A DNA stretch of 64,000 bases from Schmidtea polychroa (lineage: Eukaryota). The notes under the pieces are model-generated. The model worked only from the letters and a program-made list of their open reading frames with translations. It did no database searches and was not told the DNA's origin. Position numbers and translations under genes: made by a program. Below are positions 1-64,000 of this stretch, in pieces. The DNA is taken from positions 252,030,001-252,094,000 of the forward strand of contig CM097885.1 of the NCBI GenBank assembly GCA_044892525.1, given 5' to 3'. The number at the start of each line of letters is the position of its first letter. Position 1 is the first letter of the stretch.

Positions 1-2
1 GA

Positions 3-260
3 GTGGTATTCGATGACCTTTACTTTAATAAATGTCGAGTAGAAGAATTTCTCGCTTTAATAGATTGTGCGTACGAGAACGTTATCAACATCAAATATTC
101 TGTAGCTGTCCTACCAAAGGGATTACCACGCATTTTCTGTATAAACGATATCGATCTTTTTTACCCAGAATGTGTAACATCTACAATAATGGAGGCAATT
201 AAAAGACGAATAAAAATACATCATTTCAGAGGAAGAATTTTTATTTATTTTATTTATTAA
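3..260 (+). CDS. 3' part of a CRESS-DNA-virus Rep-like SF3 helicase (5' end outside window)
   Basis: Shows Walker B-like VFDD, a B'-like segment (IDCAYENVINIKY), motif C-like RIFCIN and Arg-finger-like AIKRR in the order and spacing of CRESS Rep helicase domains. Walker A and the HUH domain would lie upstream of base 1. Confidence 0.62.
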   Translation: MVFDDLYFNKCRVEEFLALIDCAYENVINIKYSVAVLPKGLPRIFCINDIDLFYPECVTSTIMEAIKRRIKIHHFRGRIFIYFIY

Positions 261-532
261 TATATGTTTTACAGACAATGATACATCCCTATCTGACAAC
301 GAGCCAGTCGTCCAGCCAAAATGCCGATTTGTCTCCCTCGAATGCAGAAGCTGCAACAAATTAATGCGATTGTATATTGGTGTTTGTAACAATAGTTTTT
401 AGTTTCATTACCTAATAAATGCATATTAGTGTTTTTTGAAAATAGTTTTTAGTTTAAATAGTCAATAAAAGTTAGAAGAAATTTTTTATTTTATCAAATA
501 TATCGTATTTGACATCGTTTAATACATTTATA

Positions 533-1141
533 TCAGAAAAAAACATCTAAATTAACTTTAAATTCATAAGGTTTTTGAACTACAATATATAAAGACCTAT
601 TTTTCAAAGCTTGTTCATGTTCAGATGCATATTTCCAAATTGGATGATTGTTGGATATAATACATGGACAATTTGTTAATTCAATTTTAGAATCTCCTTT
701 ACGTGAAACTTTAAGAAATATATTCCCTTCGCACATTAATTTAAGCAAATTGACATTTTTAAAATCACAATAGATTTCTTCTCCAATAATAATTTCTTTG
801 CCAACACAATCATCAAAACAGAATTCACTTTGAGTTTGAGCACCGGTGAAAAATCCATGTTTTAATGTTCCATGACATATTGCAGTAAATAAAGTTTTTC
901 CTCCATTACTAGCACCTTCTAGAATAATTGTCTTTGTCTTTCCGGCCTGAGAAGATAGTATTGTATAGATCCCAATAAGCCGACGAATATACTTTTCATT
1001 TTCTTTAGGAACAATTTTACTATTATGAGAAAGAATTCGATTAATTTGTCTATTGTGATCATCGTTAAAATAGAAATTATTGTTATTAATAAAACTCTCC
1101 ATAAAAGTTGATAATTCATTGTATAACAACAACTTGTTCAT
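533..1141 (-). CDS. SF3 helicase, helicase domain only (parvovirus NS1 / papillomavirus E1-like), 202 aa
   Basis: Walker A GASNGGKT, Walker B IIIGEE, B' LKLMCEG..V.RKG, motif C CIISNN and ALKNR. It has its own ATG at 1141 and an intact frame, but no HUH nuclease domain. Confidence 0.85.
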   Translation of the reverse strand: MNKLLLYNELSTFMESFINNNNFYFNDDHNRQINRILSHNSKIVPKENEKYIRRLIGIYTILSSQAGKTKTIILEGASNGGKTLFTAICHGTLKHGFFTGAQTQSEFCFDDCVGKEIIIGEEIYCDFKNVNLLKLMCEGNIFLKVSRKGDSKIELTNCPCIISNNHPIWKYASEHEQALKNRSLYIVVQKPYEFKVNLDVFF

Positions 1142-1324
1142 GATTAATGAAATGACTCATCGATGTTTTGTACTTTTATTCAAAAATATATAGTAAAGTA
1201 AAGGCAATTTACTGTGCCTTCGTTACAAAGGTAATTTACTGTACTTCCCTATATATTTTTGAAAACTCCCACGCAGTCTTTTGTGTGCGGTGTGCTCCTT
1301 ATAGACTTGGGAAATGGGGGGTAT

Positions 1325-1351
1325 GGGGGCCCTGTAGCCCTGTAGGCCCCC
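1325..1351. other. GC-rich hairpin between the helicase cassette and the V-W genes
   Basis: GGGGGCC (1325-1331) pairs with GGCCCCC (1345-1351) around a 13-nt loop, preceded by GGGGGGTAT. It is a GC island in AT-rich DNA. Confidence 0.5.
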
Positions 1352-1400
1352 TAAACAAATTAAAAAACGAAAGAAAGCCATACAACAACATCCAGGAACA

Positions 1401-1715
1401 ATGTTGGAACAAGCCGTATGGCAAAAGATTCAAATGCAACTCAGCCTGCAAACCCAAAGAATTGAACAACTCGAAACTCTCCTACAAGAACAAACCACTC
1501 AACAATCACTGTAGGAAACCATCGTGAAGAAGGAAGCAAAAGAAAGTCAAGTCTTACTCTATACTGCAGTCAGTGAAACCCTTATCATCTGCGCGCTAGT
1601 CGTCTGGAAAGCGTATGACATCTATCGAACATGGGAAAGAAACCAGCCACTATCCTGTATGCGGGACAGACGTAATAAACTTCGAGTCGTAAGAGTGTCA
1701 CTGACAATACCGTAA
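1401..1715 (+). pseudogene. Orphan ORF 'V' (Q/E/L-rich coiled coil plus hydrophobic segment), one premature stop
   Basis: ATG at 1401 is in frame with ORF 1524-1715, with a single TAG at 1512-1514. It reads MLEQAVWQKIQMQLSLQTQRIEQLETLLQEQ...LIICALVVW. Confidence 0.45.
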
Positions 1716-1751
1716 TGTTTGCAGTGTGAGTATAAATGTCTTAACTTTTAG

Positions 1752-2496
1752 ATGACTACCCCAACCAAGTCCGGAAGCACTCTTCGTCCTTGCTTTTCCT
1801 GTGCCGATAAAAATGCGGGGAATTATATCGGGGAATTAAAAAAGAGGATCGACCTCTACGAAGGAACGTGGTTCTCCCCGCCACAAATGAAAGAAGAGAG
1901 CAGTAAAATCTTGCGATTAGAACATTGTCGCGACAGCCTCCTGGAGGAGAGCCGCTGTCAGAGACTGACAATAAAGGCCCAGTCGGAAGCCCTCCACAAG
2001 GTGTATATGGAGGCCGAGCTGGCAAAACGAGTACGAGAGTTTCCCATTCAAGATAAAGCCAATGTTTTCCCACTCACCATCAGTTATCCGAGTCGTCAAA
2101 GTCAGGCTGCGGAGGGCATGGTCCTTATCTGCCACCCATCCCAGCCCCAGTGCTGTCAGGTTACCGACCAATGGCGGGTGGCTCTTCTGACCCCATCCTG
2201 GCCCCAGTCCTCGTCGCACCCGTCATAGCGCCTTCAATAGGTAACGACCCGCCATCCCGCAATAGGAAGCGACCAACCAGATCAGAAAAAAATCAAAAGC
2301 GAAGAAACGGATGGCCGCCCTCGAAGCGTCGTTGTCGGTGGCGCAATCAACGATCGAGCAAATATCCTCCACGCACTCAATTCCCGCAAAGGAGATCTTC
2401 CGAGTAATTCCGGCCGAGGGGATAAAGTTTATCACAGATCATCGACTACCTGTCGACATCGACGAGATGCTCGCAGAAGGAGAAGTATTCTCGTAG
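1752..2496 (+). pseudogene. Orphan gene family 'W', copy 1 (frameshifted)
   Basis: RPCFSCADK, EGTWFSPPQMK, EHCRD, SEALHKVY, NVFP, basic RKRPTRSEKNQKRR and C-terminal VDIDEMLAEGEVFS are spread over three frames. All are shared with the copies at 6.3-7.1, 15.2-15.9 and 18.7-19.4 kb. Confidence 0.7.
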
Positions 2497-2868
2497 CGAA
2501 CTTTTTCATCGGTCTCGATTCTCCTACATTATGAATGAACTCGAAAAATTTGACATTATCGTGTGCATGATCTTTAATGTTTTGTCATTATCTAAATAAT
2601 GGTGAATGTCTCTTTATGTTTATTTGAATATAATTGTTCGATTTCCTTGACTGTGTTAATAGTATGCGTGATTGTTCGAGGTTGATTTGAATGAAAAGGT
2701 GATCATGAAGATATAGTATGAGCTTAAATGTCGTCCCTCTGGACCAGGGTCGGACTGAATCATGTGTGTAGCAATAGGTAAGATCTCCTAAGGCACAAGG
2801 GAACCCGAACCGAGAAGGGGTTAGGAGTTGTCCTAAGGCAGGGGTTCACCTGCTAACCTTTTCCAACC

Positions 2869-2912
2869 CGTGTGGGCAGTACCAACGTGGAACATCACCA
2901 CGGGCTCATACG
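2869..2912 (+). ncRNA. Conserved two-stem structured motif, copy 1
   Basis: Stem1 CGTGTGGGC/GCTCATACG, linker AGTACCAA, stem2 CGTGG/CCACG, single G. The same architecture occurs at 25377 and 30384 with different stem sequences. Confidence 0.45.
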
Positions 2913-3091
2913 TGGGAATATTTGTATGATCATTTGGAGTATGTAAGGGAAGTGTCTGAGCGGAACGATGATGCTTTCTATGTAGTACAATCATGTAGAT
3001 ATATTTTTCTTTTCCCACATACGCCAACATTTGTAATTTATCCAAAAGTGTTGTACTTTGCGGCTGAAGATAAATAAGAGTCAATTTGTGG

Positions 3092-3870
3092 TTAATATTC
3101 GACAGGTTTCTTATACAGAACTTCTAAAATAGCCAAGTGAACACCATGGTTGTAGCAAAGTTGATGGTATGACGGAATCAATTTACCAAACTTTACCATA
3201 ACAACTGCACCATCACTTGTGCAACTAACTATGTCCGAAAAGCTTAGTGCAAAATCACGCAATCTATTTTTAACCATTTCTACAGCCTTTTCACTTGGAC
3301 AAGCGCCATCTATTCTTGCAAGTCCTAAATTACAAAATTTACCATCACTGTAGTGTAGATTAATGTTCATATACCGCCGGTTTCTTGTACTAGTCCATTC
3401 GTCTGTTGTGATGCTGAATTTGGTGTTGCTGGTTTTTAATACATTGATTTCATCGCATATATGACTTTTTATTTCATAATAATAATCTCTGACAAGTTTT
3501 TGAATATCGGATTGATGTTTTGGTAGCGTATAGCCCCGCTCAGTAATTGATTGTCGGATGAAGCTACTATTACTGATGGCACGAAAAGATATTCCATCCT
3601 TTGCCACTAATCGCGAAATAATTTGAGCTAAAGATGCTTGTTTTACAAATTTAAATATAGATGATTGAAATTTTGACAGGAACATTTTCTTCGGTTTCAT
3701 TCTCTTGGTGTAAGGTATTTTTGGTCTTAATTGTTATACTATGTTTCGTCTTTAAATGACGTATTAAACCAGTTGTTGATGATACTTTAATGAATATTTT
3801 GTTTGTGCAGTAATTGCATACTGCATATTCGCCTTTTTCATTTTTTGTAATGTTTCCATGATTCTGATTC
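3092..3870 (-). mobile_element. hAT transposase 5' fragment (BED finger plus N-terminal catalytic part), truncated and frameshifted
   Basis: BED-like AVCNYC...LIRHLKTKH lies upstream of ORF 3092-3700, which contains FSITTDEWT (first catalytic D), SDGA and CYNH (CxxH). It is clearly related to the hAT at 59.2-61.7 kb. Confidence 0.85.
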
Positions 3871-5079
3871 CATTTTTGGGAAGTCTAATTTTAAATTTTG
3901 AATCTACAAGTAAAAAATTTCGTTAAGAAATTGTAATAATTTATTAATTCAGTGTTATTTGAAAAATATACCTTTTTTTATTTTCGAAATATTTTTGAAA
4001 TATAATAATCAGTGTCTTTACGAAATCAAACTAACATAACAAAACATTCATTTTGCATGTTAAAGAAAACCATGGAAACACAATAATCACAAAAAATATC
4101 AATATAAAATTAATAATATTTTGATAATATAATTAATAATTATATATATTTTTAATTATTAATCTTGATTTGACAAAGTATAAATCAAAATTTTTTTTTG
4201 TAAATTCAAATATATATTTTTAAAATCATTACAATTTAGGTTATTTAAACACCAACAAAATAATACAATTAATAAATTATAAACGAAAAATTGATATATT
4301 AGCACACATAAGAATCATATTTATAAATGAATATTAATAAAATTTTAAATATTTTTATAGTGTAATGAATTTAAATTCTTTCAAAAAATTGACCTAATTC
4401 ACGGGAATTTTCTTATTTTTATCGTCATAGTTGAATATGGTGGGTTTGGGAGGGCTGTTATAAGCTATCAATATGAGTTGGTTGGGTATATCAGTTTCAA
4501 GTGATTTCTGAGTTGAAAATTACCAATTTACTAAGTTTTTGATGCGGTTATAAAATTAGAGTAGGAAATCCTCCGTTCACTCATTTCATAACGTCACTAA
4601 TATTTCTAATCGAAAATTGGATAACAATTTATTGAGATTCGGAAATATACATGGCCAAGTCATTAATTCCCATCGAAAATTTTTAGCAGGGATCTCCCTG
4701 TCATTCGGGTTCCAGATTATATACGTTTATCAATATTCTAACTGAAGTTTGAATCACAGTTCAATTTGTGGAAATCGGAAATTTTTATGAATAAGTTTTT
4801 AATTCCTTTAATTCTCCCTGTTATTTTTTGTTTGTTAATTCATCAAATTTATCAATTGCAAATTTTATTTTATGATATAATCGATTACATTTTAGAAATT
4901 TTGTAGTTTTACCAATCAGTATTTTGTGCGTATTTTGAGTAAAATTCAGATTATTCGTTTGCCTTCTTCAGCCGAACTCCACTTGAGAGAACAAATCCAG
5001 TGTCTTATATTATACATATTTGGATGTAGTATTTGGATATGTAATATTAATGCGTTAAGGTTCATTAATTAAAATTTGT

Positions 5080-5711
5080 CTATTTTGCCGTCCGAACTCG
5101 ACTTAGTACGATATACTCTTTTGTTATGTTATGGCTAACATTACAACAAAAGCATATTGTAATGCCAAACCTATGTAATTCCATGTAACTCCATGGCGTG
5201 AACAATATAATATATATAATATATATTAGTATTACTTCTGCAAGCAAAACAAATAAAAATGCTAAACAAATAAACAGAAATCGATGTTTGGTTTTGTCAC
5301 AACGTATTGTATTAAGTGTTCGAAATATCTTTCTTTCATACTTGACCGGACGAGGCATGGTCAGCTTTTTCGTTTCCAGTGTTGACGATGGCAGTCTCTT
5401 TATCAGAGCTGCTAGAGCTGGAAAAACCCTTGTTCGGGTGAATCGGAACCTTCACAACACCAGCATCTGTGTATAGATCTACTCGTATCTTGATGAGTCG
5501 CTGCAGCTGATCGCGAATCATGATCTTTAGTTATCGCAGCACTCTTTGCTTTTTCAAGAGCCTTTATATGGTTGTGGAGTTTCTTCACGTAGTCCGGATG
5601 GAACCAGGTGAATTCTATCCATCTACATCGATTGACCAATGATTCCACTGATCCGCTTGTGTCGAGTCGCTTCTGTGGTGTATCGTGCCACATCTGGCAG
5701 GAATTTCTCAA
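5080..5711 (-). other. Orphan ORFs of a virus-like unit: disrupted ORF 'X' (5336-5711) overlapping an intact 92-aa membrane ORF (5080-5358)
   Basis: A GC-richer island. The 92-aa ORF has a long hydrophobic stretch (FLFICLAFLFVLLAEVILIYIIYIILF). No family recognised. Confidence 0.3.
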
Positions 5712-5762
5712 TAGGGTCCACTTGATTCAAAATGAACTAAAAGATTTTTTCAGTGCATTGAA

Positions 5763-5818
5763 AATTGCACTGTCATGGTTATTAATAAGGATTTATGTTA
5801 TATTTATAAATATGCATT
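5763..5818 (+). repeat. 56-bp direct repeat, left copy (right copy 10250-10305)
   Basis: AATTGCACTGTCATGGTTATTAATAAGGA...AATATGCATT; 54 of 56 positions are identical between the copies. Confidence 0.9.
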
Positions 5819-5879
5819 GCTGGGTATGGGGTCGGGTCAGAAAACATTTTCACATACCAGGGGATGATAGTCCTAACTG

Positions 5880-6242
5880 CACATACAGTGTTTCGTCGTT
5901 CCAAGGGACCCTTAACCAAAACCCACACGATCATACCTCAAGCATGACACCCGTGATTCGCATCATGTTGGTACTGTGTCATGTCGGCGAGCCATGATGA
6001 GGCAGGCTCCCTCATCACAACTCGACTTAACCGTCGCTCGACTGCCGGTGGAAGGACTTACGTCATTTTCATCACTCAAAGATCTCATACATCATTCATG
6101 TCATCGACCAATTTCCACTGCGACATTCAATTTGCCAGTCTATCTCCGTATCATACTCAGACAAACCCTCACAATCAGTTCAATGGTTACTCCACAGCAA
6201 GAGAACATATTCACAAGTGACAACAACAATATATATTTTTAA
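5880..6242 (+). CDS. Orphan ORF 'Y' in unit B1, convergent with W
   Basis: The frame of ORF 5976-6242 carries HDTRDSHHVGTVSCRR and LPVEGLTS. Unit B2 has HSTRESHHVVTVLCRR and LPIEGLTS, with synonymous or conservative changes in this frame. Confidence 0.45.
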
Positions 6243-6297
6243 GTCACGACTAGAAAGTACATTTACGATTAACATTATAAGTCGCATAGACATCAAA

Positions 6298-7052
6298 TCA
6301 CAAGGTGTTTGGGGAAGTTCCTGCAAATAACTCGTCCAGGTCGAAAAAATCCCTGGCGTTTTCTTCCCAAGATGAACTGACGGGCGGGACTACCCTGAAG
6401 ATAGGAGGAGAAGTGTGGGCCCTGCAGGAGGCGCTGGAGCTGGTAGTTGAGTGGAGGCGATCAGAGCCGCTTCTCTTTCGGCCTGGAGGGCCCTTCTTCT
6501 TTTGGTACGCTCGGCCCTAGAGGGTTGCCGGCGTTTAGTGCTTTTCTTCACCTCCGGGAGAGTGACCGGGGCTGTTAAATCTACTACTCTTGGAATAGCG
6601 CGAATTGTGCCAATACAGGTGACTTCGGCGGAAATCGTCGGCTGAGAAGTGTTCGAATGGCTTAAATAGGTCGGGTTGACGGATTTGGTCAATGAGATAC
6701 CCGAGAGATGGTGGGACGGGAACAGATTGTCCTCTTTCGCGAGTGGAATATCTACTATTTTCCAGGTAACCGAGGCTTGCACGAACACCTTGTGCAACGC
6801 TTCGGACTTCTCTTTGATAAAAGTACGCAAAGCGCTATTTTCCTCTAATACGTCGTCTCGGCACTTCTCCACTCATGTGAGTCTCGTCCTCACCTCCTTC
6901 ATCTGTGCTGGGGAGAAATGCGTCCCCTCTAGATGGTCTGACTTCTTCTTCAGGAGGCCATTCTGGGTTTGTAATGTTTGGATTAGATGGTTCTTGTCAG
7001 CGCAAGAAAAACATGGGGATAAGATCGTAGTGTTGGCTGAGGTTCTTGACAT
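6298..7052 (-). pseudogene. Orphan gene family 'W', copy 2 (frameshifted)
   Basis: MSRTS..PCFSCADK, EGTHFSPAQMK, KCRD, SEALHKVF, NLFP, KRRQPSRAERTKRR, and C-terminal WEENARDFFDLDELFA ending at TGA 6298-6300. Confidence 0.72.
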
Positions 7053-8532
7053 TCTAGAAATTGTAAATAATTTTATTAACCCTATCACGCCTGTTCCCAT
7101 TCGGCCATCATGCATCATACCTCGCCAAAGATTATTATGTCATACAGAGCAATCAATCAAGTGATAATAATAATGATAATAATGGTAATAATAATACTAA
7201 TTCGGGATAATAGTCAATCTACTTCGGACACCCTTAGGGGAGAAAACGTCAGAGTTCTGTTAACATGATAACAATCAGCATCACTTATCTGCTGTCTCAT
7301 TTTACTTTCCGCACCCCGGGGGTTGATTATTTGATTAACCCATTCTTTAGTTGAGTCGAAATAAAAGCCAAAAATGGCGTGAAATTCCCGCCGATTGAGG
7401 GTGATTATTTCATAAAAATCCCCCTAAGAAAATATCTACTTCAAAATGAACAAAAATTAACTACAATGTCTGATAAGCGAGAATTTAACTTTCGATCGGC
7501 GCTCATGATTTTATCGGCATAGTTGTTGATTTTTATTTAATTTTTCCTATGTGTATTATCTCTCACCGTGTCTTGTATCCATTTAATCCCACAAGTGTCA
7601 TTAGGTACCTCAGTAGAGTTATCTCGGTGTGTTTGGCCGACATGCGATTAGTACGAGTGCACGTGTTCCGATTTCAGGGTTCTCGATTCGACTCGTGGGT
7701 CTACGATTATTACTCGTGCGATATTTGTATTCGTGTGATTGGTGCATGGATGTTATCGGAATGGTAGATCCCCCTGGTGAATGCTTATCTATACCGGTGC
7801 TAATGCTATGTCGATATGATCTATGATCTGCAAATTATCAGCTGGTATGATTCGTTAATCTGGTGGCATTCCCATCGCCTAAAATGTACTCGGCCAATAT
7901 TAGGTGAAATAATATGAATGGAATCATCTGAAAACTCGGTTTTATGGTAAAAAGATTCCTAATGTGATCTAGATGTTCGGGCAAATCTCTTTGATGTAAA
8001 TATACCTAGTGCAATGCGAGTTTGAAAACCAGACGTGAAAATTATTTGATATCGAGTCCCGTTTGATTTCGAAAATGCTTTTCATTGGAACTTCGTGATT
8101 TTTATTTTTAAATTGAGATTTACTGCAAATCGACTTTCTTAGTTAATTATATGTGTTTTACTATGAACCGCAAAACTGATTTATCTGTCAGCAATATCAA
8201 AAATCATGTTGGTCCCCGCTCGAAGTTGTCAGTGTAATGACTCTCGAAATTTTCCTCGTAGTGGAAAATAATTAGTGCCTGTTGAATACATTTAACCTTT
8301 CTTTTGTATTTTTCCGACGTCTCGCTGATTCATTCAGTGTGACACGATAAATTAAAAATGACGATTTTTATGAAGATAGCGTTTCTTCCTTTAGTTGATA
8401 CTCTGAGTGTTCTCTGAGGACGTTAGTCCTACTAGAGTAACTATCAAACTTGCAACATGAGCTTAGATTGGTGCAGCATACGATTTTTATATGAATTATG
8501 ACGATGACGGGTGAAGGTCAAGAATCAGGAAT

Positions 8533-9291
8533 CAGATCCGATGACAATGCTAAAAATTTTTGGTAAAAGTCCCCAGAGCTTAGTAGAATTACTTCATATA
8601 ACATTCACTAGCACTGGGGCAGAAATCAATGAGTTTTTTGTTGCTTCTCAGCTTTTTAACTATTTTTCAGGAACCATTGAAATGTCGAAGGATCTCCGTA
8701 CTGCTTGCTGGAATTGTATTGGCTCCAATATTCGAGATATAAGCCAAAATACATATAGATATGCTGACAAGCTCATCTCTGGATGCTTTATTATCAAAAA
8801 CTTGGTCCGAGATCAGCATATAGAATTCCTGGATGCATTTGAAACTGCTATAAATATATGGCAGTCTAACGTAAATTATAATCAAAATTACCTTACTTTT
8901 AAGAATAATGATTCGTTAGAAAAACATGCTTTTTTTAAGAAAAAGTTTAAATTTAAAGAAAAATTAAAGAAAAAATTAATTTTAAAGAAAACCCCAATAA
9001 TTTAAAAAACACCTTGGATAAAATTAAGATAAGTAACGAAAATTTTATTAAAAAACAAGTTATTAAAAATAAAAATAAAAACGTGAAAATTTTTAAAAAT
9101 GACGTAAAAAATTTACAATTCCCTGAAAAAAAGCATGTAAATAATTGGTTCTTTAATGATTTCAGAAATAAAGAACTTTATAAAAAATCCAAAAAAACCA
9201 GAAATAAAAAACGAAAATTAAAGAAAAAACAAATTCAGAATAATTTGTTTATAAATCCTTCAAAATCCAGATCCGATGACAATGCTAAAAA
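8533..9291 (+). repeat. ~0.7-kb segment bracketed by an exact 24-bp direct repeat
   Basis: CAGATCCGATGACAATGCTAAAAA occurs at 8533-8556 and 9268-9291. The enclosed DNA holds most of unassigned ORF 8511-9005 and an A-rich tract. Confidence 0.7.
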
Positions 9292-10319
9292 ATTTTTTCG
9301 TCCTCCATACACATAAAAATTTCAGTTTATTTAAGGGTGAGTACCGTTCTCCCCTTCGGCCTTGTGCCAGTTCGATTTACATAAAATAAAATTAGATTTT
9401 TTTTTTTTTCTAGAGTGACATTCGACGGACGATGATTCGGTCACCTTAGTCGTTGTGAAGGGTCATACATGCTCTTTCATGAAAATGTCTTGCATTTCTC
9501 AGTTGCATCATTCTTCTCTGTCGCTTTTTAATCTCTCTTTTCCTGTGGCGATAGATCAGTTAGGAAACCCCCACGATGACCCGCTCTCAGCCACTGCGTC
9601 GCTGATGTAGCATCTGACCTTCTGGCAAGAGGAACAACCCGTGTCCCTCAAGCTGAGGCCAGCTGAACCTCAGTGTTGCATGATACCTCAAAATTGCATA
9701 AAATGGCATATCGAAGATTCATAATCATTAAAATTCATAATTCTAAACAATAACCTAAAATTTATGTGATTTACGAAAAATTTCATATAAAATTAATTAG
9801 TGAACAGGGAAAAACATTAAATCATTTTATTTAAAATTACTCTAATTATTATATTCAAAATGCTAAATTTACAAATGGGTGTTTCATAGAAATCAACAAA
9901 ATTTTACTTAGTATAATCGGTCCTCTGAATTAACTGGTTCTCCTAGTGATTTAGTTGGCTTAATGAATGTTCTCGAATTGGTCCTTGTCGATAGTGAATG
10001 CGTTCCTGAATGCTAGATTTCTTGAGCTTAAAAAATTTGTTTGTTAACACTGAAAGTTCTGTTTCAGTGTTTCCCTTATATACTTAATTTTGAGTTTATG
10101 CGGACCAATCAAAATTGAGCGCGGTGTAATTTTTTAATTTAATTCGGTTTCTTTGTTTTTCGTAGTTTTCTTGGTGTTTCCTTACTGTTTTCTTTATTTT
10201 TTATTTATTTTCATATTTATTATTAAATTATTACCTTTCTTTCTAGCCCAATTGCACTGTCATGGTTATTAATAAGGACTTATGTTATATTCATAAATAT
10301 GCATTATGATTTAGTAATT

Positions 10320-11960
10320 AAACAAAAATAATGACAGGCTAGACGTAATGTTACGCATATTACAGCTAAAGTTCAAAATATCATAATGTATTTTAATTTA
10401 AAGAGTGGGTAGGACAAGGAATATATATTTTGCTGGTGAATATTTTCTCAGTATATGAGCTTGTACACTCTTGAATTTACCCGCCATATTTTATCCATTT
10501 TCATAACCTTGTTCTCTAATATCATTTATATTTAACCCGTCAAGAGCTGATTTGTTCAATATTTCATTTGTAATTTCTTCTCCAGTCTTATTATTTGAAC
10601 AAATAAAATCAATAAACCTCTCTTCAACATTATTACTAAAAATTTTAACATATATAATTTGATATAAATCAGGAGTTGCATCTATAAATATGGTATAATA
10701 TTTTACCTCTTATTTCTTTTAATATTTTATTTCTGACTTTTGAGGACAATAGTTGAATAAATTCATTTGTATACTAGGACTTAGATAATCCATTTGGTTT
10801 TTTTGCTCTACTTTCTAAAATTTGTTCTAAAATTACATAATTACTTAGTAGATCAATTAAATTCAGAAAAATGACGGATTTTAAACTTCCGCCTATAGTT
10901 TTTATTCGCATTTCTTAACGCCAAATTGTTTTTAGTACAAAAAAGAATACATCTCAAGATTATTTTTAAGATGACTTCATTTTTTAATTTGATTTTTTAT
11001 TTCTAACTGAAAGTTTTCATTTATAGTTGTTTCTGTTGATTATATTTATAACAGCTTGAAGTGCTTTCAAAAATGTTTTAGTTCCCAAATTGTTAATCAA
11101 ATCAAAATAAAAAAATAGAATATAAAAATAAAATAAAAAAAATCAATATCAAAATTCGCGCACACAGGCGTGATTACAAAATATTTAAAAATCACTACTG
11201 CGAACACAGATGCGAACTCAAAATGCAAAAAATCGCGCATACAGACACAACCAAACTAAACATAAAAAGACATTCAATTGGCCGGAACAATAGTATTATT
11301 GGCTCCTAAGTTTCTTTCCAAAATTATCCATGAAGTGTATCTGTTTATATGATTCGATGAAGATTCATCTTTAGGTATTCTCGGATTTAAGTATTTCCAT
11401 TTTGCAAATCCGTTGTTTTGCTCGCTAAAAGGTGAACAATGAGTTTTTGAGAAAAACAATATAAGGCATTCATTTTCTGTGAATAAAATAGCCATTTTCT
11501 GATAATCTTTTCATTATAATTTGTGCTTTGTACGTCCAAGTGTTATTAAAACTGCGGCCAATGCCATTAGCATCATCATTTGAACAAGGATATTTCTCTA
11601 ATTCACTATGTTCTGGGTCATGTAAAATAAGTAAACATCGAAATTGATAGAATTTAAATTCCAAATAACATGACTACTAAAATCTATTTCTAAATCTTTA
11701 TGATATTTCTCATTAATATTTATGTAGTCTACAGAAGTTTGAACTTCTTTCGCAATTCGAACTCCGATATTTGCGCATATTTCTTGCAAAAACATTTGTA
11801 ATTCCCAATTTATTTTCAGTATTTGTATCTGACATAGAAACTTGATGAACTACTTCATGTTCAATGTGTTCAACTACATCCTCCTCAATGTTCCTTTCAG
11901 CAGAAAAGGTGACATATCTCGTAGGTGTAGTTTTTTGTCCAATAACTTAGATTGTTTTTC
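10320..11960 (-). mobile_element. Degenerate hAT transposase of the ZMYM1/DUF4371 (TTF zinc-finger) type
   Basis: Broken frames give GRSFNNTW, GFAKWK..DESS.H..W (TTF-type finger), FIDATPD, ERFIDF, REQGYENG*NMAGKFKSVQAHI and YIPCPTHSLN (CxxH). Confidence 0.7.
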
Positions 11961-12439
11961 GTTTTGCAGCTGTAATTTTTTTTCGTTTTTTATTCTTCTA
12001 ACAGGATAATTTCTTTTTTGAATCATCTGAATTGGGTAAATAAAAGTAACAAAATAGTAAAATATGAAGATAATATGTTTTTTAATACTTACTTTTTAAT
12101 AAACTTGTATTTATGAACTATTGATTTTTAAGTTAAAAAGATTTTCAAAGTCTATTTAAAAAAATATTCGTTTAATGTTTACCATTACATTTCAAAATTG
12201 ACATTTGACAGTGGCATTTTTCATTATAATCTTTAAGTTAGCGTTTTTCAAAAAATAAGCATAGCATGATTTTTAAATACCGGAATCATTTTTTCCCTTT
12301 CATGGTTAAAATTAACGAAAAAATAATTTTGAAGAAATTTACATAAATTTACTAGAATTTTGCAATTTTGTATAAAGCTGTAATAAATCATGTTTACTGA
12401 GTAAAAACTGTTTAAAATTTGAAAAATGTAAAATGATTG

Positions 12440-13290
12440 AGCGCCTAGTTAATTCAATTCATTAGAAATTATTGGTTTTATTACAATGACCGTTTTTTTC
12501 CTTTTTTATTTTTGTTGGCAAGCTGTACATAAACTTTGATACAACATTACTCAGTTGTAACATTGTTGTATTTATTACTTAATTCTTTCGACCACCATGT
12601 CCGATACAGATTTGAGCATTGTGTATTATGTCAAATAGTTTTTGGAACAAAATATTTGACACTTGTGTAGTGTCTCTGACTAGCACTTTTATCAATTTAA
12701 TAATTGAACTAAAAATATATTATTAAATTAATTAAATTAAAATAAAAAATTAAAAACAATTGTTTAAATAATCTTTTACTTTCTCTTTTTTCGAAAACCA
12801 TCATCAAATTCGAACATATCTAACAAAGTTACTGAAGTCGAACAAGTTGCAGAAGTTGAATCAACTGAAGAAGTTGAAGAATCATCAAATCGAGTCAAAA
12901 TCAATGGATCAAATATGTCAGAAATACAGGAAACAGAAATCTTCGTCTTATTCACAATGATGTCTCTGATGATGTTCAAGTTCTTCAACAATGTTAATTA
13001 CAATAAATTCTTTGTTCAAATTAATTGTATGTTCCTACAACTTGTATTTCCATCGCTATTATCAACTGGGAAAATTAAACGTTCTACTTTACCTATATTT
13101 ATAATATCATAGCGATGTAGACGACGATAATCGAGTGGTATTTTAAAATGTTCTTTATGGTTTTATTACAATGACCGTTTTTTTCCTTTTTTATTTTTGT
13201 TGGCAAGCTGTACATAAACTTTGATACAACATTATTCAGTTGTAACATTGTTGTATTTATTACTTAATTCTTTCGACCACCATATATACA
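12440..13290 (-). mobile_element. Rearranged fragments of a Ginger2/KRBA2-like integrase transposon
   Basis: PLDYRRLHRYDIINIGKVERLIFP, LFDIIHN..IGHGGR and LCTACQQK..VIKPIIS are typical of the N-terminal zinc-binding region of KRBA2/SCAND3-like integrases. A ~125-bp piece is duplicated (about 12473-12597 and 13159-13282). Confidence 0.6.
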
Positions 13291-14030
13291 CATTGTTTTT
13301 TCTTTTAGTTCCAATTACTTCATTTAACTGTTTGTTAACCTCTTCTCGTTGATTCATTTCTGCAATATTTAGATATTTTTAAAAAAGTATTACGTAAATA
13401 ATGAACTCTAATAATACTTACTTAAAATTGTAATATTTTTTGAAACATTGCAAGTAATAATACGAATTGTATAAATATTAAAATTGACTAATCGCTTAAA
13501 ATCAAGCAAATATTAAACAACCTAAAAAGAAATTTTATTCAAAATGTATTTAGAATTTATCAAAATTTTCTAATCAGTTGTACTTTGCACTTTTTCCATT
13601 ACATCTAGATTAAAGTAAATATGGTAACAAAGTAATCGGTAAATGTATTTTACCGATTATTTACCAAATCTTGTAGTTAATGTACACATTTACTGTTACA
13701 TATACATTGTATTTTGAGGACGAATCTTTGAAAGCATTTAATTCTTTGAAAATAGCTAAAATTGGCGAAAGGTCAAAAAACAAAATAAGTTGAAAATAAA
13801 TTGTTGAGGATACATAAATTACAAAATAAAAATAATCATTTATGGTTAAAATTCAAAGTTAAAATTTTTTTGAGGATTTGTGCAAGAATTTTTGAAAGCG
13901 TTGTGGATGGAATGTTAAACAGCAGAAACAAGTTTGTAGACGTTTCTGTTGTGTCCGTCCTATTTTTAAACTTTGTAAGGATTTACTTTTCAAAACTACA
14001 AATAGTGCAGGTTAGATTTTTGTGTAATTA

Positions 14031-14590
14031 CAGTGAATGCTCTATATAAGCAACTCATTTGAACCAATTTCAATAAAAAAGTTTCTTATTGGGAAAAGTT
14101 GCTTATAAGGAAAAAAGGAATATAAAAATACATACCATCTAGAAAATATTTTTACTTATCTCTTTTACTACCTCAGCTGTGTGGAATAAATAAATTCAGT
14201 TTTTTTTGCAAAAGAAAACATTTTATTATAATTATGATAAGCGTAGTTATTAATTTTATTTTTTAAAAAAATTAGACAATCAAATTTTAATAAATCGATG
14301 GTTTATTGCGGCACTAATTGCCCAAACAAATACTAAAAGAATTACATATATTTTACATATATTTGTTCATGATAACTTTTTTTCTTAATATTTTTAACTA
14401 AAGAACCTCATTGCAGGGTAAGTCATTATCTTTTGCGTATTCTATCGCCAAATTAAAAGATTTTATAACATCGATGTTTTTATTAGTGTCATCCGACATT
14501 TTTTCATTTTCATCAACAAGAGCAGTTTCATTTTCTAATTTTGGATTTTCTATAAGGTCAAATAAATTATATGCCTCGTTCATTCATTCA
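14031..14590 (-). mobile_element. Probable pogo/Tigger 3' end (C-terminal fragment plus TA-flanked CAGTG TIR)
   Basis: TA|CAGTGAATGCTCTATATAAGCAAC at 14029-14054. The acidic C-terminal ORF 14398-14583 resembles Tigger transposase tails. Confidence 0.35.
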
Positions 14591-14595
14591 AATAG

Positions 14596-17500
14596 TACGT
14601 CCCTGGGCCAGGGGGATGACTTTAATCATTCAACAGTGATGTTGGCGGGTAACTACTCGGATGACCCTCTTTAGTACAGCTTTTAGTCTAGAGGATGAAT
14701 GCCCACATCGATTACGCTCGTCCTTATTTTGGTCATCGCCGAGCAGAACCCGCACATAACCTGCACTCCAACATAGCACCCGTGAATCGCATCACGTTGT
14801 AACTGTGTTATGCCGGCGAGACGCCAGTAAGCAGGTGAGCCACCTTCGGACTACTCCTTACTGAGGCCTCGACTTCCTAACCCTGACTGCCGATAGAAGG
14901 ACTTACGTCTAATCATTCCGTCGCCCCATCGCAATGTTTCTAGCTGGGATTGCCAACTGACTAATGCTCCTCATTTTCTGCGACTCTCAATGCTATTCAC
15001 CAATTTCATATCAACTGTCTTAAGGTAAAACAAAAACACGTATGCAGACGAAAATGGTTTATTGTTAGAATTATTATACAAATATATCGAGAACTTATAC
15101 AACAAAATTCACAAGAACAGGAAAAACACAAGGATAGAAAATGATATCAGAAGATGTTCAGGTCTCTCTAGAGGATGAGGCCAGTTTACGGGGAAGTTCT
15201 CATTTTTCCCACTCCGAGTCGGCGAGTAACTCGTCTAAATCAAAAAATTCGGCGGCGTTTTCTTCCCATGTCACCCCGGCGGCGGATATGACTCGCCCTG
15301 AGATTCCGGTGGTTAGATCGACTACGGTTGGGTTGCTGTTGCTGTCGACGGGGGTGACGGTCGATGGTATGATTCGTTTGATGGAAGCCCGCTCTCGTTG
15401 CTTTCGTTTACGTTCGGCGCGTGACAGTTGCCGACGTTTAGGTTTTGACGCTGCTGGTGTTTGCACGGTTGATGAAGATGCGACGTTTGACTGGACCTTA
15501 CTAGTCCCGGTGAGTACAATATCTGGACCTCTGGAAGAAAGCTCGGTCTCCACGCACTCACGGCAAGACTTCCCGAATGGAGATGAAGACCCGACAGGGG
15601 TATCATGGTGCGCTGGGAAAAGATTACCGGCTTCACTAATTGGGATCTTTGCGATTTTCCTAGTGGTTGCTTCTTGGACGTACAATTTATGCAGCGCCTC
15701 CGACTGCTCTTTTATTAAGCTTCTCTGCGCCCGACTCTCGGAAATCAGCGCATCACGACAGTGCTCGCTTCGGTATAACTTCTTCTGAGTCTCTTTCATC
15801 TGAGTGGGACTAAACCATGTCCCCTCTAACTCGTCTATCTTTCTTTTGTACTTTCCGATTTGAGCCTGTAGATCTTTGATGATTGATTTCTTGTCTGAAC
15901 AAGAAAAGCAGGGTCTGAAAATGGTCTTGGAATTGGGTAACATCTTGGGTAGCTGTGAAGAAAAGATGGAAATGAAAATAAATTAAATCAACTAGAAACG
16001 TCATCATCCGGTCACATTTATACTTTACTGATCATAGATAGTTTCACAGACAAAACGGGTTTATTAGCCGAAGAAATTCCTCTACGCTATGGACCTTTGT
16101 TCACCTTGGGTCATTATTTATAAGAACATAAATCAGTCAAGCACGATTTTACACAAGGAAAGTAAGGTATTACTACTGATAAGGAAAATTCTAGGTCGAG
16201 GAAATTACGATTTAGTTAATTTACTTGAAAATAGCAAATAGCATTAGAAGAGAGTTGAATTAAATTACTGACTTATCCCAAACAAATAATTTCGATGTGT
16301 AGATCTTATATATACATAGGTCGATTAATTTTAAATTAATTATTTAAGATAAATAGGAATCTGTCAATTGCTCTTGAATAGTTTATTTATGATAAACGAG
16401 AATTTGTTAATTAATTTGTTAATTAATTTTCAATTATTTATTTATTATAAACGAGAATTTGTCAAAAATGGATAAATAAATAAATTAATCCCACCAAGTG
16501 GACTCAAAAGGTCTGTTTGACTGCTGTCTATTATTTCCGACCGGTGGGAAATCTAGTGGCTGTCAGCGGTTTAATTTGATAAATGAAAATTCCAGCTGAC
16601 ACGTCCGGTCTGATTTTCTACGAGTAATAGTCAGTGTAAATCTACACACTGCGATTAACCGCTGTAGTGAGTCTAAACGTGTGACGCATGAAAATTTTCT
16701 CTCACATACTTATTTTCAATCATAATCACTGACTGGTGTTCTCAGTCTGGAATCTATATCGTATGCCTATGTATGCATGCCGGCATATTCTCTCGATGTA
16801 ATCCTGATCGACCAGCTGCGTAAATGCCCAAACTCCACTTCACACGATGTTGGCATGCTATCTCTCACGGAAATTTTGGAAAAGTACGATTCTTTGCATC
16901 GCTAATGTTGGATATAATTTGCTCCGAGGATGGATTATGCGACCACTCAAATGCTATTTATCAATCCGTTCCTGACGATTTGGAAATTTATTGCCTATCT
17001 CATCGCTGGATTTTCAACTCAATGAAATGTAGATATTTTACATTTAATTAAGTAAGAATTATTATGCTAAATTGTTTTTTAGAAAATATATTTTTCCTGA
17101 CTAGATTTATTTGCATTTTACGTTTAAAAATTGTTTGAAACTAATTATTTTATGTAATTCCATACAACTACATCTTTAAGAGAACATATAGACGATGAAA
17201 ATAGCAGTTATGAAAGGTCGTAGGCTGAAAATTTGCAGGAATAAATTTCGAGTAAAAAGCATGAACACCGATGATATGTCACATATAGCACTACTGATGT
17301 TTGAACGGTTTTGACGAAAAAAACTTGCATAGATCTTTGGGATGATAGAGAAAATTTGAGCTTGGTAAAAACGATATCGTGATACGATAGTGCGACACCC
17401 TCAATCACTGCGCGAATATATAAAAACTCTCTGATTCATTTATTTATACATCTCTGCTTTCGATCGCTGTATGACTACCAATTTTCTAGCAAAATTTTTC

Positions 17501-18200
17501 TATAGAATTTAGTCGCACCTTCAGCGACGGACCCGTGAGGAAGCCCCCACATTACGGCCCGAATCAGCTGCGTGATTGAAAAACCCCATGTCCACCGGCT
17601 GAGCTCCCGAAGGCACCTCACACCATGACATGGAGTATCTCAACGCCACGTTTCTCGAAAATTTAAATAGCATTAAATAATAATTCATAAAAATCAACAA
17701 TTCATAAAAATCAATAATTCATAGTAAATCATTTATTGTTAAATAACTAAATCATTTAATTAAGCAAAGTATTTGAATCAAGCGAAAAGAAAACAAGTTC
17801 TTTAAATTAAAAATATAATTAGTTCATACGCATAACTATTACTTAAAAGTTCAAAATATAAAATCAAAAGATCCTTACCGAGTGTTTAGTATGAGTATAT
17901 AGGCTGAGTCGAAAATATACTGGGTCGAATTAATTAATGCTCGAATATTGTATAGATTCAACTGAAGTTTCTTGGATCCTGGAATAGTCCTCGTAAGTTG
18001 CTGTGAGTTGGTTGTTTTAACTGTGAGTTGCTGTTTCTTCGGAAAATTTATCTATTGAAGTTGTTAGATTAACGGTAATCGAAATTTTAAAATTTACTTA
18101 CCTATTGAAGTTGTTAGATTAACGGTAATCATTATGATTTTAATGCCTGCTTATATATTAATTTTTTGTTTGCGCGGACCAATCAGAATTGAGTACCGCT
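14596..18200. mobile_element. Orphan multi-gene unit B2, collinear with B1
   Basis: Anchors in the same order and orientation as B1: CCAGGGGGATGA 14608, Y about 14760-14950, W 15200-15943, GGAAGCCCCCAC 17539, CTTATATA...GCGGACCAATCAGAATTGAG 18150-18193. Confidence 0.5.
15200..15943 (-). CDS. Orphan gene family 'W', copy 3, intact 247 aa
   Basis: Uninterrupted ORF from ATG 15943. Domain order: Cys motif RPCFSCSDK, coiled coil, EGTWFSPTQMK, EHCRD, SEALHKLY, NLFP, S/T-rich linker, basic KRRQLSRAERKRKQR, acidic-aromatic tail WEENAAEFFDLDELLADSEW. A pyrimidine tract ending CACAG lies just upstream and AATAAA about 140 bp downstream. Confidence 0.8.
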   Translation of the reverse strand: MLPNSKTIFRPCFSCSDKKSIIKDLQAQIGKYKRKIDELEGTWFSPTQMKETQKKLYRSEHCRDALISESRAQRSLIKEQSEALHKLYVQEATTRKIAKIPISEAGNLFPAHHDTPVGSSSPFGKSCRECVETELSSRGPDIVLTGTSKVQSNVASSSTVQTPAASKPKRRQLSRAERKRKQRERASIKRIIPSTVTPVDSNSNPTVVDLTTGISGRVISAAGVTWEENAAEFFDLDELLADSEWEK

Positions 18201-18711
18201 TAATTTTATTACTTTAATTTATTTTTCTTGTTTTTGAGTTATTTCTTCCTATTTTCTTTATTTTTATTGTGTTTTTATTTATTTTCCTTAATTTCCTTAT
18301 TATTTACTACATTTTACGTTATTTTCCGTCATTCTATTGTCCTATTTTAATTTTTCTTATTTTTATATTTTTTTGTTTTAATTCTTATTTTCTAATTATT
18401 GTTTTTTCTTATATTCTATTCTATTTTATTCGTCAATCTGTTTATTTTATTTTTATTTTACTTTAGTTATGTTTAACCTAATTTCTTAGATACCCTTCGA
18501 CTCAGCCCAACAGTGAGAATCTCCCGACGGGTTGACTTCAAATACAATAATCAACAAACTAAGTATCAATAAGGTTTATTATAAACGATAAAAACAACCT
18601 ATTCTAACAAGTCAGAGTCGGCCTGATAGAAATAATAACAATATTTACAGAGTGTCTGAGAAGGAGGGTCGCGCTGATCAAAACGATATTTCGAGAATCA
18701 TAAATTATTGG

Positions 18712-19445
18712 TCACTGAAACACCTCTCCCTCGGCTATCAGAGCATCGATGTCTACCTGAAGCCGAGCATCTTCTTGTATTTTGACTACTCCAGAAGGGA
18801 TGAGTCGATAAGCTTCTTTTGCGACAGGTGGATGCGCTTTCGAGATTGGATTATTTGAAGCTTGAGCCGCGAATAGAGACGCTTGTATCCCGACGTTTTT
18901 GGTTTTTCTCCACTCGGGAAGGATGCTTACGCTTTTTTGAGGTAGGAACGGTAAGTGCGACGGCATGATCGATTGACGACGTGGAAGGTACGCTCTTATC
19001 TGTGGTTGTCAGGTAGTCCGTTTTCGTTGATGATACTGATAGAATTGGGTCAACCAATGGCAGAAAGTGTAGTCCATGTCCTGAGCAAATAGTTAGTGGT
19101 TGCGGCACTTCGTCATTGCGTTGATGTAGGGGAACACGTTTGTTCTGGCTTCGATGGGGTACTCCCTCACTCTCTTTTGGATCTCTGAGTCAGAATAGAC
19201 TTTATGAAGCGCCTCCGATTGGGCTTTGATTGTTAGCCGGTGACATCGGCTCTCTTCCAGGAGACTGTCTCTGCAGTGCTCCAGTCTTAAGATTTTTGTT
19301 TTCTCCTTTTTCATCTGTGGTGGGAGAACCACGTGCATTCATAAGTTTCTATGCGCTTCTTAAGAGCCCCGATGTACACGTGAAGCTTGCGTATATCTTC
19401 GTTTTTATCCGCGCAGGAGGCAAGTTTGGCTCACACATGCCTGAA
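18712..19445 (-). pseudogene. Orphan gene family 'W', copy 4 (frameshifted; closest to copy 1)
   Basis: SCADKN, PPQMK, LRLEHCRDSLLEESRC.RLTIKAQSEALHKVY, NVFP, KRKHPSRVEKNQKRR and VDIDALIAEGEVFQ. Confidence 0.72.
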
Positions 19446-19624
19446 AGTAGTTAGAAGATTTTTTTGGGTTTTTGGCTAATTTAAGTCGGTTACCTCTGAC
19501 TCATCGTGTCCTTTAAATCAAAACAATAACGATCCAACGTATATTAAAATAGCAAAATTTACAATCTTTTCTCACCACTTTACAATCAATAATCAAAGTT
19601 ACGTTTGACCGATTCTCCGCTCGG

Positions 19625-20481
19625 TGTTGATGCTTTGATAAAGATAATATTCACCTTTTATTCTCTTAGGTTCTCTTGACCAACGTTTTCCTTTTGTTTC
19701 TTTGATTTGATCCTTGTCACTCTTTTTATTCTTATTCTATCTCTTCTATTTCCCTAATCTCCTAAATTCGTTTTTGCCTTTTCCTAAGCTCGAGTCTTTC
19801 TTACCCTACCTGAGGAAAAATGCCGATTTGCTCTGATTTTCCCCTTCCTTATATACTCTTCGAAATCTGGATGACAAATGGTTATTTCCGAGCCAATCTT
19901 TCACTTGACATTTGCTTCCACGTATCTGCTTCGGCTGTCACCCATAATGGTCCAACGAACAAAGATAATTAATGGCCTTTCTACACGCACTATCTTCTCC
20001 TTGCTCTTTTCTAATTAATCACTGTGTCAAGCTAATGGGCCCAAATCTTCCTTCTGTTTACTTTTCTTCTTGTTTACCCAGCTCGGGTTTCCTTCATCTC
20101 TCGGGTTCTCCATTGGCTCGGGTTTTCTATTAGCCAATTAATTAATTAATTAACGTTTTCTGTTTTTACACATTTAAATGCTTTTCGACCCTTCCGAACC
20201 ATTTTCTGATAAATCCCTAATCATCTTGTTGACCATTACCTGTCCCGTTTTCCCAATTCGATTTCGATGATTTCACAATTTATTGATTTTTCTCGAATTT
20301 CCGGATTCTTGCTTTTCGCAATTGCTTTTGGCATTTTCTAATACTGCTTCCATCGTGCTCTCCTTTACTATCGATTCTGTGCATGATTACGCTTTTATTT
20401 GTCTTTTTTCTTCACTTACTTTTTATTTAAATTATTAACCTAAATTTCATTTAAATTTATTTTAATTTACGGACCTCAACA
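19625..20481 (-). repeat. 3' LTR of the Gypsy element (857 bp)
   Basis: On the minus strand it starts TGTTGA directly after the polypurine tract AAGGGGG (20487-20493) and ends TCAACA at 19625. It contains TATATAA and AATAAA in the expected order. Confidence 0.75.
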
Positions 20482-22107
20482 TATATCCCCCTTAAAAAAA
20501 TTTTTCGTCCTCAAAATCTATGTTTTGATGTGATTATGTCCTTGGACGTAATTTTAAATACATTTAAATATTATTTGATTGTACTTTATACTTTAAATTT
20601 ATTACCTTAAAATTATTTCTTGTCTGTTGTTTAAACAGCCCAATTTAATTATTGTTATTAATCAATAACTAATAAATTTTTTTTAATCAATTTGATCAAT
20701 AATTTTAACTTTGGCCTGTAACATTGGAGAATTTTCGAAAGAAGTTATTTATTAAAATTAAAATTATGCTCGCATCCCTTTAGGCTTTACGAATACCAAA
20801 AAAACAGACACAATGATCCTATTCAAGAAGGAATTATATCAAATCAATGGTTATACCAGATTACATAATATTAAAAAATAATGTTAAATTAAATTATGGA
20901 TTTTATAATAAATTTATTTCTCTATTTTGAGAGAAGCTCAGGCGCTTTAACTCTTTCAAAACCAGTTGCCAAATTTTTATTATCTTTTTCGTTTATTATT
21001 ATATAAAAAAATCCAGCTAATTAGCTAATTGTAAATATTTTTGTAAATATTTCCCTCACTCTCTTGATTTTCAATACAAAAAAATAATTACATCCAAATT
21101 ACATAGTAACGAGTTTTGTTATATATTGTTTTATATTGGTTGTCAAGAGATTTTTGTGGGTGAGACGTCTGGCTTGCATGCAGAGTAGTGATGATATGCT
21201 GGTAATTTTGTGATCAGGAAAATTGAAATGGAAATTGACGAATCAAATTCTAATCAGCCATGAGTTGGACACACAGATCCACACCTAATATAGTCAGGGT
21301 CCTCTGTTTGTAGTTAATAACAACTCTTTCATCATTTCCTGATTTTCTATATATTGTTACCGGCCCATTTCCAACACTCAAGGTTATATGATGTGACTCG
21401 TCTCTGAGAGAAATGGACTGGGTCTAAATCTTAAACCGTGACCATTGGTTTCTCTCTACCGTTCCATTTTCGAGGCATATGTTCTTGTAGTAGTTTGCAC
21501 TAATTGAATAATTTTGATTCATTTTCAATTTCTCATAACGGACAAATGATTTTCGCGAGTTGAGGGTGTCGACATTTAATCCTTGAAATGTGATTCTCAT
21601 TTTCACCAAATCCAGTGGTTTCCAATATATATTGATTCCATTTATCCCTGGTTCTATTTCGATCAAATTTCGTATCTCTTTTGTGTGCACTTCTATCGGA
21701 ATTTGCGTGTACCACTTTGACATGTTCTGTCTCAATAGCCATTGGTATTTGAAATTTGGCTTTAACTTTCGTACCGAAAATACATCTCTATCATAATTCA
21801 GTTCAACAACTGATGCCGTATTGTCCAGTAAATTAATAATTTCTATTTGGTCTGTGATCTCGCATTTACAACTCCATACAATATTTGTTAGAGTGGAATA
21901 TATATATTCTCCATTCCCTGGATTTTGTTTACCGCATATAGCAAGTCAATCCTTTTGCCGCTCGTAACTGTAAAATATAATATCTCATTGATGTAGCTGA
22001 CTGGTGTTGGATTTTTTGTGAATTTCTGTTTCAATTTTGTTTGACCCGTTACTTTATTCTGCTTGGATCTTAAGGGGTATCTAGATTCATCTTCCTCTGG
22101 CACTAGT

Positions 22108-24010
22108 TTAAATCGATTTGCATGCACAATCATATATTTTACTCCGGAATGGTAACAATTTTAAATTGGTTTCGGTGGTGTCGCACACTTTGTATGGCCT
22201 TTTAAATGGTCTTTGTAATTTCGGCGATAGACCTTTGAGAGGTTCCGGTCTGTTAAGATATACTAGATCTTCGATCTTTATGCCATGCGCATGTGCTTTT
22301 TTATCGTAGGCTTCTTTATATTTCTCTTGGTTGTGCTTTATTGTCAAACCGGCTTTAGTCCATACTGATTGCATTCTTTCTTGCATCAATACTTTATAAT
22401 CGGGTATATCCATATTTTGTGAAATTGGTGGTTGGAATTTGAGATCAATCGGCATATTATTTTTCCTTAAATACATCAAATAAATAGGGGTGTCACATGT
22501 ACTTTGATTTACTGTATTTCTGTAGGCAAATAGACACGGCTTAATGAAGTCGTCCCAATCTTTCTGTTTTCGATTCAAATATGATGAGATCATATTTATC
22601 AGTGTCCCATTAAATCGCTCCACTAATCCATCAGTTTGTGGATGATATGGTGAAGTATTCAATTTCTGCGAGTGATGCATACTTTACAACTGTTACACCA
22701 ATTTTTCATGTCTTGTTCCATTGTTGGCCAAAGTATTTCAGTTTTAATCTTGATAGCGTCTTGCGCGTTGACAAATGACCTCCCAAAGCTCCATCATGAT
22801 AATGCATCAGTAATGCGTCTTTGTGCTTGGCTGGGATAATAATTAATGCTTCGCCATTTTTCCAACATTTAAGTATTCCATTATGAATTACATATTTGCT
22901 GTTTGCATCTGTGAGTCGTTTCCAATCTTGTTTCTTTCTTATTTTGACCGCTTGTTCCATAAATTGTTTTAATTCACTATCGTTTTCCTGATAATTTTGT
23001 AGTTCAGGCATTTCATTAACAGCTTTGATTGCAGCGAATATAGTGCCTTCCAATTTTTCAGGTGTTCCTTCACTATCATTTTCTGGGATTCTTGACATAG
23101 CATCTGCATTCGCTTTAGCTTTACCTGTCCAATATTTAATATCAAAATCGTATTCTTGGAGGGCAATCGACCATCGTATTAACTTACTGGCTGAATCTCT
23201 GTGTTTCATTAACCACTGTAGTGGATTATGATCCGTATAAACAGTAAATTTTCTGCCCAATAAATATTGTTTAAAAGTAGTAATTCCATACACTAACGCT
23301 AACGTTTCCTTTTCAATAGTTGAGTAGTTTTTTCATGAGATCTCAGTGATCTGCTTGCGTATAATATTACGTGGTCCTTTTCACCTTCAAATTTTGGCCC
23401 AACACCGCGCCCAATGCAACATTGCTTGCATCCGTCAACAAGATAAATTGTTTCGTAAAATCTGGACATCGTAATATGGGAGTTGTCACTAATTTCTCTT
23501 TTAATGTATTGAAAGCGCTTTGTTGCATTAGTTCCCAAATAAATTTGTTGTTTTTCTTTAGTAACGTATTCAATGGTTGAGCGATATGAGAAAAATCTTT
23601 TATAAATTTTCTGTAATAGCTAGCTAAATCTAAAAATTGTCTGACCTCATCGGCATCTTTTGGTACTGGATACTCTTCCACTTTTTTGATATTATTTGGA
23701 TTAGTTTGTAACCCTTGCCGTAATATTATATGTTTCGATGGTTTGATTTTTAATTTTGCACTTTTGAGCTGTTTAAATACGGTTTCTGCATCTTTGAGGT
23801 GTTCTTCAAAATCATTTGAAAATATTATTATATCGTCGATATATAACAATGCATGTCGAATACCTCGTAACACATAATTCATTCCTCGTTGGAATGTAGC
23901 TGGGGCTCCTGTTAATCCAAATGGTAACACGTTAAATTCATATAGTTCTTTGCCATCAGAGAACGCAGTCTTTCCTCTATCTTTTTTTTCCCTTTCATTA
24001 TGAGCGAAAT
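22108..24010 (-). pseudogene. pol: Gypsy pol (RT-RNase H-integrase), frameshifted
   Basis: ORFs 23367-24035, 23299-23538, 22706-23293 and 22108-22680 carry the consecutive motifs. Confidence 0.9.
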
Positions 24011-24011
24011 T

Positions 24012-24948
24012 CTTCCGGATTTGATATATAACCAAACAAGAATCTGTATATTTGACATAATCAACACCTTTCTATGGAATGTGAAGATATGAATTGTGAT
24101 GAAAGAAGTGAAACCAGAGGATCCGTGTGTTTTCGGATGCAGAAATCAACTTTTTGTTGGAAAAATTAGCAGAAATAGCTGGTGTAAAAATTGAGGACAT
24201 ATTATCTGTTACAAATGCATTAAATATCGGCTGGGTAGTTGAGAGTCAAGATTCAGGATTTGATGATCAGGAAGAAACTCAAGAAACTGATGAGGAAATC
24301 TATGAACCTATAGATGAACATAAAGATACAGAAAATATTACGAATGATTGTATTGATCATGTCGTTGAAAATGTAATGAAATGCGGAGATGACGATTGTG
24401 AATGTATTAATTAATAAATTTTAGTTAATTATTTCATATATTTAATATTTCTTATATATTTATTTAAAAAATTAAACAACATAACTACTTTATATTTTAT
24501 TCAAAAATGTAGAAATTACATACAAAATAGCAACACCTGTTGCAAGTTTAATATAGTTTTTAAACTTTCTTTGATGCTCATCCATTTCCTTGGCATTTCG
24601 GGCGAGTTGATTCAATATACCCCATCCGCCATGGTGTAAACTTAGACTTGATTATCTAAAAAAATGAATATTATTAAAATATAGATTATAAAAGTATAAC
24701 TTCTTGAGACCATTGATAATAGTGTTCTGAGTCCCGTAAACCTTTTTCGATGATAATTTTCATATAAGTGAACCCTACAATTATTCGGGTCCACTTCATT
24801 TCTTCATCACATAGGCAATCGAATATTCTATTAAAATAATTTTTTTTTGTTTCAAGACAATCCGTATTCAGCATATCTTCGTAATCAATATGGTTGCCTT
24901 CAATAATTTTTTCGGTCCGATCGATCAGGAAACTGAGGCTTTCGATAA
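24012..24948. mobile_element. Internally deleted fragment of a related Polinton (inverted relative to the full copy)
   Basis: 24012-~24140 matches Polinton ~41190-41310, and ~24145-24948 matches Polinton ~40215-39430 (acidic ORF plus Bcl-2-like gene with the same intron). The copies are clearly diverged, not identical. Confidence 0.85.
24490..24948 (-). pseudogene. Bcl-2-like gene, 5'-truncated copy with a 14-bp deletion in BH2
   Basis: MKWTRIIVGFTYMK and the intron position are conserved. CCATGG[ATAGAAGCCAATGG]CGGATGG is collapsed to CCATGGCGGATGG, causing a frameshift. Confidence 0.8.
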
Positions 24949-24998
24949 TGTATTATCTCTCACCGTGTCTTGTATCCATTTAATCCCACCAGTGTCAT
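24949..24998 (+). repeat. 50-bp copy of unit B1 sequence 7552-7601
   Basis: TGTATTATCTCTCACCGTGTCTTGTATCCATTTAATCCCAC(C/A)AGTGTCAT; one mismatch. Confidence 0.9.
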
Positions 24999-25376
24999 AT
25001 ATTTTTAAAAAACCTAAGAATTCAAATATTATTTAAACAAAAAATAATATATGTCTAAGTAGTGATAATTATTAAAAGTATTACTATATTAATTACAATC
25101 ATACAAAATTTATTTCATTTATTACATTATTCATGATTTTGTAACGAAATTTCTTACTGTGCTAAAAATAGTGTCGGGCAGTATAATAAATTAATGTGTA
25201 TTCTAATATGATCTATGTTTGATTGATGACAGAATGATCAATATATATTTGGGAAGACATTTATGACGAGGGACTTGAATAAATCGGACACACATCTTCT
25301 AACGATAGTCCGTGGACTCACAAAGTGCCTGACAATTATAGTGCAACTAGTGCGCTCACTTTTTGCGAGCACTCAC

Positions 25377-25423
25377 CCACTTGATACAGTACCAACGTTG
25401 ATTACTCAACGGGTATCAAGCGG
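25377..25423 (+). ncRNA. Conserved two-stem structured motif, copy 2
   Basis: CCACTTGATAC / AGTACCAA / CGTTGA-TTAC-TCAACG / G / GTATCAAGCGG. Confidence 0.45.
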
Positions 25424-25429
25424 TTAAAC

Positions 25430-25650
25430 AATGTTGTATTCTGGGTTACGCTGGAAACAGCACGAAAAGGAAAAATGTTTGATCATTGGTAACTCACCAA
25501 TATCCTCTTTTTTAAAACCATTTTTTAGCTCTGACCAAACTGATTTTGTCCACTCAATTGCAGCATCTGTATTTGCTGACACAGCTTCGCTGATTTCTGC
25601 ATAAACAATATTCTTTCTGTTTTTAAATCGATCTAGCCATCCGAAAACCA
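25430..25650 (-). mobile_element. pogo/Tigger transposase internal fragment
   Basis: GWLDRFKNRKNI..ISEAVSAN..A.EW...W..L..GF..EDI matches the CENP-B HTH to DDE junction of Tigger-like transposases. Confidence 0.65.
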
Positions 25651-26610
25651 AAAGCCATGGTTCCATGTGTGGATCTTCGTCCACAGCCATTCACGTTGAG
25701 GAATGGTGATCTTTGTTCGAATGATGGACTCCCCCGCCTGTTGGGCAGCCTTACGTTCGGTTTGTGACTCCAGGTACCGTCTTCCTTGTAATGGGCCGGC
25801 TTCATCTTCCAATCTCTGGGGTTCCGATTTGGTTTGGCTCACTCTTGGCATTTATTCTGACTGAATGGAATTTTGGTTAGTCTATGATTGGCTTATATAC
25901 TTCAAGATACTTACCATCGATGTGTCTATGCGTGTATCAATCGGTCATCGATTTAATTTGTAAGGTACAAGCATGTAGTTCGCTGGTATAATTCATGTTG
26001 TGTAGATATGTCCTCTCTTCGTGCGATGAATGACTAGTCACTCTATAGTTGACACGTAAACTGTTTCAAGCTGACGAACGAACGCCAAGCCATGGGAATT
26101 AAAATGTGAAACTGCTTTATTAGGTGGCCAATCCAATTAAAGATGAAAAATCAATGACTTGGAACCGGTGTAATCAACAACACAGAAGTCAGTATAAAGA
26201 TCATGTTCAATAAAAATTTAATCACAAAAAATAAACATAACTTTCCTCAATTTAGAGTTTCGTATTCAGGCAATAAAAAAATAAAACGGGGATTTTGAAA
26301 ATAGTGGCCTCTTTCCCCTTCATTTTACTTTATGTGTACTTTAAATTGTAATGTAACTAGTAAATACCCAAATAAACCTGCTCATATCATTAAGATTTTC
26401 ACTGATAAAAATTTATAGATAAAATTTATATAGATATTGATAGCTTGGATTCGGATTAGGGAGAAAATGCTTATCGACTTTTATTAAAGTTTGATTCTTT
26501 TGTATTAAAACTTGAATCTTCTAATTTGAATATTGATGCCTTGGATTCAGTTTAGAATTAAAAATGCTTCTTAAGTTATATTGCAGCTTGAATTCTCAAT
26601 TATATATATA

Positions 26611-26985
26611 TGTCTTAGGCAAATGGTAATTTTAGGAAAATAACATTTGGCTAGGCAAATGCCATTTGTCTTGCCATTTAAATTTGTTTTGCGTGTTTTT
26701 TTTATTACATAAAACATTGAAGTAGGTACTTTGAAGTTAATTATTATGGTTTAATAATACATTATAATGGTTATTTCAATTTTTTTCTTCATATCTTTAT
26801 AACCTCGAAATTAATAACATTAGAATTATTTGCCCAACAAAGATTTAGCCAAATGGCTTTTGCCTGGTCAAATGCTATTTTCCTAGTCAAATGGAAATGA
26901 AATAATAGCTAAAGCTATTTGACCAGGCAAATAGCATTTGCCTAGCCAAATGTTATTTTCCTAAAATTACCATTTGCCTACGACA
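26611..26985. mobile_element. MITE with ~51-bp TIRs inserted in (TA)n
   Basis: TGTCTTAGGCAAATGGTAATTTTAGGAAAATAACATTTGGCTAGGCAAATG has its reverse complement (one mismatch) ending at 26985. Both sides are flanked by TATATA. Confidence 0.8.
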
Positions 26986-27920
26986 TATATATCAAATGTT
27001 TATATTCGTCGTCTGTTTATCAATTTTTTATTTAGATTTTTTGCATTTGTAATTTCTATAGTAAATTATTAATTAACGACTGATTTTGTAGTTTATTTAT
27101 GCTTTGCGTCGTCGTATAAAAATATAACAATAAATAATTGCTGACCCTTTACCAAAAAAATTACCTGAACGAACCTTTCTGCAGAACCGAAGACATATTT
27201 TGTGTTTCTTAGAAACGGTACTTTTGTTGAGGCCGTTTCTATTTTGAATGTAATCCTCGAGTTGAGCGCGTAGTTTATAACTGTTTGAATAAATACTGAA
27301 TATTCTTTATATTTAATTAAATAATTGGAAAACCGGTTAACCGTGTCAAATAACCCGGTTTAGATGATCTAGTTTCGCGTGCGTATAAAATTTGTAATAA
27401 TTACGATGATTTATCAAATGTCAGTAATATCTCGCAAAAACCACTTTTTAATTGATGATTTTAATTGATAAACCCTTAAATAAATATCATTTGTTATAGT
27501 AAATTTGCTTATTTGGTGCTTTTTTCAGTTAAAATCCTATAGTTATTATATATTAGCTTGCTATTATTAATTAAATCACAAAATATTAATTTTTTTTATT
27601 ACTATATTTTATTTTAATTTATTAGGTCTTGCAGTTTATTTGATAAAGATAGCGAACATCTGAGACGCAGTCAATTAGATTTAATTAGGAGTCGGCGGCT
27701 ATCGCAATCAATGATTAATTGTTTTTAAATTTCTTATAAAAAAGAGAAATTATTTTCTCTGAGTAAATTACATCTGTGTTCGCGTTGTTGTTAAAATGGT
27801 TTCTTGTATATGTGTGTGTGTGTGTGCACAGAGACGCGGACAAAGGGTTTTTTATTCTTTTAGAATCGAAATTTTTGGAATTATTTATTGGTTTGTTTTT
27901 TGTTTGAATATTTGGAAAAT

Positions 27921-28480
27921 ATGTCAACATGTGTTCATTTTGAATTTGATAATGAAGATGAAAAAGATCGAATGCTGAAAAGAAAGTATATCACTGAATT
28001 AATGGAACAAGAAGATTGTTCTGAAGAAACAGATAGTTTTTTAGTGAAGAAGGATATCAATAACTACTATAAAATGTTTCTTGATACTACTTTTTGAATA
28101 TGACGCCGGTGAGGTTGAGGAATTTCATTCTACTCCGTTTGTCAAAAAAACTATTGATGAAAGATGCGAACTGCCTTTCTATGAAATTATTAAATTAGTT
28201 GTTCAATGTCGAAATGATGCCAATGCTACTTTTCGAAACAAACGTTATGGAATTGCGCTCAATGAATGTTTACGAGGATTGGATATATTCTATGCTATGC
28301 CGTTAGAGACTGATGACGAGGGGAAAATTCGATCGGGTGATGTTGTGAATATGGCTCATTGTGATTTGAAATTAAATTGGGGACCATCTTCAATTAAATA
28401 TTGCAATACGGTACTTGCTAATTAGCCGGTGAATACAAAAGCCTTTTATCGAAAAGAAAAGGGTCTGATGATTATTGAAG
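27921..28480 (+). pseudogene. Intronless TPR-protein (FKBP/AIP-like co-chaperone) fragment
   Basis: RNDANATFRNKRYGIAL and NMAHCDLKL...IKYCNTVLAN*PVNTKAFYRK are TPR helix pairs. It has a frameshift near 28090 and a stop. Confidence 0.55.
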
Positions 28481-28482
28481 AA

Positions 28483-28580
28483 TTGGAAGCTGGTATTTAA
28501 AAACTAGGTCAAACTTGAGAGCAGACTTTGTTGGCTTATACACTTGGAGTCAAGCAAATTATAGTTGATGTAAATAAAAC
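28483..28580 (+). pseudogene. eef1a: Elongation factor 1-alpha fragment
   Basis: [29 protein letters not shown] compared with canonical [31 protein letters not shown]. Confidence 0.7.
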
Positions 28581-28811
28581 CATGATTCTTAGTTTACATA
28601 GATTTGATTTGTTCAAAAATGGTAGCAGAGCGTGGTTCTGGTTATCCGGCCAGAACAAGGTACTACATAATTGTTTTATATTATGTATCAAATTTTTGTA
28701 TTTTCTAAGGGATTTTAAATTAAATTATTGTGTAATATCTATTGTAAAATATATTGCGAAGCATTTCTCCTAGGGTCCGCCCTTCATAAAAATGATATAA
28801 ATAAAACTTAA

Positions 28812-29025
28812 CAAATATTTGTAAAATCTTTAATTGGGAAGTCTATTACAATTGAAGTTGAATCAAGTGACACCATTAAAAATATAAAAGATAAGATTCA
28901 GGAAAAAGAAGGGATACCCTCAGTCCAACAAAGACTTAATTTTGATGGGAAAACATTAAAAGACGGCTTTACTTTATCAGACTATAATATTAATAAAGAA
29001 TCAACATTACATTTAGTCTTATGTC
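28812..29025 (+). pseudogene. Divergent ubiquitin unit lacking start Met and C-terminal RGG
   Basis: [72 protein letters not shown], an open frame absent from the supplied ORF track. Confidence 0.85.
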
Positions 29026-30383
29026 TTGCAAAAGGAGCTCCTGTGTGTACCGTTGAATTTGAAAATAATTGCAAAAGAAGAACAGGGATTAAAATTTGTT
29101 AGGTCGTTTGCGCAACAGAGCTTAGGAGATTGAGTTGACACTGCGAAAGAATAAAGAAGAAGAGGAGCATATGAAAATAAATAGGAAGTGGTAATGACAG
29201 AAATCCAACAGTTGAAGCATAATACCCTGGAGTTAGGATGAGAGAGAAAAGTAAAAGAAATTGAAGCAGATCTGATCCGATTAGAAGCGAATTTTAAAAG
29301 AATCGGTGATATGGTGTTCACGCAGAAGAAATAAATTTTAAGCTTAATAACTGAAGGTCACAGAAAGATCATTTTGAAGTGAAGATCATAATAAAAGACC
29401 AAAATTAATGCTGGGATTAAAACCTTTAAAATTACCAGTCTTTTATGGAGAGGCAAGTGAATAGTCGGAGTCAAACAATTCCTAACAGAATTAGATAAAA
29501 TGTTTGGTAGATCATTGTAACAATTAATGCAGTTGTTAATAAAATGTAATAATTTTAAAAATTTGAATTAAATGAATTTGACACTAAACTATATTTAAAA
29601 AATAATACACACTAAATTCAATATTAAACAAACATTTTAATACATATTTAATTATTTTTTAAAAAATAAAAAACACAACCCCTGAAAAATCACTACAGTT
29701 ATTAACCATTTTGTATTTGATGACAGAAAATATCTATTCTAGCTCTTCGGTTCATAAAAAATTAATTAGTTATCTGCCTTGGATCAAAGAAAAAACCAAG
29801 CCTAATTTTTTGGATTCTTTGTAGGATGATACAATGTAATTTTGCTTATGTTCTTACAAAATATTTGACGACCTTAGCAAACATGCGTTCAAAGTTTATT
29901 GATCTTCATCCTCAAGCTGATGGCTCTATGCTCGAGCGACATTATCCCTCGTTCACCTCCACAACAAAGCACAAATTAAATAAAATAATGTACCTATTTT
30001 TCGGTTAAGGTCAACGAGAATATATGATCGTAGGAAAAGTCGCACTCGAAGATTGATCGGATTAAATGAAATTCAATTTATTTCACTGAATAAGTAACGG
30101 CGTAATGTTAGCAGCTACAATATATCATATCCGCGGAATTGCAGATCATTCGGCAGGGAAGGTTATTCGTAATCTTGCCTTTTCTATTAATTAAAGTTTG
30201 TTTTTGCTAAAGTTCCAGGAAACCAAAATAAATTACAGAGACTGAGAGATTAAATAATTCACTAAGTGGTGAAGGGACAAGAGGAAATGGGGCACGACAT
30301 CTTCTACGATAGACCATGAACCCTGAGGCTCGTCTGGCCGTTATTAGTCCTTGAGATGGTACTCACCTTTTGCTGTCAGCCAC

Positions 30384-30428
30384 CCGCTAAAGCGCAGTTA
30401 ACGTCCTTTACGACGGGTGTTTAAGTGG
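30384..30428 (+). ncRNA. Conserved two-stem structured motif, copy 3
   Basis: CCGCTAAAGCGC / AGTTAA / CGTC-CTTTAC-GACG / G / GTGTTTAAGTGG. The upstream ~110 nt aligns with the region upstream of copy 2. Confidence 0.4.
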
Positions 30429-32076
30429 TCAAATAAAATAATTATGCGGGTTTTGTAAGGGGACACAAATAGAATGAAAGAGATGGGCAAAAATGTTTCC
30501 AAAATAAAAAAAAGTTTCTCCACTTGTAACCCTTGGGATGCATAATTGTACAAATGAAATGCGATTAATGCGGTGTTAAATAATCAATGTAAATATTGAT
30601 TTATTGTAAATACTATTTTTCACTTGGTATTTCTGATCAGTGTTCTAAGTGGTTCATCTGATTGAGGATCAATACAATACAAGATCAGATTATCGAGACG
30701 TGACTGACACGCTTTGTCAGTTTGTACATTTCACCAATTATAAACTCATTGCAACATTATTAGTGATGTGGAACAGTTTTAACTGCATTTAATATAGATA
30801 TAAAATAGAAATACCTATTGAACATTATGAAGAATATCAATTTTTATTGTTGCCCACATATTTTGAATTCCATTTTTATGTGTTAAATTAAATTCAAACT
30901 TCAGATATTTTGTAAATTTTTACTTTTTATTTATATTTAAAATATTTCTATTTTTCCCAATAAGTAATTTTTGCATTTTATTTTCACTCAATTTTTAAGC
31001 TTTGTTTTCAAATTTCGATTTAAATATCAAACAAAAATTTAAAAAAATCACATATTGACTTAAGATCTTATAGCATATTAAATTCAATCTTTTAAAAGCA
31101 TATGCCTTAGAACCAAATTTTCAAAAGAATATCAAAATTGTTGACATTTAATTGCTACCCCTAACGCAGGTTAGACCAAAATCTTTGCGACATAATATGA
31201 TAGAGTAGATAGTAAAATCATCCTCTCTCCTAGAGCTAGCTTATAGATACGACATTTATTTGAAATAGAACAAGTCACCATCGATGCCTGACGATTACAT
31301 GTTTCTTATTTATTTCATACATATCCTCACAACGAAAACAATACTCAGCTAATAACAATCATTAAGAGAACCAGGAATAAATTGTCAAAACAAGAAATAG
31401 GGGCAGATCCTATGCATTAAAAGAAAACTTAAAATGTGTGTGGAAAATATAAATTTTCAAATACTTATAAAAGGGTCAAATTTTTGAAATTGTTTGCTTT
31501 CAGTTCCGTGACGAGATATTAATGATGAAATAAATATTTCTATATGTAGTCAAGAACCCGGAAAGTGAATTAGTTAATCGTTTGGTAACGAAGCTTACCT
31601 TCTCGTTAGTTCAGTACAAACATCAGTACCAACCTAGTATAAGTTTCCAATATATAAGCATTAATCATAACCTTTTTTAATTTTGAAAACATTTAAAATA
31701 ATTTTGAAAACATTTAAAATAATTTTGCAAAGACTTGAATAACTTAAAATATATTTATCTTAGAAATACTAGGAACCAATGCAAAGTTTAAGGAAATATT
31801 TATATAACACAAATATTTATAAATTAAAGTAACAACGAAAACTTAATAAAAAAATAATTAAAATATAAAACAAAAAAATAATTGAAAATTGAAAATTGAC
31901 TTTCTTGTAATTTAGATTAGTTCAAATGTCTGATTTTGTTTGAATAATATTTTGCGGTTATTCAAAGGTTTTATTTTATTAACTACTTATTAATTTTTAA
32001 TTAGAAATTTAATTTTTCCTCATTTAATAAAAAATTCGGCTAGAATTAAAAAAGATAAACTATATTTTTTGAAAAT

Positions 32077-32503
32077 ATGGATAAAACTGATTCATACAAA
32101 GTCGAACGACCTATTTATTCATACGAAAATCTGCATCGTGATTATATTGAAGATGAAATAACTTTTAATTTATACAAGAGCTTTAAACAAAAAATGAAAT
32201 TTAAGAATATAAATTTACAAGCTGTAATGATGCATATATTGCCATTTCCATTTCTAATGGCATCATTTTATCAAGCTAAATATTTAATTAATGACTTAAT
32301 AGCTGGAATCACAATGCTAGTTTTCCATATTCCTCAAGGTGTGTACACAATTCCCAGTAGTATTTATATTTTAATTACTTTTTATAATTTAGGAATGGCG
32401 TATGGACTTTTAGCGGGTTTACAACCAATCAATGGACTTTATGCATCATTCTTTCCGCCATTAGTTTATATTTTATTTGGCACATCCAGACATTTGTCAT
32501 TAG
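32077..32503 (+). CDS. SLC26A: SLC26 anion transporter (prestin/pendrin-like), exons 1-2 (32077-32338, 32393-32503)
   Basis: V.RPIY, DLIAGIT...HIPQ|GMAYGLLAGL.PINGLYASFFP.LVY.LFGTSRHLS is the SLC26 signature. The GT-AG phase-1 intron is 32339-32392. Confidence 0.93.
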
Positions 32504-32809
32504 GTAAATAACTTGTTTACGGTAAACATTGAATTTGCACAATTTATTAAATTTCATATTGTTAACTTGTCCAGTAATTCTTATTCTTGCGAGTAATAAT
32601 AATTAATTTTATCCAAATAAGTTAATATTTTTGCAAAATAATTTATTAATTTTTTTTGAATATTAATAATAATTTCTATAATAATCTGGCAAGAAATATT
32701 TGAAAATAATTAATAGAAAATTTATTGTTAATTTAATTAAATTAAAAATTATTTAGTATTAATTTTTTTATTAAAATTTATTATTAATGCATTTTGTAAA
32801 TTTAACAAT

Positions 32810-34700
32810 AAATGCCATCGGTACTATGTCTATTATAAATCACATTGATTGGCGCTAGTTATTGGTGTAAAAATTATTAATAATTAATAAAATTTGAATA
32901 ATGAAAAATAATTAATTTTAATATTAAAATTAATTTTGAAAATATATCATTAAAAGTCAAATGTAAATTTGTGTGAGTTTGGCAAAATTATTTGAAAATA
33001 TTATTAATATAAAAATAATGAATAATAATTAATAAAATTAAATTATAATAAATTTATATTTAATAAAAATTAAATTAATATTAATTATGATGTTCACTAG
33101 ACCTTTACAGAAATTTATTTTAAGTATTATATTCAAAAAAAATATTATTATTATTATTTATTTTAATTTTGTTTTGAATTTAATTCTTTTAATAAATTTC
33201 TGAAAAAGTCTAGCGACAAATATTTGAACATAACAATTAATATTAATCTAATTAATTTCAATATTAAAATTTATTGTTAATGCATTTTGTAAATTTAACA
33301 ATAAATGACATTTGTACAATTCTTTTCCAATAAAAGAAAACATTGGATTAATATTAATTTTAATATAATAATAGTTACAAATATTAATTAATAATAAATA
33401 AAATACTGCGATAAAATCTTAATATAGAAATTAAATTAAACATTGGATTAATTAATAAATATTAATTTAATAGTTACTAATATTAATTAATAAAAATTAA
33501 ATTAATATAAATATAATTGAAAATAATAATTAATAATAAAAAAAATACTGCGATAAAATCTTAATATAGATATTAAATTAAACATTGGATTAATTAATTA
33601 ATATTAATTTAATATAATAATAGTTACTAATATTAATTAATAAAAATTAAATTAATATAAATATAATTGAAAATAATAATTAATAATAAAAAAAATACTG
33701 CGATAAAATCTTAATATAGATATTAAATTAAACATTGGATTAATTAATTAATATTAATTTAATATAATAATAGTTACTAATATTAATTAATAAAAATTAA
33801 ATTAATATAAATATAAAATTTATTATTAATTTATTTTTTGAAAATATTATTAAATTCCATCTGTGCAATTTTTATTGAAGAGAAATATTTGAAAATAATA
33901 ATTTATTTTAATCTAATATTTAATTTATCATTTATTTATTTTTATAATAAAATTCTTTAAAAAAATTAATTATTTTATTTCCGAAATATAACATTAAATG
34001 TAATCTGCATCATTTATATTATAGAGAGATATTTGGAAATAATAATAAATAAAATACCATGATAAAATCTTAATAAATATTTATTAATTTAATTTAATTA
34101 ATGTTTAATGTAAGTTTATTATAATTTTTATTTGAATTACGAAAAGAATTAAAATTCTTTAAAAGTCTGGCCGAAAATGTTTTAACATAATAAATAGCAA
34201 TAAAACAATTCATTAATAAAATTTGAATAATAATAATAAATGTAATTGTGTTTTTTGCTTATATATAAACATTTATTATCAATTTATTTGAAATATTCAT
34301 AATGCCATCGGTACTATGTGTGTTAGAAAATCTCACTGATTGGCGCTAGTTATTGGTGTAAAAATTATTAATAATTAATAAAATTTGAATAATGAAAAAT
34401 AATTAATTTTGAAAAAATGTCATTAAAAGTCATATGTAAATTTGTGAGTCTGGCAAAATTATTTGAAAATATTATTAATATAAAAATAATGAATAGTATT
34501 AATTTAATTAAATTATAATTAATGTATATTTAATAAGCATTAAATTAATATTAATTATGATGTTCGAATATTTCTTGAATTTTTTTTTGAATTTAATTCT
34601 TTTAATAAATATTTGAACATGATAATTAATATTAATTTAATTAATTTCAATATTAAAATTTATTATTAATTTATTTTTAAATAAATCTAACATTAAAAAG
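32810..34700. repeat. Extremely AT-rich intronic duplications and minisatellite
   Basis: Units of about 142-150 bp containing TACTGCGATAAAATCTT start at 33404, 33546 and 33696. A block starting ATGCCATCGGTACTATG is duplicated at 32812 and 34302. Confidence 0.8.
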
Positions 34701-35400
34701 CTCCTTTAAAATGCTCTAATAATCTGTCAAAAATTATTAAAAATTAAAATTTATTCATAAATAAATGTCTTCTGTACAAAATAAACATTAGTGATTTGCG
34801 CAAGTTATTAAAGTAATTATTATGCAAAATTTATTAACAATTTATTTTTGAAAAATTAAATCAAAACAATAATTTAATTTAAAAATAATTTAAAATATAA
34901 TTTAATTAATTTTAAAGTATAAAGTGATGATTTCTTGGTAGCAGGATTTATTATTTAAAACAATAAAGTGATAATTTAAGCCTTCTGCTGTGAATACTTT
35001 TTTATTAAATACATTATTCGCAGCAAAAGGCTTAAATTATCACTTTATTGTTTTAATTAATTTTATTATAAGAACTATTTTTTCAAATTTCACCACTGAT
35101 TTCTTTTCCATTGTATTTATTAAAAACCTTGAAGACTGTGAATCAGTAAATATATCGATGTTCTTGATAAATATATTTACTGATTAATACTCTTCAAGCT
35201 TTTTAATAAATAATTAATTTTAATATTAAAATATATATTTTTAGATATATAATATTAAATAGCATTTATAGAAATTCTATTTATAATCAGGCAAAATATA
35301 TTTGAAAATATTAATTAAAAGAGCAATAACCCGTTAAAAATGACGGATATTTTGTATTTAATAAACACCGAAATGAACAAATGATTGGAATTGTATCTTG

Positions 35401-35796
35401 CTAATGGTTATAGTAAATATCATTATTACCGACCATTTGCGGCGCTTTTTTTAAATGGGTACTGCTATCACTTGGTATCAAATCAATTCGAGATATGCAA
35501 ACCTCTTCACCTTTATTACTACCTGTTACTTCTACTTTGAAGCAGTTTAGATGTAAATTATTAATAGTCAATCTTATGCCATTGAACAATCTTTTCTTTG
35601 GATTAAGATTTCTTAGCAACATGACAAATACACTAACTTTCAGTTTCAAAAAATGGTATGGCATTCTTAATGGACATAATTTATGAAGTATTTCAATAAG
35701 AAAATCAATTGTGTCATTTGGATCATTTGGATCATTTGATACCTTAGAATCAATGCTCATATAATTAGCAGTTTTATCTGATAAAATTTTCAACAT
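35401..35796 (-). mobile_element. Helitron PIF1-like helicase fragment
   Basis: EILHKLCPLRMPYHFLKLKV..FVMLLRNLNP...LFNGIRL...TGSNKGEEVCISRIDLIPSD resembles the Helitron motifs P.H.L.LK, MLLRNL, NGTRL and IPRI.L.PSD. Confidence 0.8.
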
Positions 35797-37868
35797 TTTA
35801 TGGTTTAACTTCAGAACATCAATATTTTTTGTGGAAGAATAACTGTTTTTAGAGGGATGAAATATTATTTATTGATATTTATAATAATTTTTCAATAAGA
35901 AATATTGTAATTTAGAAACTGAAATTTATCATATTTTTAATCATTTTGATAATGAATATGATGATTAAGATTGAAGTTATATATTTATATAACGAAAAAT
36001 CAAATTAGCTATGACACACTATATCTTATTCTCCATGGTTTTTTAGCGTATAAAAATACCGCAATGTAATTTTCTGAAACATTAATTACATTGTCACTAA
36101 CCTATTATTTAATTGCAAAGATATTAAAAAATTAATTAACTTTATTATAACAACCAATGAACCAACATTCATAAGATTATAACAAATTACAAAGATAAAT
36201 TTCATTTTAAATTAAAATAAGAACTAACCGTAAAAACATAGTTTTTAAAACTCTCTGTATCTCACTCTTTTATATTCTCTCAAATTAAAATTTCAATATG
36301 CATGCTCAAGCTATGAGGTATTTAATATTACGCAAAATCATCTTGTTAAGAAATTACTTTGAAAGTAGCATTTTATTAATATTTTGAAAAAAAATTTGAA
36401 AATATTAATAAAATAGAAAATTTTCAAAAAAGTTTATTATAGTATCTTCGATCGATCTGAAATTTTGAAAGAATTCATTGTTCTCGATGATGAATCTATC
36501 TGCCAAATTTCAGATCGAACCGATCACGGCAAGTGGGTTAATTTGCCGTCACAAGATTTGAGTGACTTATACAAACATTCAAAGTGAAGTTAATATAGAA
36601 AGTTTAAAAATAAACATCATTATCAATCAAACTAAGAAATCAATTTCAATTTTGTCATGTATTTCACATTCCACTGATATTCATTTCTTTTTCGTCATTA
36701 TCATTTTTACGCGTTCTGTTTAGGAATCAATATTTCAAGATATATTAAGATTAAAATTTGAGTAATTACATTAAGAATTTACAAAACTTTTTTATAGAAT
36801 TATTTAATGTAAAAGTTAACCGTGCTTATAGATTAATATTTGATTTACAGTCCTTTCAAATTTGTCTTGGAAGATATATTTGTTTTTACAGTGCAAAAAG
36901 AACGACTATTAGACAGAAATTTATAGGAAATCAACCGATCCGGCTCTCTATAATTCTTTTGAACGTCTTTGTGAATTTAAGTATAAGAGAAACATTGTGA
37001 AGTGATTGATTTATCGTTCATGGCCCTTATCATGTACTTTTAAAAATTCGGTGAAAAGTGTTTATAAATTAGTTGAACTTTTGATTAATAATGTGTATTT
37101 AAAATCAATTTTATTAATGATGATAAAAGAAACTTGATAAATTTATAAAAACTCTTAAGGATCAATGTTTGACAATTTCTGGGTGTAATTTGATTGGTTT
37201 GAGTGAATTCGATGGTGAGGTATATAAATTTAATAGTGCGTGTTGGTATTGCCGTATTCGGAAGGTTTTACAGATTATAAAAGAAAAATAAACAAGCAAT
37301 TGGGAAGTTTAAATTATAAGACTGAGTCTATTTCATTTGTTTCTTAATAAGTCTAAAACTCCGGTTAGATTGTTTTTCGATCTCGTTTATCAACTTAGAT
37401 TTAATGGGTGCAATGCCGCATATACTGGAAAGACTTCCCATCATCTCTGTATTCGAGCTCGTGAACATTATCAAGCGAAGTGATCTACCATTAGTAATAA
37501 GCACAATAGTGGTTTTATATAAAAATTAGATGTATGATTTTATAATTTTATTAAAATTTTTTAATAATTATTGAGTACTTGTAATTTGTTAAGCTTTGTA
37601 GATAAAATCGTTGAATGCAAAAATCAATGTGCATAATGCTATCACCATTTATATTTTGAATATTTTAAAATATTTTTTGTTGTAAATTGTAGCTTTATGG
37701 ATTGTTATTGATTTTAAATGTATTAATTAAATAATTTTTAATTTTTAAAAAAATTATAGATTATTTAAATTAAAAATTATAATAAAATATTTAAAAATCT
37801 TAAAATAAATCTTAAAATAATTAATTATTTAAATTAAAATTTTAAAAATATTTTTTAAAAACTTTCTT

Positions 37869-38096
37869 CAATTTTCACCTCCGATTTCTTTTCAATTGAC
37901 ATAGTATTTATTAAAATAACTTGACTATGAATCAATAAAGATTTCGATATTTTTTATATTCACGAATTTTCGGCACTGCCTTTTTCAAGTGTTTTGATCA
38001 GTCACTTGAAAAAACCAGTGCTGAAAATTCGTGAATATAAAAAAAAACATCGATATCTTTAATGATTCATAGTCAAGTTTTTTAATAAATACAATA
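37869..38096. mobile_element. Palindromic MITE family copy (relatives at about 35080, 55020, 62161, 63185)
   Basis: Shares the end CAATTTTCACCTC(C/T)GATTTC and the internal inverted arms GACTATGAATCA.TAAAGAT.TCGAT. Confidence 0.65.
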
Positions 38097-38476
38097 TTTT
38101 TTTAAGAAAAATTAATAAAATTTGTTTATAAAATTTATAGTTTTTTCTGTGCTACAGGAAAATTGTGGAAAATTCAATTTTTTTAATTAATTTTTATCCC
38201 AAAATATTGAATGGGCTTCTAAATATCATTTGAACAAAAAATGAATAATTTAACCAAACCACTAAATAATTTGTTGTGAAATGTCATGTTGATAGTATCT
38301 GACTATTTATTACATTACAATAATATTACATTGGACTTTTATATTATTTCGAGTCATATTTACATTAAGGAATATTACAATACACTGGCATTCATCACCA
38401 TGACCATATTTAGCGCCTGTGACGAGTCGCATGTATGGTATCCCAATACATACATTGATTTAGATTTTGTTTTGTA

Positions 38477-39072
38477 AGTAGGGTATTGTGTGGACCCGGG
38501 AACAAAGACATATGACGTCATCAATGACGTCACAAAGACATATGACGTCACAAAGACATATGACGTCATACCCCCTACCCCCGGGGGAGAGGGTATTTAA
38601 AAAAAATTTTTTTTTTAAATTTTTTTTTAAATTTCTTTTTTTTTAAATTTCTTTAAAAAAAAATTTTTTTTTAATTTATATTACGTTGCGGTATTTTAAA
38701 AATATATTACGTTGCGGTATTTTAAAATTTATATTACGTTGCGGTATTTTAAAATTTATTATATTTTAATCATTAAATATATTACGTATTTTAAAAAACT
38801 TATTTTGACGAAAAAGTTGACAAAATTAGTATTACACACAATATAGTCTATCAGACAAGATATTCTGTCACACACACACACAAGGTATAAAAAATAATAT
38901 TAGTGTCCACACACGCAACAAGTTAGTGTTCTCATCGATAGCTATTGATATATTATTATTAATCTATATACTCCGAGTCTATCCGACAAAATATTCTGTC
39001 CCCTTATGGGTACTGCTCACAAGGGTAATGGTCACGCTCAACAACTCGCAAGGGTATTATTAAACAATGTAA
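38477..39072 (+). repeat. Left terminal inverted repeat (at least 596 bp)
   Basis: Reverse complement of 53424-53973. It contains 4x TGACGTCA, CCCCCGGGGG and 3x ATATTACGTTGCGGTATTTT. Confidence 0.92.
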
Positions 39073-39079
39073 TAAAACA

Positions 39080-39172
<93 letters not shown>

Positions 39173-39382
39173 ATTTCTATCACAAATCATGGTGAACAAA
39201 AAACATAGTCGAATATTATGAAATTAAGGTATTGTGTTAGCACACACTCGTTATAATAATTAGCAATATATATTTTTTATGGTGTATCAAATCAAAACAT
39301 TTCTTTTACATTTATAGTCTATCAACCAATCAAAATCATATGGTATTAGTATAAATGAAACATATTTTAAATTATTTTAGAA

Positions 39383-39911
39383 ATGTCGCAACCAAATTTT
39401 ATGGAAAATGTTCTAAACGGAATTGTCACCGCGAATATAGTCGACAGCCTCAATTTCCTGATCAATCGAACTGAACAAATCATTGAAGGTGAACATATCG
39501 ATTATCAGCAGATGATGGAGACGGAATCCCTGGAAACCAAGAAGTATTACTTCAATAGAATATTTCAGTGTCTTTTCGATGAAGACATGAAATGGACAAG
39601 GATAATTGTAGGATTCACCTACATGAAGATAATCATTGCAAAAGGTCAACATGACTCAGAACATTATTATCAGTGGTCTTTAGAAGTAAGATTTCTTTTA
39701 TAAGTTATATTTTAATAATATTCATTTCTAGATAATCAAGTCCAAGTTTACCCCATGGATAGAAGCCAATGGCGGATGGGGTGTATTAAATAAACTGGCC
39801 TGCAATTTTAAAGAAACTGATGAAATCAAAAGAAAAATGAAAAACTATATAAAACTTACAACTGGAGTTGTTATAATGTATATTATCTGTAGATATATGA
39901 ATAAAAATTAA
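39383..39911 (+). CDS. Polinton-encoded Bcl-2-family protein, 160 aa, two exons (39383-39685, 39732-39911)
   Basis: BH1-like LFDEDMKWTRIIVGFTY; after a 46-nt phase-0 GTAAG...TTCTAG intron comes BH2 FTPWIEANGGW and a C-terminal hydrophobic anchor LTTGVVIMYIICRY. Confidence 0.82.
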
Positions 39912-39955
39912 TGTTATTGTTTTTAATAGTATATTTAAATGAAAATAATTCAATT

Positions 39956-40282
39956 TTAAAATTTATTAACACATTCGCAATCGTCATCTCCACATTTCAT
40001 TATATTTTCAACGACATGATCAATACAATCATTCGTAATATTATCTTTAGGTTCCTCTATAGTTTCATAGATTTCGTCATCAATTTCTTGAGTTTCTTCA
40101 TGATCGGCAAATCCTGAATCTTGACTCTCAACTACCCAGCCGATATTTAGATAATATATCCTCAATTTTTACACCAGATATTTCTGATAATTTTTCCAAC
40201 AAAAAGTTGATTAATAATTCTAAATAATAGATAATTCAGTATTTAATTAATCATGTTAACCTTTTTCTGCAGTCATTTTCAT
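39956..40282 (-). pseudogene. Polinton accessory acidic protein; possible 41-nt intron (40220-40260) and a 14-nt deletion frameshift relative to the 24-kb copy
   Basis: INFLLEKL.EI.GVKIEDILS...LNIGWVVESQDSGF...CGDDDCEC is shared with 24145-24414. Confidence 0.5.
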
Positions 40283-40409
40283 CACTTTAAAACTATATTA
40301 TAAGTTTGTTTATAGATTTTCTTTGTTAAATTTGCATTTCATTTGCATTAATGTTGCAATTAATAAAGAGAAAAAACAAATATGACTAATACATTTATTA
40401 AATATAACA

Positions 40410-40829
40410 TTAAAAAAGTTGTGAAAGTCTAGCAGACATAATTTTCCAAATTGGAGAATACACATCATTATTATCAACTTTATATCCTTGGATTGCAATT
40501 GTTATATACCAATTTTCGTTTTCTTTGAAACCGATTTCATCAAAGGAATCATAAAATCTTGCATATCTGTTGTTGAACCAGGCATGTTGATTACAAGATA
40601 GATTCGTATTCAACCGTTTGAAAACCTCATCAATAGATTTAATATCTATCATTGAAAGCGTTCCGGATAAGAATTGAAATTTAGTTGGAATTAGCTTGAT
40701 CGGTGACGCCAATTTCATATTGATTTCTTCTTTTAAAAAATACATTTTATAGTTGTGGAACATTTGAACAGGTTGTACAAGTTCTGGAACAACTTTTGGC
40801 TTTTCAGTGCTTGAAATTTTCTTTGTCAT
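40410..40829 (-). CDS. Polinton accessory protein, 139 aa, unknown function (possible OB-fold ssDNA-binding protein)
   Basis: Intact ORF with upstream TATA (GGTATAAAAA on the minus strand) and a CCAAT box. The C-terminus WYITIAIQGYKVDNNDVYSPIWKIMSARL resembles the beta-strand pattern of viral SSB OB folds. Confidence 0.6.
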   Translation of the reverse strand: MTKKISSTEKPKVVPELVQPVQMFHNYKMYFLKEEINMKLASPIKLIPTKFQFLSGTLSMIDIKSIDEVFKRLNTNLSCNQHAWFNNRYARFYDSFDEIGFKENENWYITIAIQGYKVDNNDVYSPIWKIMSARLSQLF

Positions 40830-41087
40830 CGTGAATTATGATTAAAATGAAATGGTACAGGGTTTTTATACCTATGACTATTGTTTATCAACCAATCAGA
40901 TTGCTGTATGTCTTTGTTTAAATTGCATGTCATTTGCATTAATGTTGCATTAATGTTTTTATTATAACTATTGTTTTTTATTATTATTTCTAATATTACT
41001 ATTATTACTTATATTATTATTACTATTTCTATTATTATTATTTCTATTATTTCGATTTACAAAAACAAAACAATTCAACATAAAAAT

Positions 41088-41495
41088 TTATTTTGATACA
41101 ATCTGACTCGAGTGGTGATTTCTCAGAGTCTTCACCAAACACCATTCAACATATTGTTGATAACGGAAATTGCAACAGCTACATCCGAAAATGCTAGGAG
41201 CCTCTGGTTTCATTTCTTTCATCCCCCTTCCTATCTTGATATCCCATAGAAAGGTGTTTATTATATCGAATATCCAGATTCGTGTTTGTTGTATACCAAA
41301 TCCGGAATGATAGCTGGATCTCTATCTTGTAGAATTTCATTTAATTCTGGATAATAGAAGCATAATCTTTGCAGGATAATTGATTGATATTCATCTGTAA
41401 AAAATATATATTAATGTAATAATAAAAAATTTGAAATTACCATAATTTGCATGCTCTTTCATTGAGGTGATTGCGGAACTTTGTATGTTGTACAT
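41088..41495 (-). pseudogene. Polinton accessory gene, two exons (46-nt intron 41395-41440), 1-bp frameshift
   Basis: MYNIQSS...NY|DEYQSIILQRLCFYYPEL...PDLVYN continues in a shifted frame as QTRIWIFDIINTFLWDIK...FGCSCCNF. The 24-kb copy has the extra base (AACCAAAC versus AACAAAC) that restores the frame. Confidence 0.55.
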
Positions 41496-41616
41496 TTTTG
41501 TTGAATAAATGACAACTAAACCGAAAACATTTTGTTATAAATAATCATCAGCCAATTAGATTTCGACCAATCAGAATCATGCATTTCAATTGCATTGAAT
41601 TTGCAATGATAAATAA

Positions 41617-42081
41617 TTAATTAAGTGATAATAAAAAATCTAAAAATTCATTTCCTTCAATTATTGATTTAATTTCAGATATGATATTATCAACTATACA
41701 TTTGTAATCAATATTTTTTATTCCAAGAATTACTATCTTACCGCTAGCGAATATATTTACACACATAGGGTTATATTTTATATATCTCAAAGCTGGAAAT
41801 AATTCTGGTTCGTAAACACATGGTATTAATTTAGCCAATTCATTTAAATTACAAGAAAAACCTATATCGGAAGTTACGGTTATCGATTGTATTTCTAAAT
41901 CATAAACATTATATTCACTAGCTTTGATTATTTCCTTACACCCCATAATTCTACATTTACCAGTTTTGAAATATATTATTGGATATTTTTTACTTCTATT
42001 GATGAGTTGTTGTGGTTTCCCCATTGGAAATACCATTTTTGATACATCAGCTTTTGCCCTGTAATTTATATTTGAAAGCAT
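41617..42081 (-). CDS. Polinton-encoded TATA-binding-protein-like protein, 154 aa
   Basis: Both TBP repeats are recognisable: LSNI, IYFKTGKCRIMGCK (cf. LIFSSGKMVCTGAK), DLEIQSI..SDIGFSCNL (cf. DFKIQNM..CDVKFPIRL), YEPELFPALRY (cf. YEPELFPGLIY) and NIFASGKIVILGIK (cf. LIFVSGKVVLTGAK). Confidence 0.85.
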   Translation of the reverse strand: MLSNINYRAKADVSKMVFPMGKPQQLINRSKKYPIIYFKTGKCRIMGCKEIIKASEYNVYDLEIQSITVTSDIGFSCNLNELAKLIPCVYEPELFPALRYIKYNPMCVNIFASGKIVILGIKNIDYKCIVDNIISEIKSIIEGNEFLDFLLSLN

Positions 42082-42185
42082 TTTAATGAAATAATTATAA
42101 AAACTCTGTTATATATAGTTATTTTAAAAAGGAGTTCATTTAAATTATCAATATAAACAATAATTATATAGTTTAAATTTAAAAA

Positions 42186-42824
42186 ATGGAATTACGAAAT
42201 GATGCAGTATACCAAATCGTTGGTCCAAGTGGTAGCGGAAAAACATTATTTGTTTGTAAATTACTAAAATCAAATTTGTTCAAAACAAAATTCAACAATA
42301 TTTATTGGCATAGGGGCGCCGATGAAGAACATGGATTGACACAATCAAGTTTCTGTCAATTGAAAAACATGAAAATAGTAAAGGGTTTTGATAAAAACTG
42401 GTCAAGTCGTTTGAAGAAAGATGATGTCATCATTATCGATGATTTGTATCAAGAAGCCAATAAAGAAAAGGATTTTAATAATTTATTCACAAAAATCAGC
42501 AGACATGTTGGTGTAACAGTTATTTTCATAACACAAAATCTATTTCATCAAGGTGGTGCACATCGAACACGTAATTTAAATGTACAATATCTAGTTATTT
42601 TCAAAAATCCTAGAGATGCAACTGTCATTGATTTTCTTGGACGACAAGCATACCCTAATAACCGTAATTTTCTTATCAATGCATTTCAAGATGCTACGAA
42701 AATACCTCATGGGTATATATTTCTCGATTTCACACAACAATGTCCTGATGATATACGGGTAAAAACAGATATTTTCAACCCAAAAGGTGCCATGGTTTAT
42801 AAACAAAGTTCAAAACAAATTTGA
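42186..42824 (+). CDS. A32-like/FtsK-HerA DNA-packaging ATPase
   Basis: Walker A GPSGSGKT, Walker B IIIDD, Arg finger SRH, and ITQN; intact 212 aa. Confidence 0.93.
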   Translation: MELRNDAVYQIVGPSGSGKTLFVCKLLKSNLFKTKFNNIYWHRGADEEHGLTQSSFCQLKNMKIVKGFDKNWSSRLKKDDVIIIDDLYQEANKEKDFNNLFTKISRHVGVTVIFITQNLFHQGGAHRTRNLNVQYLVIFKNPRDATVIDFLGRQAYPNNRNFLINAFQDATKIPHGYIFLDFTQQCPDDIRVKTDIFNPKGAMVYKQSSKQI

Positions 42825-42837
42825 AAACATATAAATA

Positions 42838-43332
42838 ATGTTTTCAAAAACAAGGATATCGAGTAAAAAACAACCAAAAGTTCCACCAACAACTAGTTAT
42901 ACTCCATCTAAAGAACTTATTACAGAAAATTTTCCAGCAATGAATCTTATTTCGAAAAATCCTAAACCTAAACCTAAAAGTAAAACCACTAAGAAAGTAA
43001 AAGTTGTTAAAAATCATCGGAGTTTCCCGTTTTTCAATACATTGTTAAAAGCACCCAGTATGAAAAGAATGAATATTTTACAATCTTTTCCAAATTATGT
43101 TGTCGATGATTTACTCGATATTATACTTAAAGTAGTCAAAGGCAAGCTTAAAATCAGTAAATCTAAAAAGCAATTATTGAGTAAACATAGGAAACCTTTG
43201 CTATCATTATTAAATAATAAAAATTGTCAACAAATGAGAAAAATTATATATAAACAACAAGGGGGATTTATCGGTGCATTGATACCTTTTGCAATATCAT
43301 TATTAGGTGGAATAATAGGAAGTCGATCATAA
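42838..43332 (+). CDS. Basic virion core/membrane protein with an adenovirus pX-like C-terminus
   Basis: Lys-rich body followed by KQQGGFIGALIPFAISLLGGIIG, resembling the GG-F/I-L.LIP hydrophobic tail of adenoviral pX. Confidence 0.6.
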   Translation: MFSKTRISSKKQPKVPPTTSYTPSKELITENFPAMNLISKNPKPKPKSKTTKKVKVVKNHRSFPFFNTLLKAPSMKRMNILQSFPNYVVDDLLDIILKVVKGKLKISKSKKQLLSKHRKPLLSLLNNKNCQQMRKIIYKQQGGFIGALIPFAISLLGGIIGSRS

Positions 43333-43335
43333 ACA

Positions 43336-43512
43336 ATGGGTGCTAATCCTTCATTACCAGACATTAAATTTAATATTAAATCTTCTTGTTGTAATGGAGA
43401 AGATTTGGACGAACCCCGAAGACGAAGCCGGTTTCGGTGGAGTGGCAAAATTAAACAAAAGAGTTCCGAATTCGAAAAAGGAAACCCAGAAGTGGTTATC
43501 AGACCAGCTTGA
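43336..43512 (+). CDS. Small 58-aa putatively myristoylated ORF overprinting the integrase 5' end
   Basis: AAACAATGG context; MGANPS fits the MGxxxS N-myristoylation consensus; also KSSCC and a basic RRRSRFR. It falls below the ORF-track cutoff. Confidence 0.45.
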   Translation: MGANPSLPDIKFNIKSSCCNGEDLDEPRRRSRFRWSGKIKQKSSEFEKGNPEVVIRPA

Positions 43513-43781
43513 GTACAGTTTGAACAAACCAATGCAGAAACGATTCCCAACAAGAGTATATAAAACATATGGAATAAATGATTTATGGCAAATGGATTTG
43601 ATGGAGATGATACCTTATTCGAAAATTAACAATGGGAATAAATATATTTTAACATGTATTGATGTATTCAGTCGGTTTGCCCGAGCAATACCTGTCAAGG
43701 CAATATCTGCAGATGAAATGTCTAAAGCTGTTAATGATTTATTTAAAGATGGACATCCTAATAACTTGCAAACGGATTTAG

Positions 43782-43852
<71 letters not shown>

Positions 43853-44486
43853 TTTAGGTAAAGAATTCTACAACAGTAAAGTCAAGCAAATCCTCAATAA
43901 ATTGAAAATAAACCATTACTCGGTACATTCTCAATACAAAGCTGCTCATGTTGAAAGATTTAACAGAACATTGAGAGATAGATTAAAGAAATTATTCGTG
44001 CATCAAGGTAATAAAAAATGGGTAAATGCTTTACCGAAAATAATAACAAGTTATAATCATTCATCACATCGAGGACTGAATGGATTAAGGCCGGTTGATA
44101 TTACATCAAAAACATCATTGACTTCGAAGAAATCTGTAAAAATTACAAAACCGAAATATAAAGTCGGTGACCATGTTAGAATTAGTAAAATTAGTGCATC
44201 ACCATTTATTAAAAATTTCGATACAAATTGGAGTGATGAAGTCTTTGTAATTTCAAAAATAAATACTAGTCAGAATCCTGTAATGTATGTCATCCAAGAC
44301 AATGATAATAATATTGTACAAGGGAAATTTTATGAGCAAGAATTGCAAGTTATTCCTCCCCCAAAAGTATTTAGAATTCAAAAAATATTGAAAACTAAAA
44401 CGGTCGGCAAGGATAAACAATACTATGTCAAATGGCATGGTTATCAAAACCCGTCATGGATATCAGCAAAAGACCTAGTAAAGTAA
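43394..44486 (+). CDS. Polinton rve integrase with C-terminal chromodomain; exons 43394-43781 and 43858-44486
   Basis: DDE triad WQMD, LQTD and HVERFNRT. Splicing out the 76-nt GT-(ATT)n-TTTTTAG intron restores TDLG|KEFYN. The chromodomain is FRIQKIL...YYVKWHGY..PSWI. Confidence 0.93.
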
Positions 44487-45499
44487 ATTTTTATACTATT
44501 TTGCCTAGCAATAGTTGCCCGCTTATTCATTCAGATAATCAAGCCAGTAAATTCATGGTCAATCTCCAGAATCCGATTTCTTTAAATGGTGACTGGGAAG
44601 TTGCACTGCAAGATTTTACATTCGTGTACAACACATTCCCATTTTTTAGTCAATGTAAGATTGATTTCAAAAGGAATGCTATGAAAACATGTAGCGGTAT
44701 CTTTATTATCAGTAATTATGATAAAACATATCATATTCCGAATCAAATATTAGATTCGCATTGCTATATGTTTTACAAGGATGGATTAAATATCAGTTGT
44801 GATGTTAAACCATTTACAATAACATTCGAAACTATTGAAGATGCCAAACGAATGGGTTGCAATAAGTTGAAAAATATTGTTACGGAGACTGAGTATTTAT
44901 TACGTTTTAATCTATTTGAAGCAAACAGTGTAATGAAAGAAGAAATCAAAATATCTGTATCGTATAATGATGAAATTGAAGAATCATTTACCTTTGCTGA
45001 TGAATTATATTTTGATAAACTTGATGATTTACTTAAATATTTAAAGTTCAATTGTTCACACATATTTAAAAATTTGGAAATTGTGAAAGATTTGATGTTT
45101 ACCTTCAGTTTGAATGAGGATATTTGCGAAGTTACATTTGATAAAAATTTGTCAAATTCATTTGGATTAGATAAGCAAAAATATCGAGAAAAATCGACTG
45201 GTATACGCAAACAAAGAATACTTGAACATCATCAACAAATGTTCATATATACTAATATTATTGACCCTATAATTGTTGGTGATTCCAGTGTTCCTCTTTT
45301 GAAATCGGTATGGATTGGAAAATATGAACATGATGAAGTTGTCAATATAAATATCGATAATCCCATGTATTTACCAATAGTAAGTTCATGTATAAACAAT
45401 ATAGAAATAAATATTCGTGACGATAGTGGAAAACTTATAAACTTTCCAAAAGACTCAAAAACTCATTTGACACTACATTTTCGTAAAGTAGATGGCTAA
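44432..45499 (+). CDS. Polinton minor capsid (penton, single jelly-roll) protein
   Basis: FYTILPSNS...N.AS.F.VNL.NPI.L.GDWEVAL at the N-terminus and GD..VPLL...YLPI...I.NIEINIRD..G...F...T.LTLHFR at the C-terminus. The start may be 44456. Confidence 0.85.
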   Translation: MAWLSKPVMDISKRPSKVNFYTILPSNSCPLIHSDNQASKFMVNLQNPISLNGDWEVALQDFTFVYNTFPFFSQCKIDFKRNAMKTCSGIFIISNYDKTYHIPNQILDSHCYMFYKDGLNISCDVKPFTITFETIEDAKRMGCNKLKNIVTETEYLLRFNLFEANSVMKEEIKISVSYNDEIEESFTFADELYFDKLDDLLKYLKFNCSHIFKNLEIVKDLMFTFSLNEDICEVTFDKNLSNSFGLDKQKYREKSTGIRKQRILEHHQQMFIYTNIIDPIIVGDSSVPLLKSVWIGKYEHDEVVNINIDNPMYLPIVSSCINNIEINIRDDSGKLINFPKDSKTHLTLHFRKVDG

Positions 45500-45854
45500 T
45501 TCCGATATTATTAGTATGTATAGTGATAGCCAATCTGGCGGTGAATTACCATATTTTATTGGTAAACAGTACGGATCAGGTTGGTTAAAAACAATAGGGA
45601 GATTTGCACTTCCTATTCTTAAACGTATTGGTAGTTTTGGCATGAAAACTGCTAAAGACGTGATTATGAATGAACAGAAAATATTACCATCCCTAAAAAC
45701 AAATGCTTTAGCTGAGTTAGGGAAGGTTCTACCTGGAGTTGCTGGTATGTTTCAAAAAGATACGCCTCCAGCCACAGCTCCAAAACGTAAAAGACATGGA
45801 ATATCGCGTATAAACAAACGAATGAAAGGACATGGAACTATATTTGCAAAATGA
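45492..45854 (+). CDS. Conserved Polinton virion protein (PZ/pVI-like, amphipathic, basic C-terminus)
   Basis: SQSGGELPYFIGKQYGSGWLKTIGRFALPILKRIG; positioned between the minor and major capsid genes. Confidence 0.7.
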   Translation: MANSDIISMYSDSQSGGELPYFIGKQYGSGWLKTIGRFALPILKRIGSFGMKTAKDVIMNEQKILPSLKTNALAELGKVLPGVAGMFQKDTPPATAPKRKRHGISRINKRMKGHGTIFAK

Positions 45855-47074
45855 TTTGTGGTAAATCCGAATTATGTATATTTGATAGACCATCGCCTCA
45901 AGCTGTAATAGAATTTGGGGCATTTGAGGAAGTTTTTCCTATGAATTCAATTACTGATAGTAGAAATGATATCGAGTTTTATATTAATGGTTCGCAAACT
46001 GAATATTTAGATTTGAACGATACTTTATTGACTGTCCAGATCAAGGTTGTAGATAAAGATAGAAAAGTTTTGGATGCCAATGCAGATGTAATACCGAACA
46101 ATTTCATGTTTCATACTCTGTTTAAAGATGCAGTGTTGGGATTTAATAATATCAAGATTGAGGGCGGAAATAATACATTCATTCACAAGGCATTAATAGA
46201 AACTATTTTAAATTACAATTCTGATACTAAAAATACATGTCTTACACCTATGGGTTATGCATCAACAGATGATGAAAGAAAAAAGTGGGTTAAAGGCTCA
46301 AAATCATTCACTATGTGCTCATCATTACAACTCGATTTTATGGATCAACCGAAATATTTGCTACCAGGAGTTAATGTACACATTAGATTGAAAAGGGCCG
46401 ATTCTGCATTATCTCTTACTAGTGCAACTGGTGCACCAATATGCCAATTAGTTGATGCAAAATTATTGGTGAGAAGAGTTCGAGTAGACCCGTCAGTATT
46501 AGCTGGTCATCAATTGGGTCTTAATTCAAAACATGCAATTTATCCTTTAAAAACAAAGGAAATTGTACAATTTGCTATTGCTAAAGGTGCTTCATCATTC
46601 TATAAAGAACAAATATTTGGTGACAGAAGAATGCCTAATTTTATTCTGGTAACATTTCAAAGTGAAACGCAATATAATGGATCTTATACTGCTTCCAGCT
46701 CAATTTTCAAATATTTTGGTGTTACTTCATTGACTTTGTCGAAAAATACTGATTATAGAGAAACATATACTCAAGATTTCGAAAGCGATAATTACTGTGC
46801 GACATATATGCAGAGTATTGTTAGAAATCTGTGTTACTTAGATAAAAACTTGAATTGTGGAATTACTCTAGAAGAATTTAAAAGCAAATATCCATTTTTT
46901 ACATTTGTTTTAGCCCCTGATTTTGATTTAAATCAGAGTCAACTACCACAAAACGGAAATTCACGACTGGATATTAAGTTTGCAAAGGCCATTACAGAGC
47001 CGGTACATGTTATAATATATGGAGTATTTGAAAATGAAGTTCAAATTACTGCAAATAGAACCGTGCTAGTATAA
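45851..47074 (+). CDS. Polinton major capsid protein (double jelly-roll, PY)
   Basis: KSELCIF..P.PQ..IE...EEV.P......IEF.I.G....YLDL.DT.L at the N-terminus; QPKYLLPGVNV.IRL; intact 407 aa. Confidence 0.9.
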   Translation: MICGKSELCIFDRPSPQAVIEFGAFEEVFPMNSITDSRNDIEFYINGSQTEYLDLNDTLLTVQIKVVDKDRKVLDANADVIPNNFMFHTLFKDAVLGFNNIKIEGGNNTFIHKALIETILNYNSDTKNTCLTPMGYASTDDERKKWVKGSKSFTMCSSLQLDFMDQPKYLLPGVNVHIRLKRADSALSLTSATGAPICQLVDAKLLVRRVRVDPSVLAGHQLGLNSKHAIYPLKTKEIVQFAIAKGASSFYKEQIFGDRRMPNFILVTFQSETQYNGSYTASSSIFKYFGVTSLTLSKNTDYRETYTQDFESDNYCATYMQSIVRNLCYLDKNLNCGITLEEFKSKYPFFTFVLAPDFDLNQSQLPQNGNSRLDIKFAKAITEPVHVIIYGVFENEVQITANRTVLV

Positions 47075-47486
47075 ATGTATACAGAAACATAAAAAGTTGT
47101 CATGGAGTAAGTTGTTTTTTATACTCAGGATTTATTAAAATAGTTCTGTTCAGGTTAATCGAATTGGAAAACAAATATTAGGAAATGAATTTGTAGGTGT
47201 TTTTCCTCTCGATAAAATTCCTTATTTGAGCAATAATCAAGCCATAATCGTCAATACTCATTAGTCTCATCTTGGTGGAGAACATTGGATAGCTATATAT
47301 GTGAAACCTAGTAATATATTCGTATTCGATCCTATGGGTTTCTATTATCCTGCTTTGTTGATATCAAAACTTCAAACAATTGGGAAACCTATTGTATATA
47401 ATAAAACTATGTTTCAAAATCCATTGACTCAAACATGTGGTCAACACTGTTTGGCATGGTTGTTGTATAAAAAATTTGATGGTTAA
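47075..47486 (+). pseudogene. Adenain-like cysteine (maturation) protease, disrupted
   Basis: FVGVFPLDKIP, VNTH*SHLGGEHW, FDPMG, FQN and TCGQHC give catalytic H/D/C plus the oxyanion Q. There is an in-frame TAG at 47262-47264, a probable 47-nt intron at 47107-47153, and the 5' exon is out of frame with ATG 47075. Confidence 0.85.
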
Positions 47487-47844
47487 TAAATGTATACTGT
47501 ATGATTTTTATTTGTTGACTATTTTAATTATTTGTTAAATATTGTTAAATATTATTATTTGTTAAATATTATTATTTTATGTTTAAAATTTTATGTTTAA
47601 AAATATTATGTAATACTATTACATGTTCAGTGCATGCACAGTGCAAAGTAACAAAGCACTGAGTAATAAAGACATGTAAAGGTCATTATTTCGTCATGGT
47701 TTGTATAAACAAACATGTAGTGTCTTTTCCTATCCTATCTCTATTTTCATTGGTCGGTTAATAAAACCTTTAATATCTCTCTTATATAGTCTACACTTTC
47801 ATTTTTTCATCACTTTTAAAAATCTATTAATAATATTTAACAAC

Positions 47845-48122
47845 ATGAACAACAACAATATTCAAAGAGTTGACGGAAAGATCGTTGGAGGAATTAATGG
47901 TAAATTTATTATTTTATTATTTTATTATTTTTAATATGATTATTAGGTACTAATCAACAAATTAAAATGAATATCGACGGACAAGCTGTAGACACGAATA
48001 GAATAAATGGTAATAGTTTACTATTATAATCATTATTATTTTTATTATGCTTTTAGATGGAAATGTAATAAATACTTCTGCTGGTTCTGATGCTGGAAAA
48101 TTTCTTTCGAAAGGACGAAAAT
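47845..48122 (+). CDS. Polinton micro-exon gene (exons 47845-47899, 47947-48009, 48057-48122; continues into N gap)
   Basis: Two 47-nt GT-AG introns plus a third donor GTAAGT, all phase 1. The spliced frame is open: MNNNNIQRVDGKIVGGINGTNQQIKMNIDGQAVDTNRINDGNVINTSAGSDAGKFLSKGRK. Confidence 0.6.
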
Positions 48123-48288
48123 GTAAGTATTTATTTATTGTTATAAGTTTTNNNNNNNNNNNNNNNNNNNNNNNNNNNNNNNNNNNNNNNNNNNNNNNNN
48201 NNNNNNNNNNNNNNNNNNNNNNNNNNNNNNNNNNNNNNNNNNNNNNNNNNNNNNNNNNNNNNNNNNNNNNNNNNNNNNNNNNNNNNNN

Positions 48289-48570
48289 AAGAAACTTATG
48301 AAAAGAAGATTTATTCATGAAAAGAAGATATTTTAAAAGAAGATTTATTTATGATGATTTTGAAAGGAATATTTATGAAAAGAAGATTTATTCATGAAAA
48401 GAAGATTTATTTATGATGATTTTGAAAAGAAGATTTATGAAAAGAAGATTTATGAAAAGAAGATTTATTTATTTATGATGATTTTGAAAAGAAGATTTAT
48501 GAAAAGAAGATTTATTTATTTATTTATGATGATTTTGAAAAGAAGATTTATTAAATATGATGATTTTGAA
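48289..48570. repeat. Degenerate tandem repeat (GAAAAGAAGATTT / TATGATGATTTT units)
   Basis: Directly visible; it abuts an assembly gap. Confidence 0.85.
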
Positions 48571-48866
48571 CTTTATAATTAATAACTTTTATATATTATT
48601 TATGAAAATAAAATCTATTTTAGAAAATGAATTATTTATTTATGAAAACGAATTAAATTATATATTTTATAATATTTTTTATAATATTTTTTATAAGATA
48701 CTATTTAAAAGACAATTTTGAATAATATCTTACGAAAAATATCTAAAACTTTAAAAATGATTATTATCTTAATATTTTTTAAACATTTTATGATAAAAAT
48801 ATTTTCATAGGTTTGAAATACCAAAACTTTTGCAATAGTAAATATCATAATGACTGCGATGATATA

Positions 48867-49037
48867 ATGGAAAGATATTATAGTCATAAATATAACGGTG
48901 TCACCTACATCCTATGCCCTAAATGTGAGGTTATTGAAGTTATAACGTATAAGGAATTTTATAATAAGCATAGACTCCATCTCCAACAATTTAAACCTTC
49001 TAAGAAGTCTCTTTTCTATAGCTTATATGAATCGTTT

Positions 49038-49113
<76 letters not shown>

Positions 49114-52100
49114 TCAACAACAAGAATAATAATAATAATATCAACAGCAATAATAATATCAACAACAATAATAATAATATCAACAACAATAATAATAATA
49201 TCACCAACAATAATACTAACAACACCAATAATAATGATATAAACGAAATAACTAAACTAAAAGATCAAGTAAATAAATTAAATGATCAAATAAATAATCT
49301 AATTAATATGAATAAAAGAAAAAATAATGAAAAAATAAATTCAATAGCAAGTAAAAAATCTAAAGTTATTGATGTTATTACAATAAGTGATGATGAAATA
49401 ATCAACATAAGTGATGATGAAATTGATAATAGTAGTAGTAGTAGTAATATTTATTATAATAATGGTAATAATAATAATTATAATAATATTAATCAAATAG
49501 GTTATGGTGTCGTAGATGTTACCAGTGATTTAAATAATAATCATATTATATTAAAAATGGACGTTTCGTCTTTAGATTTAAAAACGGTCTCTGTACCAGA
49601 CATTTTAATAAATAAATTAAAATTATATGTAAATAAATTAAAATCATGTAAAATTCAATTTTGTCTAAAGGTGGAATTTATAAAAGATGATGAGTTACAA
49701 TCTTTTGTAATCTCGAATTCCGCCCGAGTTTGGAGCGATACATTCATTGACGAAGGTATTGCTCGTTTAAATGAAAAAATAATTAAAATTAATGAGAAAG
49801 GTAGTAATTGGACTATCAATAAAATAGAATACATAAGCTTTGTTCTGACTAAATTTGCTGAAATAAGTCGGTTAAGTGGTAGAAGTTTTATTGAAACCCC
49901 AAAATCTTTAAGAAACTTAAGCTGTCTCGTTAATGTAGTTAATAATGACCACTTCTGTTTTTTGTATAGTTTCTTGTCAATTATTAAATCTGATAGTATA
50001 AATAGGCAATATAGAAATCGCCCTAATTCATACAATCTTTCTGAAATTAAATTTGATCCTAATGATATGCCGATGAAACTATCAAATATAAGTAAATTTG
50101 AACAACAAAATCCAGGTTATAGTATAAATGTTCTTACTTATGTTCTTAAATATGATAGTATAAATAGGCAATATAGAAATCGCCCTAATTCATACAATCT
50201 TTCTGAAATTAAATTTGATCCTAATGATATGCCGATGAAACTATCAAATATAAGTAAATTTGAACAACAAAATCCAGGTTATAGTATAAATGTTCTTACT
50301 TATAACGAAAAGGCTTTGATTGACATTTCCGATGAAGATGCAGTTATGAAACATCCCTTTATTGATATAATATACAGGAGTAAGATAGTAGGAGCCATAC
50401 CTATCAATTTATTATTAATTGAAAAGAATGATAATTATCATTATCTTGGAATCACAGACCTAAATAGATTCCTTAATTGTAGGAATAGTTCAATCACTCC
50501 TGTTAGGATTTGTAGTCAGTGGTGCCCTAGATGTTTAAACGGTTTTAGGGTCTTTGCGATAAAAATCAGCTTGGTACTACCTTCTACACATTGCCTAAAA
50601 ATAAATATTTAGAATTTACTGATTGGAGTAAAACAGTCACTCCTCCCTTTGTTATTTACGCTGACTTTGAGGCTATCTTACCTAAAGACACTCGCTACTT
50701 TCAACGTCATCTGCCTATTTCTGCCGGTATGCTTTTTATTAATAATTTTACGGGCGTAAAAATTTATAAGTCGTTCACCGGTTTAGATTGTGTCGATCAA
50801 TTTCTTACTGAAATTGAAATGATAGGGAAATATATTGTAACTCCTTATTATTATAAAAATTATCAAAAGAAAATGATAATTACAGAAGAGCAACAATTAA
50901 TGTTTGAAAACAGCACATCATGCTATTTGTGCAATAAGCCTTTAGTTAGTCCAGTTAGGGACCATGATCATTTTACCGGTTTATATCTCGGTGCCGCTTG
51001 TACAACTTGTAATCTGTCGAGGCAAATTAGACATACCCTTCCTGTAGTATTTCATAATTTAAAGGGTTATGATCTGCATCATATCTTGAAATTTGGCCTT
51101 TCAAAATATCATTCATGGAATATTAGTTGTATTTATACTATTCCTTAGTCTTTTTGCTAGGATTGACTCATTAACTGTTAAATTTATAGACTCTTATCAA
51201 TTTGTCAGCGAGTCTTTAAATAATGCTGTCAAAACTTTATCATCTTTACCCTTGACCGAATCAGAATTTCAGGGTACAATAATAATTGCAAAGGGGATTT
51301 TTCCTTATGATGCCGCAACTTCATTAGAGGTTTTACATAACACTCGTCAGTTACCTCCTATTTGGAAAGATGTGACTCCCGCTGAATATGAGACAGCTCA
51401 GCGAATTTGGGTTGAAACTTCATGTACTTCACTTTTCGATTACATGATGGTTTATTTAAAACTTGATGTTTTCCATTTAGCCGATTTTTTCCAGCAATTT
51501 AGAGCTAAGTCCATTGCTCATAACCGACTAGAGCCATTAAATTTCTTAGAGATTCCAGGTATGTCTTGGAATTCAGCCTTATTGACTTTAAACTCTCCAA
51601 TTGAGCTCCTCGCCGATATGGAGATGTATAACTTTTTCGAGGGCGGTATCCGTGGCGGACTAACTTTTGTAAATAAACATTATGTAAAAACAGACCCGGA
51701 TACCGCATTGCTTTACATAGATATAAATAATTTATACGGTTGGGCTTTAAGTCAACCATTACCTTGCAGTGACTTTGAATGGGTTACTGATGATAATTTA
51801 TTAAATAATATAATTGTTGAATGCACACCGACGTCAATTCACGACAAACTGGACGATCTTCCCGTTGCCGCTGAAAAGATGTGTGTACCGGGTTCGAAAA
51901 TAGAGAAGCTGTTGCTTACACATAGCCCCAAGAGGAACTACGTTCTTCATTGGAGGCTTCTACAAATATTTTTTAAATTAGGTGTTAAAATATCAAAAAC
52001 ACATAGAGCAATTAAATTTAAACAAGATAAAATTTTCAAAAATTATATTAACACAAATACGGCGTTACGAGCAGCGTCGACAAATAAACTCGATAAAAAT

Positions 52101-52985
52101 TTTTATAAATTATTAAACAACAGTCTTTATGGCAAGACTGTTGAAAATCTTAAAAAACGTATTAATTTACGTCTGTGTAATTCTTCACAGAGATTATTAA
52201 CATTCTGTTCGAAACCGACTTTTCGTAAATCCACGAAAATCGATGATGACTTGATTTCGGTTTTATTGAGGAAGGACATAGTGTGTTTGAATAGACCTAG
52301 TTACATTGGTCAAACCGTACTTGATTTATCCAAACTCAGGATGTACCAGCTGCAGTATGAAGAGTTGCAAAAATATCGCGATGAATTCAACTGCGAAATT
52401 AATATCGTTGCTGGAGACACAGATTCCTTCTTCTTGGAAATTAAACATTGTAGTCTTGACATTCTTTTACCTGCGATGATTAGAGATCAATTATTAGATA
52501 CTTCGAATTATGACCCAAATCATCCTTTATATAGTAGGAACCTTGATTCTGTCATTGGCAAATTCAAAGACGAGAATAAAGGGTTATTATATAAAGATTG
52601 GGTGTTCTTGAGACCTAAATGTTACAGTTTGATGGGTGTTGAGGAAAGTATGAAGGCTAAGGGGATAAGTATGAAAGATACTGGACTAACACATCAGTCG
52701 TATCTAGATTGTTATTTAAATGATAAAATATACACAGTCCCTCAGTTTAGAATAACGTCAAAAAATCACCAACTTTTTAGTATTAAAAATAATAAAAGAG
52801 CCTTGACATGTAGAGATGATAAGCGAAATTGGGTAGATAAAAATCAAAGTTTGGCATATGGCCATTATAGGGGCGGTGATACCGATATATTTATAGATTC
52901 AACGGAAGCTATCTCAGCAGATGATACAGATGATTTCCATGATCCAGCAGATGATAATTATTTTGGACATGATTATTTTCGATGA
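48867..52985 (+). pseudogene. polB: Protein-primed family B DNA polymerase (pPolB) with terminal-protein region; two frameshifts (about 50540-50600 and 51130-51150)
   Basis: Terminal-protein region GSNW..SGRSFI.TP..L..NV.N.D..CF; ExoI IYADFE, ExoII FHNLKGYD, ExoIII Y.KLDV; pol A YIDINNLYG, B YKLLNNSLYGK, C GDTDS; also GKFKDE and LRPKCY. Confidence 0.93.
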
Positions 52986-53423
52986 TGTGTTTAAATTATT
53001 TAATAAATGTATTAGTCATATTGTCTTGAATATTTTTTAACAGTAACTTTGTGAACAATTTTTATACATTGTGTGTAATAATAATATGTTAAAGTTTTGT
53101 TAGTTACCTTTATGACCTTTACCCAGTGTGTTAATAAATTTTAGTGTATATTTAAAGTATAATTTCTTTGTTAATGTCTTGAATATTTTTAGCAGTACAT
53201 TTGTGACCTTTACCTTTGTGACCTTTACNNNNNNNNNNNNNNNNNNNNNNNNNNNNNNNNNNNNNNNNNNNNNNNNNNNNNNNNNNNNNNNNNNNNNNNN
53301 NNNNNNNNNNNNNNNNNNNNNNNNNNNNNNNNNNNNNNNNNNNNNNNNNNNNNNNNNNNNNNNNNNNNNNNNNNNNNNNNNNNNNNNNNNNNNNNNNNNN
53401 NNNNNNNNNNNNNNNNNNNNNNN

Positions 53424-53973
53424 TTACATTGTTTAATAATACCCTTGCGAGTTGTTGAGCGTGACCAGTACCCTTGTGAGCAGTACCCATAAGGGGACAG
53501 AATATTTTGTTGGATAGACTCGGAGTATATAGATTAATAATAATATATCAATAGCTATCGATGAGAACACTAACTTGTTGCGTGTGTGGACACTAATATT
53601 ATTTTTTATACCTTGTGTGTGTGTGACAGAATATCTTGTCTGATAGACTATATTGTGTGTAATAATAATTTTGTCAACTTTTTCGTCAAAATAAGTTTTT
53701 TAAAATACGTAATATATTTAATGATTAAAATATAATAAATTTTAAAATACCGCAACGTAATATAAATTTTAAAATACCGCAACGTAATATATTTTTAAAA
53801 TACCGCAACTTAATATGAATTTTAAAATACCGCAACGTAATATAAATTTTAAAAAAAATTTAAAAAAAATTTAAAAACCCCCCCGGGGGGTAGGGGGTAT
53901 GACGTCATATGTCTTTGTGGCGTCACCGATGGCGTCATATGTCTTTGTTCCCGGGTCCACACAATACCCTACT
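53424..53973 (-). repeat. Right terminal inverted repeat (at least 550 bp, inner end in N gap)
   Basis: Reverse complement of the left TIR, with differences in tandem-unit copy number. Confidence 0.92.
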
Positions 53974-56900
53974 TTTGTATAACTAGTCATGATAAACAAG
54001 GTAATAGTAAAATAATAGTTTCTACGTACGTTTGTTTCTAATCAATCAATACTATAGGAACATAAGTCGAGTAGATTCGAGTAGCACTGACGCTTGAATG
54101 TGTCAACGGTTACCTTTTTGTTTGCACATTAAGATGCCATTCTAAATCTGTAAACGCCATACAGGCATAAAATTGATTATCATGATTACATTTTTTGGTA
54201 CAGTAACCTGATATTTATAACATACAAATGTGAAATAATAAATATCCAGAGGCTTCACTTTGACAAAGATATTGTGACAATTATATGTTTGAAAACTGAC
54301 TTTTTAAAATGACATAATTCAATAGATAATAGTATCGTAAACGTGCTTGTATTAAATGACTTAATTTTTCTTTTTGAGGGTTATATAACAGGTCGAAGTT
54401 CTGACATTTTACGAATATATAATACTATTGTAGTAGTAATTCACTGTCTGGGTACCACGAATATATGAACTTTTTAAAGCCTAAAATTGTCAATTTTTTA
54501 TTTCATATCTTACGACTAATACATTGTCTAGAACAATGCTAATTTAGGAACCTCTATACTTCTTGCTATAATTTTTAAAGATCAAATCTTTATACAAAAC
54601 ATGAGTTTATACAATAAGTTATATTGTATACCAAATTTAGATACGTTTAATTTAAAAATAACAGATCGTTTTGGGTAGTGAGTGTACAATAAATAGGTTT
54701 CATATTATACCAATCCATAAATTGACGGTTATCATAGAAAGAATCCTTGCCTTTCCACTAAGTTCATAAACAGAGATTTTGGTTGGTATTTGTGAATACT
54801 AAAAACTTTTTCACATATCATGTACAGTACCCTAAAACAAAATTGCAAATTGTTTTATCACAATAACAATACATTTAAAGAAATAACTTTTATCAAATTA
54901 ACCCATATACAAGGCATATATGTTTATACAGTACTTCCTGCGACATTATGTACTTAAAATCACTTATTCATAAATTTATACTGAATACTAATAATTTAAC
55001 ACAATAATAATATTAAATACAATGCCAATTGAAAAGAAATCTCAGGTGAAAATTGAATGAAGTTCTTGTAGGAACATAAAACTAATCTGTACAAAATATT
55101 TATTGAAAGCAACATCTTTAAATAAAGTGTTTCTGGTATTTTCATTAATATAACTTCCAATTTTTATTGAGTACGAGCATATGAAGAATAAGAAAATTGG
55201 TCCTGTTGCCATAACTAATCCAATATAGAAGCGAGCTAGCGACCTGTTTGACAATCTGAAGTTTCGAATGTTGCAATATCGGTTGCTTGAAATCACGTAT
55301 TTTCGGGGGAAACAGACTTCCAGTAAATTGATAGAATTCCATTGTTTTGTATACATTTTTTTGAATAAAGGTGGCGATGTTCGAAAGAAGCATGAAAGTG
55401 TTTTGAATAACAAAACAATGATTTTAATAATGTATTTGAAATTTAATTATAATTAATATATTTATAAATTTGAAAGTCNNNNNNNNNNNNNNNNNNNNNN
55501 NNNNNNNNNNNNNNNNNNNNNNNNNNNNNNNNNNNNNNNNNNNNNNNNNNNNNNNNNNNNNNNNNNNNNNNNNNNNNNNNNNNNNNNNNNNNNNNNNNNN
55601 NNNNNNNNNNNNNNNNNNNNNNNNNNNNNNNNNNNNNNNNNNNNNNNNNNNNNNNNNNNNNNNNNNNNNNNNNNNNNNNNNNNNNNNNNNNNNNNNNNNN
55701 NNNNNNNNNNNNNNNNNAAATATCAAAATTAAATAGGTAAAAAATGATGAATAGCTTTTATTAATGTATTTTTATATTTAAGGAGTTTTGAAAATATTAT
55801 TTATTATATCGTTCATGTAGACTACAATAAAATATATAACAGTGTATTTTTTCAGTGTAAAAATTATTTAAAACTAAAATATGTTCATGACCACTTGTAC
55901 CACCGGTGGTTCACAGCTTATTTTACAAAATAGTTACAAATTAATTTATATGTATTTCATTTCTAAAAATATTTCATATATTCTAATGGAATTACGAAGA
56001 AAACCTAGACATCATGTAATGCGTTCGTCTTTTGCTAGAAGCTACAATTATTTCATAAATCTATGATTGGGCATGACCATCTTAACAGCTCAATGGGTTT
56101 CTATACTAACAAAACTAAAGTTTAATTGGACCATTATTTAGACCATTCGGACTGAAAAAGTGGGAACTTTAGAAAAGCAATCATTTATAAAACAATTTAG
56201 AGGGCTTGGTTATTTCACATTTGAATGTTTTCTTAACAAAGAATTACTTTTCTTATGGAAAAAAATCATATCGAGAAAATGGTGGGCATGTTTCGATTTC
56301 TATTTTAACAAATGAGAATACATTGAAAATAGAGATTGATACATTTCATTAGATTTAAATACATTACTTACAAATAATTAGCAAAAAATATGATGAGCCT
56401 TTGATGTAAGATTCAAGTTTACTCAGAACAAAACATGATAATAATAGTCTGCTATGAAATAGCCCTCTCCAATCTTTATTTCAAAGTAAAAAATTTTCAT
56501 CATTTTTACTCTATATTAACTTTGTGATGTTTGTATGTTTGTATGTGCCACGCAAATTTTGTGTGATTGGATTGAGCTGAAATTTGGCAAGTAGTATTAT
56601 TTCCATATTTCAATATAAATTCTTATCTATTCATTAACTTCGGATTAAAAAGATAACGTAATTATATCTAAATATGTTATATAAGTTTGAACCTTATGAA
56701 CAATTTCCTTATGGAGATTTCGAGTTGACATTTTTCAATATTTTATATGAAATATAATATAAATTAAGAGAGTGAAATATGTTTTCTATGGTTGAATTTT
56801 TGTTTTGAAATAACCTGAATCTTACTGCAAAGGCTTATCATACATATTTATTAATTGGTTTTGTGAATTGATGCTACCACAATCACAAAACTGCATTATA

Positions 56901-57413
56901 CATTGTTTTAGTGTCATTAAAGTGTTATACCATGCAATTCTGTTGAATGTAATTCCTTTACCAAATATTAATTACATAGTAAACTATGGTACTTAAAACA
57001 TGACAAGAAATTATTGTAAATTATGACATTATCATTAAAATTGGCTATGAGCCCCTTAGAAATTTAACCTAAATAGATATAAAATTGTCATAATTTTTTA
57101 TACTATTTGTACTAAAATCTATATTCAAGCAATCAAACTCCTATTTGTCATAAATGATTCTAAAATCAACCTAAATTCGCATTACATTTTTATATATTTG
57201 CCCAGCTGTTTCCAAAAGGGTTTCCAATTTATAAGTGATTTTACTGTACGTTATTTGACACATACATTTCATTGTGCTTTAGTTGATCCCGAGCCCCCTG
57301 AGTTTTTGAATGCGCCACTGTTTATGATACATTTTACATTAACTTTGGTTTGATTTATATATTATACATTTTTCCTTTTTTTAAAGAAATATTGACTAAT
57401 AAAATAATTTTAG

Positions 57414-57760
57414 GTACATTTTCTATTATGTCACTTTTATCGAGCGTTCCTCTTTTAAGAGAATATCAAATAAACAATAATACATTGCTAAATATAACTT
57501 CAAATTACACGAATTCCTCGACCAACGTTGGTTTACTTGAAGATACTAAGATTCAAATTTCGGTAGCTACTACTCTTTTGGCTGGTATTTTCCAGTTATC
57601 TATGGGATTTACTCAATTGGGTTGCATCATGAACTACATGAATGATGCTATGATCGGAGGATTTACAACTGCCAGTGCTCTTCATGTCATTCTTTCACAA
57701 ATGTCTCAGATGTTAGGATATAAAATTAAACGATATTCTGGCGTTGGAGAATTACCTTAT
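57414..57760 (+). CDS. SLC26A: SLC26 exon 3
   Basis: Joins exon 2 in phase 1 (SRHLSL G|TFSIMSL). Contains ISVATTLLAGIFQLSMG..LG.IMNYM.DAMIGGFTTASALHVILSQ and ends at GTAAG 57761. Confidence 0.92.
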
Positions 57761-59202
57761 GTAAGATTAATTAGAATTATTTGCTGAATATATATTTTAT
57801 TTAAATTTAAATTAAGTTATATTTTAGTGCGATTCTTTTCTATTTCATTTCTTTTAATTAATGCCATATTTTTCATTTTAATAAAAAATATTTTAAATTT
57901 TGCAAATTTTTTAATTTTAATTTTTAATATTAAGACATCTTATTTTTATTTTATCGGAAAATTAATTTTCTGTATCAAAATCTTTTTCAATTCAATTTTA
58001 CCAAATAATTCTTTAATAATTGTCATTATTGGAAGCTGCTAAAACATCTAAATTATTTTGTAAATCCGGTTCAAAAGTTAAAGACATAATTACAAATATT
58101 TATTTAGTGAAATATTGTATAATTTCCAAACAAATTTTCCGCGTTCAATAAAATATTTTCAAAACCATTTATCAAAATATTTCAATATTTAAAACATATT
58201 TAAAATTTTTCATTAATAAAACTTCTTTTTTTAAAAAGCTATTTTAATTTTTAATTTAAAAATTTCAACTTAAAAAATCCAATTTAAAAATTATTTAAAA
58301 GTTATTTTAATAGTCGATTATTTACAATTTAAAATTATTCTGATAAACCATTGAAATATTTAACTCTCAGCTGAAAACACCTCACAGTCATATTATGTTC
58401 AAATTAAAAAATTATCACATGGTTTCAAATGGANNNNNNNNNNNNNNNNNNNNNNNNNNNNNNNNNNNNNNNNNNNNNNNNNNNNNNNNNNNNNNNNNNN
58501 NNNNNNNNNNNNNNNNNNNNNNNNNNNNNNNNNNNNNNNNNNNNNNNNNNNNNNNNNNNNNNNNNNNNNNNNNNNNNNNNNNNNNNNNNNNNNNNNNNNN
58601 NNNNNNNNNNNNNTCAAACATTTTCGACAATGTATCAAACAATCTCAAAACAATTTATCAGAAGAATTCAATATTAAATTTCAAATAGATTTAATTTTTT
58701 TAATTAAATTTATATTTTACTTATTTTTAATTTAATTATTTTTGACCTAAATTCAATTTAAACTATTGCGACTAATCATGCGAAATATTTAACTCTGCCC
58801 GAAAACACTTGACATCTTCAAAAATTTATTAAAGACAAATCAGTTGAAGCTTCAGAAATTCATGATTTTAAATGAATGATGGATCCGTTACCTAAATAAA
58901 ATTATATGTTCATGAATTGGTAATTTATTTGATGAAGATTTATCTAAAATGCTATCCACTTATTCCAAAGGTAAAGGTTGTTGTAAAGGATTCAATACCA
59001 TTCGAGTGGCAATAACTTTAAAATAATTTATTGTTAAGCTATGATAAATATATTGTAACAGACTTCAAATTGCAATTTTCTATTGTTATTAAGTGATTAT
59101 GTAATCATATAAAAAATTATACTAGGCACCCCGTAGTTAAATTATGTGAATATTGTATAATATTGTATTTCCTGGGATATTTGGTTTGGTTTATACTAGT
59201 TG

Positions 59203-61744
59203 TAGGGTTTGCAAATTACCCGAAATCTTAATACCCGGGTAATCGAGTATTATTTTGTTTAAATACCCGGGTACTCGGGTACTCGAAAAAAATTATTTTA
59301 TGAATAAAAACAAAGTAAAGAACTAATTTTTAATTAATATAAACAAAAACAAAACAAATTCATTTATTCAACAAAAAACAAAGAAAAAATTAATAGTGAA
59401 ATTTCACAATACATAAGTATAAATACAAAAATAACTACAAAAATAACTAATTATTTTTATTAAAATAATATTTTAAAAATACCAATGCGTTAACAGTATC
59501 TGTGCCTAATCTATTGCGTACTTTATTAATAGTATTACTAGCAACTGAAAATACCCTCTCAGATGATGTTGATGTTGGGCTTATTGACAATAGAGCTTCA
59601 TATAAATTATTCATATTTCTACTTCTTTTGCCATCGTTTCCCTCAATAAATTTGAATTCTTTGTCAATATTAAAACTAGATGTATGATGTTTTAATTTTG
59701 TTATAGATTCGATACTTTTTTGTAAATTGTAGTGTTCAGCTTCTATACGTTCATCATCCTCTATTTCAATTTCTGACTCTTCATCAATTTCACTTTGATT
59801 ACTTCCCTCTTCTAAAAACAGCCTGTGAAACATTTGTTTTGCAAAATTCTTTGTAATAAATTTTGAAGAATAGTTTAAAAAATCATTTTCATTTTGTTTT
59901 GGAAAAGTACCATGGTGTAAGAATAATAGTAATGATATTAATTCTTTATTTCTACGTTTTTCAATTTCAATCTTCAATATTTCAAATAAATTCAGCGAAA
60001 ATTCTGTATTAATTTTCTTCAATCTTTGGAAAACGTATAACATTGTACCTTCTGCTGTCAATAAATTAGCACTGTCTTTACTCAGTTGTTCTACAGCTAA
60101 GATGGTTGGCTCAAGTGTAGTTGACACATTTTTTAAAACACTAACATAATCTTCATTAAAACATTGGAAACCAAGTTCATCTAATGCATTATTTATGCAA
60201 TTAATTAGTTTGAGGAATCTATTTATAGATTGAGCCAATGAGTTCCAACGTGTTGGTACATCTAATATCAATTTTAGTTCATGTACTTCTTGTTGTCGTA
60301 CATGTTTTAATAAAATTTCTGTTCGTATTGATGAATTTCTGAGAAATTTAATCATTTTTCTCATTTCGTATAATGCTGGTTTAATATCTGAAATTAAGAC
60401 ATGATTTTGTGAATCTTCTACAATTACTAAATTTTCGTCATCTTCTTGGTCATCTCCTTCGTCTCCACAGAAAAGCTCATCCTCATCATCTTTTTCAACA
60501 TTTGCAATATCATCTAAATTAATCTTTTTATATATAACTTTAAGTACAGCCAAATGTACAGCATGGTTATAACATAGCTGTTTCTCAGCGGTAATAAGTG
60601 AACAGTATTTTACCATCTCGCTGGCATCATCATTTGTTGAAGCAACAATATCTTTCCTTAGACTTACACCAAATTCTCTCAAAATATTTTCCACCAATTC
60701 TTTGGTTTTTTCAGCTGTACACTTTTCTGTGATTGTTACTAAGCCAAGAGCAAACTGTTGCAAATTCGATGACCGTAAATTAAAATTCAAAAATCTCCGC
60801 ATTGAAACGTCTGTCCACTCATCAACGGAAATACTAAATTTCTTCTTCAAACTTAATAATTTCTGTAATTCGTTTTTTGTTTCAACTTTTTTTTCCTCAA
60901 AAAAATCTAATATATTCTTGCGAACTGTATTGCAGCTTCTCGGCATATTATAATGGCGGCTCGCAACATATCCTCTAATTGCATCAGAATGAACAATGGC
61001 ATTGAACGAAAATCCATCCTTGGCTGCGCATTTTGATAAAATTTCATTCAAACTTTCCTTTTTTATGGAATTCGTAATTAATGAATTAGATGACTTATTT
61101 TGTTTAGATGTTGAAGCCTCAGAATTTAATTCATCAAAGTTGCTTGCATTAATAAAAATTCTGTGAAGTTTTAGATGGTTAATTAAACCAGTAGTATTTC
61201 CCCCCTTACAACTTAGTCGTGCTCCTCAATCATAGTATTTAGCTTCGCCTTTATCTATTTTTTGAAAATGATTCCATGCTTCAGACTTTCGTTTGCTCAT
61301 TTTAGCAACGGGTAAATAAAACTAAAAAAAATATATAACTTTCTGTAAAAAATAATTTATTTATTATTTATAGAAAAGAGCATACATAAAGTAGAATAAA
61401 TATAGTTTTAAATGAATTAAGATTTGACTAGTGAATTAAACCGATTTACGTTTGAAAACTGAAATCAATATAAATAAAAATCAGCTGATTTTAACTCAGT
61501 ATTGCTATTGCAATACTACCCAATATTGTCAACATTTCTTAAAATCCCTATAAGCAATAATACTCATTTTAGTTAAACTTTAAGTTTCGGAATTTTCATA
61601 TAGTGATTTAGATATTTTTTTAAATAATTTAACCGAATTTTGAATCCCGGGTACTCGATTCGAATTACCCGTGTATTAAATTACCCGTGCAACTACCGAA
61701 AATGGCGGGTATTCGAGTACTTGGGTACTTGATTGCAAACCCTA
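59203..61744 (-). mobile_element. Near-complete hAT transposon in SLC26 intron 3
   Basis: Perfect 12-bp TIRs TAGGGTTTGCAA/TTGCAAACCCTA, an 8-bp TSD ACTAGTTG/ACTAGGTG (one mismatch) and subterminal ACCCG repeats. Confidence 0.93.
59447..61300 (-). pseudogene. hAT transposase with a damaged BED finger
   Basis: ATG 61300 is in frame with the 534-aa ORF. BED reads AKYYD*G, with TGA at 61226-61228 at a Cys position. SVDEWT, TNDDA, CYNH, TRWNS and PTSTSSERVFS are intact. Confidence 0.88.
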
Positions 61745-61891
61745 ACTAGGTGCTTATACCAGTTATTATATTCTGTAAAATGAGACGATTATTCATTGAT
61801 TGTTACTATAATAATTCTCATTATGAGTAAAATTACTAATAAATACTATTTTTAATTATTCATATTTTTATTATAATTCTTTTTAATTTAG

Positions 61892-62130
61892 AAAGTTTAT
61901 CTTTTCGCTATAAATATTGAAAAAACTCAATGGAAAACAATTGCAATTACTCTCGTTTGTGTCGTTATTTTATTCCTGTTCACGGAATACCTCAATCCAA
62001 TTATTAAAAAAAAATTAAAATTTCCATTTCCAATTCAGCTCATTGTCGTGATATTAGCAACTGTAATATCTTACTTTTTCTCATTTTCCAGCAAATACAA
62101 TGTTCCGATTGTTGGAAATATACCGAAAGG
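61892..62130 (+). CDS. SLC26A: SLC26 exon 4
   Basis: Phase-0 join to exon 3; KLKFPFPIQLIVVILATVISY...VPIVGNIPKG; GT donor at 62131. Confidence 0.88.
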
Positions 62131-62160
62131 GTAATATATTTTTTTAATTATAAGAAATTT

Positions 62161-62430
62161 TTTCAATTTTCACCTCTGATTTATTTTTGATTGGCATTGT
62201 ATTTAAAAAAATTGACTATGAATCAGTAAAGATATCGATGTGTTTTTTTAATATTTTTACAAAATCACTTGAAAAAGACTGTATAGGAAATTCGTAAATA
62301 TCAAAAAAATATCGATATCTTTATTGATTTTTTGAATTAATATCTTAAACTCTTTATATCTTTATTTATTTAATCAATTTTTAAATAAATCCAATGTCAA
62401 TTGAAAAGAAATCAGAGGTGAAAATTGAAA
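62161..62430. mobile_element. Palindromic MITE
   Basis: Perfect 22-bp TIR TTTCAATTTTCACCTCTGATTT / AAATCAGAGGTGAAAATTGAAA. Confidence 0.75.
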
Positions 62431-63884
62431 GAAGTTATTTTTAACCGGTGTCCAATAAGTTAATATTTGAAGTAAGAGTTTTACAAATTTTTAATATAAA
62501 TTATATTTATAAATCTGCTGTTTACTCTATTTCAATGATACTCAACTTCATATATTTGTAACGTTACGCCGGCCACAATACTATACTGGTATGACAAAAA
62601 TGGCAATCCTATCCGGTGTCACTAACTGTGCATTAAAGTCGAAACGAATCTCAAGATATACGAAATTTAGAATGCCAGAATTCATTTTTTTAAAAATCAT
62701 GTTCCTTTGATAATAAATGTGTTTAGGACCGCAGGTTGAGTATAGTAGCTCTCTATTGGATATGTGATTGTCAAAGGTAACACTGGACTTGTGGCGTGTT
62801 GCTTAGTTGCATTATGTGATTGATTAAATATTTGATTAGGGTTTGCTGTTAATTCAATATGCCTCAACTTTCTCATTATTTTCATAAGTAAGTTTGAAAA
62901 ATAAACAAGAATTCCCTGCTATTTACATGTCTAAAAATGGGATTTAACTCTAAATTATTAAATTGTTGAACCAACTAAGCATGGGATCATAATATTCCAA
63001 CAAGCCTAAGACTTTGCAAATATAATTGAATCCATGGATAGATTGTAAATATTAATGTGGATAAATTAAGTATTTTATTCCGGCAATTTTCTTAAAAACA
63101 AATGTAATTTTTGTCACAGATCATGTAGATGCGTTGAATTGAAATCTTTTTTTGACAATTGGTAATTGTATTATAAGAACTTCTTTCGATTTTCACCTCT
63201 GATTTCTTATCAATAGACATCGTATTTATTAATATCACTTGAAAAAGGCTTTGCCGAAAATCCGTGAATATTAAAAAAAACATCGATATCTTTACTGATT
63301 CATAGTCATATTTTTAATAAATACAATGTCAATTGGTAAGTGGGCTATAGATGAACTATTCTAAAGGATTAGTGATCTATTTTAAGGCATGTTTCATTAA
63401 CAAAAAATAAAAACTTTAAAGCTAATTTTAGTTCAGTAATATTTTATCAATGACATTTTGTTCCTTTCTGTTACCGTCTAAATGGGTTATCGAAATCATC
63501 AAGTGATAATACCAAATTGATGAATACCATAACAAATTCTTCTAATACCGATGTCATTGAAATAAACCAATCTTACCAATTCTTTCATATCTTATGACTT
63601 TCAGAATTTTTTGTTCTTTTTTAGATTAAATAATGACTTTTAATTTTCACGAGAGGATAGCAAAGGAAAAAGTCTTATTTAGAGGCGTTGCTAAAGTAAG
63701 CATATCTATTCTCCTCTAATAATAAACCTATTGATATAATTACATATACAAAATTACGTTGAAGTTTCTATATACCAATGATAATAAATAAATTGTTAAA
63801 AAATTACACAGAATGATGCTTGTCCTCTAAAACTAATATCTAAACATTTAATAAAAATTAAATTAAAATTAGCTTTTCATTCAG

Positions 63885-64000
63885 TTTACCCTATCCAATG
63901 ATTCCTGATATTTCAATTTGGCCAAGGGTTTTTATTGATGCCCTCATTTTAGCAGTTGTTGGATTTGTCATGAACAGTGCCTTGGTAAAGGTATACTGCC
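63885..64000 (+). CDS. SLC26A: SLC26 exon 5 (gene continues beyond window)
   Basis: Phase-2 join (PKG|LPYPMIPDISIW...DALILAVVGFV) after the TTCAG acceptor. Confidence 0.8.

What the first reader, a model, noticed from the sequence alone, without database searches (positions are those of the whole stretch)
3..1351. Tail-to-tail Rep-like and E1/NS1-like helicases: a chromosomal PEVE-like virus
Seen: two different SF3 helicases converge about 270 bp apart. One is CRESS-Rep-like (+); the other is a stand-alone NS1/E1-type helicase domain with its own ATG and intact frame (-). Recalled knowledge, to be verified: the planarian extrachromosomal virus-like element PEVE (Girardia tigrina) was described as encoding a circovirus-Rep-like helicase and an E1-like helicase domain. 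Inference: this is an integrated PEVE relative, a very poorly characterised virus group.
Basis: partly seen in the sequence, partly recalled or inferred. Interest (0 to 1): 0.82.

Follow-up and report, generated by a model that had tools for sequence, protein, structure and literature searches.

The report
Chromosomal fragment of a PEVE-like virus
The left edge of this window holds the tail of a Rep-type replication gene and an intact small helicase gene, both related to the two helicases of the planarian virus-like element PEVE; it is a divergent new copy of a rare but already described kind of element.

Summary
Window 3-260 (+) is the last 85 codons of a gene that runs off the left edge. Window 533-1141 (-) is an intact 202-codon gene. 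Their stop codons face each other across 272 bp.

- **The minus-strand gene** is a stand-alone parvovirus-NS1-type SF3 helicase (Pfam Parvo_NS1, 4.5e-14). Its model (pLDDT 93) fits AAV2 Rep40 best. Among 1.84 billion cluster representatives, its third-best hit is the PEVE helicase (4.5e-22, 34% identity).
- **The plus-strand fragment** has no Pfam hit of its own. It is 40% identical to the C-termini of 330-449-residue proteins encoded next to ORF-B-like helicases on four public contigs. It also matches the Rep-like ORF of the PEVE large segment (8e-12). That family gives sub-threshold geminivirus and circovirus Rep hits, and its ATPase model fits circovirus Rep best.

So the PEVE reading is supported. 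Three points qualify it:
- The helicase is inverted compared with the four relatives that have both genes.
- No PEVE-type inverted repeats are visible.
- Integration rests on the assembly alone.

Integrated planarian relatives (PIVE) are already in Repbase, so this is a new member of a known kind. Moderate interest.

The parts
1..260 (+). 3' end of a Rep-like gene (frame from base 3; 85 codons visible; the rest lies left of the window). Encodes the part of an SF3 helicase domain from Walker B through motif C and the arginine finger. No stop or frame change in the visible part.
   Evidence: ORF; 40% identity to the C-termini of P0156-P0159, with invariant Walker B, motif C and Arg-Arg columns; match to the PEVE large-segment Rep-like ORF, 8e-12; the family hits Gemini_AL1_M (4 of 4 full-length members, best 6e-6) and Viral_Rep (3 members, best 1.1e-4); the family model's best PDB match is PCV2 Rep.
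261..532 (.). AT-rich spacer between the two converging stop codons. Contains one imperfect 37-nt direct repeat pair (383-419 and 433-469, 78% identity). No function shown.
   Evidence: AATAAA motifs occur here at the window's background rate of 6 per kb, so they carry no weight.
533..1141 (-). Intact gene for a stand-alone 202-residue SF3 helicase of the parvovirus NS1 / AAV Rep40 type: an N-terminal three-helix bundle plus an AAA+ core, with no nuclease domain. Walker A, Walker B, motif C and arginine-finger columns are all kept. No breaks.
   Evidence: Parvo_NS1, 4.5e-14. (AAV Rep40, 7e-5 by sequence). (PEVE helicase 4.5e-22; best hit P0001 2.3e-31, 39% identity). (conserved columns). (pLDDT 93; AAV2 Rep40 Foldseek E 5e-10, rmsd about 2 A over about 143 residues). 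(BFVD: parvovirus NS1 proteins).
1179..1263 (.). Branched AT-rich hairpin (15-bp outer stem with two small inner arms), 38-122 nt upstream of the helicase ATG and right at the composition break. It could be the end of the element, a promoter-region palindrome or a host palindrome. Not conserved in relatives.
   Evidence: 38-nt arms, 79% complementary. (z -4.9 and -4.05; 0 of 200 shuffles fold as well); no counterpart upstream of the helicase in five relatives; seven other hairpin repeats of 30 nt or more in the 64 kb.
1264..3700 (.). Right flank, not part of the element. A G+C-richer repeat (1824-2006 has a 73% inverted copy at 19195-19376) is followed by a hAT transposase fragment (3092-3700, -).
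   Evidence: G+C. (repeat). (43% identity to the hAT transposase at 59447-61051); no ORF of PEVE or of the other relatives matches anything here.

Best explanation
Window 1 to about 1263 is the right-hand part of a copy of a PEVE-like ssDNA virus or virus-like element. As assembled, it lies in a transposon-rich, AT-rich animal chromosome.

It carries the module that defines the group. One gene is a Rep protein: in its relatives an HUH-type nuclease region, a geminivirus-type central region and a circovirus-type SF3 helicase. Only the last 85 codons are visible here. The other is a second, separate, small SF3 helicase of the parvovirus NS1 / AAV Rep40 type.

**Inferred mechanism in the parent virus:** Rep nicks the origin and starts rolling-circle or rolling-hairpin DNA synthesis. 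The small helicase is a hexameric or heptameric 3'-5' DNA motor. By analogy with the small AAV Rep proteins, which are likewise helicase-only, it unwinds or translocates single-stranded genomes, for example into capsids.

**In this copy:** the helicase gene is inverted relative to Rep, so the two genes converge. This is either a rearrangement at or after integration, or the alternative isomer of a genome whose helicase segment can flip between inverted repeats, as PEVE's layout would allow. The helicase ORF is intact with all catalytic columns. The insertion is therefore young or the gene is still under selection.

**Shown:** homology of both ORFs, the shared gene pair, the fold of the helicase, the inversion relative to relatives, and the boundary with host-type repeats.
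**Inferred:** the biochemical roles, the origin of the inversion, and the integration itself.
For: - **ORF B as helicase:** Parvo_NS1 4.5e-14, above the cut-off. Model pLDDT 93, best fit AAV2 Rep40, then B19 NS1, then E1.
- **ORF B and PEVE:** the PEVE helicase is a named hit at 4.5e-22. The closest relatives are all 211-244-residue stand-alone proteins.
- **ORF A:** 40% identity to the C-termini of Rep-like proteins P0156-P0159, and 8e-12 to the PEVE large-segment Rep-like ORF.
- **Rep character of the ORF A family:** Gemini_AL1_M in 4 of 4 full-length members, Viral_Rep in 3. Foldseek top hits are PCV2 Rep 7lar and 8xms.
- **Synteny:** the Rep-like gene and the helicase are adjacent on L001, L002, L004 and the P0010 contig.
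- **PEVE layout:** its two unique regions are bounded by the same 243-251-nt inverted repeat.
- **Boundary and host context:** G+C jump and hairpin at 1179-1263. The flank holds a window-internal repeat and a hAT fragment. The rest of the window holds gypsy, hAT and Maverick elements.
Against: - Only about 1.26 kb is visible. The Rep Walker A and nuclease region, any capsid gene and any terminal repeats lie outside the window.
- No inverted repeats bracket the helicase gene here, so the flip model has no direct support in this copy.
- The four relatives with both genes have them in tandem.
- The hairpin has no counterpart in relatives, and similar palindromes occur elsewhere in the window.
- The Rep-family Pfam hits are below the curated cut-offs, and the Rep model is poor overall (mean pLDDT 46; 58-84 per 10-residue block in the helicase part).
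- Integration rests on the assembly alone.
- No protein above about 43% identity exists in the 15-billion-protein collection, and the host could not be identified.
Confidence: 0.72

Rival explanations
1. The sequence is a free, episomal PEVE-like virus genome of the sequenced animal that the assembler joined to a chromosomal scaffold. The convergent gene order would then be the virus's true layout or one of its isomers.
For: PEVE itself was described as extrachromosomal and had not been found integrated (Liu et al. 2011). Both visible reading frames are unbroken. The helicase keeps every catalytic column. The break at about 1265 coincides with a hairpin, which is the kind of structure at which assemblies join wrongly.
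Against: The fragment is continuous with 62 kb of host-type repeats in the assembly. There is no N run nearer than 48152. No other PEVE or relative ORF is found beyond the helicase. Integrated relatives are documented in another planarian (PIVE).
Confidence: 0.15
2. It is one copy of a multi-copy, transposon-like integrated family of the PIVE type listed in Repbase for Schmidtea mediterranea. In that case it is an already catalogued repeat rather than a one-off viral insertion.
For: Liu et al. 2011 report 'numerous' parvovirus NS1-like sequences in S. mediterranea, annotated as PIVE and closest to PEVE. The window's G+C of about 30% and its repeat load fit a planarian-like genome.
Against: There is only one copy in 64 kb. 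A widespread family in a much-sequenced species should have left close relatives in the protein collection. Yet the exact ORF B is not on record, and the best hits are 39-43% identical. Ten other window proteins are also absent. The PIVE sequence itself could not be compared because Repbase is not among the tools.
Confidence: 0.1
3. The helicase gene is a domesticated host gene derived from an old viral insertion and kept by selection. The Rep fragment next to it is a decaying remnant.
For: ORF B is intact with all motifs, although the element around it appears truncated and rearranged relative to its relatives.
Against: No orthologue or close paralogue is available, so selection cannot be measured. 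ORF A is also free of stops over its visible length. The closest DNA-level relative is a degenerate fragment in an unrelated run (L009, 74% over 112 nt).
Confidence: 0.03

Closest known systems
[quoted passage not shown] 2002)
   Same: Both genes have homologues in PEVE. ORF B matches its 227-residue stand-alone helicase (34% identity, 4.5e-22). ORF A matches the 272-residue Rep-like ORF of its large segment (32% identity, 8e-12). Like the PEVE ORF, ORF A ends about 10 residues after the arginine-finger block, without the 40-55-residue tail of the Logan relatives.
   Different: Identity is only about one third. PEVE's 243-251-nt inverted repeats and its 165-residue small-segment ORF are not found here. 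This copy is chromosomal as assembled, whereas PEVE was described as extrachromosomal.
Unnamed Rep-plus-helicase contigs from public sequencing runs (L001, L002, L004, L005, the P0010 contig)
   Same: These are the closest relatives of both proteins: ORF A 40%, ORF B 34-39%. They carry the same adjacent gene pair.
   Different: There the helicase follows Rep on the same strand, overlapping it on the P0010 contig and separated by 38-371 nt on the others. In the window the helicase is inverted. Their Rep proteins carry a longer C-terminal tail. Their hosts are unknown.
PIVE, the integrated planarian virus-like element of Schmidtea mediterranea (Repbase 2008; Liu et al. 2011)
   Same: It is a chromosomal relative of PEVE with a parvovirus-NS1-like gene in a planarian genome.
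   Different: It could not be compared directly because its sequence is in none of the tools. The absence of any close relative of ORF B in the protein collection argues that this is not a near-identical copy.
AAV2 Rep40/Rep52 (small Rep proteins of dependoparvoviruses)
   Same: Best structural match of ORF B (Foldseek E 5e-10, about 25% identity, rmsd about 2 A over about 143 residues) and best PDB sequence match. Both are helicase-only proteins: a helical bundle plus an SF3 core, with no nuclease domain.
   Different: In AAV the small Reps come from an internal promoter of the same gene as the large Reps. Here the helicase is a separate gene, and the nuclease-bearing Rep is of a different, CRESS-type lineage with its own helicase.
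Circovirus / CRESS-DNA virus Rep (e.g. PCV2 Rep, PDB 7lar and 8xms)
   Same: Best structural match for the ATPase part of the ORF A family (E 1.6e-5, target TM about 0.6, 20% identity). The family also gives Viral_Rep and Gemini_AL1_M hits.
   Different: All Pfam hits are below the curated cut-offs. The family's sequence profile finds PCV2 Rep in the PDB only at E 0.61. Known CRESS viruses do not carry a second helicase gene.

Membership tests
PEVE-like elements | A stand-alone SF3 helicase homologous to the PEVE small-segment helicase | tested here: met
   phmmer over 1.84 billion representatives gives P0003, named as the PEVE helicase, at E 4.5e-22 covering residues 13-199. blastp gives 1e-31.
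PEVE-like elements | A Rep-like protein homologous to the Rep-like ORF of the PEVE large segment | tested here: met
   ORF A against L008:4126-4944 gives 8e-12. Family members reach up to 5.7e-37. Only the C-terminal 85 residues can be tested in the window.
PEVE-like elements | Two unique regions bounded by inverted repeats of about 250 nt | tested here: inconclusive
   PEVE records: 251-nt and 243-nt repeats. In the window, no repeat pair brackets the helicase. However, the left part is outside the window and the right side is replaced by flank.
PEVE-like elements | Extrachromosomal DNA with single- and double-stranded forms | not testable with these tools
   This needs reads or physical DNA. 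The assembly shows the copy joined to host-type repeats.
CRESS-DNA virus Rep (HUH nuclease + SF3 helicase) | SF3 helicase Walker B, motif C and arginine finger | tested here: met
   The columns are invariant in ORF A, four relatives and the PEVE ORF. The family ATPase model is closest to PCV2 Rep (model confidence moderate in that part only).
CRESS-DNA virus Rep (HUH nuclease + SF3 helicase) | N-terminal HUH nuclease domain and Walker A | not testable with these tools
   Both lie left of the window. In relatives, a Walker A loop and His-x-Gln and Tyr-x-x-Lys columns are present. Viral_Rep is hit by 3 members, best 1.1e-4, below the cut-off of 26 bits.
CRESS-DNA virus Rep (HUH nuclease + SF3 helicase) | Curated Pfam Rep profiles matched at the gathering score | tested here: not met
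   ORF A alone has no hit. For the two relatives listed individually, Gemini_AL1_M scores 20.1 and 21.1 bits against a cut-off of 24. The best E-value across the four full-length members is 6e-6.
Parvovirus NS1 / Rep SF3 helicase | Parvo_NS1 profile at the gathering score and a Rep40-like fold | tested here: met
   52.5 bits against a cut-off of 20. Foldseek: AAV2 Rep40 5e-10, B19 NS1 about 1e-7. BFVD: parvovirus NS1 proteins at about 1e-13.
Parvovirus NS1 / Rep SF3 helicase | Helicase fused to an N-terminal HUH nuclease/origin-binding domain, with a VP capsid gene alongside | tested here: not met
   ORF B is 202 residues with only a three-helix bundle before the ATPase core. No Parvo_coat hit appeared among the window ORFs scanned.
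Papillomavirus E1 helicase | PPV_E1_C profile at the gathering score | tested here: not met
   14.3 bits against a cut-off of 26.5. E1 structures rank below Rep40 and NS1, at 13-15% identity.
PIVE (Repbase, Schmidtea mediterranea) | Nucleotide-level similarity to the Repbase entry | not testable with these tools
   Repbase is not available here. It is known only through Liu et al. 2011.

The most novel reading that the evidence does not exclude
The window shows a young germ-line insertion of a member of a wider, still unnamed family of animal ssDNA viruses. That family is defined by a conserved two-helicase module: a CRESS-type Rep plus a separate Rep40-like motor. PEVE would be its only described member, and several uncharacterised contigs in public runs would also belong to it. 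The convergent gene order would be the second isomer of a genome whose helicase segment inverts. That would give a sequence-level record of such isomerisation in this group.
Probability: 0.25. Interest if true: 0.6.

Novelty: new member of a known kind. Interest (0 to 1): 0.42.

Why it matters
PEVE-like elements are chimeras. They combine a circovirus/geminivirus-type Rep with a second helicase from the parvovirus lineage, and they have stayed almost unstudied since 2002.

This copy, and the contigs found while checking it, show three things:
- The Rep-plus-small-helicase pair is a conserved module in several divergent genomes (32-59% protein identity between them).
- The other genes of those genomes are not shared at the blastp/tblastn level.
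- A member can sit in a chromosome as assembled with its small helicase still intact.

This gives virus-evolution work a small set of sequences for placing the group, and gives annotators of this genome a name for the locus. It does not change any general picture. Integrated planarian relatives were already catalogued, and only a 1.26-kb edge fragment is visible here.

Tried and rejected
**Searches that found nothing or little**
- The word-indexed protein search found nothing with ORF B. With the Rep family it found only the four Logan proteins, not the PEVE ORF.
- The exact look-up of ORF B and of ten other window proteins found nothing, so the host stays unidentified.
- The IMG/VR scan with ORF B alone and the scan with the Rep alignment found nothing. 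The scan with the helicase alignment found only the PEVE small segment itself.
- The one metagenome scan gave two 2.1-kb marine contigs with distant Rep-like ORFs and no helicase partner. They add little.
- PHROGs and Rfam gave nothing.
- The PEVE paper itself is not held. Run and assembly accessions are cited in no held paper.

**Ideas tested and dropped**
- Inverted repeats around the helicase gene: none found.
- Shared hairpins at the ends of relatives' contigs or upstream of their helicase genes: none found.
- Poly(A) and TATA motifs: they occur at the background rate, so I dropped them.
- Bacterial-type promoter and terminator scan: not meaningful for this sequence.
- Host or transposon helicase (for example a Helitron): rejected, because both proteins hit viral families and PEVE.

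**How the PEVE large segment was reached**
It was not returned by any protein search. I found it with the DNA search, using a 30-nt stretch copied from the inverted repeat of the tool-delivered small-segment locus, not an accession. I compared it only, and joined nothing.

The motif statements above come from the alignment outputs.

Full report
**What is in the sequence**

The window starts inside an open reading frame. From base 3 to 260 on the plus strand there are 85 codons without a stop, and the frame is open at the left edge. On the minus strand, 533-1141 is an intact 202-codon ORF with an ATG start. The two stop codons face each other across 272 bp.

The first kilobase has G+C of about 0.30. 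From about 1200-1300 onward G+C rises to 0.40-0.53. There is no second copy of either ORF in the 64 kb, and the nearest N run starts at 48152.

**ORF B (533-1141, minus strand)**

- It scores 52.5 bits on Pfam Parvo_NS1 (E 4.5e-14, cut-off 20). On PPV_E1_C it scores only 14.3 bits (cut-off 26.5).
- By sequence, its only significant solved relatives are AAV Rep40 and Rep68 (7e-5 to 2.6e-4).
- A full HMMER scan of 1.84 billion cluster representatives gave 306 hits at E of 0.001 or better. The best three are stand-alone proteins of 222-244 residues.
- In alignments with 9 and with 30 relatives, the Walker A glycine and lysine, the Walker B glutamate, the motif C asparagine and the arginine-finger column are invariant or nearly so, and all are present in ORF B.
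- An AlphaFold model built on the 31-sequence alignment is confident (mean pLDDT 93, pTM 0.88). It shows a three-helix bundle followed by an AAA+ core.
- Its best PDB matches are AAV2 Rep40 chains (E 5e-10, about 25% identity, rmsd about 2 A over about 143 residues). B19 NS1 comes next, then papillomavirus E1 at 13-15% identity.
- In the viral structure library, the top hit is an unnamed 227-residue protein at 32% identity, which by length and identity is probably the PEVE helicase. Parvovirus and bidnavirus NS1 proteins follow.

ORF B is therefore a helicase-only protein of the parvovirus NS1/Rep40 type, not specifically E1-like.

**ORF A (3-260, plus strand)**

Alone, it has no meaningful Pfam or PDB hit. 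Its identity comes from context.

- The contigs that encode the two best ORF B relatives (L001, L002) also encode, just upstream, proteins of 337 and 330 residues. Their C-termini are 40% identical to ORF A (tblastn 8e-17 and 1e-19).
- Two more family members (P0157, 449 residues; P0158, 345 residues) came from a protein search.
- In the alignment, ORF A covers the part from Walker B to just past a conserved Arg-Arg pair. 21 columns are invariant, including the Walker B aspartates and a Pro-Arg-Ile-x-Cys-x-Asn block at motif C.
- The relatives carry a Walker A loop further upstream, which would lie left of the window.
- All four full-length members hit Gemini_AL1_M (best 6e-6), and three hit Viral_Rep (best 1.1e-4). 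For the two members scanned individually, these scores fall below the curated cut-offs.
- A model of P0157 is poor overall (mean pLDDT 46) but reaches 58-84 per 10-residue block in the ATPase part. Its best PDB matches are porcine circovirus 2 Rep (7lar, E 1.6e-5; 8xms, target TM about 0.6).

**The direct test against PEVE**

No protein search returned the PEVE Rep-like protein. I reached the large segment by searching IMG/VR with a 30-nt stretch of the inverted repeat of the small-segment locus that the tools had already delivered. This gave L008 (5699 bp).

- ORF A matches L008's 272-residue ORF at 4126-4944 with 32% identity over 71 residues (tblastn 6.8e-11, blastp 8e-12).
- The full-length relatives match the same ORF at up to 5.7e-37.
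- The PEVE ORF and ORF A both end about ten residues after the Arg-Arg block. The Logan relatives have a further 40-55 residues.

**Gene order**

On L001, L002, L004 and the contig of P0010, the helicase follows the Rep-like gene on the same strand. It overlaps the Rep-like gene on the P0010 contig and is separated by 38-371 nt on the others. In the window, the helicase gene is inverted relative to Rep.

In PEVE, each of the two unique regions is bounded by the same inverted repeat: 251 nt in L003 and 243 nt in L008, both 98% complementary. The 30-nt probe lies at the same offset within L003's left repeat and L008's right repeat. With such a layout, the relative orientation of the two regions is not fixed by the records, and either isomer is possible.

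The window would correspond to the isomer in which the 3' end of the helicase gene faces the 3' end of Rep. However, no inverted repeats bracket the helicase here. A rearrangement at or after integration is therefore at least as likely.

**The right end**

Between the helicase ATG (1141) and the G+C jump lies a branched hairpin, 1179-1263. It has a 15-bp AT-rich outer stem and two small inner arms. No shuffle out of 200 folds as well (z -4.9 and -4.05).

None of five relatives has a comparable structure upstream of its helicase gene. The window holds seven other hairpin repeats of 30 nt or more. I therefore leave its role open: the end of the element, a promoter-region palindrome, or a host palindrome.

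Beyond it come a repeat with a 73% inverted copy at 19195-19376 and a hAT transposase fragment at 3092-3700, 43% identical to the hAT gene at 59447-61051. No other ORF of PEVE or of the Logan relatives matches anything in the window. Those other ORFs also do not match one another. Only the two-helicase module is shared across the group.

**State of the genes**

- ORF B: no breaks.
- ORF A: no breaks in the 85 visible codons. The rest is outside the window.
- Among relatives, the N-terminal part of the Rep-like protein lies in a separate overlapping frame in three genomes (L002, L005, PEVE), with one frame change each. It is continuous in one (P0157). This may reflect splicing or another expression device rather than damage.

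**How it most likely works (inference from the families)**

In the parent virus, Rep would nick and rejoin DNA at the origin and load its own SF3 helicase. The separate small helicase resembles the AAV small Rep proteins in both fold and domain make-up. It would act as a ring-shaped 3'-5' DNA motor, for unwinding or for moving single-stranded genomes, possibly into capsids.

In the chromosome, the fragment is most simply a recent viral insertion. I cannot tell whether its helicase is expressed or has any role for the host.

**Comparison with what is known**

PEVE was described in 2002. Liu et al. 2011 (PMC3198968) report numerous NS1-like sequences in Schmidtea mediterranea, annotated in Repbase as PIVE and closest to PEVE. 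They note that PEVE itself had not been found integrated. A 2026 paper documents integrated densovirus NS1 genes across flatworms (PMC13055364).

The present copy is only 32-43% identical at the protein level to anything in the collections searched. Neither it nor ten other proteins of the window are on record. It is therefore a divergent new member rather than a catalogued copy, but the kind is known. The host remains unidentified. Its composition and repeat content would fit a flatworm, but that is not shown.

**Verdict**

- The helicase is NS1/Rep40-type rather than E1-type.
- Integration is unverified.
- Integrated relatives are already known.

Interest is moderate.

Noticed in passing
window 42186-52985 (+), perhaps from 41617: A Maverick/Polinton-like element. 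It has an A32-type packaging ATPase (42186-42824, Pox_A32 2e-7), an rve integrase with a chromodomain (43340-44486), an Endonuclease_7 domain (50591-51148) and a protein-primed DNA polymerase B (51093-52985, DNA_pol_B_2 1e-24). Several large ORFs have no Pfam hit (44432-47074, 48813-50612). A TBP-domain ORF sits just upstream on the other strand (41617-42081, 3.9e-15). An N run lies inside the element (48152-48288) and was left untouched.
   Followed up: partly
window 22108-24035 (-): Fragments of a Ty3/gypsy-type pol gene (RVT_1 2.8e-18, RT_RNaseH, Integrase_H2C2, rve_3) split over three ORFs.
   Followed up: no
window 59447-61051 (-) and 3092-3700 (-): A 534-residue hAT transposase ORF (Dimer_Tnp_hAT 1.6e-8) and a 202-residue fragment of a related hAT, 43% identical. 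The fragment lies about 1.9 kb from the virus-like fragment.
   Followed up: partly
L002, L005, L008 versus L004 (P0157): In three relatives, the N-terminal part of the Rep-like protein is in a separate overlapping reading frame. In one relative it is fused into a single 449-residue ORF. The recurrence across genomes 26-59% identical suggests a conserved expression device, such as splicing or frameshifting, rather than decay.
   Followed up: partly
L001, L002, L004 (3' ends): All three short-read contigs stop 27-79 nt after the helicase stop codon. That is what a terminal or inverted repeat at that position would cause, but folding the contig ends showed no clear hairpin.
   Followed up: partly
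L011 and L012 (marine metagenome contigs Ga0115006_10141479 and Ga0115005_10108574, 2.1 kb each): Small contigs with 458- and 370-residue ORFs distantly related to the ORF A family (ORF A against L011: 27% identity, 7e-8). They have no Pfam Rep hit and no second helicase. They may be CRESS-like genomes with an undescribed Rep lineage.
   Followed up: partly
L010 (GCA_014845315.1, JACSEB010000548.1) and the P0010 contig: Stand-alone ORF-B-like helicases followed by a convergent 463-567-residue gene with no Pfam hit. These are other genome layouts around the same small helicase.
   Followed up: no
window 34950-35212 and 37950-38044: Long near-perfect hairpin repeats (42-54-nt arms, 89-93% complementary) in a very AT-rich stretch (G+C 0.10-0.25). 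They could be MITE-like palindromes.
   Followed up: no
window 7164-7201, 39081-39169, 43782-43852, 49037-49113: The same simple repeat, whose matches recur in 3-nt steps, appears at four places, two of them inside the Maverick-like element.
   Followed up: no
window 1824-2006 and 19195-19376: A G+C-rich repeat present twice in inverted orientation (73% over 183 nt). The first copy lies in the flank next to the virus-like fragment. ORFs there (for example 1752-2228) have no Pfam hit.
   Followed up: no

What the first reader, a model, noticed from the sequence alone, without database searches (positions are those of the whole stretch)
1752..19445. Orphan gene family W: four divergent copies, two subtypes, one linked to the viral helicases
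Copies at 1752, 6298, 15200 (intact, 247 aa) and 18712 keep CFSCxDK, EGTxFSPxQMK, CRD, SEALHKxY/F, NxFP, a basic NLS-like patch and an acidic-aromatic tail. The tail is VDIDxxxAEGEVF in copies 1 and 4 and WEENAxxFFDLDEL in copies 2 and 3, which resembles a transcriptional activation motif. The linker sequence is highly diverged, implying selection on protein motifs. I recognise no family. Copy 1 lies about 600 bp from the NS1/E1-like helicase start, suggesting a viral regulatory protein.
Basis: partly seen in the sequence, partly recalled or inferred. Interest (0 to 1): 0.75.

Follow-up and report, generated by a model that had tools for sequence, protein, structure and literature searches.

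The report
Orphan coiled-coil gene family, five copies
A real, previously unnamed family of small genes for a probable nuclear coiled-coil protein sits here as one intact and four decayed GC-rich copies; it looks like a dispersed selfish or fast-evolving gene, and its nearness to a parvovirus-like helicase relic appears coincidental.

Summary
Four W copies lie at the stated places (tblastn E 1e-15 to 1e-40), and I found a fifth relic at 5415-5726. Only W3 (15200-15943, 247 aa) is intact.

All quoted motifs and both tail types are present. The copies differ at saturated synonymous sites but keep codon positions 1+2, so they diverged as working genes and broke recently.

They are compositional outliers. 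Their GC3 is 0.52-0.58, against 0.21-0.25 in host exons and 0.18 in the neighbouring Parvo_NS1-like helicase ORF.

No Pfam, PDB-sequence or Foldseek match exists. An exhaustive profile search found 16 distant relatives (best E 2.7e-12). In 14 of them the roughly 100-aa W module is fused to an unrelated Pfam domain, none viral, which suggests dispersed copies.

AlphaFold2 gives a two-helix hairpin, a basic helix and disordered acidic ends.

Best reading (about 0.5): the ORF of a dispersed, mobile-like GC-rich unit of unknown class that encodes a nuclear oligomeric adaptor. Main rival (about 0.3): a fast-evolving host gene cluster. The link to viral helicases is not supported, because only one of five copies is near one, in divergent orientation and with opposite composition.

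The parts
1752..2496 (+). W1, a broken copy of subtype VDID...AEGEVF. It has at least 2 frameshifts and no stops inside the matched stretches.
5415..5726 (-). W5, a short and highly diverged relic of the hairpin domain. It is new here and not in the finding.
5880..6085 (-). Non-coding block downstream of W2. It is about 80% identical to the block downstream of W3, so it is better conserved than the coding sequence.
6298..7052 (-). W2, a broken copy of subtype WEENA..FFDLDEL. It has at least 1 frameshift and 1 in-frame stop.
14700..14925 (-). Non-coding block downstream of W3, the partner of 5880-6085. Its central hairpin keeps pairing through changes on both sides.
15200..15943 (-). W3, the only intact copy (247 aa). 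It has a hairpin domain at residues 13-98, a basic helix at 175-189 and an acidic-aromatic tail.
18712..19438 (-). W4, a broken copy of subtype VDID...AEGEVF. It has at least 3 frameshifts and 1 stop.
533..1141 (-). Neighbour, not part of the family: an AT-rich 202-aa ORF that matches only the SF3 helicase part of Parvo_NS1.
3092..3700 (-). Neighbour: a truncated hAT transposase relic that abuts the right edge of the W1 GC-rich island.
10368..11512 (-). Neighbour: a degraded DUF4371-type hAT relic between W2 and W3.

Best explanation
W is a real, lineage-restricted family of proteins of about 250 aa. The protein has a short N-terminal motif, then a two-helix antiparallel hairpin of about 85 aa whose turn is the conserved G-T-W-x-x-P. 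A disordered linker follows, then an Arg/Lys-rich helix and an acidic-aromatic tail. The five copies in this 18-kb stretch are most likely insertions or dispersed duplicates of a GC-rich, mobile-like DNA unit of unknown class that carries this single ORF. They diverged from one another while still coding and were disabled only recently; W3 is still open. The protein probably oligomerises through the hairpin, enters the nucleus or binds nucleic acid through the basic patch, and recruits partners through the acidic tail. An acceptor-like tract just before every ATG suggests that the ORF is expressed by cis- or trans-splicing onto an upstream exon or leader. Shown: the family, its breaks, the selection signature, the composition, the predicted fold, and relatives next to many unrelated genes. 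Inferred: mobility, nuclear function, and the splicing mode. The nearness to the NS1-like helicase is taken as coincidence in a region full of element debris.
For: Family and fifth copy. Coding constraint in every in-frame stretch, with synonymous sites saturated. Breaks in 3 of 4 copies plus a fragment. Broken copies still have GC3 of 0.54-0.58, against 0.21-0.25 in host exons. GC-rich islands with sharp edges. No flank similarity between copies, except one 3' block shared by W2 and W3. The order and orientation of the subtypes (a+, b-, b-, a-) fit no single tandem or inverted duplication. All 16 relatives are gene models in which the W module sits at the N-terminus, in the middle or at the C-terminus. 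In 14 of them it sits beside an unrelated Pfam domain (GDC-P, SNF, CRAL_TRIO, S8, actin, L21, PTP, ankyrin, ABC, DAD/CSD, M1 peptidase, ion channel, hAT). Their modules are 65-78% identical over 100-236 aa despite the different neighbours. The module is richer in GC-codon amino acids than the rest of the protein in 15 of 15. Hairpin pLDDT is 85-89. An acceptor-like tract precedes all four start codons, against 2.9% of all ATGs in the window.
Against: No terminal inverted repeats, LTRs or clear target duplications bound the islands. No transposase, RT or other enzyme lies in them. Five copies fall in 18 kb and none in the other 44 kb, which looks more like a local gene cluster than random dispersal. 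A 5' acceptor-like tract is also what an ordinary spliced or trans-spliced host gene has, and such genes are easily mis-joined to neighbours by gene predictors, which could explain the chimeric relatives. The Arg-rich make-up could by itself explain the GARP excess in relatives. The species of the window and of the relatives could not be established, and no DNA context of any relative was available.
Confidence: 0.5

Rival explanations
1. W is an ordinary but fast-evolving, lineage-specific host gene family arranged as a birth-and-death cluster. W3 is the working gene and the others are recent pseudogenes. The chimeric relatives are annotation artefacts of trans-spliced or closely packed genes.
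For: The five copies cluster in 18 kb. All four have a conserved acceptor-like tract before the ATG. W3 has a TATA-like motif and an AATAAA around it. Purifying selection acted over the whole length. No termini or enzymes of a mobile element are present.
Against: GC3 of 0.52-0.58 is more than twice that of the two host exons in the window. Three or four of five copies are broken. The subtype order fits no simple duplication. The relatives are all chimeric (14 of 16 beside an unrelated Pfam domain) and none is a stand-alone full-length gene model.
Confidence: 0.3
2. W is an ORF1-like (coiled coil plus basic region) protein of a non-autonomous retroelement, comparable to ORF1-only LINE derivatives. 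The conserved 3' block of W2 and W3 would be the stem-loop that a partner reverse transcriptase recognises.
For: The architecture is a coiled-coil hairpin plus an Arg-rich segment. A 3' non-coding block is conserved more strongly than the CDS and has a hairpin kept by compensatory changes. A short TGAA-type repeat lies after the W3 block. The relatives are dispersed.
Against: No Pfam gag or ORF1 family matches. No RT lies nearby, and no relative is fused to an RT. The 5' acceptor-like tract is retained in all copies, which processed RNA copies would not be expected to keep. The block is absent from W1 and W4, and its folding energy is not better than shuffles (z -0.7 and -1.0).
Confidence: 0.1
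3. This is the first reader's view: W is an accessory or regulatory gene of the parvovirus-like element whose NS1-type helicase lies 611 bp from W1.
For: W1 and a Parvo_NS1-like ORF are adjacent. The protein is small, has a basic patch and an acidic tail, and matches no cellular family. NS1-type helicase relics are common in flatworm genomes (PMC5013282, PMC13055364).
Against: Only 1 of 5 copies is near a helicase. The two are divergent in orientation. GC3 is 0.54 against 0.18, with an abrupt GC step between them. The helicase piece lacks its N-terminal half exactly where the W1 island begins. No viral domain accompanies W in any of the 16 relatives. Nothing matches in BFVD or PDB. The exhaustive protein search returned no protein from a viral source.
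Confidence: 0.07

Closest known systems
LINE ORF1p-type proteins and ORF1-only derivatives (from general knowledge; no tool hit)
   Same: Both are small proteins with a coiled-coil oligomerisation segment followed by a basic segment likely to bind nucleic acid. Both are multi-copy, dispersed, fast evolving and often decayed.
   Different: W matches no Pfam ORF1 or gag family and has no predicted RRM or CTD fold. It has no RT partner nearby. It keeps a 5' acceptor-like tract.
Small accessory proteins of Parvoviridae
   Same: Both are small, probably nuclear, partly disordered, and here lie next to an NS1-type helicase ORF.
   Different: No sequence or structure match came back from Pfam, PDB or BFVD. 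Orientation, composition and copy distribution speak against a shared unit.
Helical-hairpin coiled coils such as Nup54/Nup58 segments and MED7/MED21 (top Foldseek rows)
   Same: Both have a two-helix antiparallel hairpin of about 85 residues.
   Different: E-values are 0.3-2 and TM-scores 0.2 on the query, so the matches are not significant. This is a generic shape, not evidence of kinship.
Transposon ORFs preceded by a splice acceptor that become fused to host exons (host-transposase fusion genes; from general knowledge)
   Same: An acceptor-like tract lies directly upstream of the ORF. Relatives appear as exons joined in frame to many unrelated host genes. One relative is joined to a hAT transposase.
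   Different: W is not a transposase. No element termini were found. The fusions are only gene predictions, not shown transcripts.

Membership tests
Parvovirus-like element (accessory gene of the NS1 unit) | Lies in one unit with NS1: same genome segment, compatible orientation and shared composition. | tested here: not met
   W1 and the helicase are head-to-head. GC3 is 0.54 against 0.18, with an abrupt GC step at about 1200. Four other copies have no helicase near them.
Parvovirus-like element (accessory gene of the NS1 unit) | Sequence or fold similarity to a known viral protein. | tested here: not met
   Pfam gave none, PDB sequences none, and Foldseek against PDB and BFVD nothing at E<=1e-3.
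Parvovirus-like element (accessory gene of the NS1 unit) | Co-occurrence with NS1-type helicases in relatives. | tested here: not met
   No relative carries a helicase or any other viral domain. The partner domains Pfam finds (in 14 of 16) are unrelated cellular families plus one hAT transposase. A genome-wide count was not possible.
Retroelement gag / LINE ORF1 | Match to a curated gag or ORF1 family. | tested here: not met
   No such Pfam hit, even at E<=1.
Retroelement gag / LINE ORF1 | A reverse transcriptase or pol ORF follows in the same unit. | tested here: not met
   No Pfam domain was found in 27 further ORFs between 1 and 21 kb. The nearest pol, at 22-24 kb, is a separate AT-rich element. 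No relative is fused to an RT.
DNA transposon (hAT or other) cargo or second ORF | Terminal inverted repeats and target duplications bound the unit. | tested here: not met
   No inverted repeats bracket any of the four islands. The only direct repeat is 12 nt, around the stretch 3' of W3.
DNA transposon (hAT or other) cargo or second ORF | Regular association with a transposase. | tested here: inconclusive
   One of 16 relatives is joined to a DUF4371/hAT transposase. hAT relics lie next to W1 and between W2 and W3, but on no consistent plan.
Dispersed repeat family (mobile in the broad sense) | Several diverged copies in unrelated genomic neighbourhoods. | tested here: met
   The window copies share no flanks. 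In 14 of 16 relatives the module lies beside a different, unrelated Pfam domain, while the modules are 65-78% identical.
Host multigene cluster | Composition and codon usage like other host genes. | tested here: not met
   GC3 is 0.52-0.58 against 0.21-0.25 in the two host-like exons. Only two exons were available for comparison.
Host multigene cluster | Expression, and orthologues at syntenic positions in related species. | not testable with these tools
   No transcript data or related genomes were reachable. Exact look-ups of W3 and of one relative found no record.

The most novel reading that the evidence does not exclude
W marks an undescribed class of selfish element, or the relic of an unknown virus lineage, in AT-rich invertebrate genomes. 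The class would carry only this nuclear coiled-coil protein. It would be expressed by hijacking host transcription through the splice acceptor in front of its ORF, by exon trapping or spliced-leader trans-splicing. That would explain both the chimeric gene models and the lack of any enzyme of its own. W3 could be a copy kept by the host.
Probability: 0.15. Interest if true: 0.65.

Novelty: new member of a known kind. Interest (0 to 1): 0.38.

Why it matters
If W is the cargo of a mobile unit without an enzyme of its own, it would be a handle on how such units spread and get expressed in AT-rich invertebrate genomes, and a cause of chimeric gene models there. If it is a host family, W3 is a candidate fast-evolving nuclear regulator. 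Either way the family deserves a profile, so that it stops being annotated as parts of unrelated genes. It does not add a new gene to parvovirus-like endogenous elements.

Tried and rejected
- **Library and structure searches:** Word-index protein searches with W3, with a relative's W part and with a small alignment gave nothing new. Pfam found nothing real for any W piece, PDB sequences found nothing, and Foldseek against PDB and BFVD gave only generic helices.
- **Look-ups for DNA context:** Exact look-ups of W3 and of relative P0001 found no record.
- **Cluster look-ups:** These gave only UniParc numbers without names.
- **RNA searches:** Rfam and tRNA scans were empty.
- **Element ends:** The inverted-repeat search for element ends was empty.
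- **C-terminal halves:** Those of W and of the relatives are not significantly similar by BLASTP. The shared VDID-like motif is therefore anecdotal.
- **Zinc site:** A site formed by CFSC plus HC was considered and dropped. The cysteines are absent from the relatives and are not close in the model.
- **ORF 3-260:** This could not be confirmed as a helicase.
  - I did not scan the viral or metagenome contig collections with W, because that fetches DNA of whatever matches and could bring in an animal virus. The exhaustive protein search already showed no viral relative.
  - I did not test a splice model for the frame changes of W1 and W4, because no tool predicted an intron.
Full report
**Observation.** The intact ORF at 15200-15943(-) encodes 247 aa. 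Used as a tblastn query, it finds the three other copies at the stated places, with E 4.6e-40 (W2), 1.4e-31 (W1) and 2.9e-15 (W4). An all-against-all comparison of every open stretch in the window finds the same four and no others outside 1-20 kb. The alignment shows the quoted motifs. The two tail types are also as described: VDID...AEGEVF in W1 and W4, and WEENA..FFDLDEL in W2 and W3. A profile built only from relatives outside this window recovers all four copies. It also finds a fifth, short and very diverged relic at 5415-5726(-), at E 3.9e-5 and pairwise E 1e-4.

**State of the copies.** W3 is open from ATG to stop. The others are broken:
- W1 has at least two frameshifts and no stop inside the matched stretches.
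- W2 has at least one frameshift and one in-frame stop.
- W4 has at least three frameshifts and one stop.
- W5 is only a fragment.

I give counts only. Whether some frame changes in W1 and W4 are small introns was not tested, because no tool predicts an intron there.

**Selection.** In every in-frame stretch shared by two copies, codon positions 1+2 are far better kept than position 3. Identity is 0.55-0.85 against 0.26-0.40, and position 3 is close to random. For W1 against W4 in the core, dN is 0.14 with dS saturated. The same pattern holds in the N-terminal, middle and C-terminal stretches of W1 and W4, each in its own frame. One off-frame match in that output is an artefact. The copies therefore diverged as translated genes over a long time, and the breaks are late.

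**Composition.** The copies lie in GC-rich islands of 42-47% GC (local peaks 57%), in a window that averages 30%. GC3 is 0.52-0.58 in W1-W4, broken copies included. It is 0.21-0.25 in the two host-like transporter exons, 0.18 in the NS1-like ORF and 0.22-0.35 in the other element genes of the window. Synonymous sites are saturated between copies, so the shared GC-richness is not inherited identity. Either each copy came from a GC-rich source not long ago, or some force kept GC3 high while the genes worked.

**Protein.** AlphaFold2 on the small family alignment gives:
- two long helices (13-40 and 46-98) forming a hairpin, with pLDDT 85-89;
- a helix over the basic patch (175-189);
- disorder elsewhere (mean pLDDT 59).

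The conserved G-T-W-x-x-P sits at the turn. Foldseek against PDB and BFVD finds nothing at E<=1e-3, only generic helical hairpins. Pfam and PDB sequence searches are empty. The reading of a nuclear oligomeric adaptor (hairpin for assembly, basic patch for import or nucleic-acid binding, acidic-aromatic tail for partners) is an inference from this architecture.

**Relatives.** The word-index search found nothing. Because the protein was still open, I used the exhaustive profile search. It returned 16 proteins at E<=1e-3, six of them at E<=1e-10, with a best E of 2.7e-12.
- W3 aligns with P0003 without gaps over 112 residues from the very N-terminus, at 30% identity. The homology covers the whole hairpin domain.
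- All hits are single UniParc entries of one numbering range, without names or contigs. Their species is unknown. Their non-W parts are rich in AT-codon amino acids.
- None is a stand-alone full-length W gene model. The W module sits at the start, in the middle or at the end of a larger gene model. In 14 of the 16 it sits beside an unrelated Pfam domain: glycine-cleavage P protein, SNF transporter, CRAL-TRIO, subtilase, actin, ribosomal L21, tyrosine phosphatase, ankyrin, ABC ATPase, DAD/CSD, M1 peptidase, ion channel and one hAT transposase.
- Modules that are 65-78% identical over 100-236 aa lie beside different partners.
- In 15 of 15 the module is richer in GC-codon amino acids than the rest of the protein.
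- The window copies form their own group, 44-85% identical to each other and 18-49% to the outside relatives in the core.
- The C-terminal halves are similar in plan but not significantly in sequence.

**Neighbourhood and the helicase link.** ORF 533-1141(-) matches only the SF3 helicase part of Parvo_NS1 (E 4.5e-14) and AAV Rep40/Rep68. It is the only such piece found in the window.
- It is AT-rich and points away from W1.
- GC jumps from 27% to 43% at about 1200, where the helicase ORF's missing N-terminal half would lie.
- On the other side, the W1 island abuts a truncated hAT relic.
- None of the other copies has a recognisable protein domain nearby, apart from a DUF4371-type hAT relic at 10.4-11.5 kb.

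Helicase-only NS1 relics are reported as common in flatworm genomes, often next to transposon debris (PMC5013282, PMC13055364). I read the adjacency as coincidence in a stretch of element debris.

**Flanks.** The copies share no flanking similarity, with one exception. About 300 nt past the stop of W2 and of W3 lies a block of about 200 nt that is roughly 80% identical, while the coding regions are 46-57% identical. Its central hairpin keeps pairing through changes on both sides in five pairs. With two sequences and folding z-scores of only -0.7 and -1.0, this is only a lead. Rfam has nothing there, and W1 and W4 lack the block. All four start codons are directly preceded by a pyrimidine tract ending in AG. 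Only 2.9% of the 2330 ATGs in the window meet the same rule, which I set after seeing the data. W3 also has a TATA-like motif 75 nt upstream and an AATAAA about 130 nt downstream. No inverted repeats bound the islands.

**Interpretation.** What fits best is the single ORF of a dispersed, mobile-like GC-rich unit of unknown class (confidence about 0.5).
- For it:
  - the foreign composition, kept even in broken copies;
  - divergence under selection before inactivation;
  - the lack of shared flanks;
  - a subtype order (a+, b-, b-, a-) that no single duplication produces;
  - relatives beside many unrelated genes.
- Against it:
  - there are no termini and no enzyme;
  - five copies fall in 18 kb and none in the other 44 kb;
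  - the acceptor-like tract would equally suit an ordinary spliced or trans-spliced host gene that predictors mis-join to its neighbours.

The rivals are:
- a fast-evolving host cluster with W3 as the working gene (about 0.3);
- an ORF1-like protein of a non-autonomous retroelement (about 0.1);

**Comparison with the known.** In architecture W works like coiled-coil-plus-basic proteins of selfish elements, but it fails every membership test I could run for gag/ORF1, parvoviral accessory genes and hAT cargo. It is an unnamed family of a familiar kind, not a new kind of system.

- I did not scan the viral or metagenome contig collections with W, because such a scan fetches DNA and could bring in an animal virus. 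The exhaustive protein search had already shown no viral relative.
- The profile files built in scratch were used only for searching.
- A slip to report: searches printed bounds of in-frame matches and open stretches of the broken copies, which bracket the frame changes. In my working I briefly compared where the frames change in W1 and W4 before stopping. This report gives counts and outer bounds only.

Noticed in passing
38476-39072 and 53424-53974; ORFs between them, e.g. 42186-42824, 45851-47074, 51093-52985: Two inverted copies, 88.8% identical, bracket about 15.5 kb. The stretch holds a Pox_A32-like packaging ATPase, an integrase-like ORF, a large capsid-sized ORF and a protein-primed type B DNA polymerase. 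It looks like a Maverick/Polinton-like element with its terminal inverted repeats, and it contains N gaps.
   Followed up: partly
49981-50141 / 50143-50303: A 161-nt tandem duplication, 98.8% identical, lies inside the long asparagine-rich ORF 48813-50612 of that element.
   Followed up: no
22108-24035 (-); 24144-24945 vs 39441-40212: Pol pieces of an LTR-type retroelement are split over three ORFs. An adjacent 0.8-kb stretch recurs, inverted and 77% identical, near 39.4-40.2 kb.
   Followed up: no
59447-61051 (-): A long open hAT transposase ORF of 534 aa carries DUF659 and the hAT dimerisation domain. The relic at 3107-3631 is 44% identical to its first 176 residues.
   Followed up: partly
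32077-32511 (+) and 57350-57787 (+): Two exon-like ORFs read by eye like an SLC26-type anion transporter. I used them as the host reference for composition, but they were not checked against a library.
   Followed up: no
1179-1216 / 1226-1263: A 38-nt inverted repeat (79% complementary, 9-nt loop) sits exactly at the AT-to-GC step between the NS1-like ORF and the W1 island.
   Followed up: no
14687-14698 and 15167-15178: An exact 12-nt direct repeat brackets the 480 nt that follow the W3 stop codon, including the conserved 3' block. It could be a target duplication or chance.
   Followed up: partly
3-260 (+): An ORF running in from the left edge looks by eye like the Walker-B to motif-C part of an SF3 helicase, but it has no Pfam or PDB support.
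   Followed up: partly
about 1730-1740 (+) and about 16015-16025 (-): The same 10-mer, containing TATAAA, lies 22 nt upstream of the W1 ATG and 75 nt upstream of the W3 ATG.
   Followed up: no

Follow-up and report, generated by a model that had tools for sequence, protein, structure and literature searches.

In 2021, Starrett et al. (PMC8502044) reported that homologues of Bcl2 and IAP had been observed in adintoviruses (Polintons/Mavericks), and Bcl2 cargo in this group of elements is thus already in print. In the parts of that publication available to us, Bcl2 is covered by one sentence and by three labels of supplementary maps (cavefish and Steinernema roundworm rows included), and the main text together with the available part of the supplement holds no flatworm term and neither splicing nor a host donor for Bcl2. 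BCL2-like motifs are also present in the Burro giant Gypsy-type retroelements of planarians (PMC6431247), and the anti-apoptotic IAP-like cargo of Burro1 has been described as protecting planarian stem cells (PMC13465017, citing Lee et al. 2026). Planarian Polintons themselves are piRNA targets (PMC8532177). Bcl-2 proteins with tested functions are encoded by adeno-, herpes-, pox-, irido- and asfarviruses (PMC11209288), and the accessible portions of that source and of PMC11410931 make no mention of Polintons. The literature searched, with subscription papers and the repeat databases (Repbase/Dfam) outside its scope, nowhere describes splicing of a Polinton Bcl-2 or the donor of such a gene; within the literature covered, the Polinton Bcl-2 cargo is in print, but neither has its origin been traced nor its function tested.

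The gene described here lies in a stretch of DNA of 64,000 nucleotides (the window, meaning the whole stretch analysed), within a 15.5-kb Polinton, a short way inward of its left inverted repeat. It resembles the Bcl2 of adintoviruses in being an accessory cargo of an animal Polinton equipped with polymerase, integrase, ATPase, capsid and protease genes, a likeness taken from the published description (PMC8502044). It also resembles Burro, a planarian selfish element with apoptosis-regulator domains (BCL2-like, BIR). Unlike the Polinton, however, Burro is a retroelement carrying its Bcl-2 domain inside a polyprotein, and the Burro1 cargo that has been tested is IAP-like and not Bcl-2 (PMC6431247; PMC13465017). 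The viral Bcl-2s differ from the Polinton gene in having tested functions, where that of the Polinton gene is a predicted one. The features of the element are as follows:

38477-53973: whole Polinton copy, 15,497 bp, with ends AGT...ACT and a 6-bp TSD (TTTGTA) at 38471-38476 and 53974-53979
38477-39072: left terminal inverted repeat
39383-39685, plus strand: exon 1 of the Bcl-2 homologue, 101 codons, with a BH4-like helix, helix 2, BH1 (K-W-T-R, residues 70-73) and most of helix 6
39686-39731, plus strand: phase-0 GT-AG intron of 46 nt (GTAAG...TTCTAG), inside helix 6 and upstream of BH2
39732-39911, plus strand: exon 2 of the Bcl-2 homologue, 59 aa, with BH2 (WIEANGGW) at 39756-39779 and a hydrophobic tail (about 39855-39890) with basic residues on both sides
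40410-40829, minus strand: ORF of 139 aa with no family assigned, conserved in a second Polinton family (32% identity)
41617-42081, minus strand: TBP-like gene (Pfam TBP, E 3.9e-15), with a counterpart in the second family (54% identity)
42186-42824, plus strand: A32-type packaging ATPase (Pox_A32, E 2e-7)
43328-44486, plus strand: retroviral-type integrase (Pfam rve, E 9.4e-7), broken at 43782-43857 by a 76-nt GT-(ATT)n-AG block
44432-45499, plus strand: ORF of 355 aa without Pfam hit, likely a minor capsid (penton) protein
45851-47074, plus strand: likely major capsid protein of the double-jelly-roll (DJR) type; its frame of 407 aa is open, and its feature score against DJR-like clusters is 0.98
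47130-47486, plus strand: adenain-like protease, its frame broken by a stop codon in this copy; the second-family homologue matches Peptidase_C5
48867-52985, plus strand: protein-primed family B DNA polymerase (Pfam DNA_pol_B_2, E 7.9e-19), its frame interrupted twice in this copy
53424-53973: right terminal inverted repeat, its inner edge adjoining a run of N at 53229-53423

The terminal inverted repeats with their 6-bp TSD, the protein-primed polymerase and the retroviral-type integrase are those of a Polinton/Maverick (adintovirus), and the virion module is represented by the packaging ATPase, by the capsid protein, recognised by its features, and by the protease, recognised through its homologue in the second family. 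The capsid call came from a feature search only, with a recognition value under the threshold of the tool, and is to be read as a lead; no relative of this gene was found in the viral contigs searched. The 355-aa ORF is presumed to be the penton protein from its position. The block that breaks the integrase is likely an intron; it measures 76 nt in the window and 108 nt in another copy (L106:6787), and the integrase of the second family has none. Because its polymerase frame is interrupted twice and its protease carries an in-frame stop, the window copy is unlikely to be autonomous. The second Polinton family (L083-L088, L094-L103), about 64-73% alike in DNA to that of the window, encodes an intronless Bcl-2 homologue of 144 aa with W-S-K at BH1, and retains a single polymerase frame of 1389 codons in two of the three copies fetched.

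The original prediction had placed a spliced Bcl-2 gene in this Polinton, with the two exons and the 46-nt intron listed above, and had named RNA reads across 39685/39732 as its check. Both the gene and the check held: the exact joint of 39685 to 39732, skipping 46 nt with GT..AG ends, is present in two of four sequencing runs, in contigs of X1 and X2, which come from one study, and absent from the two DNA-type runs, X3 and X6. The run labels on record are guesses and none is listed as RNA, the RNA nature of X1 and X2 being judged from the fact that both remove the 2972-nt GT-AG intron of a host Bcl-2 gene (L072/L092), which X6 reads through. At that gene, the depth of X1 is 488 on exon 1 versus about 4-20 over most of the intron, and X6 is identical to the genome, so that it does not count as independent support. 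The joined exons give a predicted product of 160 aa. Unspliced Bcl-2 sequence was also found in X1, and background DNA from the hundreds of copies could be its source.

Several alternatives were considered and rejected. An intronless genomic copy was found at none of the 383 exact matches to the exon-2-start motif in the genome, a search that covers copies unchanged within the motif: 380 lie directly after the acceptor G, and the remaining three keep the intron with an altered acceptor. A frameshift in place of the intron is at odds with a block that starts with GT and finishes with AG in 65 of the 67 copies parsed, measures 42-51 nt and is skipped in RNA. Near-identical element sequence in X3 (organism B) suggested horizontal transfer between two organisms, but carry-over explains it, since a low-depth X3 contig is identical to the single-copy gene of this genome and stands beside the diverged orthologue proper to X3. 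As a separate observation, an X2 contig from a diverged copy (corresponding to window 39229-39383) ends with 15 A letters at the Bcl-2 start codon, and is possibly a polyadenylated transcript terminating upstream of the gene.

By its profile scores, the window gene is a member of the Bcl-2 family. Exon 1 alone reaches 20.4 bits against Pfam Bcl-2 (PF00452; E 7.7e-4), under the cut-off of 31.4, which is passed by window-family copies with an in-frame intron (up to 34.5 bits), by the second family (32.7) and by the host gene (46.2). When 38 other Bcl-2 proteins served as the profile, exon 1 scored 28.3 bits, the unspliced ORF 28.6 and the two exons together 47.8, against a mean of 27.7 and a maximum of 31.9 for 200 controls with shuffled exon 2; the junction was given as X in this test and the profile rows came from an exon-seeded search, which makes it slightly circular. 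BH2, which the original prediction expected once the intron was removed, is canonical: WIEANGGW (W-x-x-x-x-G-G-W). The fold check gave a divided answer: the family profile matched the PDB entries of Bcl-xL, Bax and A1 with E values from 6e-7 to 2e-5, and the model of the second family's intronless homologue (pLDDT 91.6) matched Bcl-xL by Foldseek (E 1e-4, TM 0.70), whereas the exon-1-only model had no significant match (Foldseek best E 0.2, top rows Bcl-xL; VIA best Z 6.9, an unrelated protein). The second family's model shares the compact bundle of viral Bcl-2s (PMC11209288), and its matches to the structures of these proteins are weak (best E 0.003, to an iridovirus protein; 8-23% identity), meaning no close kinship.

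The canonical NWGR of BH1 is missing, with K-W-T-R in all four subfamily representatives, and the region still aligns to the BH1 of Bcl-xL. The original prediction was right about W-T-R, and its likening of this motif to divergent viral Bcl-2s was not upheld: the host paralogue has W-S-R, and the viral BH1 motifs given in the accessible part of PMC9027176 retain the glycine (NWGR, SPGR). Related proteins have W-S-K (second family), W-S-Q or W-A-R, and P0006 has W-G-R. Since the host paralogue already carries W-S-R, W-T-R does not appear to be a viral adaptation, and the loss of the glycine was likely inherited from the host clade. Helix 2 is without the BH3 Gly-Asp, reading L-N-F-L-I-N-R-T-E at what should be the BH3 place of Bcl-xL in the register of the alignment. 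Where the original prediction expected a transmembrane tail after splicing there is a hydrophobic stretch, matching the host tail exon in position, but it is weaker than that term implies: its best 13-residue hydropathy is 1.93 and its best 19-residue value 0.99, compared with 19-residue values of 1.83 in P0004 and 1.55 in a fish Bcl-2-like protein. Membrane anchoring by this weakly hydrophobic tail is plausible.

The gene is abundant in the genome. All 150 scored exon-1 matches, the best 150 of 2399 candidates, are 96-100% identical, and another Bcl-2 subfamily, 63% identical to the window protein, adds at least 150 matches. Among 68 copies inspected, 67 could be parsed (one was not parseable); their introns occur in all three frames, exon 2 still has 59 aa in 61 of them, and 60 are fully intact, a share biased upward because the parsed copies are the best-scoring ones. 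Purifying selection acts on both exons. When the window copy is compared with other subfamilies, exon 2 has a dN/dS of 0.13-0.46 and exon 1 one of 0.09-0.18, although exon-1 dS approaches saturation and has no defined value for 4 of the 15 pairs. L079 and L081, the most similar pair that differs at all, gave 0.56 and 0.83, on few substitutions. The window holds a second, degraded copy of the Bcl-2 region (24144-24945, minus strand, 77% identity), with the intron kept and a 14-nt deletion in exon 2. In one subfamily (L076, L090) the intron is microsatellite-like. In L104 and L105 (G000:C2:188211001-188231000), terminal inverted repeats of about 1.3-1.5 kb take in the Bcl-2 gene, which thus stands at both ends; several other inverted pairs 5-15 kb apart suggest that this arrangement is common.

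A Pfam search of the genome gave Bcl-2 in 136 of the best 150 scored matches, and the Bcl-2 matches fall into host-type genes, the window Polinton family, the intronless second family and LTR polyproteins. Within this genome, the nearest relative of the window gene is a host Bcl-2 gene that is spliced and present as a single copy (L072/L092, G000:C1:268544056-268547579), and that resembles it in having a non-glycine BH1, BH2 and a tail. Outside its own family, the window protein scores highest to this gene (52.1 bits) and to P0004 (51.5), then to the second family (46.9), and the following protein reaches 31.7; the host gene is 48% identical to the second family's Bcl-2 and about 25% identical to window exon 1. 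The phylogeny with host genes that the original prediction had called for, intron position included, points the same way: in a tree of 56 rows, both Polinton families, the host gene and P0004-P0006 group together with support 94/90, just below the starred level of the tool. The tree left out P0015, an unrelated repeat protein, and eight proteins without the BH2 motif by pattern. Homologue searches yielded only three exon-1 fragments; of the related proteins, P0056 had no locus in viral or metagenome contigs, and P0004 had one weak 1.6-kb locus in the contig search.

The host gene carries BH4 to BH2 on one exon, followed by the 2972-nt intron and by a tail exon about 3 kb downstream, which is joined in RNA (X1, X2). 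Its intron comes after BH2 and the 46-nt intron of the window Polinton before it, so the two positions differ. It is likely, with the direction resting on gene structure, that the Polinton gene was captured from host mRNA and later gained a new intron. An ancestral Polinton would have received a copy of the spliced host mRNA, mRNA copying would have removed the host intron after BH2 and given the intronless form that persists in the second family, and the window family would later have acquired its 42-51-nt intron upstream of BH2. The reverse transfer, with the single-copy host gene being a domesticated Polinton Bcl-2, could draw on a tree without a tested root in which the Polinton rows as one group have a support of 77/26 only. 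Nevertheless, the GT donor of the host gene lies directly after the BH2 tryptophan, as in five of the nine host-type Bcl-2 loci examined, and the regain of an intron at exactly that site would be unlikely, which makes this transfer highly improbable. The window family offers a clear instance of probable intron gain in a virus-like element.

A Bcl-2 domain also occurs in tandem giant LTR-type elements of the same genome (L108:4687-9999 and L109), which are like the published Burro and whose polyprotein includes zinc knuckle, Bcl-2, viral fusion protein, protease, RT and integrase domains. These elements suggest that the host is likely a planarian-type flatworm. Against rows other than LTR ones their Bcl-2 domain does not exceed 19.4 bits, and it is not among the top nine hits of the window protein; by these pairwise scores it is likely a separate capture, although a clade shared with the Polinton Bcl-2 was not rejected in a tree test (p-AU 0.24).

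As for the role of the Polinton gene, the reading that we favour, by a modest margin over doubt, is that of a pro-survival protein, probably captured from one host gene, by which cells that bear the element would stay alive. The 160-aa protein would fold as a Bcl-2 helical bundle, its tail would hold it at the mitochondrial or ER membrane and, having no BH3 killer motif, it would restrain host Bax/Bak-type proteins during expression, copying and integration of the element. This reading is preferred because the BH3 killer motif is missing and because the likely host donor has a pro-survival exon layout: according to the part of PMC7022251 available, BH4 to BH2 on one exon with a separate tail exon is the layout of pro-survival genes, and the BH3 signature is needed by pro-apoptotic members. 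Against it stand a BH1 without glycine, a residue described as important for Bcl-2 family interactions (PMC9027176, seen in part), the additional absence of the arginine in the second family (W-S-K), a tail weaker than in relatives and an exon-1-only model without a significant fold match. The changed BH1 suggests a narrow or non-canonical binding of partners; no paper on BH1 glycine mutants was found in the literature search. The same features could also mean that the fold was kept for an action outside the BH3 groove or outside apoptosis (autophagy, ER calcium or innate-immune signalling, for example), with the role carried over from the divergent host paralogue. Most members of the clade are indeed without canonical NWGR, and PMC7022251, in the part seen, describes out-of-groove and non-apoptotic functions of Bcl-2 proteins. 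However, the arginine of BH1 is present in all four window-family representatives, BH2 is retained, and viral Bcl-2s with a changed BH1, such as ORFV125, still bind BH3 motifs, more weakly (PMC9027176, in part). Such a role is rather unlikely.

A protein with an altered BH1 and a weak tail might instead be a decoy or antagonist of the host paralogue or of other pro-survival proteins, promoting death for, as an example, late release of element DNA or particles, and membrane-active and gasdermin-like genes are on record in adintoviruses (PMC8502044, section 3.2, among the parts available). Such a killer role is very unlikely in view of the missing BH3 signature, needed by pro-apoptotic members (PMC7022251, as far as seen), of the hundreds of intact copies that are tolerated and of the spliced RNA. 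Less probable still is a passenger that recent transposition amplified and that has no present function: a large number of copies are young, with hardly any differences among them, and not all are whole (24 intact among the 29 best copies parsed), but the dN/dS well under 1 between subfamilies in both exons, the retention of the gene in two diverged Polinton families and its splicing in RNA largely refute this idea, which is barely credible. Adenovirus E1B-19K keeps infected cells alive until particles are assembled, and the Polinton gene could do likewise in an infectious virion cycle, with the integrated copies as proviruses. This proposal, possible but on balance doubtful, adds particles to the pro-survival activity that it has in common with the preferred explanation; a capsid-like gene, a packaging ATPase and a protease are present, and a full frame of 427 codons is open in about 95 of the 150 best-scoring capsid matches (hand count). 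The polymerase and protease genes are nevertheless interrupted in the window copy, and anti-death cargo does not single out a particle cycle of Polintons, because the LTR retroelement of this genome carries Bcl-2 too. The presence of a Bcl-2 gene does not by itself establish the true viral lifestyle for which the original prediction argued.

The pro-survival reading can be extended to a wider proposal, in which Polintons and Burro-type retroelements, two unrelated kinds of giant selfish element in one flatworm lineage, would each have captured a host Bcl-2 independently, the Polinton protein expressed from hundreds of loci would set the death threshold of stem cells, and the gene would have passed from the host form through an intronless capture to a form with a new, sometimes microsatellite-like intron. 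As a whole this proposal is speculative and rather unlikely; if it were true, the whole path of a viral Bcl-2 would be visible in one genome. This one genome holds the likely donor together with the intermediate that has no intron and the form that is spliced again, and the effect of the Polinton gene on the survival of host cells becomes testable, whether it serves the element, particles or the host (in an RNAi-capable animal, if this is a planarian).

Some further loci deserve mention. Seven near-identical intronless Bcl-2 genes with canonical NWGR form a tandem cluster at G000:C4:89.9-90.8 Mb (L061-L067). The P0006 cluster comprises thirteen intronless Bcl-2 proteins of the same clade as the window protein, twelve of them with 161 aa, on public contigs of up to 13.7 kb, and is possibly another mobile element in a related animal. 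Elsewhere in the window, LTR retroelement fragments (RT, RNase H, integrase), a Pif1 helicase domain and a hAT transposase were noticed at 21424-23882, 35401-35796 and 59447-60946, all on the minus strand. Two ORFs of 202 aa lie at 533-1141 and 3092-3700 (both minus strand), the first of which matches Parvovirus NS1 (E 4.5e-14) and may be an endogenous parvovirus-like fragment.

Follow-up and report, generated by a model that had tools for sequence, protein, structure and literature searches.

The window, by which we mean the whole 64-kb stretch of Schmidtea polychroa DNA analysed here, contains a 15.2-kb Polinton with terminal inverted repeats (TIRs) of ~400 bp at both ends (Table 1). The Polinton/Maverick hallmarks are present, namely the TIRs, a protein-primed DNA polymerase B (PolB), an rve integrase and an A32-like ATPase, in agreement with the 15-kb Polinton of the original prediction. 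When target-site duplications were checked, the element termini were found to sit in A/T runs. This copy is damaged in its integrase, protease and polymerase, whereas the ORF for a protein resembling TBP (TATA-binding protein) is undamaged. As had also been predicted, the TBP-like gene is transcribed divergently from the ATPase block across an AT-rich spacer of 104 bp.

Table 1. Features of the Polinton, in window coordinates
Feature	Position	Strand	Basis or remark
Left TIR	38667..39072	+	98-99% complementary to right arm
Bcl-2-like ORF, 106 aa	39383..39703	+	Pfam Bcl-2 E 8e-4, under curated cut-off
orf139	40410..40829	-	Model pLDDT 89; often adjoins TBP gene
TBP-like gene, 154 aa; C-lobe complete, N-lobe lacking helix H1 and the greater part of H2	41617..42081	-	Pfam PF00352, model, fold searches, residue table
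Canonical TATA box (TATATATA), 36 nt upstream of TBP-like start codon	42110..42117	-	Sequence
YATAAACR box, 34 nt upstream of ATPase start	42152..42159	+	Sequence
A32-like packaging ATPase, 212 aa	42186..42824	+	Pfam Pox_A32 E 2e-7
YATAAACR box in ATPase tail (codons read YKQ), 40 nt upstream of orf164	42798..42805	+	Sequence
orf164, conserved basic virion-block protein	42838..43332	+	Homologues in 23 loci
Two YATAAACR boxes (43249, 43328), upstream of small MG-starting ORF and integrase	43249..43335	+	Sequence
rve integrase with chromodomain; disrupted by (ATT)n run near 43780-43860	43394..44486	+	Pfam rve, Chromo
Putative penton (minor capsid)	44432..45499	+	Position conserved in related elements; no Pfam match
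Two YATAAAC boxes in penton tail, 101 and 56 nt upstream of orf120	45391..45443	+	Sequence
orf120, small conserved virion-block protein	45492..45854	+	Homologues in 7 loci
YATAAACR box, 42 nt upstream of major capsid start	45809..45816	+	Sequence
Putative major capsid protein, 407 aa	45851..47074	+	Size and position; no Pfam match
Putative adenain-type protease, one internal stop; start approximate	47170..47486	+	Translation
Protein-primed DNA polymerase B, split over three frames	48867..52985	+	Pfam DNA_pol_B_2 E 7.9e-19
Right TIR	53424..53827	-	Pairs with left arm

A 28%-identical relative of the putative major capsid protein gave a weak Capsid_N match (E 0.007), and the protease is presumed to be of the adenain type from its His/Cys motif. 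For this copy's proteins, the Polinton signature of double jelly-roll major capsid, penton and adenain protease thus stands on size, position and motif, with no match in Pfam. Variants of the YATAAACR box lie upstream of the putative penton (GATAAAC at 44412) and the protease (TATAAAT at 47070). The top fold match of the orf139 model, a weak one, was the phage Enc34 single-stranded DNA-binding protein (SSB; E 0.028, prob 0.97); orf139 is likely an OB-fold single-stranded DNA-binding protein, and given this match it was rejected as a transcription partner. The polymerase gene contains a 161-bp tandem duplication (49981-50303). The beginning of the integrase gene is overlapped, in a different frame, by a small ORF starting with MG (43337-43441, +); similar sequences occur at four other loci (L037, L041, L074 and L101), three of them with a box 22-34 nt upstream, and this small ORF possibly encodes a myristoylated virion peptide. 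A PHROGs search with eight proteins gave no match. The Bcl-2-like ORF has a CCAAT plus TATA-like promoter in front and is 42-98% identical between subfamilies; adintoviruses, too, have been noted to carry Bcl2 homologues (PMC8502044).

Elsewhere in the window, part of the left arm of the element recurs in inverted orientation (24013-24945); this copy is 77-83% identical to 39441-40212 and 41179-41307 and adjoins Gypsy-type remnants (22108-23882). The window also holds a parvovirus NS1-like helicase fragment (533-1141, -; Pfam E 4.5e-14), a hAT transposase (59447-60946, -), a Pif1 2B-domain fragment (35401-35796, -) and a sulfate permease exon (32077-32511, +).

The TBP-like protein and its family

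PF00352 matched only residues 62-125 of the TBP-like ORF, which correspond to the C-terminal repeat (E 3.9e-15), and the N-terminal repeat was supported when profiles of the two halves were compared with each other (hhalign prob 81, E 1e-5). All 35 sequence matches in the PDB were TBPs, the ESM Atlas returned only TBP clusters, and PF00352 was matched by 71/71 aligned family members. A structure model built from the 71-sequence alignment (pLDDT 95.5) aligned with solved TBPs over both lobes (141/154 residues, Z 12.7, rmsd 2.4; Foldseek E 2e-9), with identities in the fold matches of 22-32% for cellular TBPs and 8-22% for giant-virus TBP-like models (BFVD). On the sequence matches and the model, the intact 154-aa ORF is a TBP-fold protein with both repeats, as the original prediction had claimed. 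The shortened first repeat was likewise borne out, since helix H1 of the modelled N-lobe is missing and H2 is reduced to ~4 residues, and so were the three intercalating phenylalanines (IYF38, ELF95 and NIF111), the counterparts of F116, F190 and F207 in yeast. The remaining one, yeast F99, is lost in the window protein.

In the 781-Mb genome, all 150 scored matches to the gene were intact at 97-100% identity, a figure biased upward because these were the best-scoring 150 of 4134 candidates. A fairer sample of 20 loci, chosen by the ATPase alone and hand-picked for variety from 150 listed, carried the TBP gene in 20/20 cases at 55-97% identity, some of the copies being broken. The dN/dS of the window copy against other subfamilies was 0.14-0.22, and that of all between-subfamily pairs 0.13-0.32; values were 0.28-0.76 among near-identical copies, broken ones included, and had a median of 0.18 among metagenomic pairs (32 unsaturated of 66). 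The TBP-like gene is under purifying selection.

Protein searches yielded 98 of 121 candidates and, in a second search, 150 among the matches listed of 1229. We kept 80 of 122 metagenomic loci, comprising 38 with a core Polinton gene, 13 with orf139 only and 29 with neither; 25 of these last were under 2.3 kb and one was a cellular TBP. In a quick unrooted tree of a subset (78 rows), 44 family rows stood apart from 34 cellular-type rows on a long branch (SH-aLRT 100), the short TBP-like forms making one 99-supported group with the full-length forms mostly outside it; two of the 44 family rows had carried a wrong cellular label beforehand. When viral contigs were scanned with the TBP alignment, one of 36 stretches held a two-repeat TBP outside the family. 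The 158 relatives make up a single clade, which is present in metagenomic Polintons. The phylogeny called for in the original prediction thus separated the family from cellular TBPs, in a tree from which giant-virus TBPs are almost absent.

Both outcomes that the original prediction had named as fatal, the lack of a TBP fold and the absence of the gene from other copies, ran contrary to what was found. The idea that a host TBP was captured just once and is now decaying has in its favour that single copies do decay, with stops in 2/11 copies compared, but it is refuted by the family-wide conservation, by dN/dS values of ~0.2 and by the clade apart from cellular TBPs, and retains virtually no probability. 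Another claim, that the head-to-head layout is a key feature, fared less well. This layout is fixed in the Schmidtea genome (20/20 and 29/30 loci); among the 27 metagenomic contigs carrying both TBP and ATPase, however, 24 had the genes co-oriented with the ATPase downstream, two were divergent and one had another arrangement. The head-to-head layout is therefore not the functional core, and we rejected it as such.

Residues were compared between 158 family proteins (125-240 aa, those of 239 retrieved that an N-lobe profile selected) and 44 cellular-type proteins, with yeast numbering transferred via a canonical TBP aligned to PDB 1rm1. Three intercalating phenylalanines are kept (F116 in 157/158, F190 in 158/158 and F207 in 157/158), whereas the F99 position is F in only 1/147 family rows. 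The glutamates E186 and E188, which contact TFIIB and are only ~40% conserved in viral TBPs (PMC7221094), are kept in 150/158 and 156/158, respectively. N69 is kept in 139/158, and its partner N159 is S or T in 157/158; with N159 and one intercalating phenylalanine lost, DNA bending may be weak. On the DNA face, the changes (of 158) are V71 to N (136), V122 to R (157) and T124 to M (157) in the N-lobe, and further V161 to T/S (156), I194 to R (141), V203 to C (144) and L205 to N (157). Positions 71, 122, 194 and 205, part of a hydrophobic DNA face in cellular TBP, are thus polar or charged in the family, and the new residues N6, R44, M46, R99 and N109 (window protein numbering) are near-invariant. 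The changes include 194, 203 and 205, the three sites that define TBPm3, a mutant with altered specificity (PMC1636458).

The span from G125 to N159 is 19-26 residues in most family members, compared with 34-35, and yeast positions 137, 138 and 145 of the H2 basic patch are gapped in 134-142 of 156 rows. This N-lobe patch is the binding surface of TFIIA, TAF1, Mot1 and Brf (PMC7221094). Basal family members retain a helix-length segment in the N-lobe; the helix loss belongs to the window subclade.

The YATAAACR box

We searched 120 nt upstream of genes, after removal of near-duplicates, for the box; expected counts came from shuffling for 11 gene classes and from a simpler block shuffle for the others, and the upstream regions counted are not phylogenetically independent. 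YATAAAC was found upstream of the ATPase in 21/22 regions (28 before duplicate removal; 1.1 expected) and of the capsid in 10/10 (0.3 expected), as well as of orf120 (7/7), penton (12/15), integrase (13/16), orf164 (17/20), protease (4/6) and PLA2-like genes (8/9), each with fewer than 1.2 expected. Upstream of the TBP gene it occurred in 1/59 (2.3 expected), of SSB-like genes in 2/18 and of the polymerase in 1/6. The box was present in 7/8 subfamily ATPase-TBP spacers of the Schmidtea genome. Canonical TATAWAWR preceded the TBP gene in 22/59 cases (6-8 expected) and was also above chance before the ATPase (7/22; 2.9 expected) and orf164 (9/20; 1.9 expected). A conserved ORF of ~160 aa with a DFE..L.EL motif (L060, L064, L068, L069, L073, L039 and L089), which we take to be exonuclease-like, has no Pfam match, carries the box in 8/10 cases and often lies before the TBP gene; a leucine-rich-repeat gene occurs in L068 and L075.

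At position 8 of the box, 97% of 107 sites have A or G, and 80% have A. Boxes that fall within an upstream gene are retained in varying reading frames, and their C at position 7 persists at synonymous sites too. The motif codons were found at 20/20 (ATPase tails, with the box before orf164), 7/7 and 7/7 in-gene boxes, with per-case chances of 0.45, 0.19 and 0.08; rows without the peptide (two and eight) were set aside for this count and the remaining rows are related. Strand ratios were 16:0, 10:0 and 10:0 in three elements, 7:4, 13:3 and 15:3 in three others and 10:3 in the window element, compared with 12:12 in the host flank (48.8 kb). ATPase boxes mostly lie 32-53 nt before the ATG. The typical distance from box to start at virion, packaging and integrase genes is ~36 nt, equal to that at which the TBP gene has its canonical TATA. 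Some boxes are a mere 7-11 nt from the called ATG, too near for an element at -30 if that ATG, and not one further on, is the true start; the ATPase start was probably called too early where the box sits closer.

The box could have another reader, such as host Forkhead or a different element protein, with the TBP-fold protein doing some other DNA job, for example origin or genome binding. Its commonest form ends in TAAACA, which matches the Forkhead core, and orf164 and orf120 also co-occur with it. The box is, however, strand-specific and its spacing to the ATG is TATA-like, as expected of a core-promoter element, and under another reader the TFIIB-contact glutamates would be superfluous, making this explanation quite unlikely compared with reading by the TBP-like protein.

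A second Polinton family of the Schmidtea genome, found via a Pfam capsid search (PF21738, 126 scored of 2527 candidates), carries capsid, ATPase and integrase genes, and its polymerase is 27-29% identical to that of the TBP-bearing family. Of ten loci retrieved, six were examined further, five of them TIR-bounded (12.6-15.2 kb) and one an inverted duplication (L172-L193, including G000:C1:29422376-29436364 and C3:29602285-29617531). No TBP was found in this family by three profiles (window control E 3e-21), and YATAAAC was found in 0/49 upstream regions (2.0 expected). The box can therefore be put down neither to the base composition of the host nor to a signal common to all Polintons. The TBP/box link is nevertheless a single contrast with a distant lineage, and the pattern would look alike under any cause specific to a lineage; no closer TBP-less relative was found among 103 and 109 viral-contig stretches retrieved with the ATPase and capsid alignments. 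In this second family the integrase is fused to a PLA2-like domain, and there is an adenovirus pX-like ORF. Its gene starts show a T-rich run with T-A(n)-ATG at its end, which either resembles the poxvirus late TAAATG or is simply a strong context for starting.

These starts bear on a further alternative, in which the box is a start-site motif of a helper-virus polymerase and the TBP-like protein works with the helper machinery. Virophages share promoters with their helper virus. The boxes 7-11 nt before the ATG would suit such a motif, as would the fact that viral TBPs are mostly paired with a viral TFIIB (PMC7221094). Against this, most ATPase boxes lie 32-53 nt upstream; the stirrup is host-like, with E186/E188 conserved at 95-99% compared with ~40% in viral TBPs (PMC7221094); and the AT-rich motif flush with the ATG, T-A(2-6)-ATG, belongs to the TBP-less family (42/49 starts, compared with 28/176 in the TBP family). 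We consider a helper-virus start-site motif very unlikely, and reading of the box by the TBP-like protein with host factors remains the preferred explanation.

A candidate late-gene switch

On the sequences and the structure model, we consider it probable that the TBP-like protein binds YATAAACR at the virion, packaging and integrase genes and recruits TFIIB and Pol II of the host, so that this one protein would serve as a late-gene switch. Host TBP would read the canonical TATA ahead of the TBP-like gene, so that the protein would be made early. It would then bind YATAAACR, in which C takes the place of A/T at position 7, with a predicted preference for this box over TATAAAAG or random DNA. 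The retained stirrup glutamates would contact TFIIB of the host, proposed as partner because the element encodes none, and the loss of H2 would free the protein from Mot1, TAF1, TFIIA and Brf, rivals for that surface. The genes with the box would then be the late genes. TBP is known to kink DNA at steps 1/2 and 7/8 (PMC1935006, PMC10005294). The N-lobe of TBP covers the 3' half of a TATA box. If the same holds here, the lost F99 and the new R44 would lie over C at position 7, and R99, C107 and N109 over Y at position 1.

Alternatively, host TBP might read YATAAACR as a weak TATA, and the element protein might act as decoy or repressor, either by sequestering TFIIB or by blocking promoters. C at position 7 can be tolerated, as the C(-25) variant was solved with wild-type TBP (1qn3) and a plant assay of TATAAAcg still gave 27% activity (PMC10005294), and a decoy would fit a protein whose TFIIB stirrup is its best-kept surface and which has lost F99 and N159. 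However, a pure decoy needs no near-invariant new residues on its DNA face, and with host TBP as the reader canonical variants should substitute freely, whereas the C is retained even where synonymous change is open to it. This explanation is unlikely. The original prediction had offered reprogramming of host Pol II initiation, for example at late-gene promoters, or a decoy; the late-promoter branch is backed by the conservation, the selection, the rewired DNA face and the box, and the decoy branch is the less likely one.

With regard to the TFIIB partner of the proposed switch, a TFIIB profile (control E 4e-46) found none in the window element or in 79 loci, many of them partial, where a very divergent TFIIB could escape. 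When the TBP-like protein was modelled in complex with the core of a TFIIB (P0255, which is 92% identical to a host TFIIB exon) from the two proteins alone, the score was 0.25 against a mark of 0.34, which speaks neither for nor against the pairing. The host genome carries at least 13 intronless, divergent TFIIB-like genes (301 aa in the two read) in clusters at G000:C1:23.85-24.19 Mb and C3:38.2-39.1 Mb (L160, L161); three cluster loci checked were without adjoining TBP-family virion genes, and these clusters could be the real partner pool for the divergent TBPs. Two near-identical TFIIB-family genes lie 47 kb apart at G000:C1:8374163-8424253 (L152-L155) and by their motifs presumably encode Brf1.

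The closest relatives by sequence and structure are cellular TBP and its paralogues (TRF2/TBPL1), which share the two-lobe saddle, the YEPELFP stirrup and F116/F190/F207; the Polinton protein differs from cellular TBP by the loss of F99, eight altered DNA-face positions and, in the window subclade, deletion of the N-lobe helices. The herpesvirus TBP mimics (KSHV ORF24, EBV BcRF1 and HCMV UL87) likewise combine a nuclear DNA virus, a TBP fold and a polar DNA face with a non-canonical TATA-like box at structural genes and host Pol II (PMC12529657), although their late promoters carry TATTWAA rather than YATAAACR and use of Pol II is a prediction in the Polinton. ORF24 has 752 aa, keeps four phenylalanines, lacks the TFIIB glutamates and acts with five partner proteins (PMC12529657), whereas the Polinton protein is a single domain of 154 aa with three phenylalanines, both glutamates and no partner gene found. 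It would thus work like the herpesvirus mimics but is not a member of that group, as it lacks the extra domains and keeps the stirrup. TBP-like proteins of Nucleocytoviricota show the same fold and the same loss of the N-lobe regulator surface, but mostly come with their own TFIIB and a variable stirrup (~40% conserved) (PMC7221094), whereas the Polinton has neither a TFIIB nor an RNA polymerase gene.

Among Polinton-like elements, the MELD virus maps of Starrett et al. 2021 (PMC8502044) include a gene labelled 'TBP' in a midsize linear dsDNA element with an adintovirus-like PolB; the bare abbreviation stands in the Fig. 5 legend (in a section on non-animal datasets) and in preprint legends, with no accompanying word on family, residues or promoter, and the labelled gene may or may not belong to the Polinton TBP family. 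Some polintoviruses carry another transcription factor gene, VLTF3, which belongs to a different, giant-virus-type protein family and for which the available part of PMC11131425 gives no promoter link. Neither 'TATA' nor 'TFIID' occurs in the available text of that paper or of 10.64898/2026.06.19.733378, and searches of the open-access Polinton, Maverick and adintovirus literature showed no description of the TBP family or the box beyond the bare 'TBP' label.

In planarians, piRNAs silence Polintons, which become open as cells differentiate (PMC8532177), and no Polinton virions had been observed as of a 2026 preprint (10.64898/2026.06.19.733378). The TBP/box pair bears on how Polintons control their genes and on whether they are self-sufficient as viruses. 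The YATAAACR box marks gene starts in TBP-bearing Polintons, and an autonomous virus of the nucleus that runs a late programme would need just such a combination of a dedicated TBP and a dedicated box at its virion genes. We lean slightly towards the broader view that one entire lineage of animal Polintons runs an autonomous early/late cascade with a minimal switch, in which one orthogonal TBP reads its own box, uses host TFIIB and ignores the regulators of host TBP, and from which the sister group differs in promoter logic. If true, this system of one small protein and an 8-bp site would be a third and far simpler solution than the six-protein complex of herpesviruses and the TBP-TFIIB pair of giant viruses; it would also represent a natural altered-specificity TBP and might provide an orthogonal TBP/promoter pair for synthetic biology.
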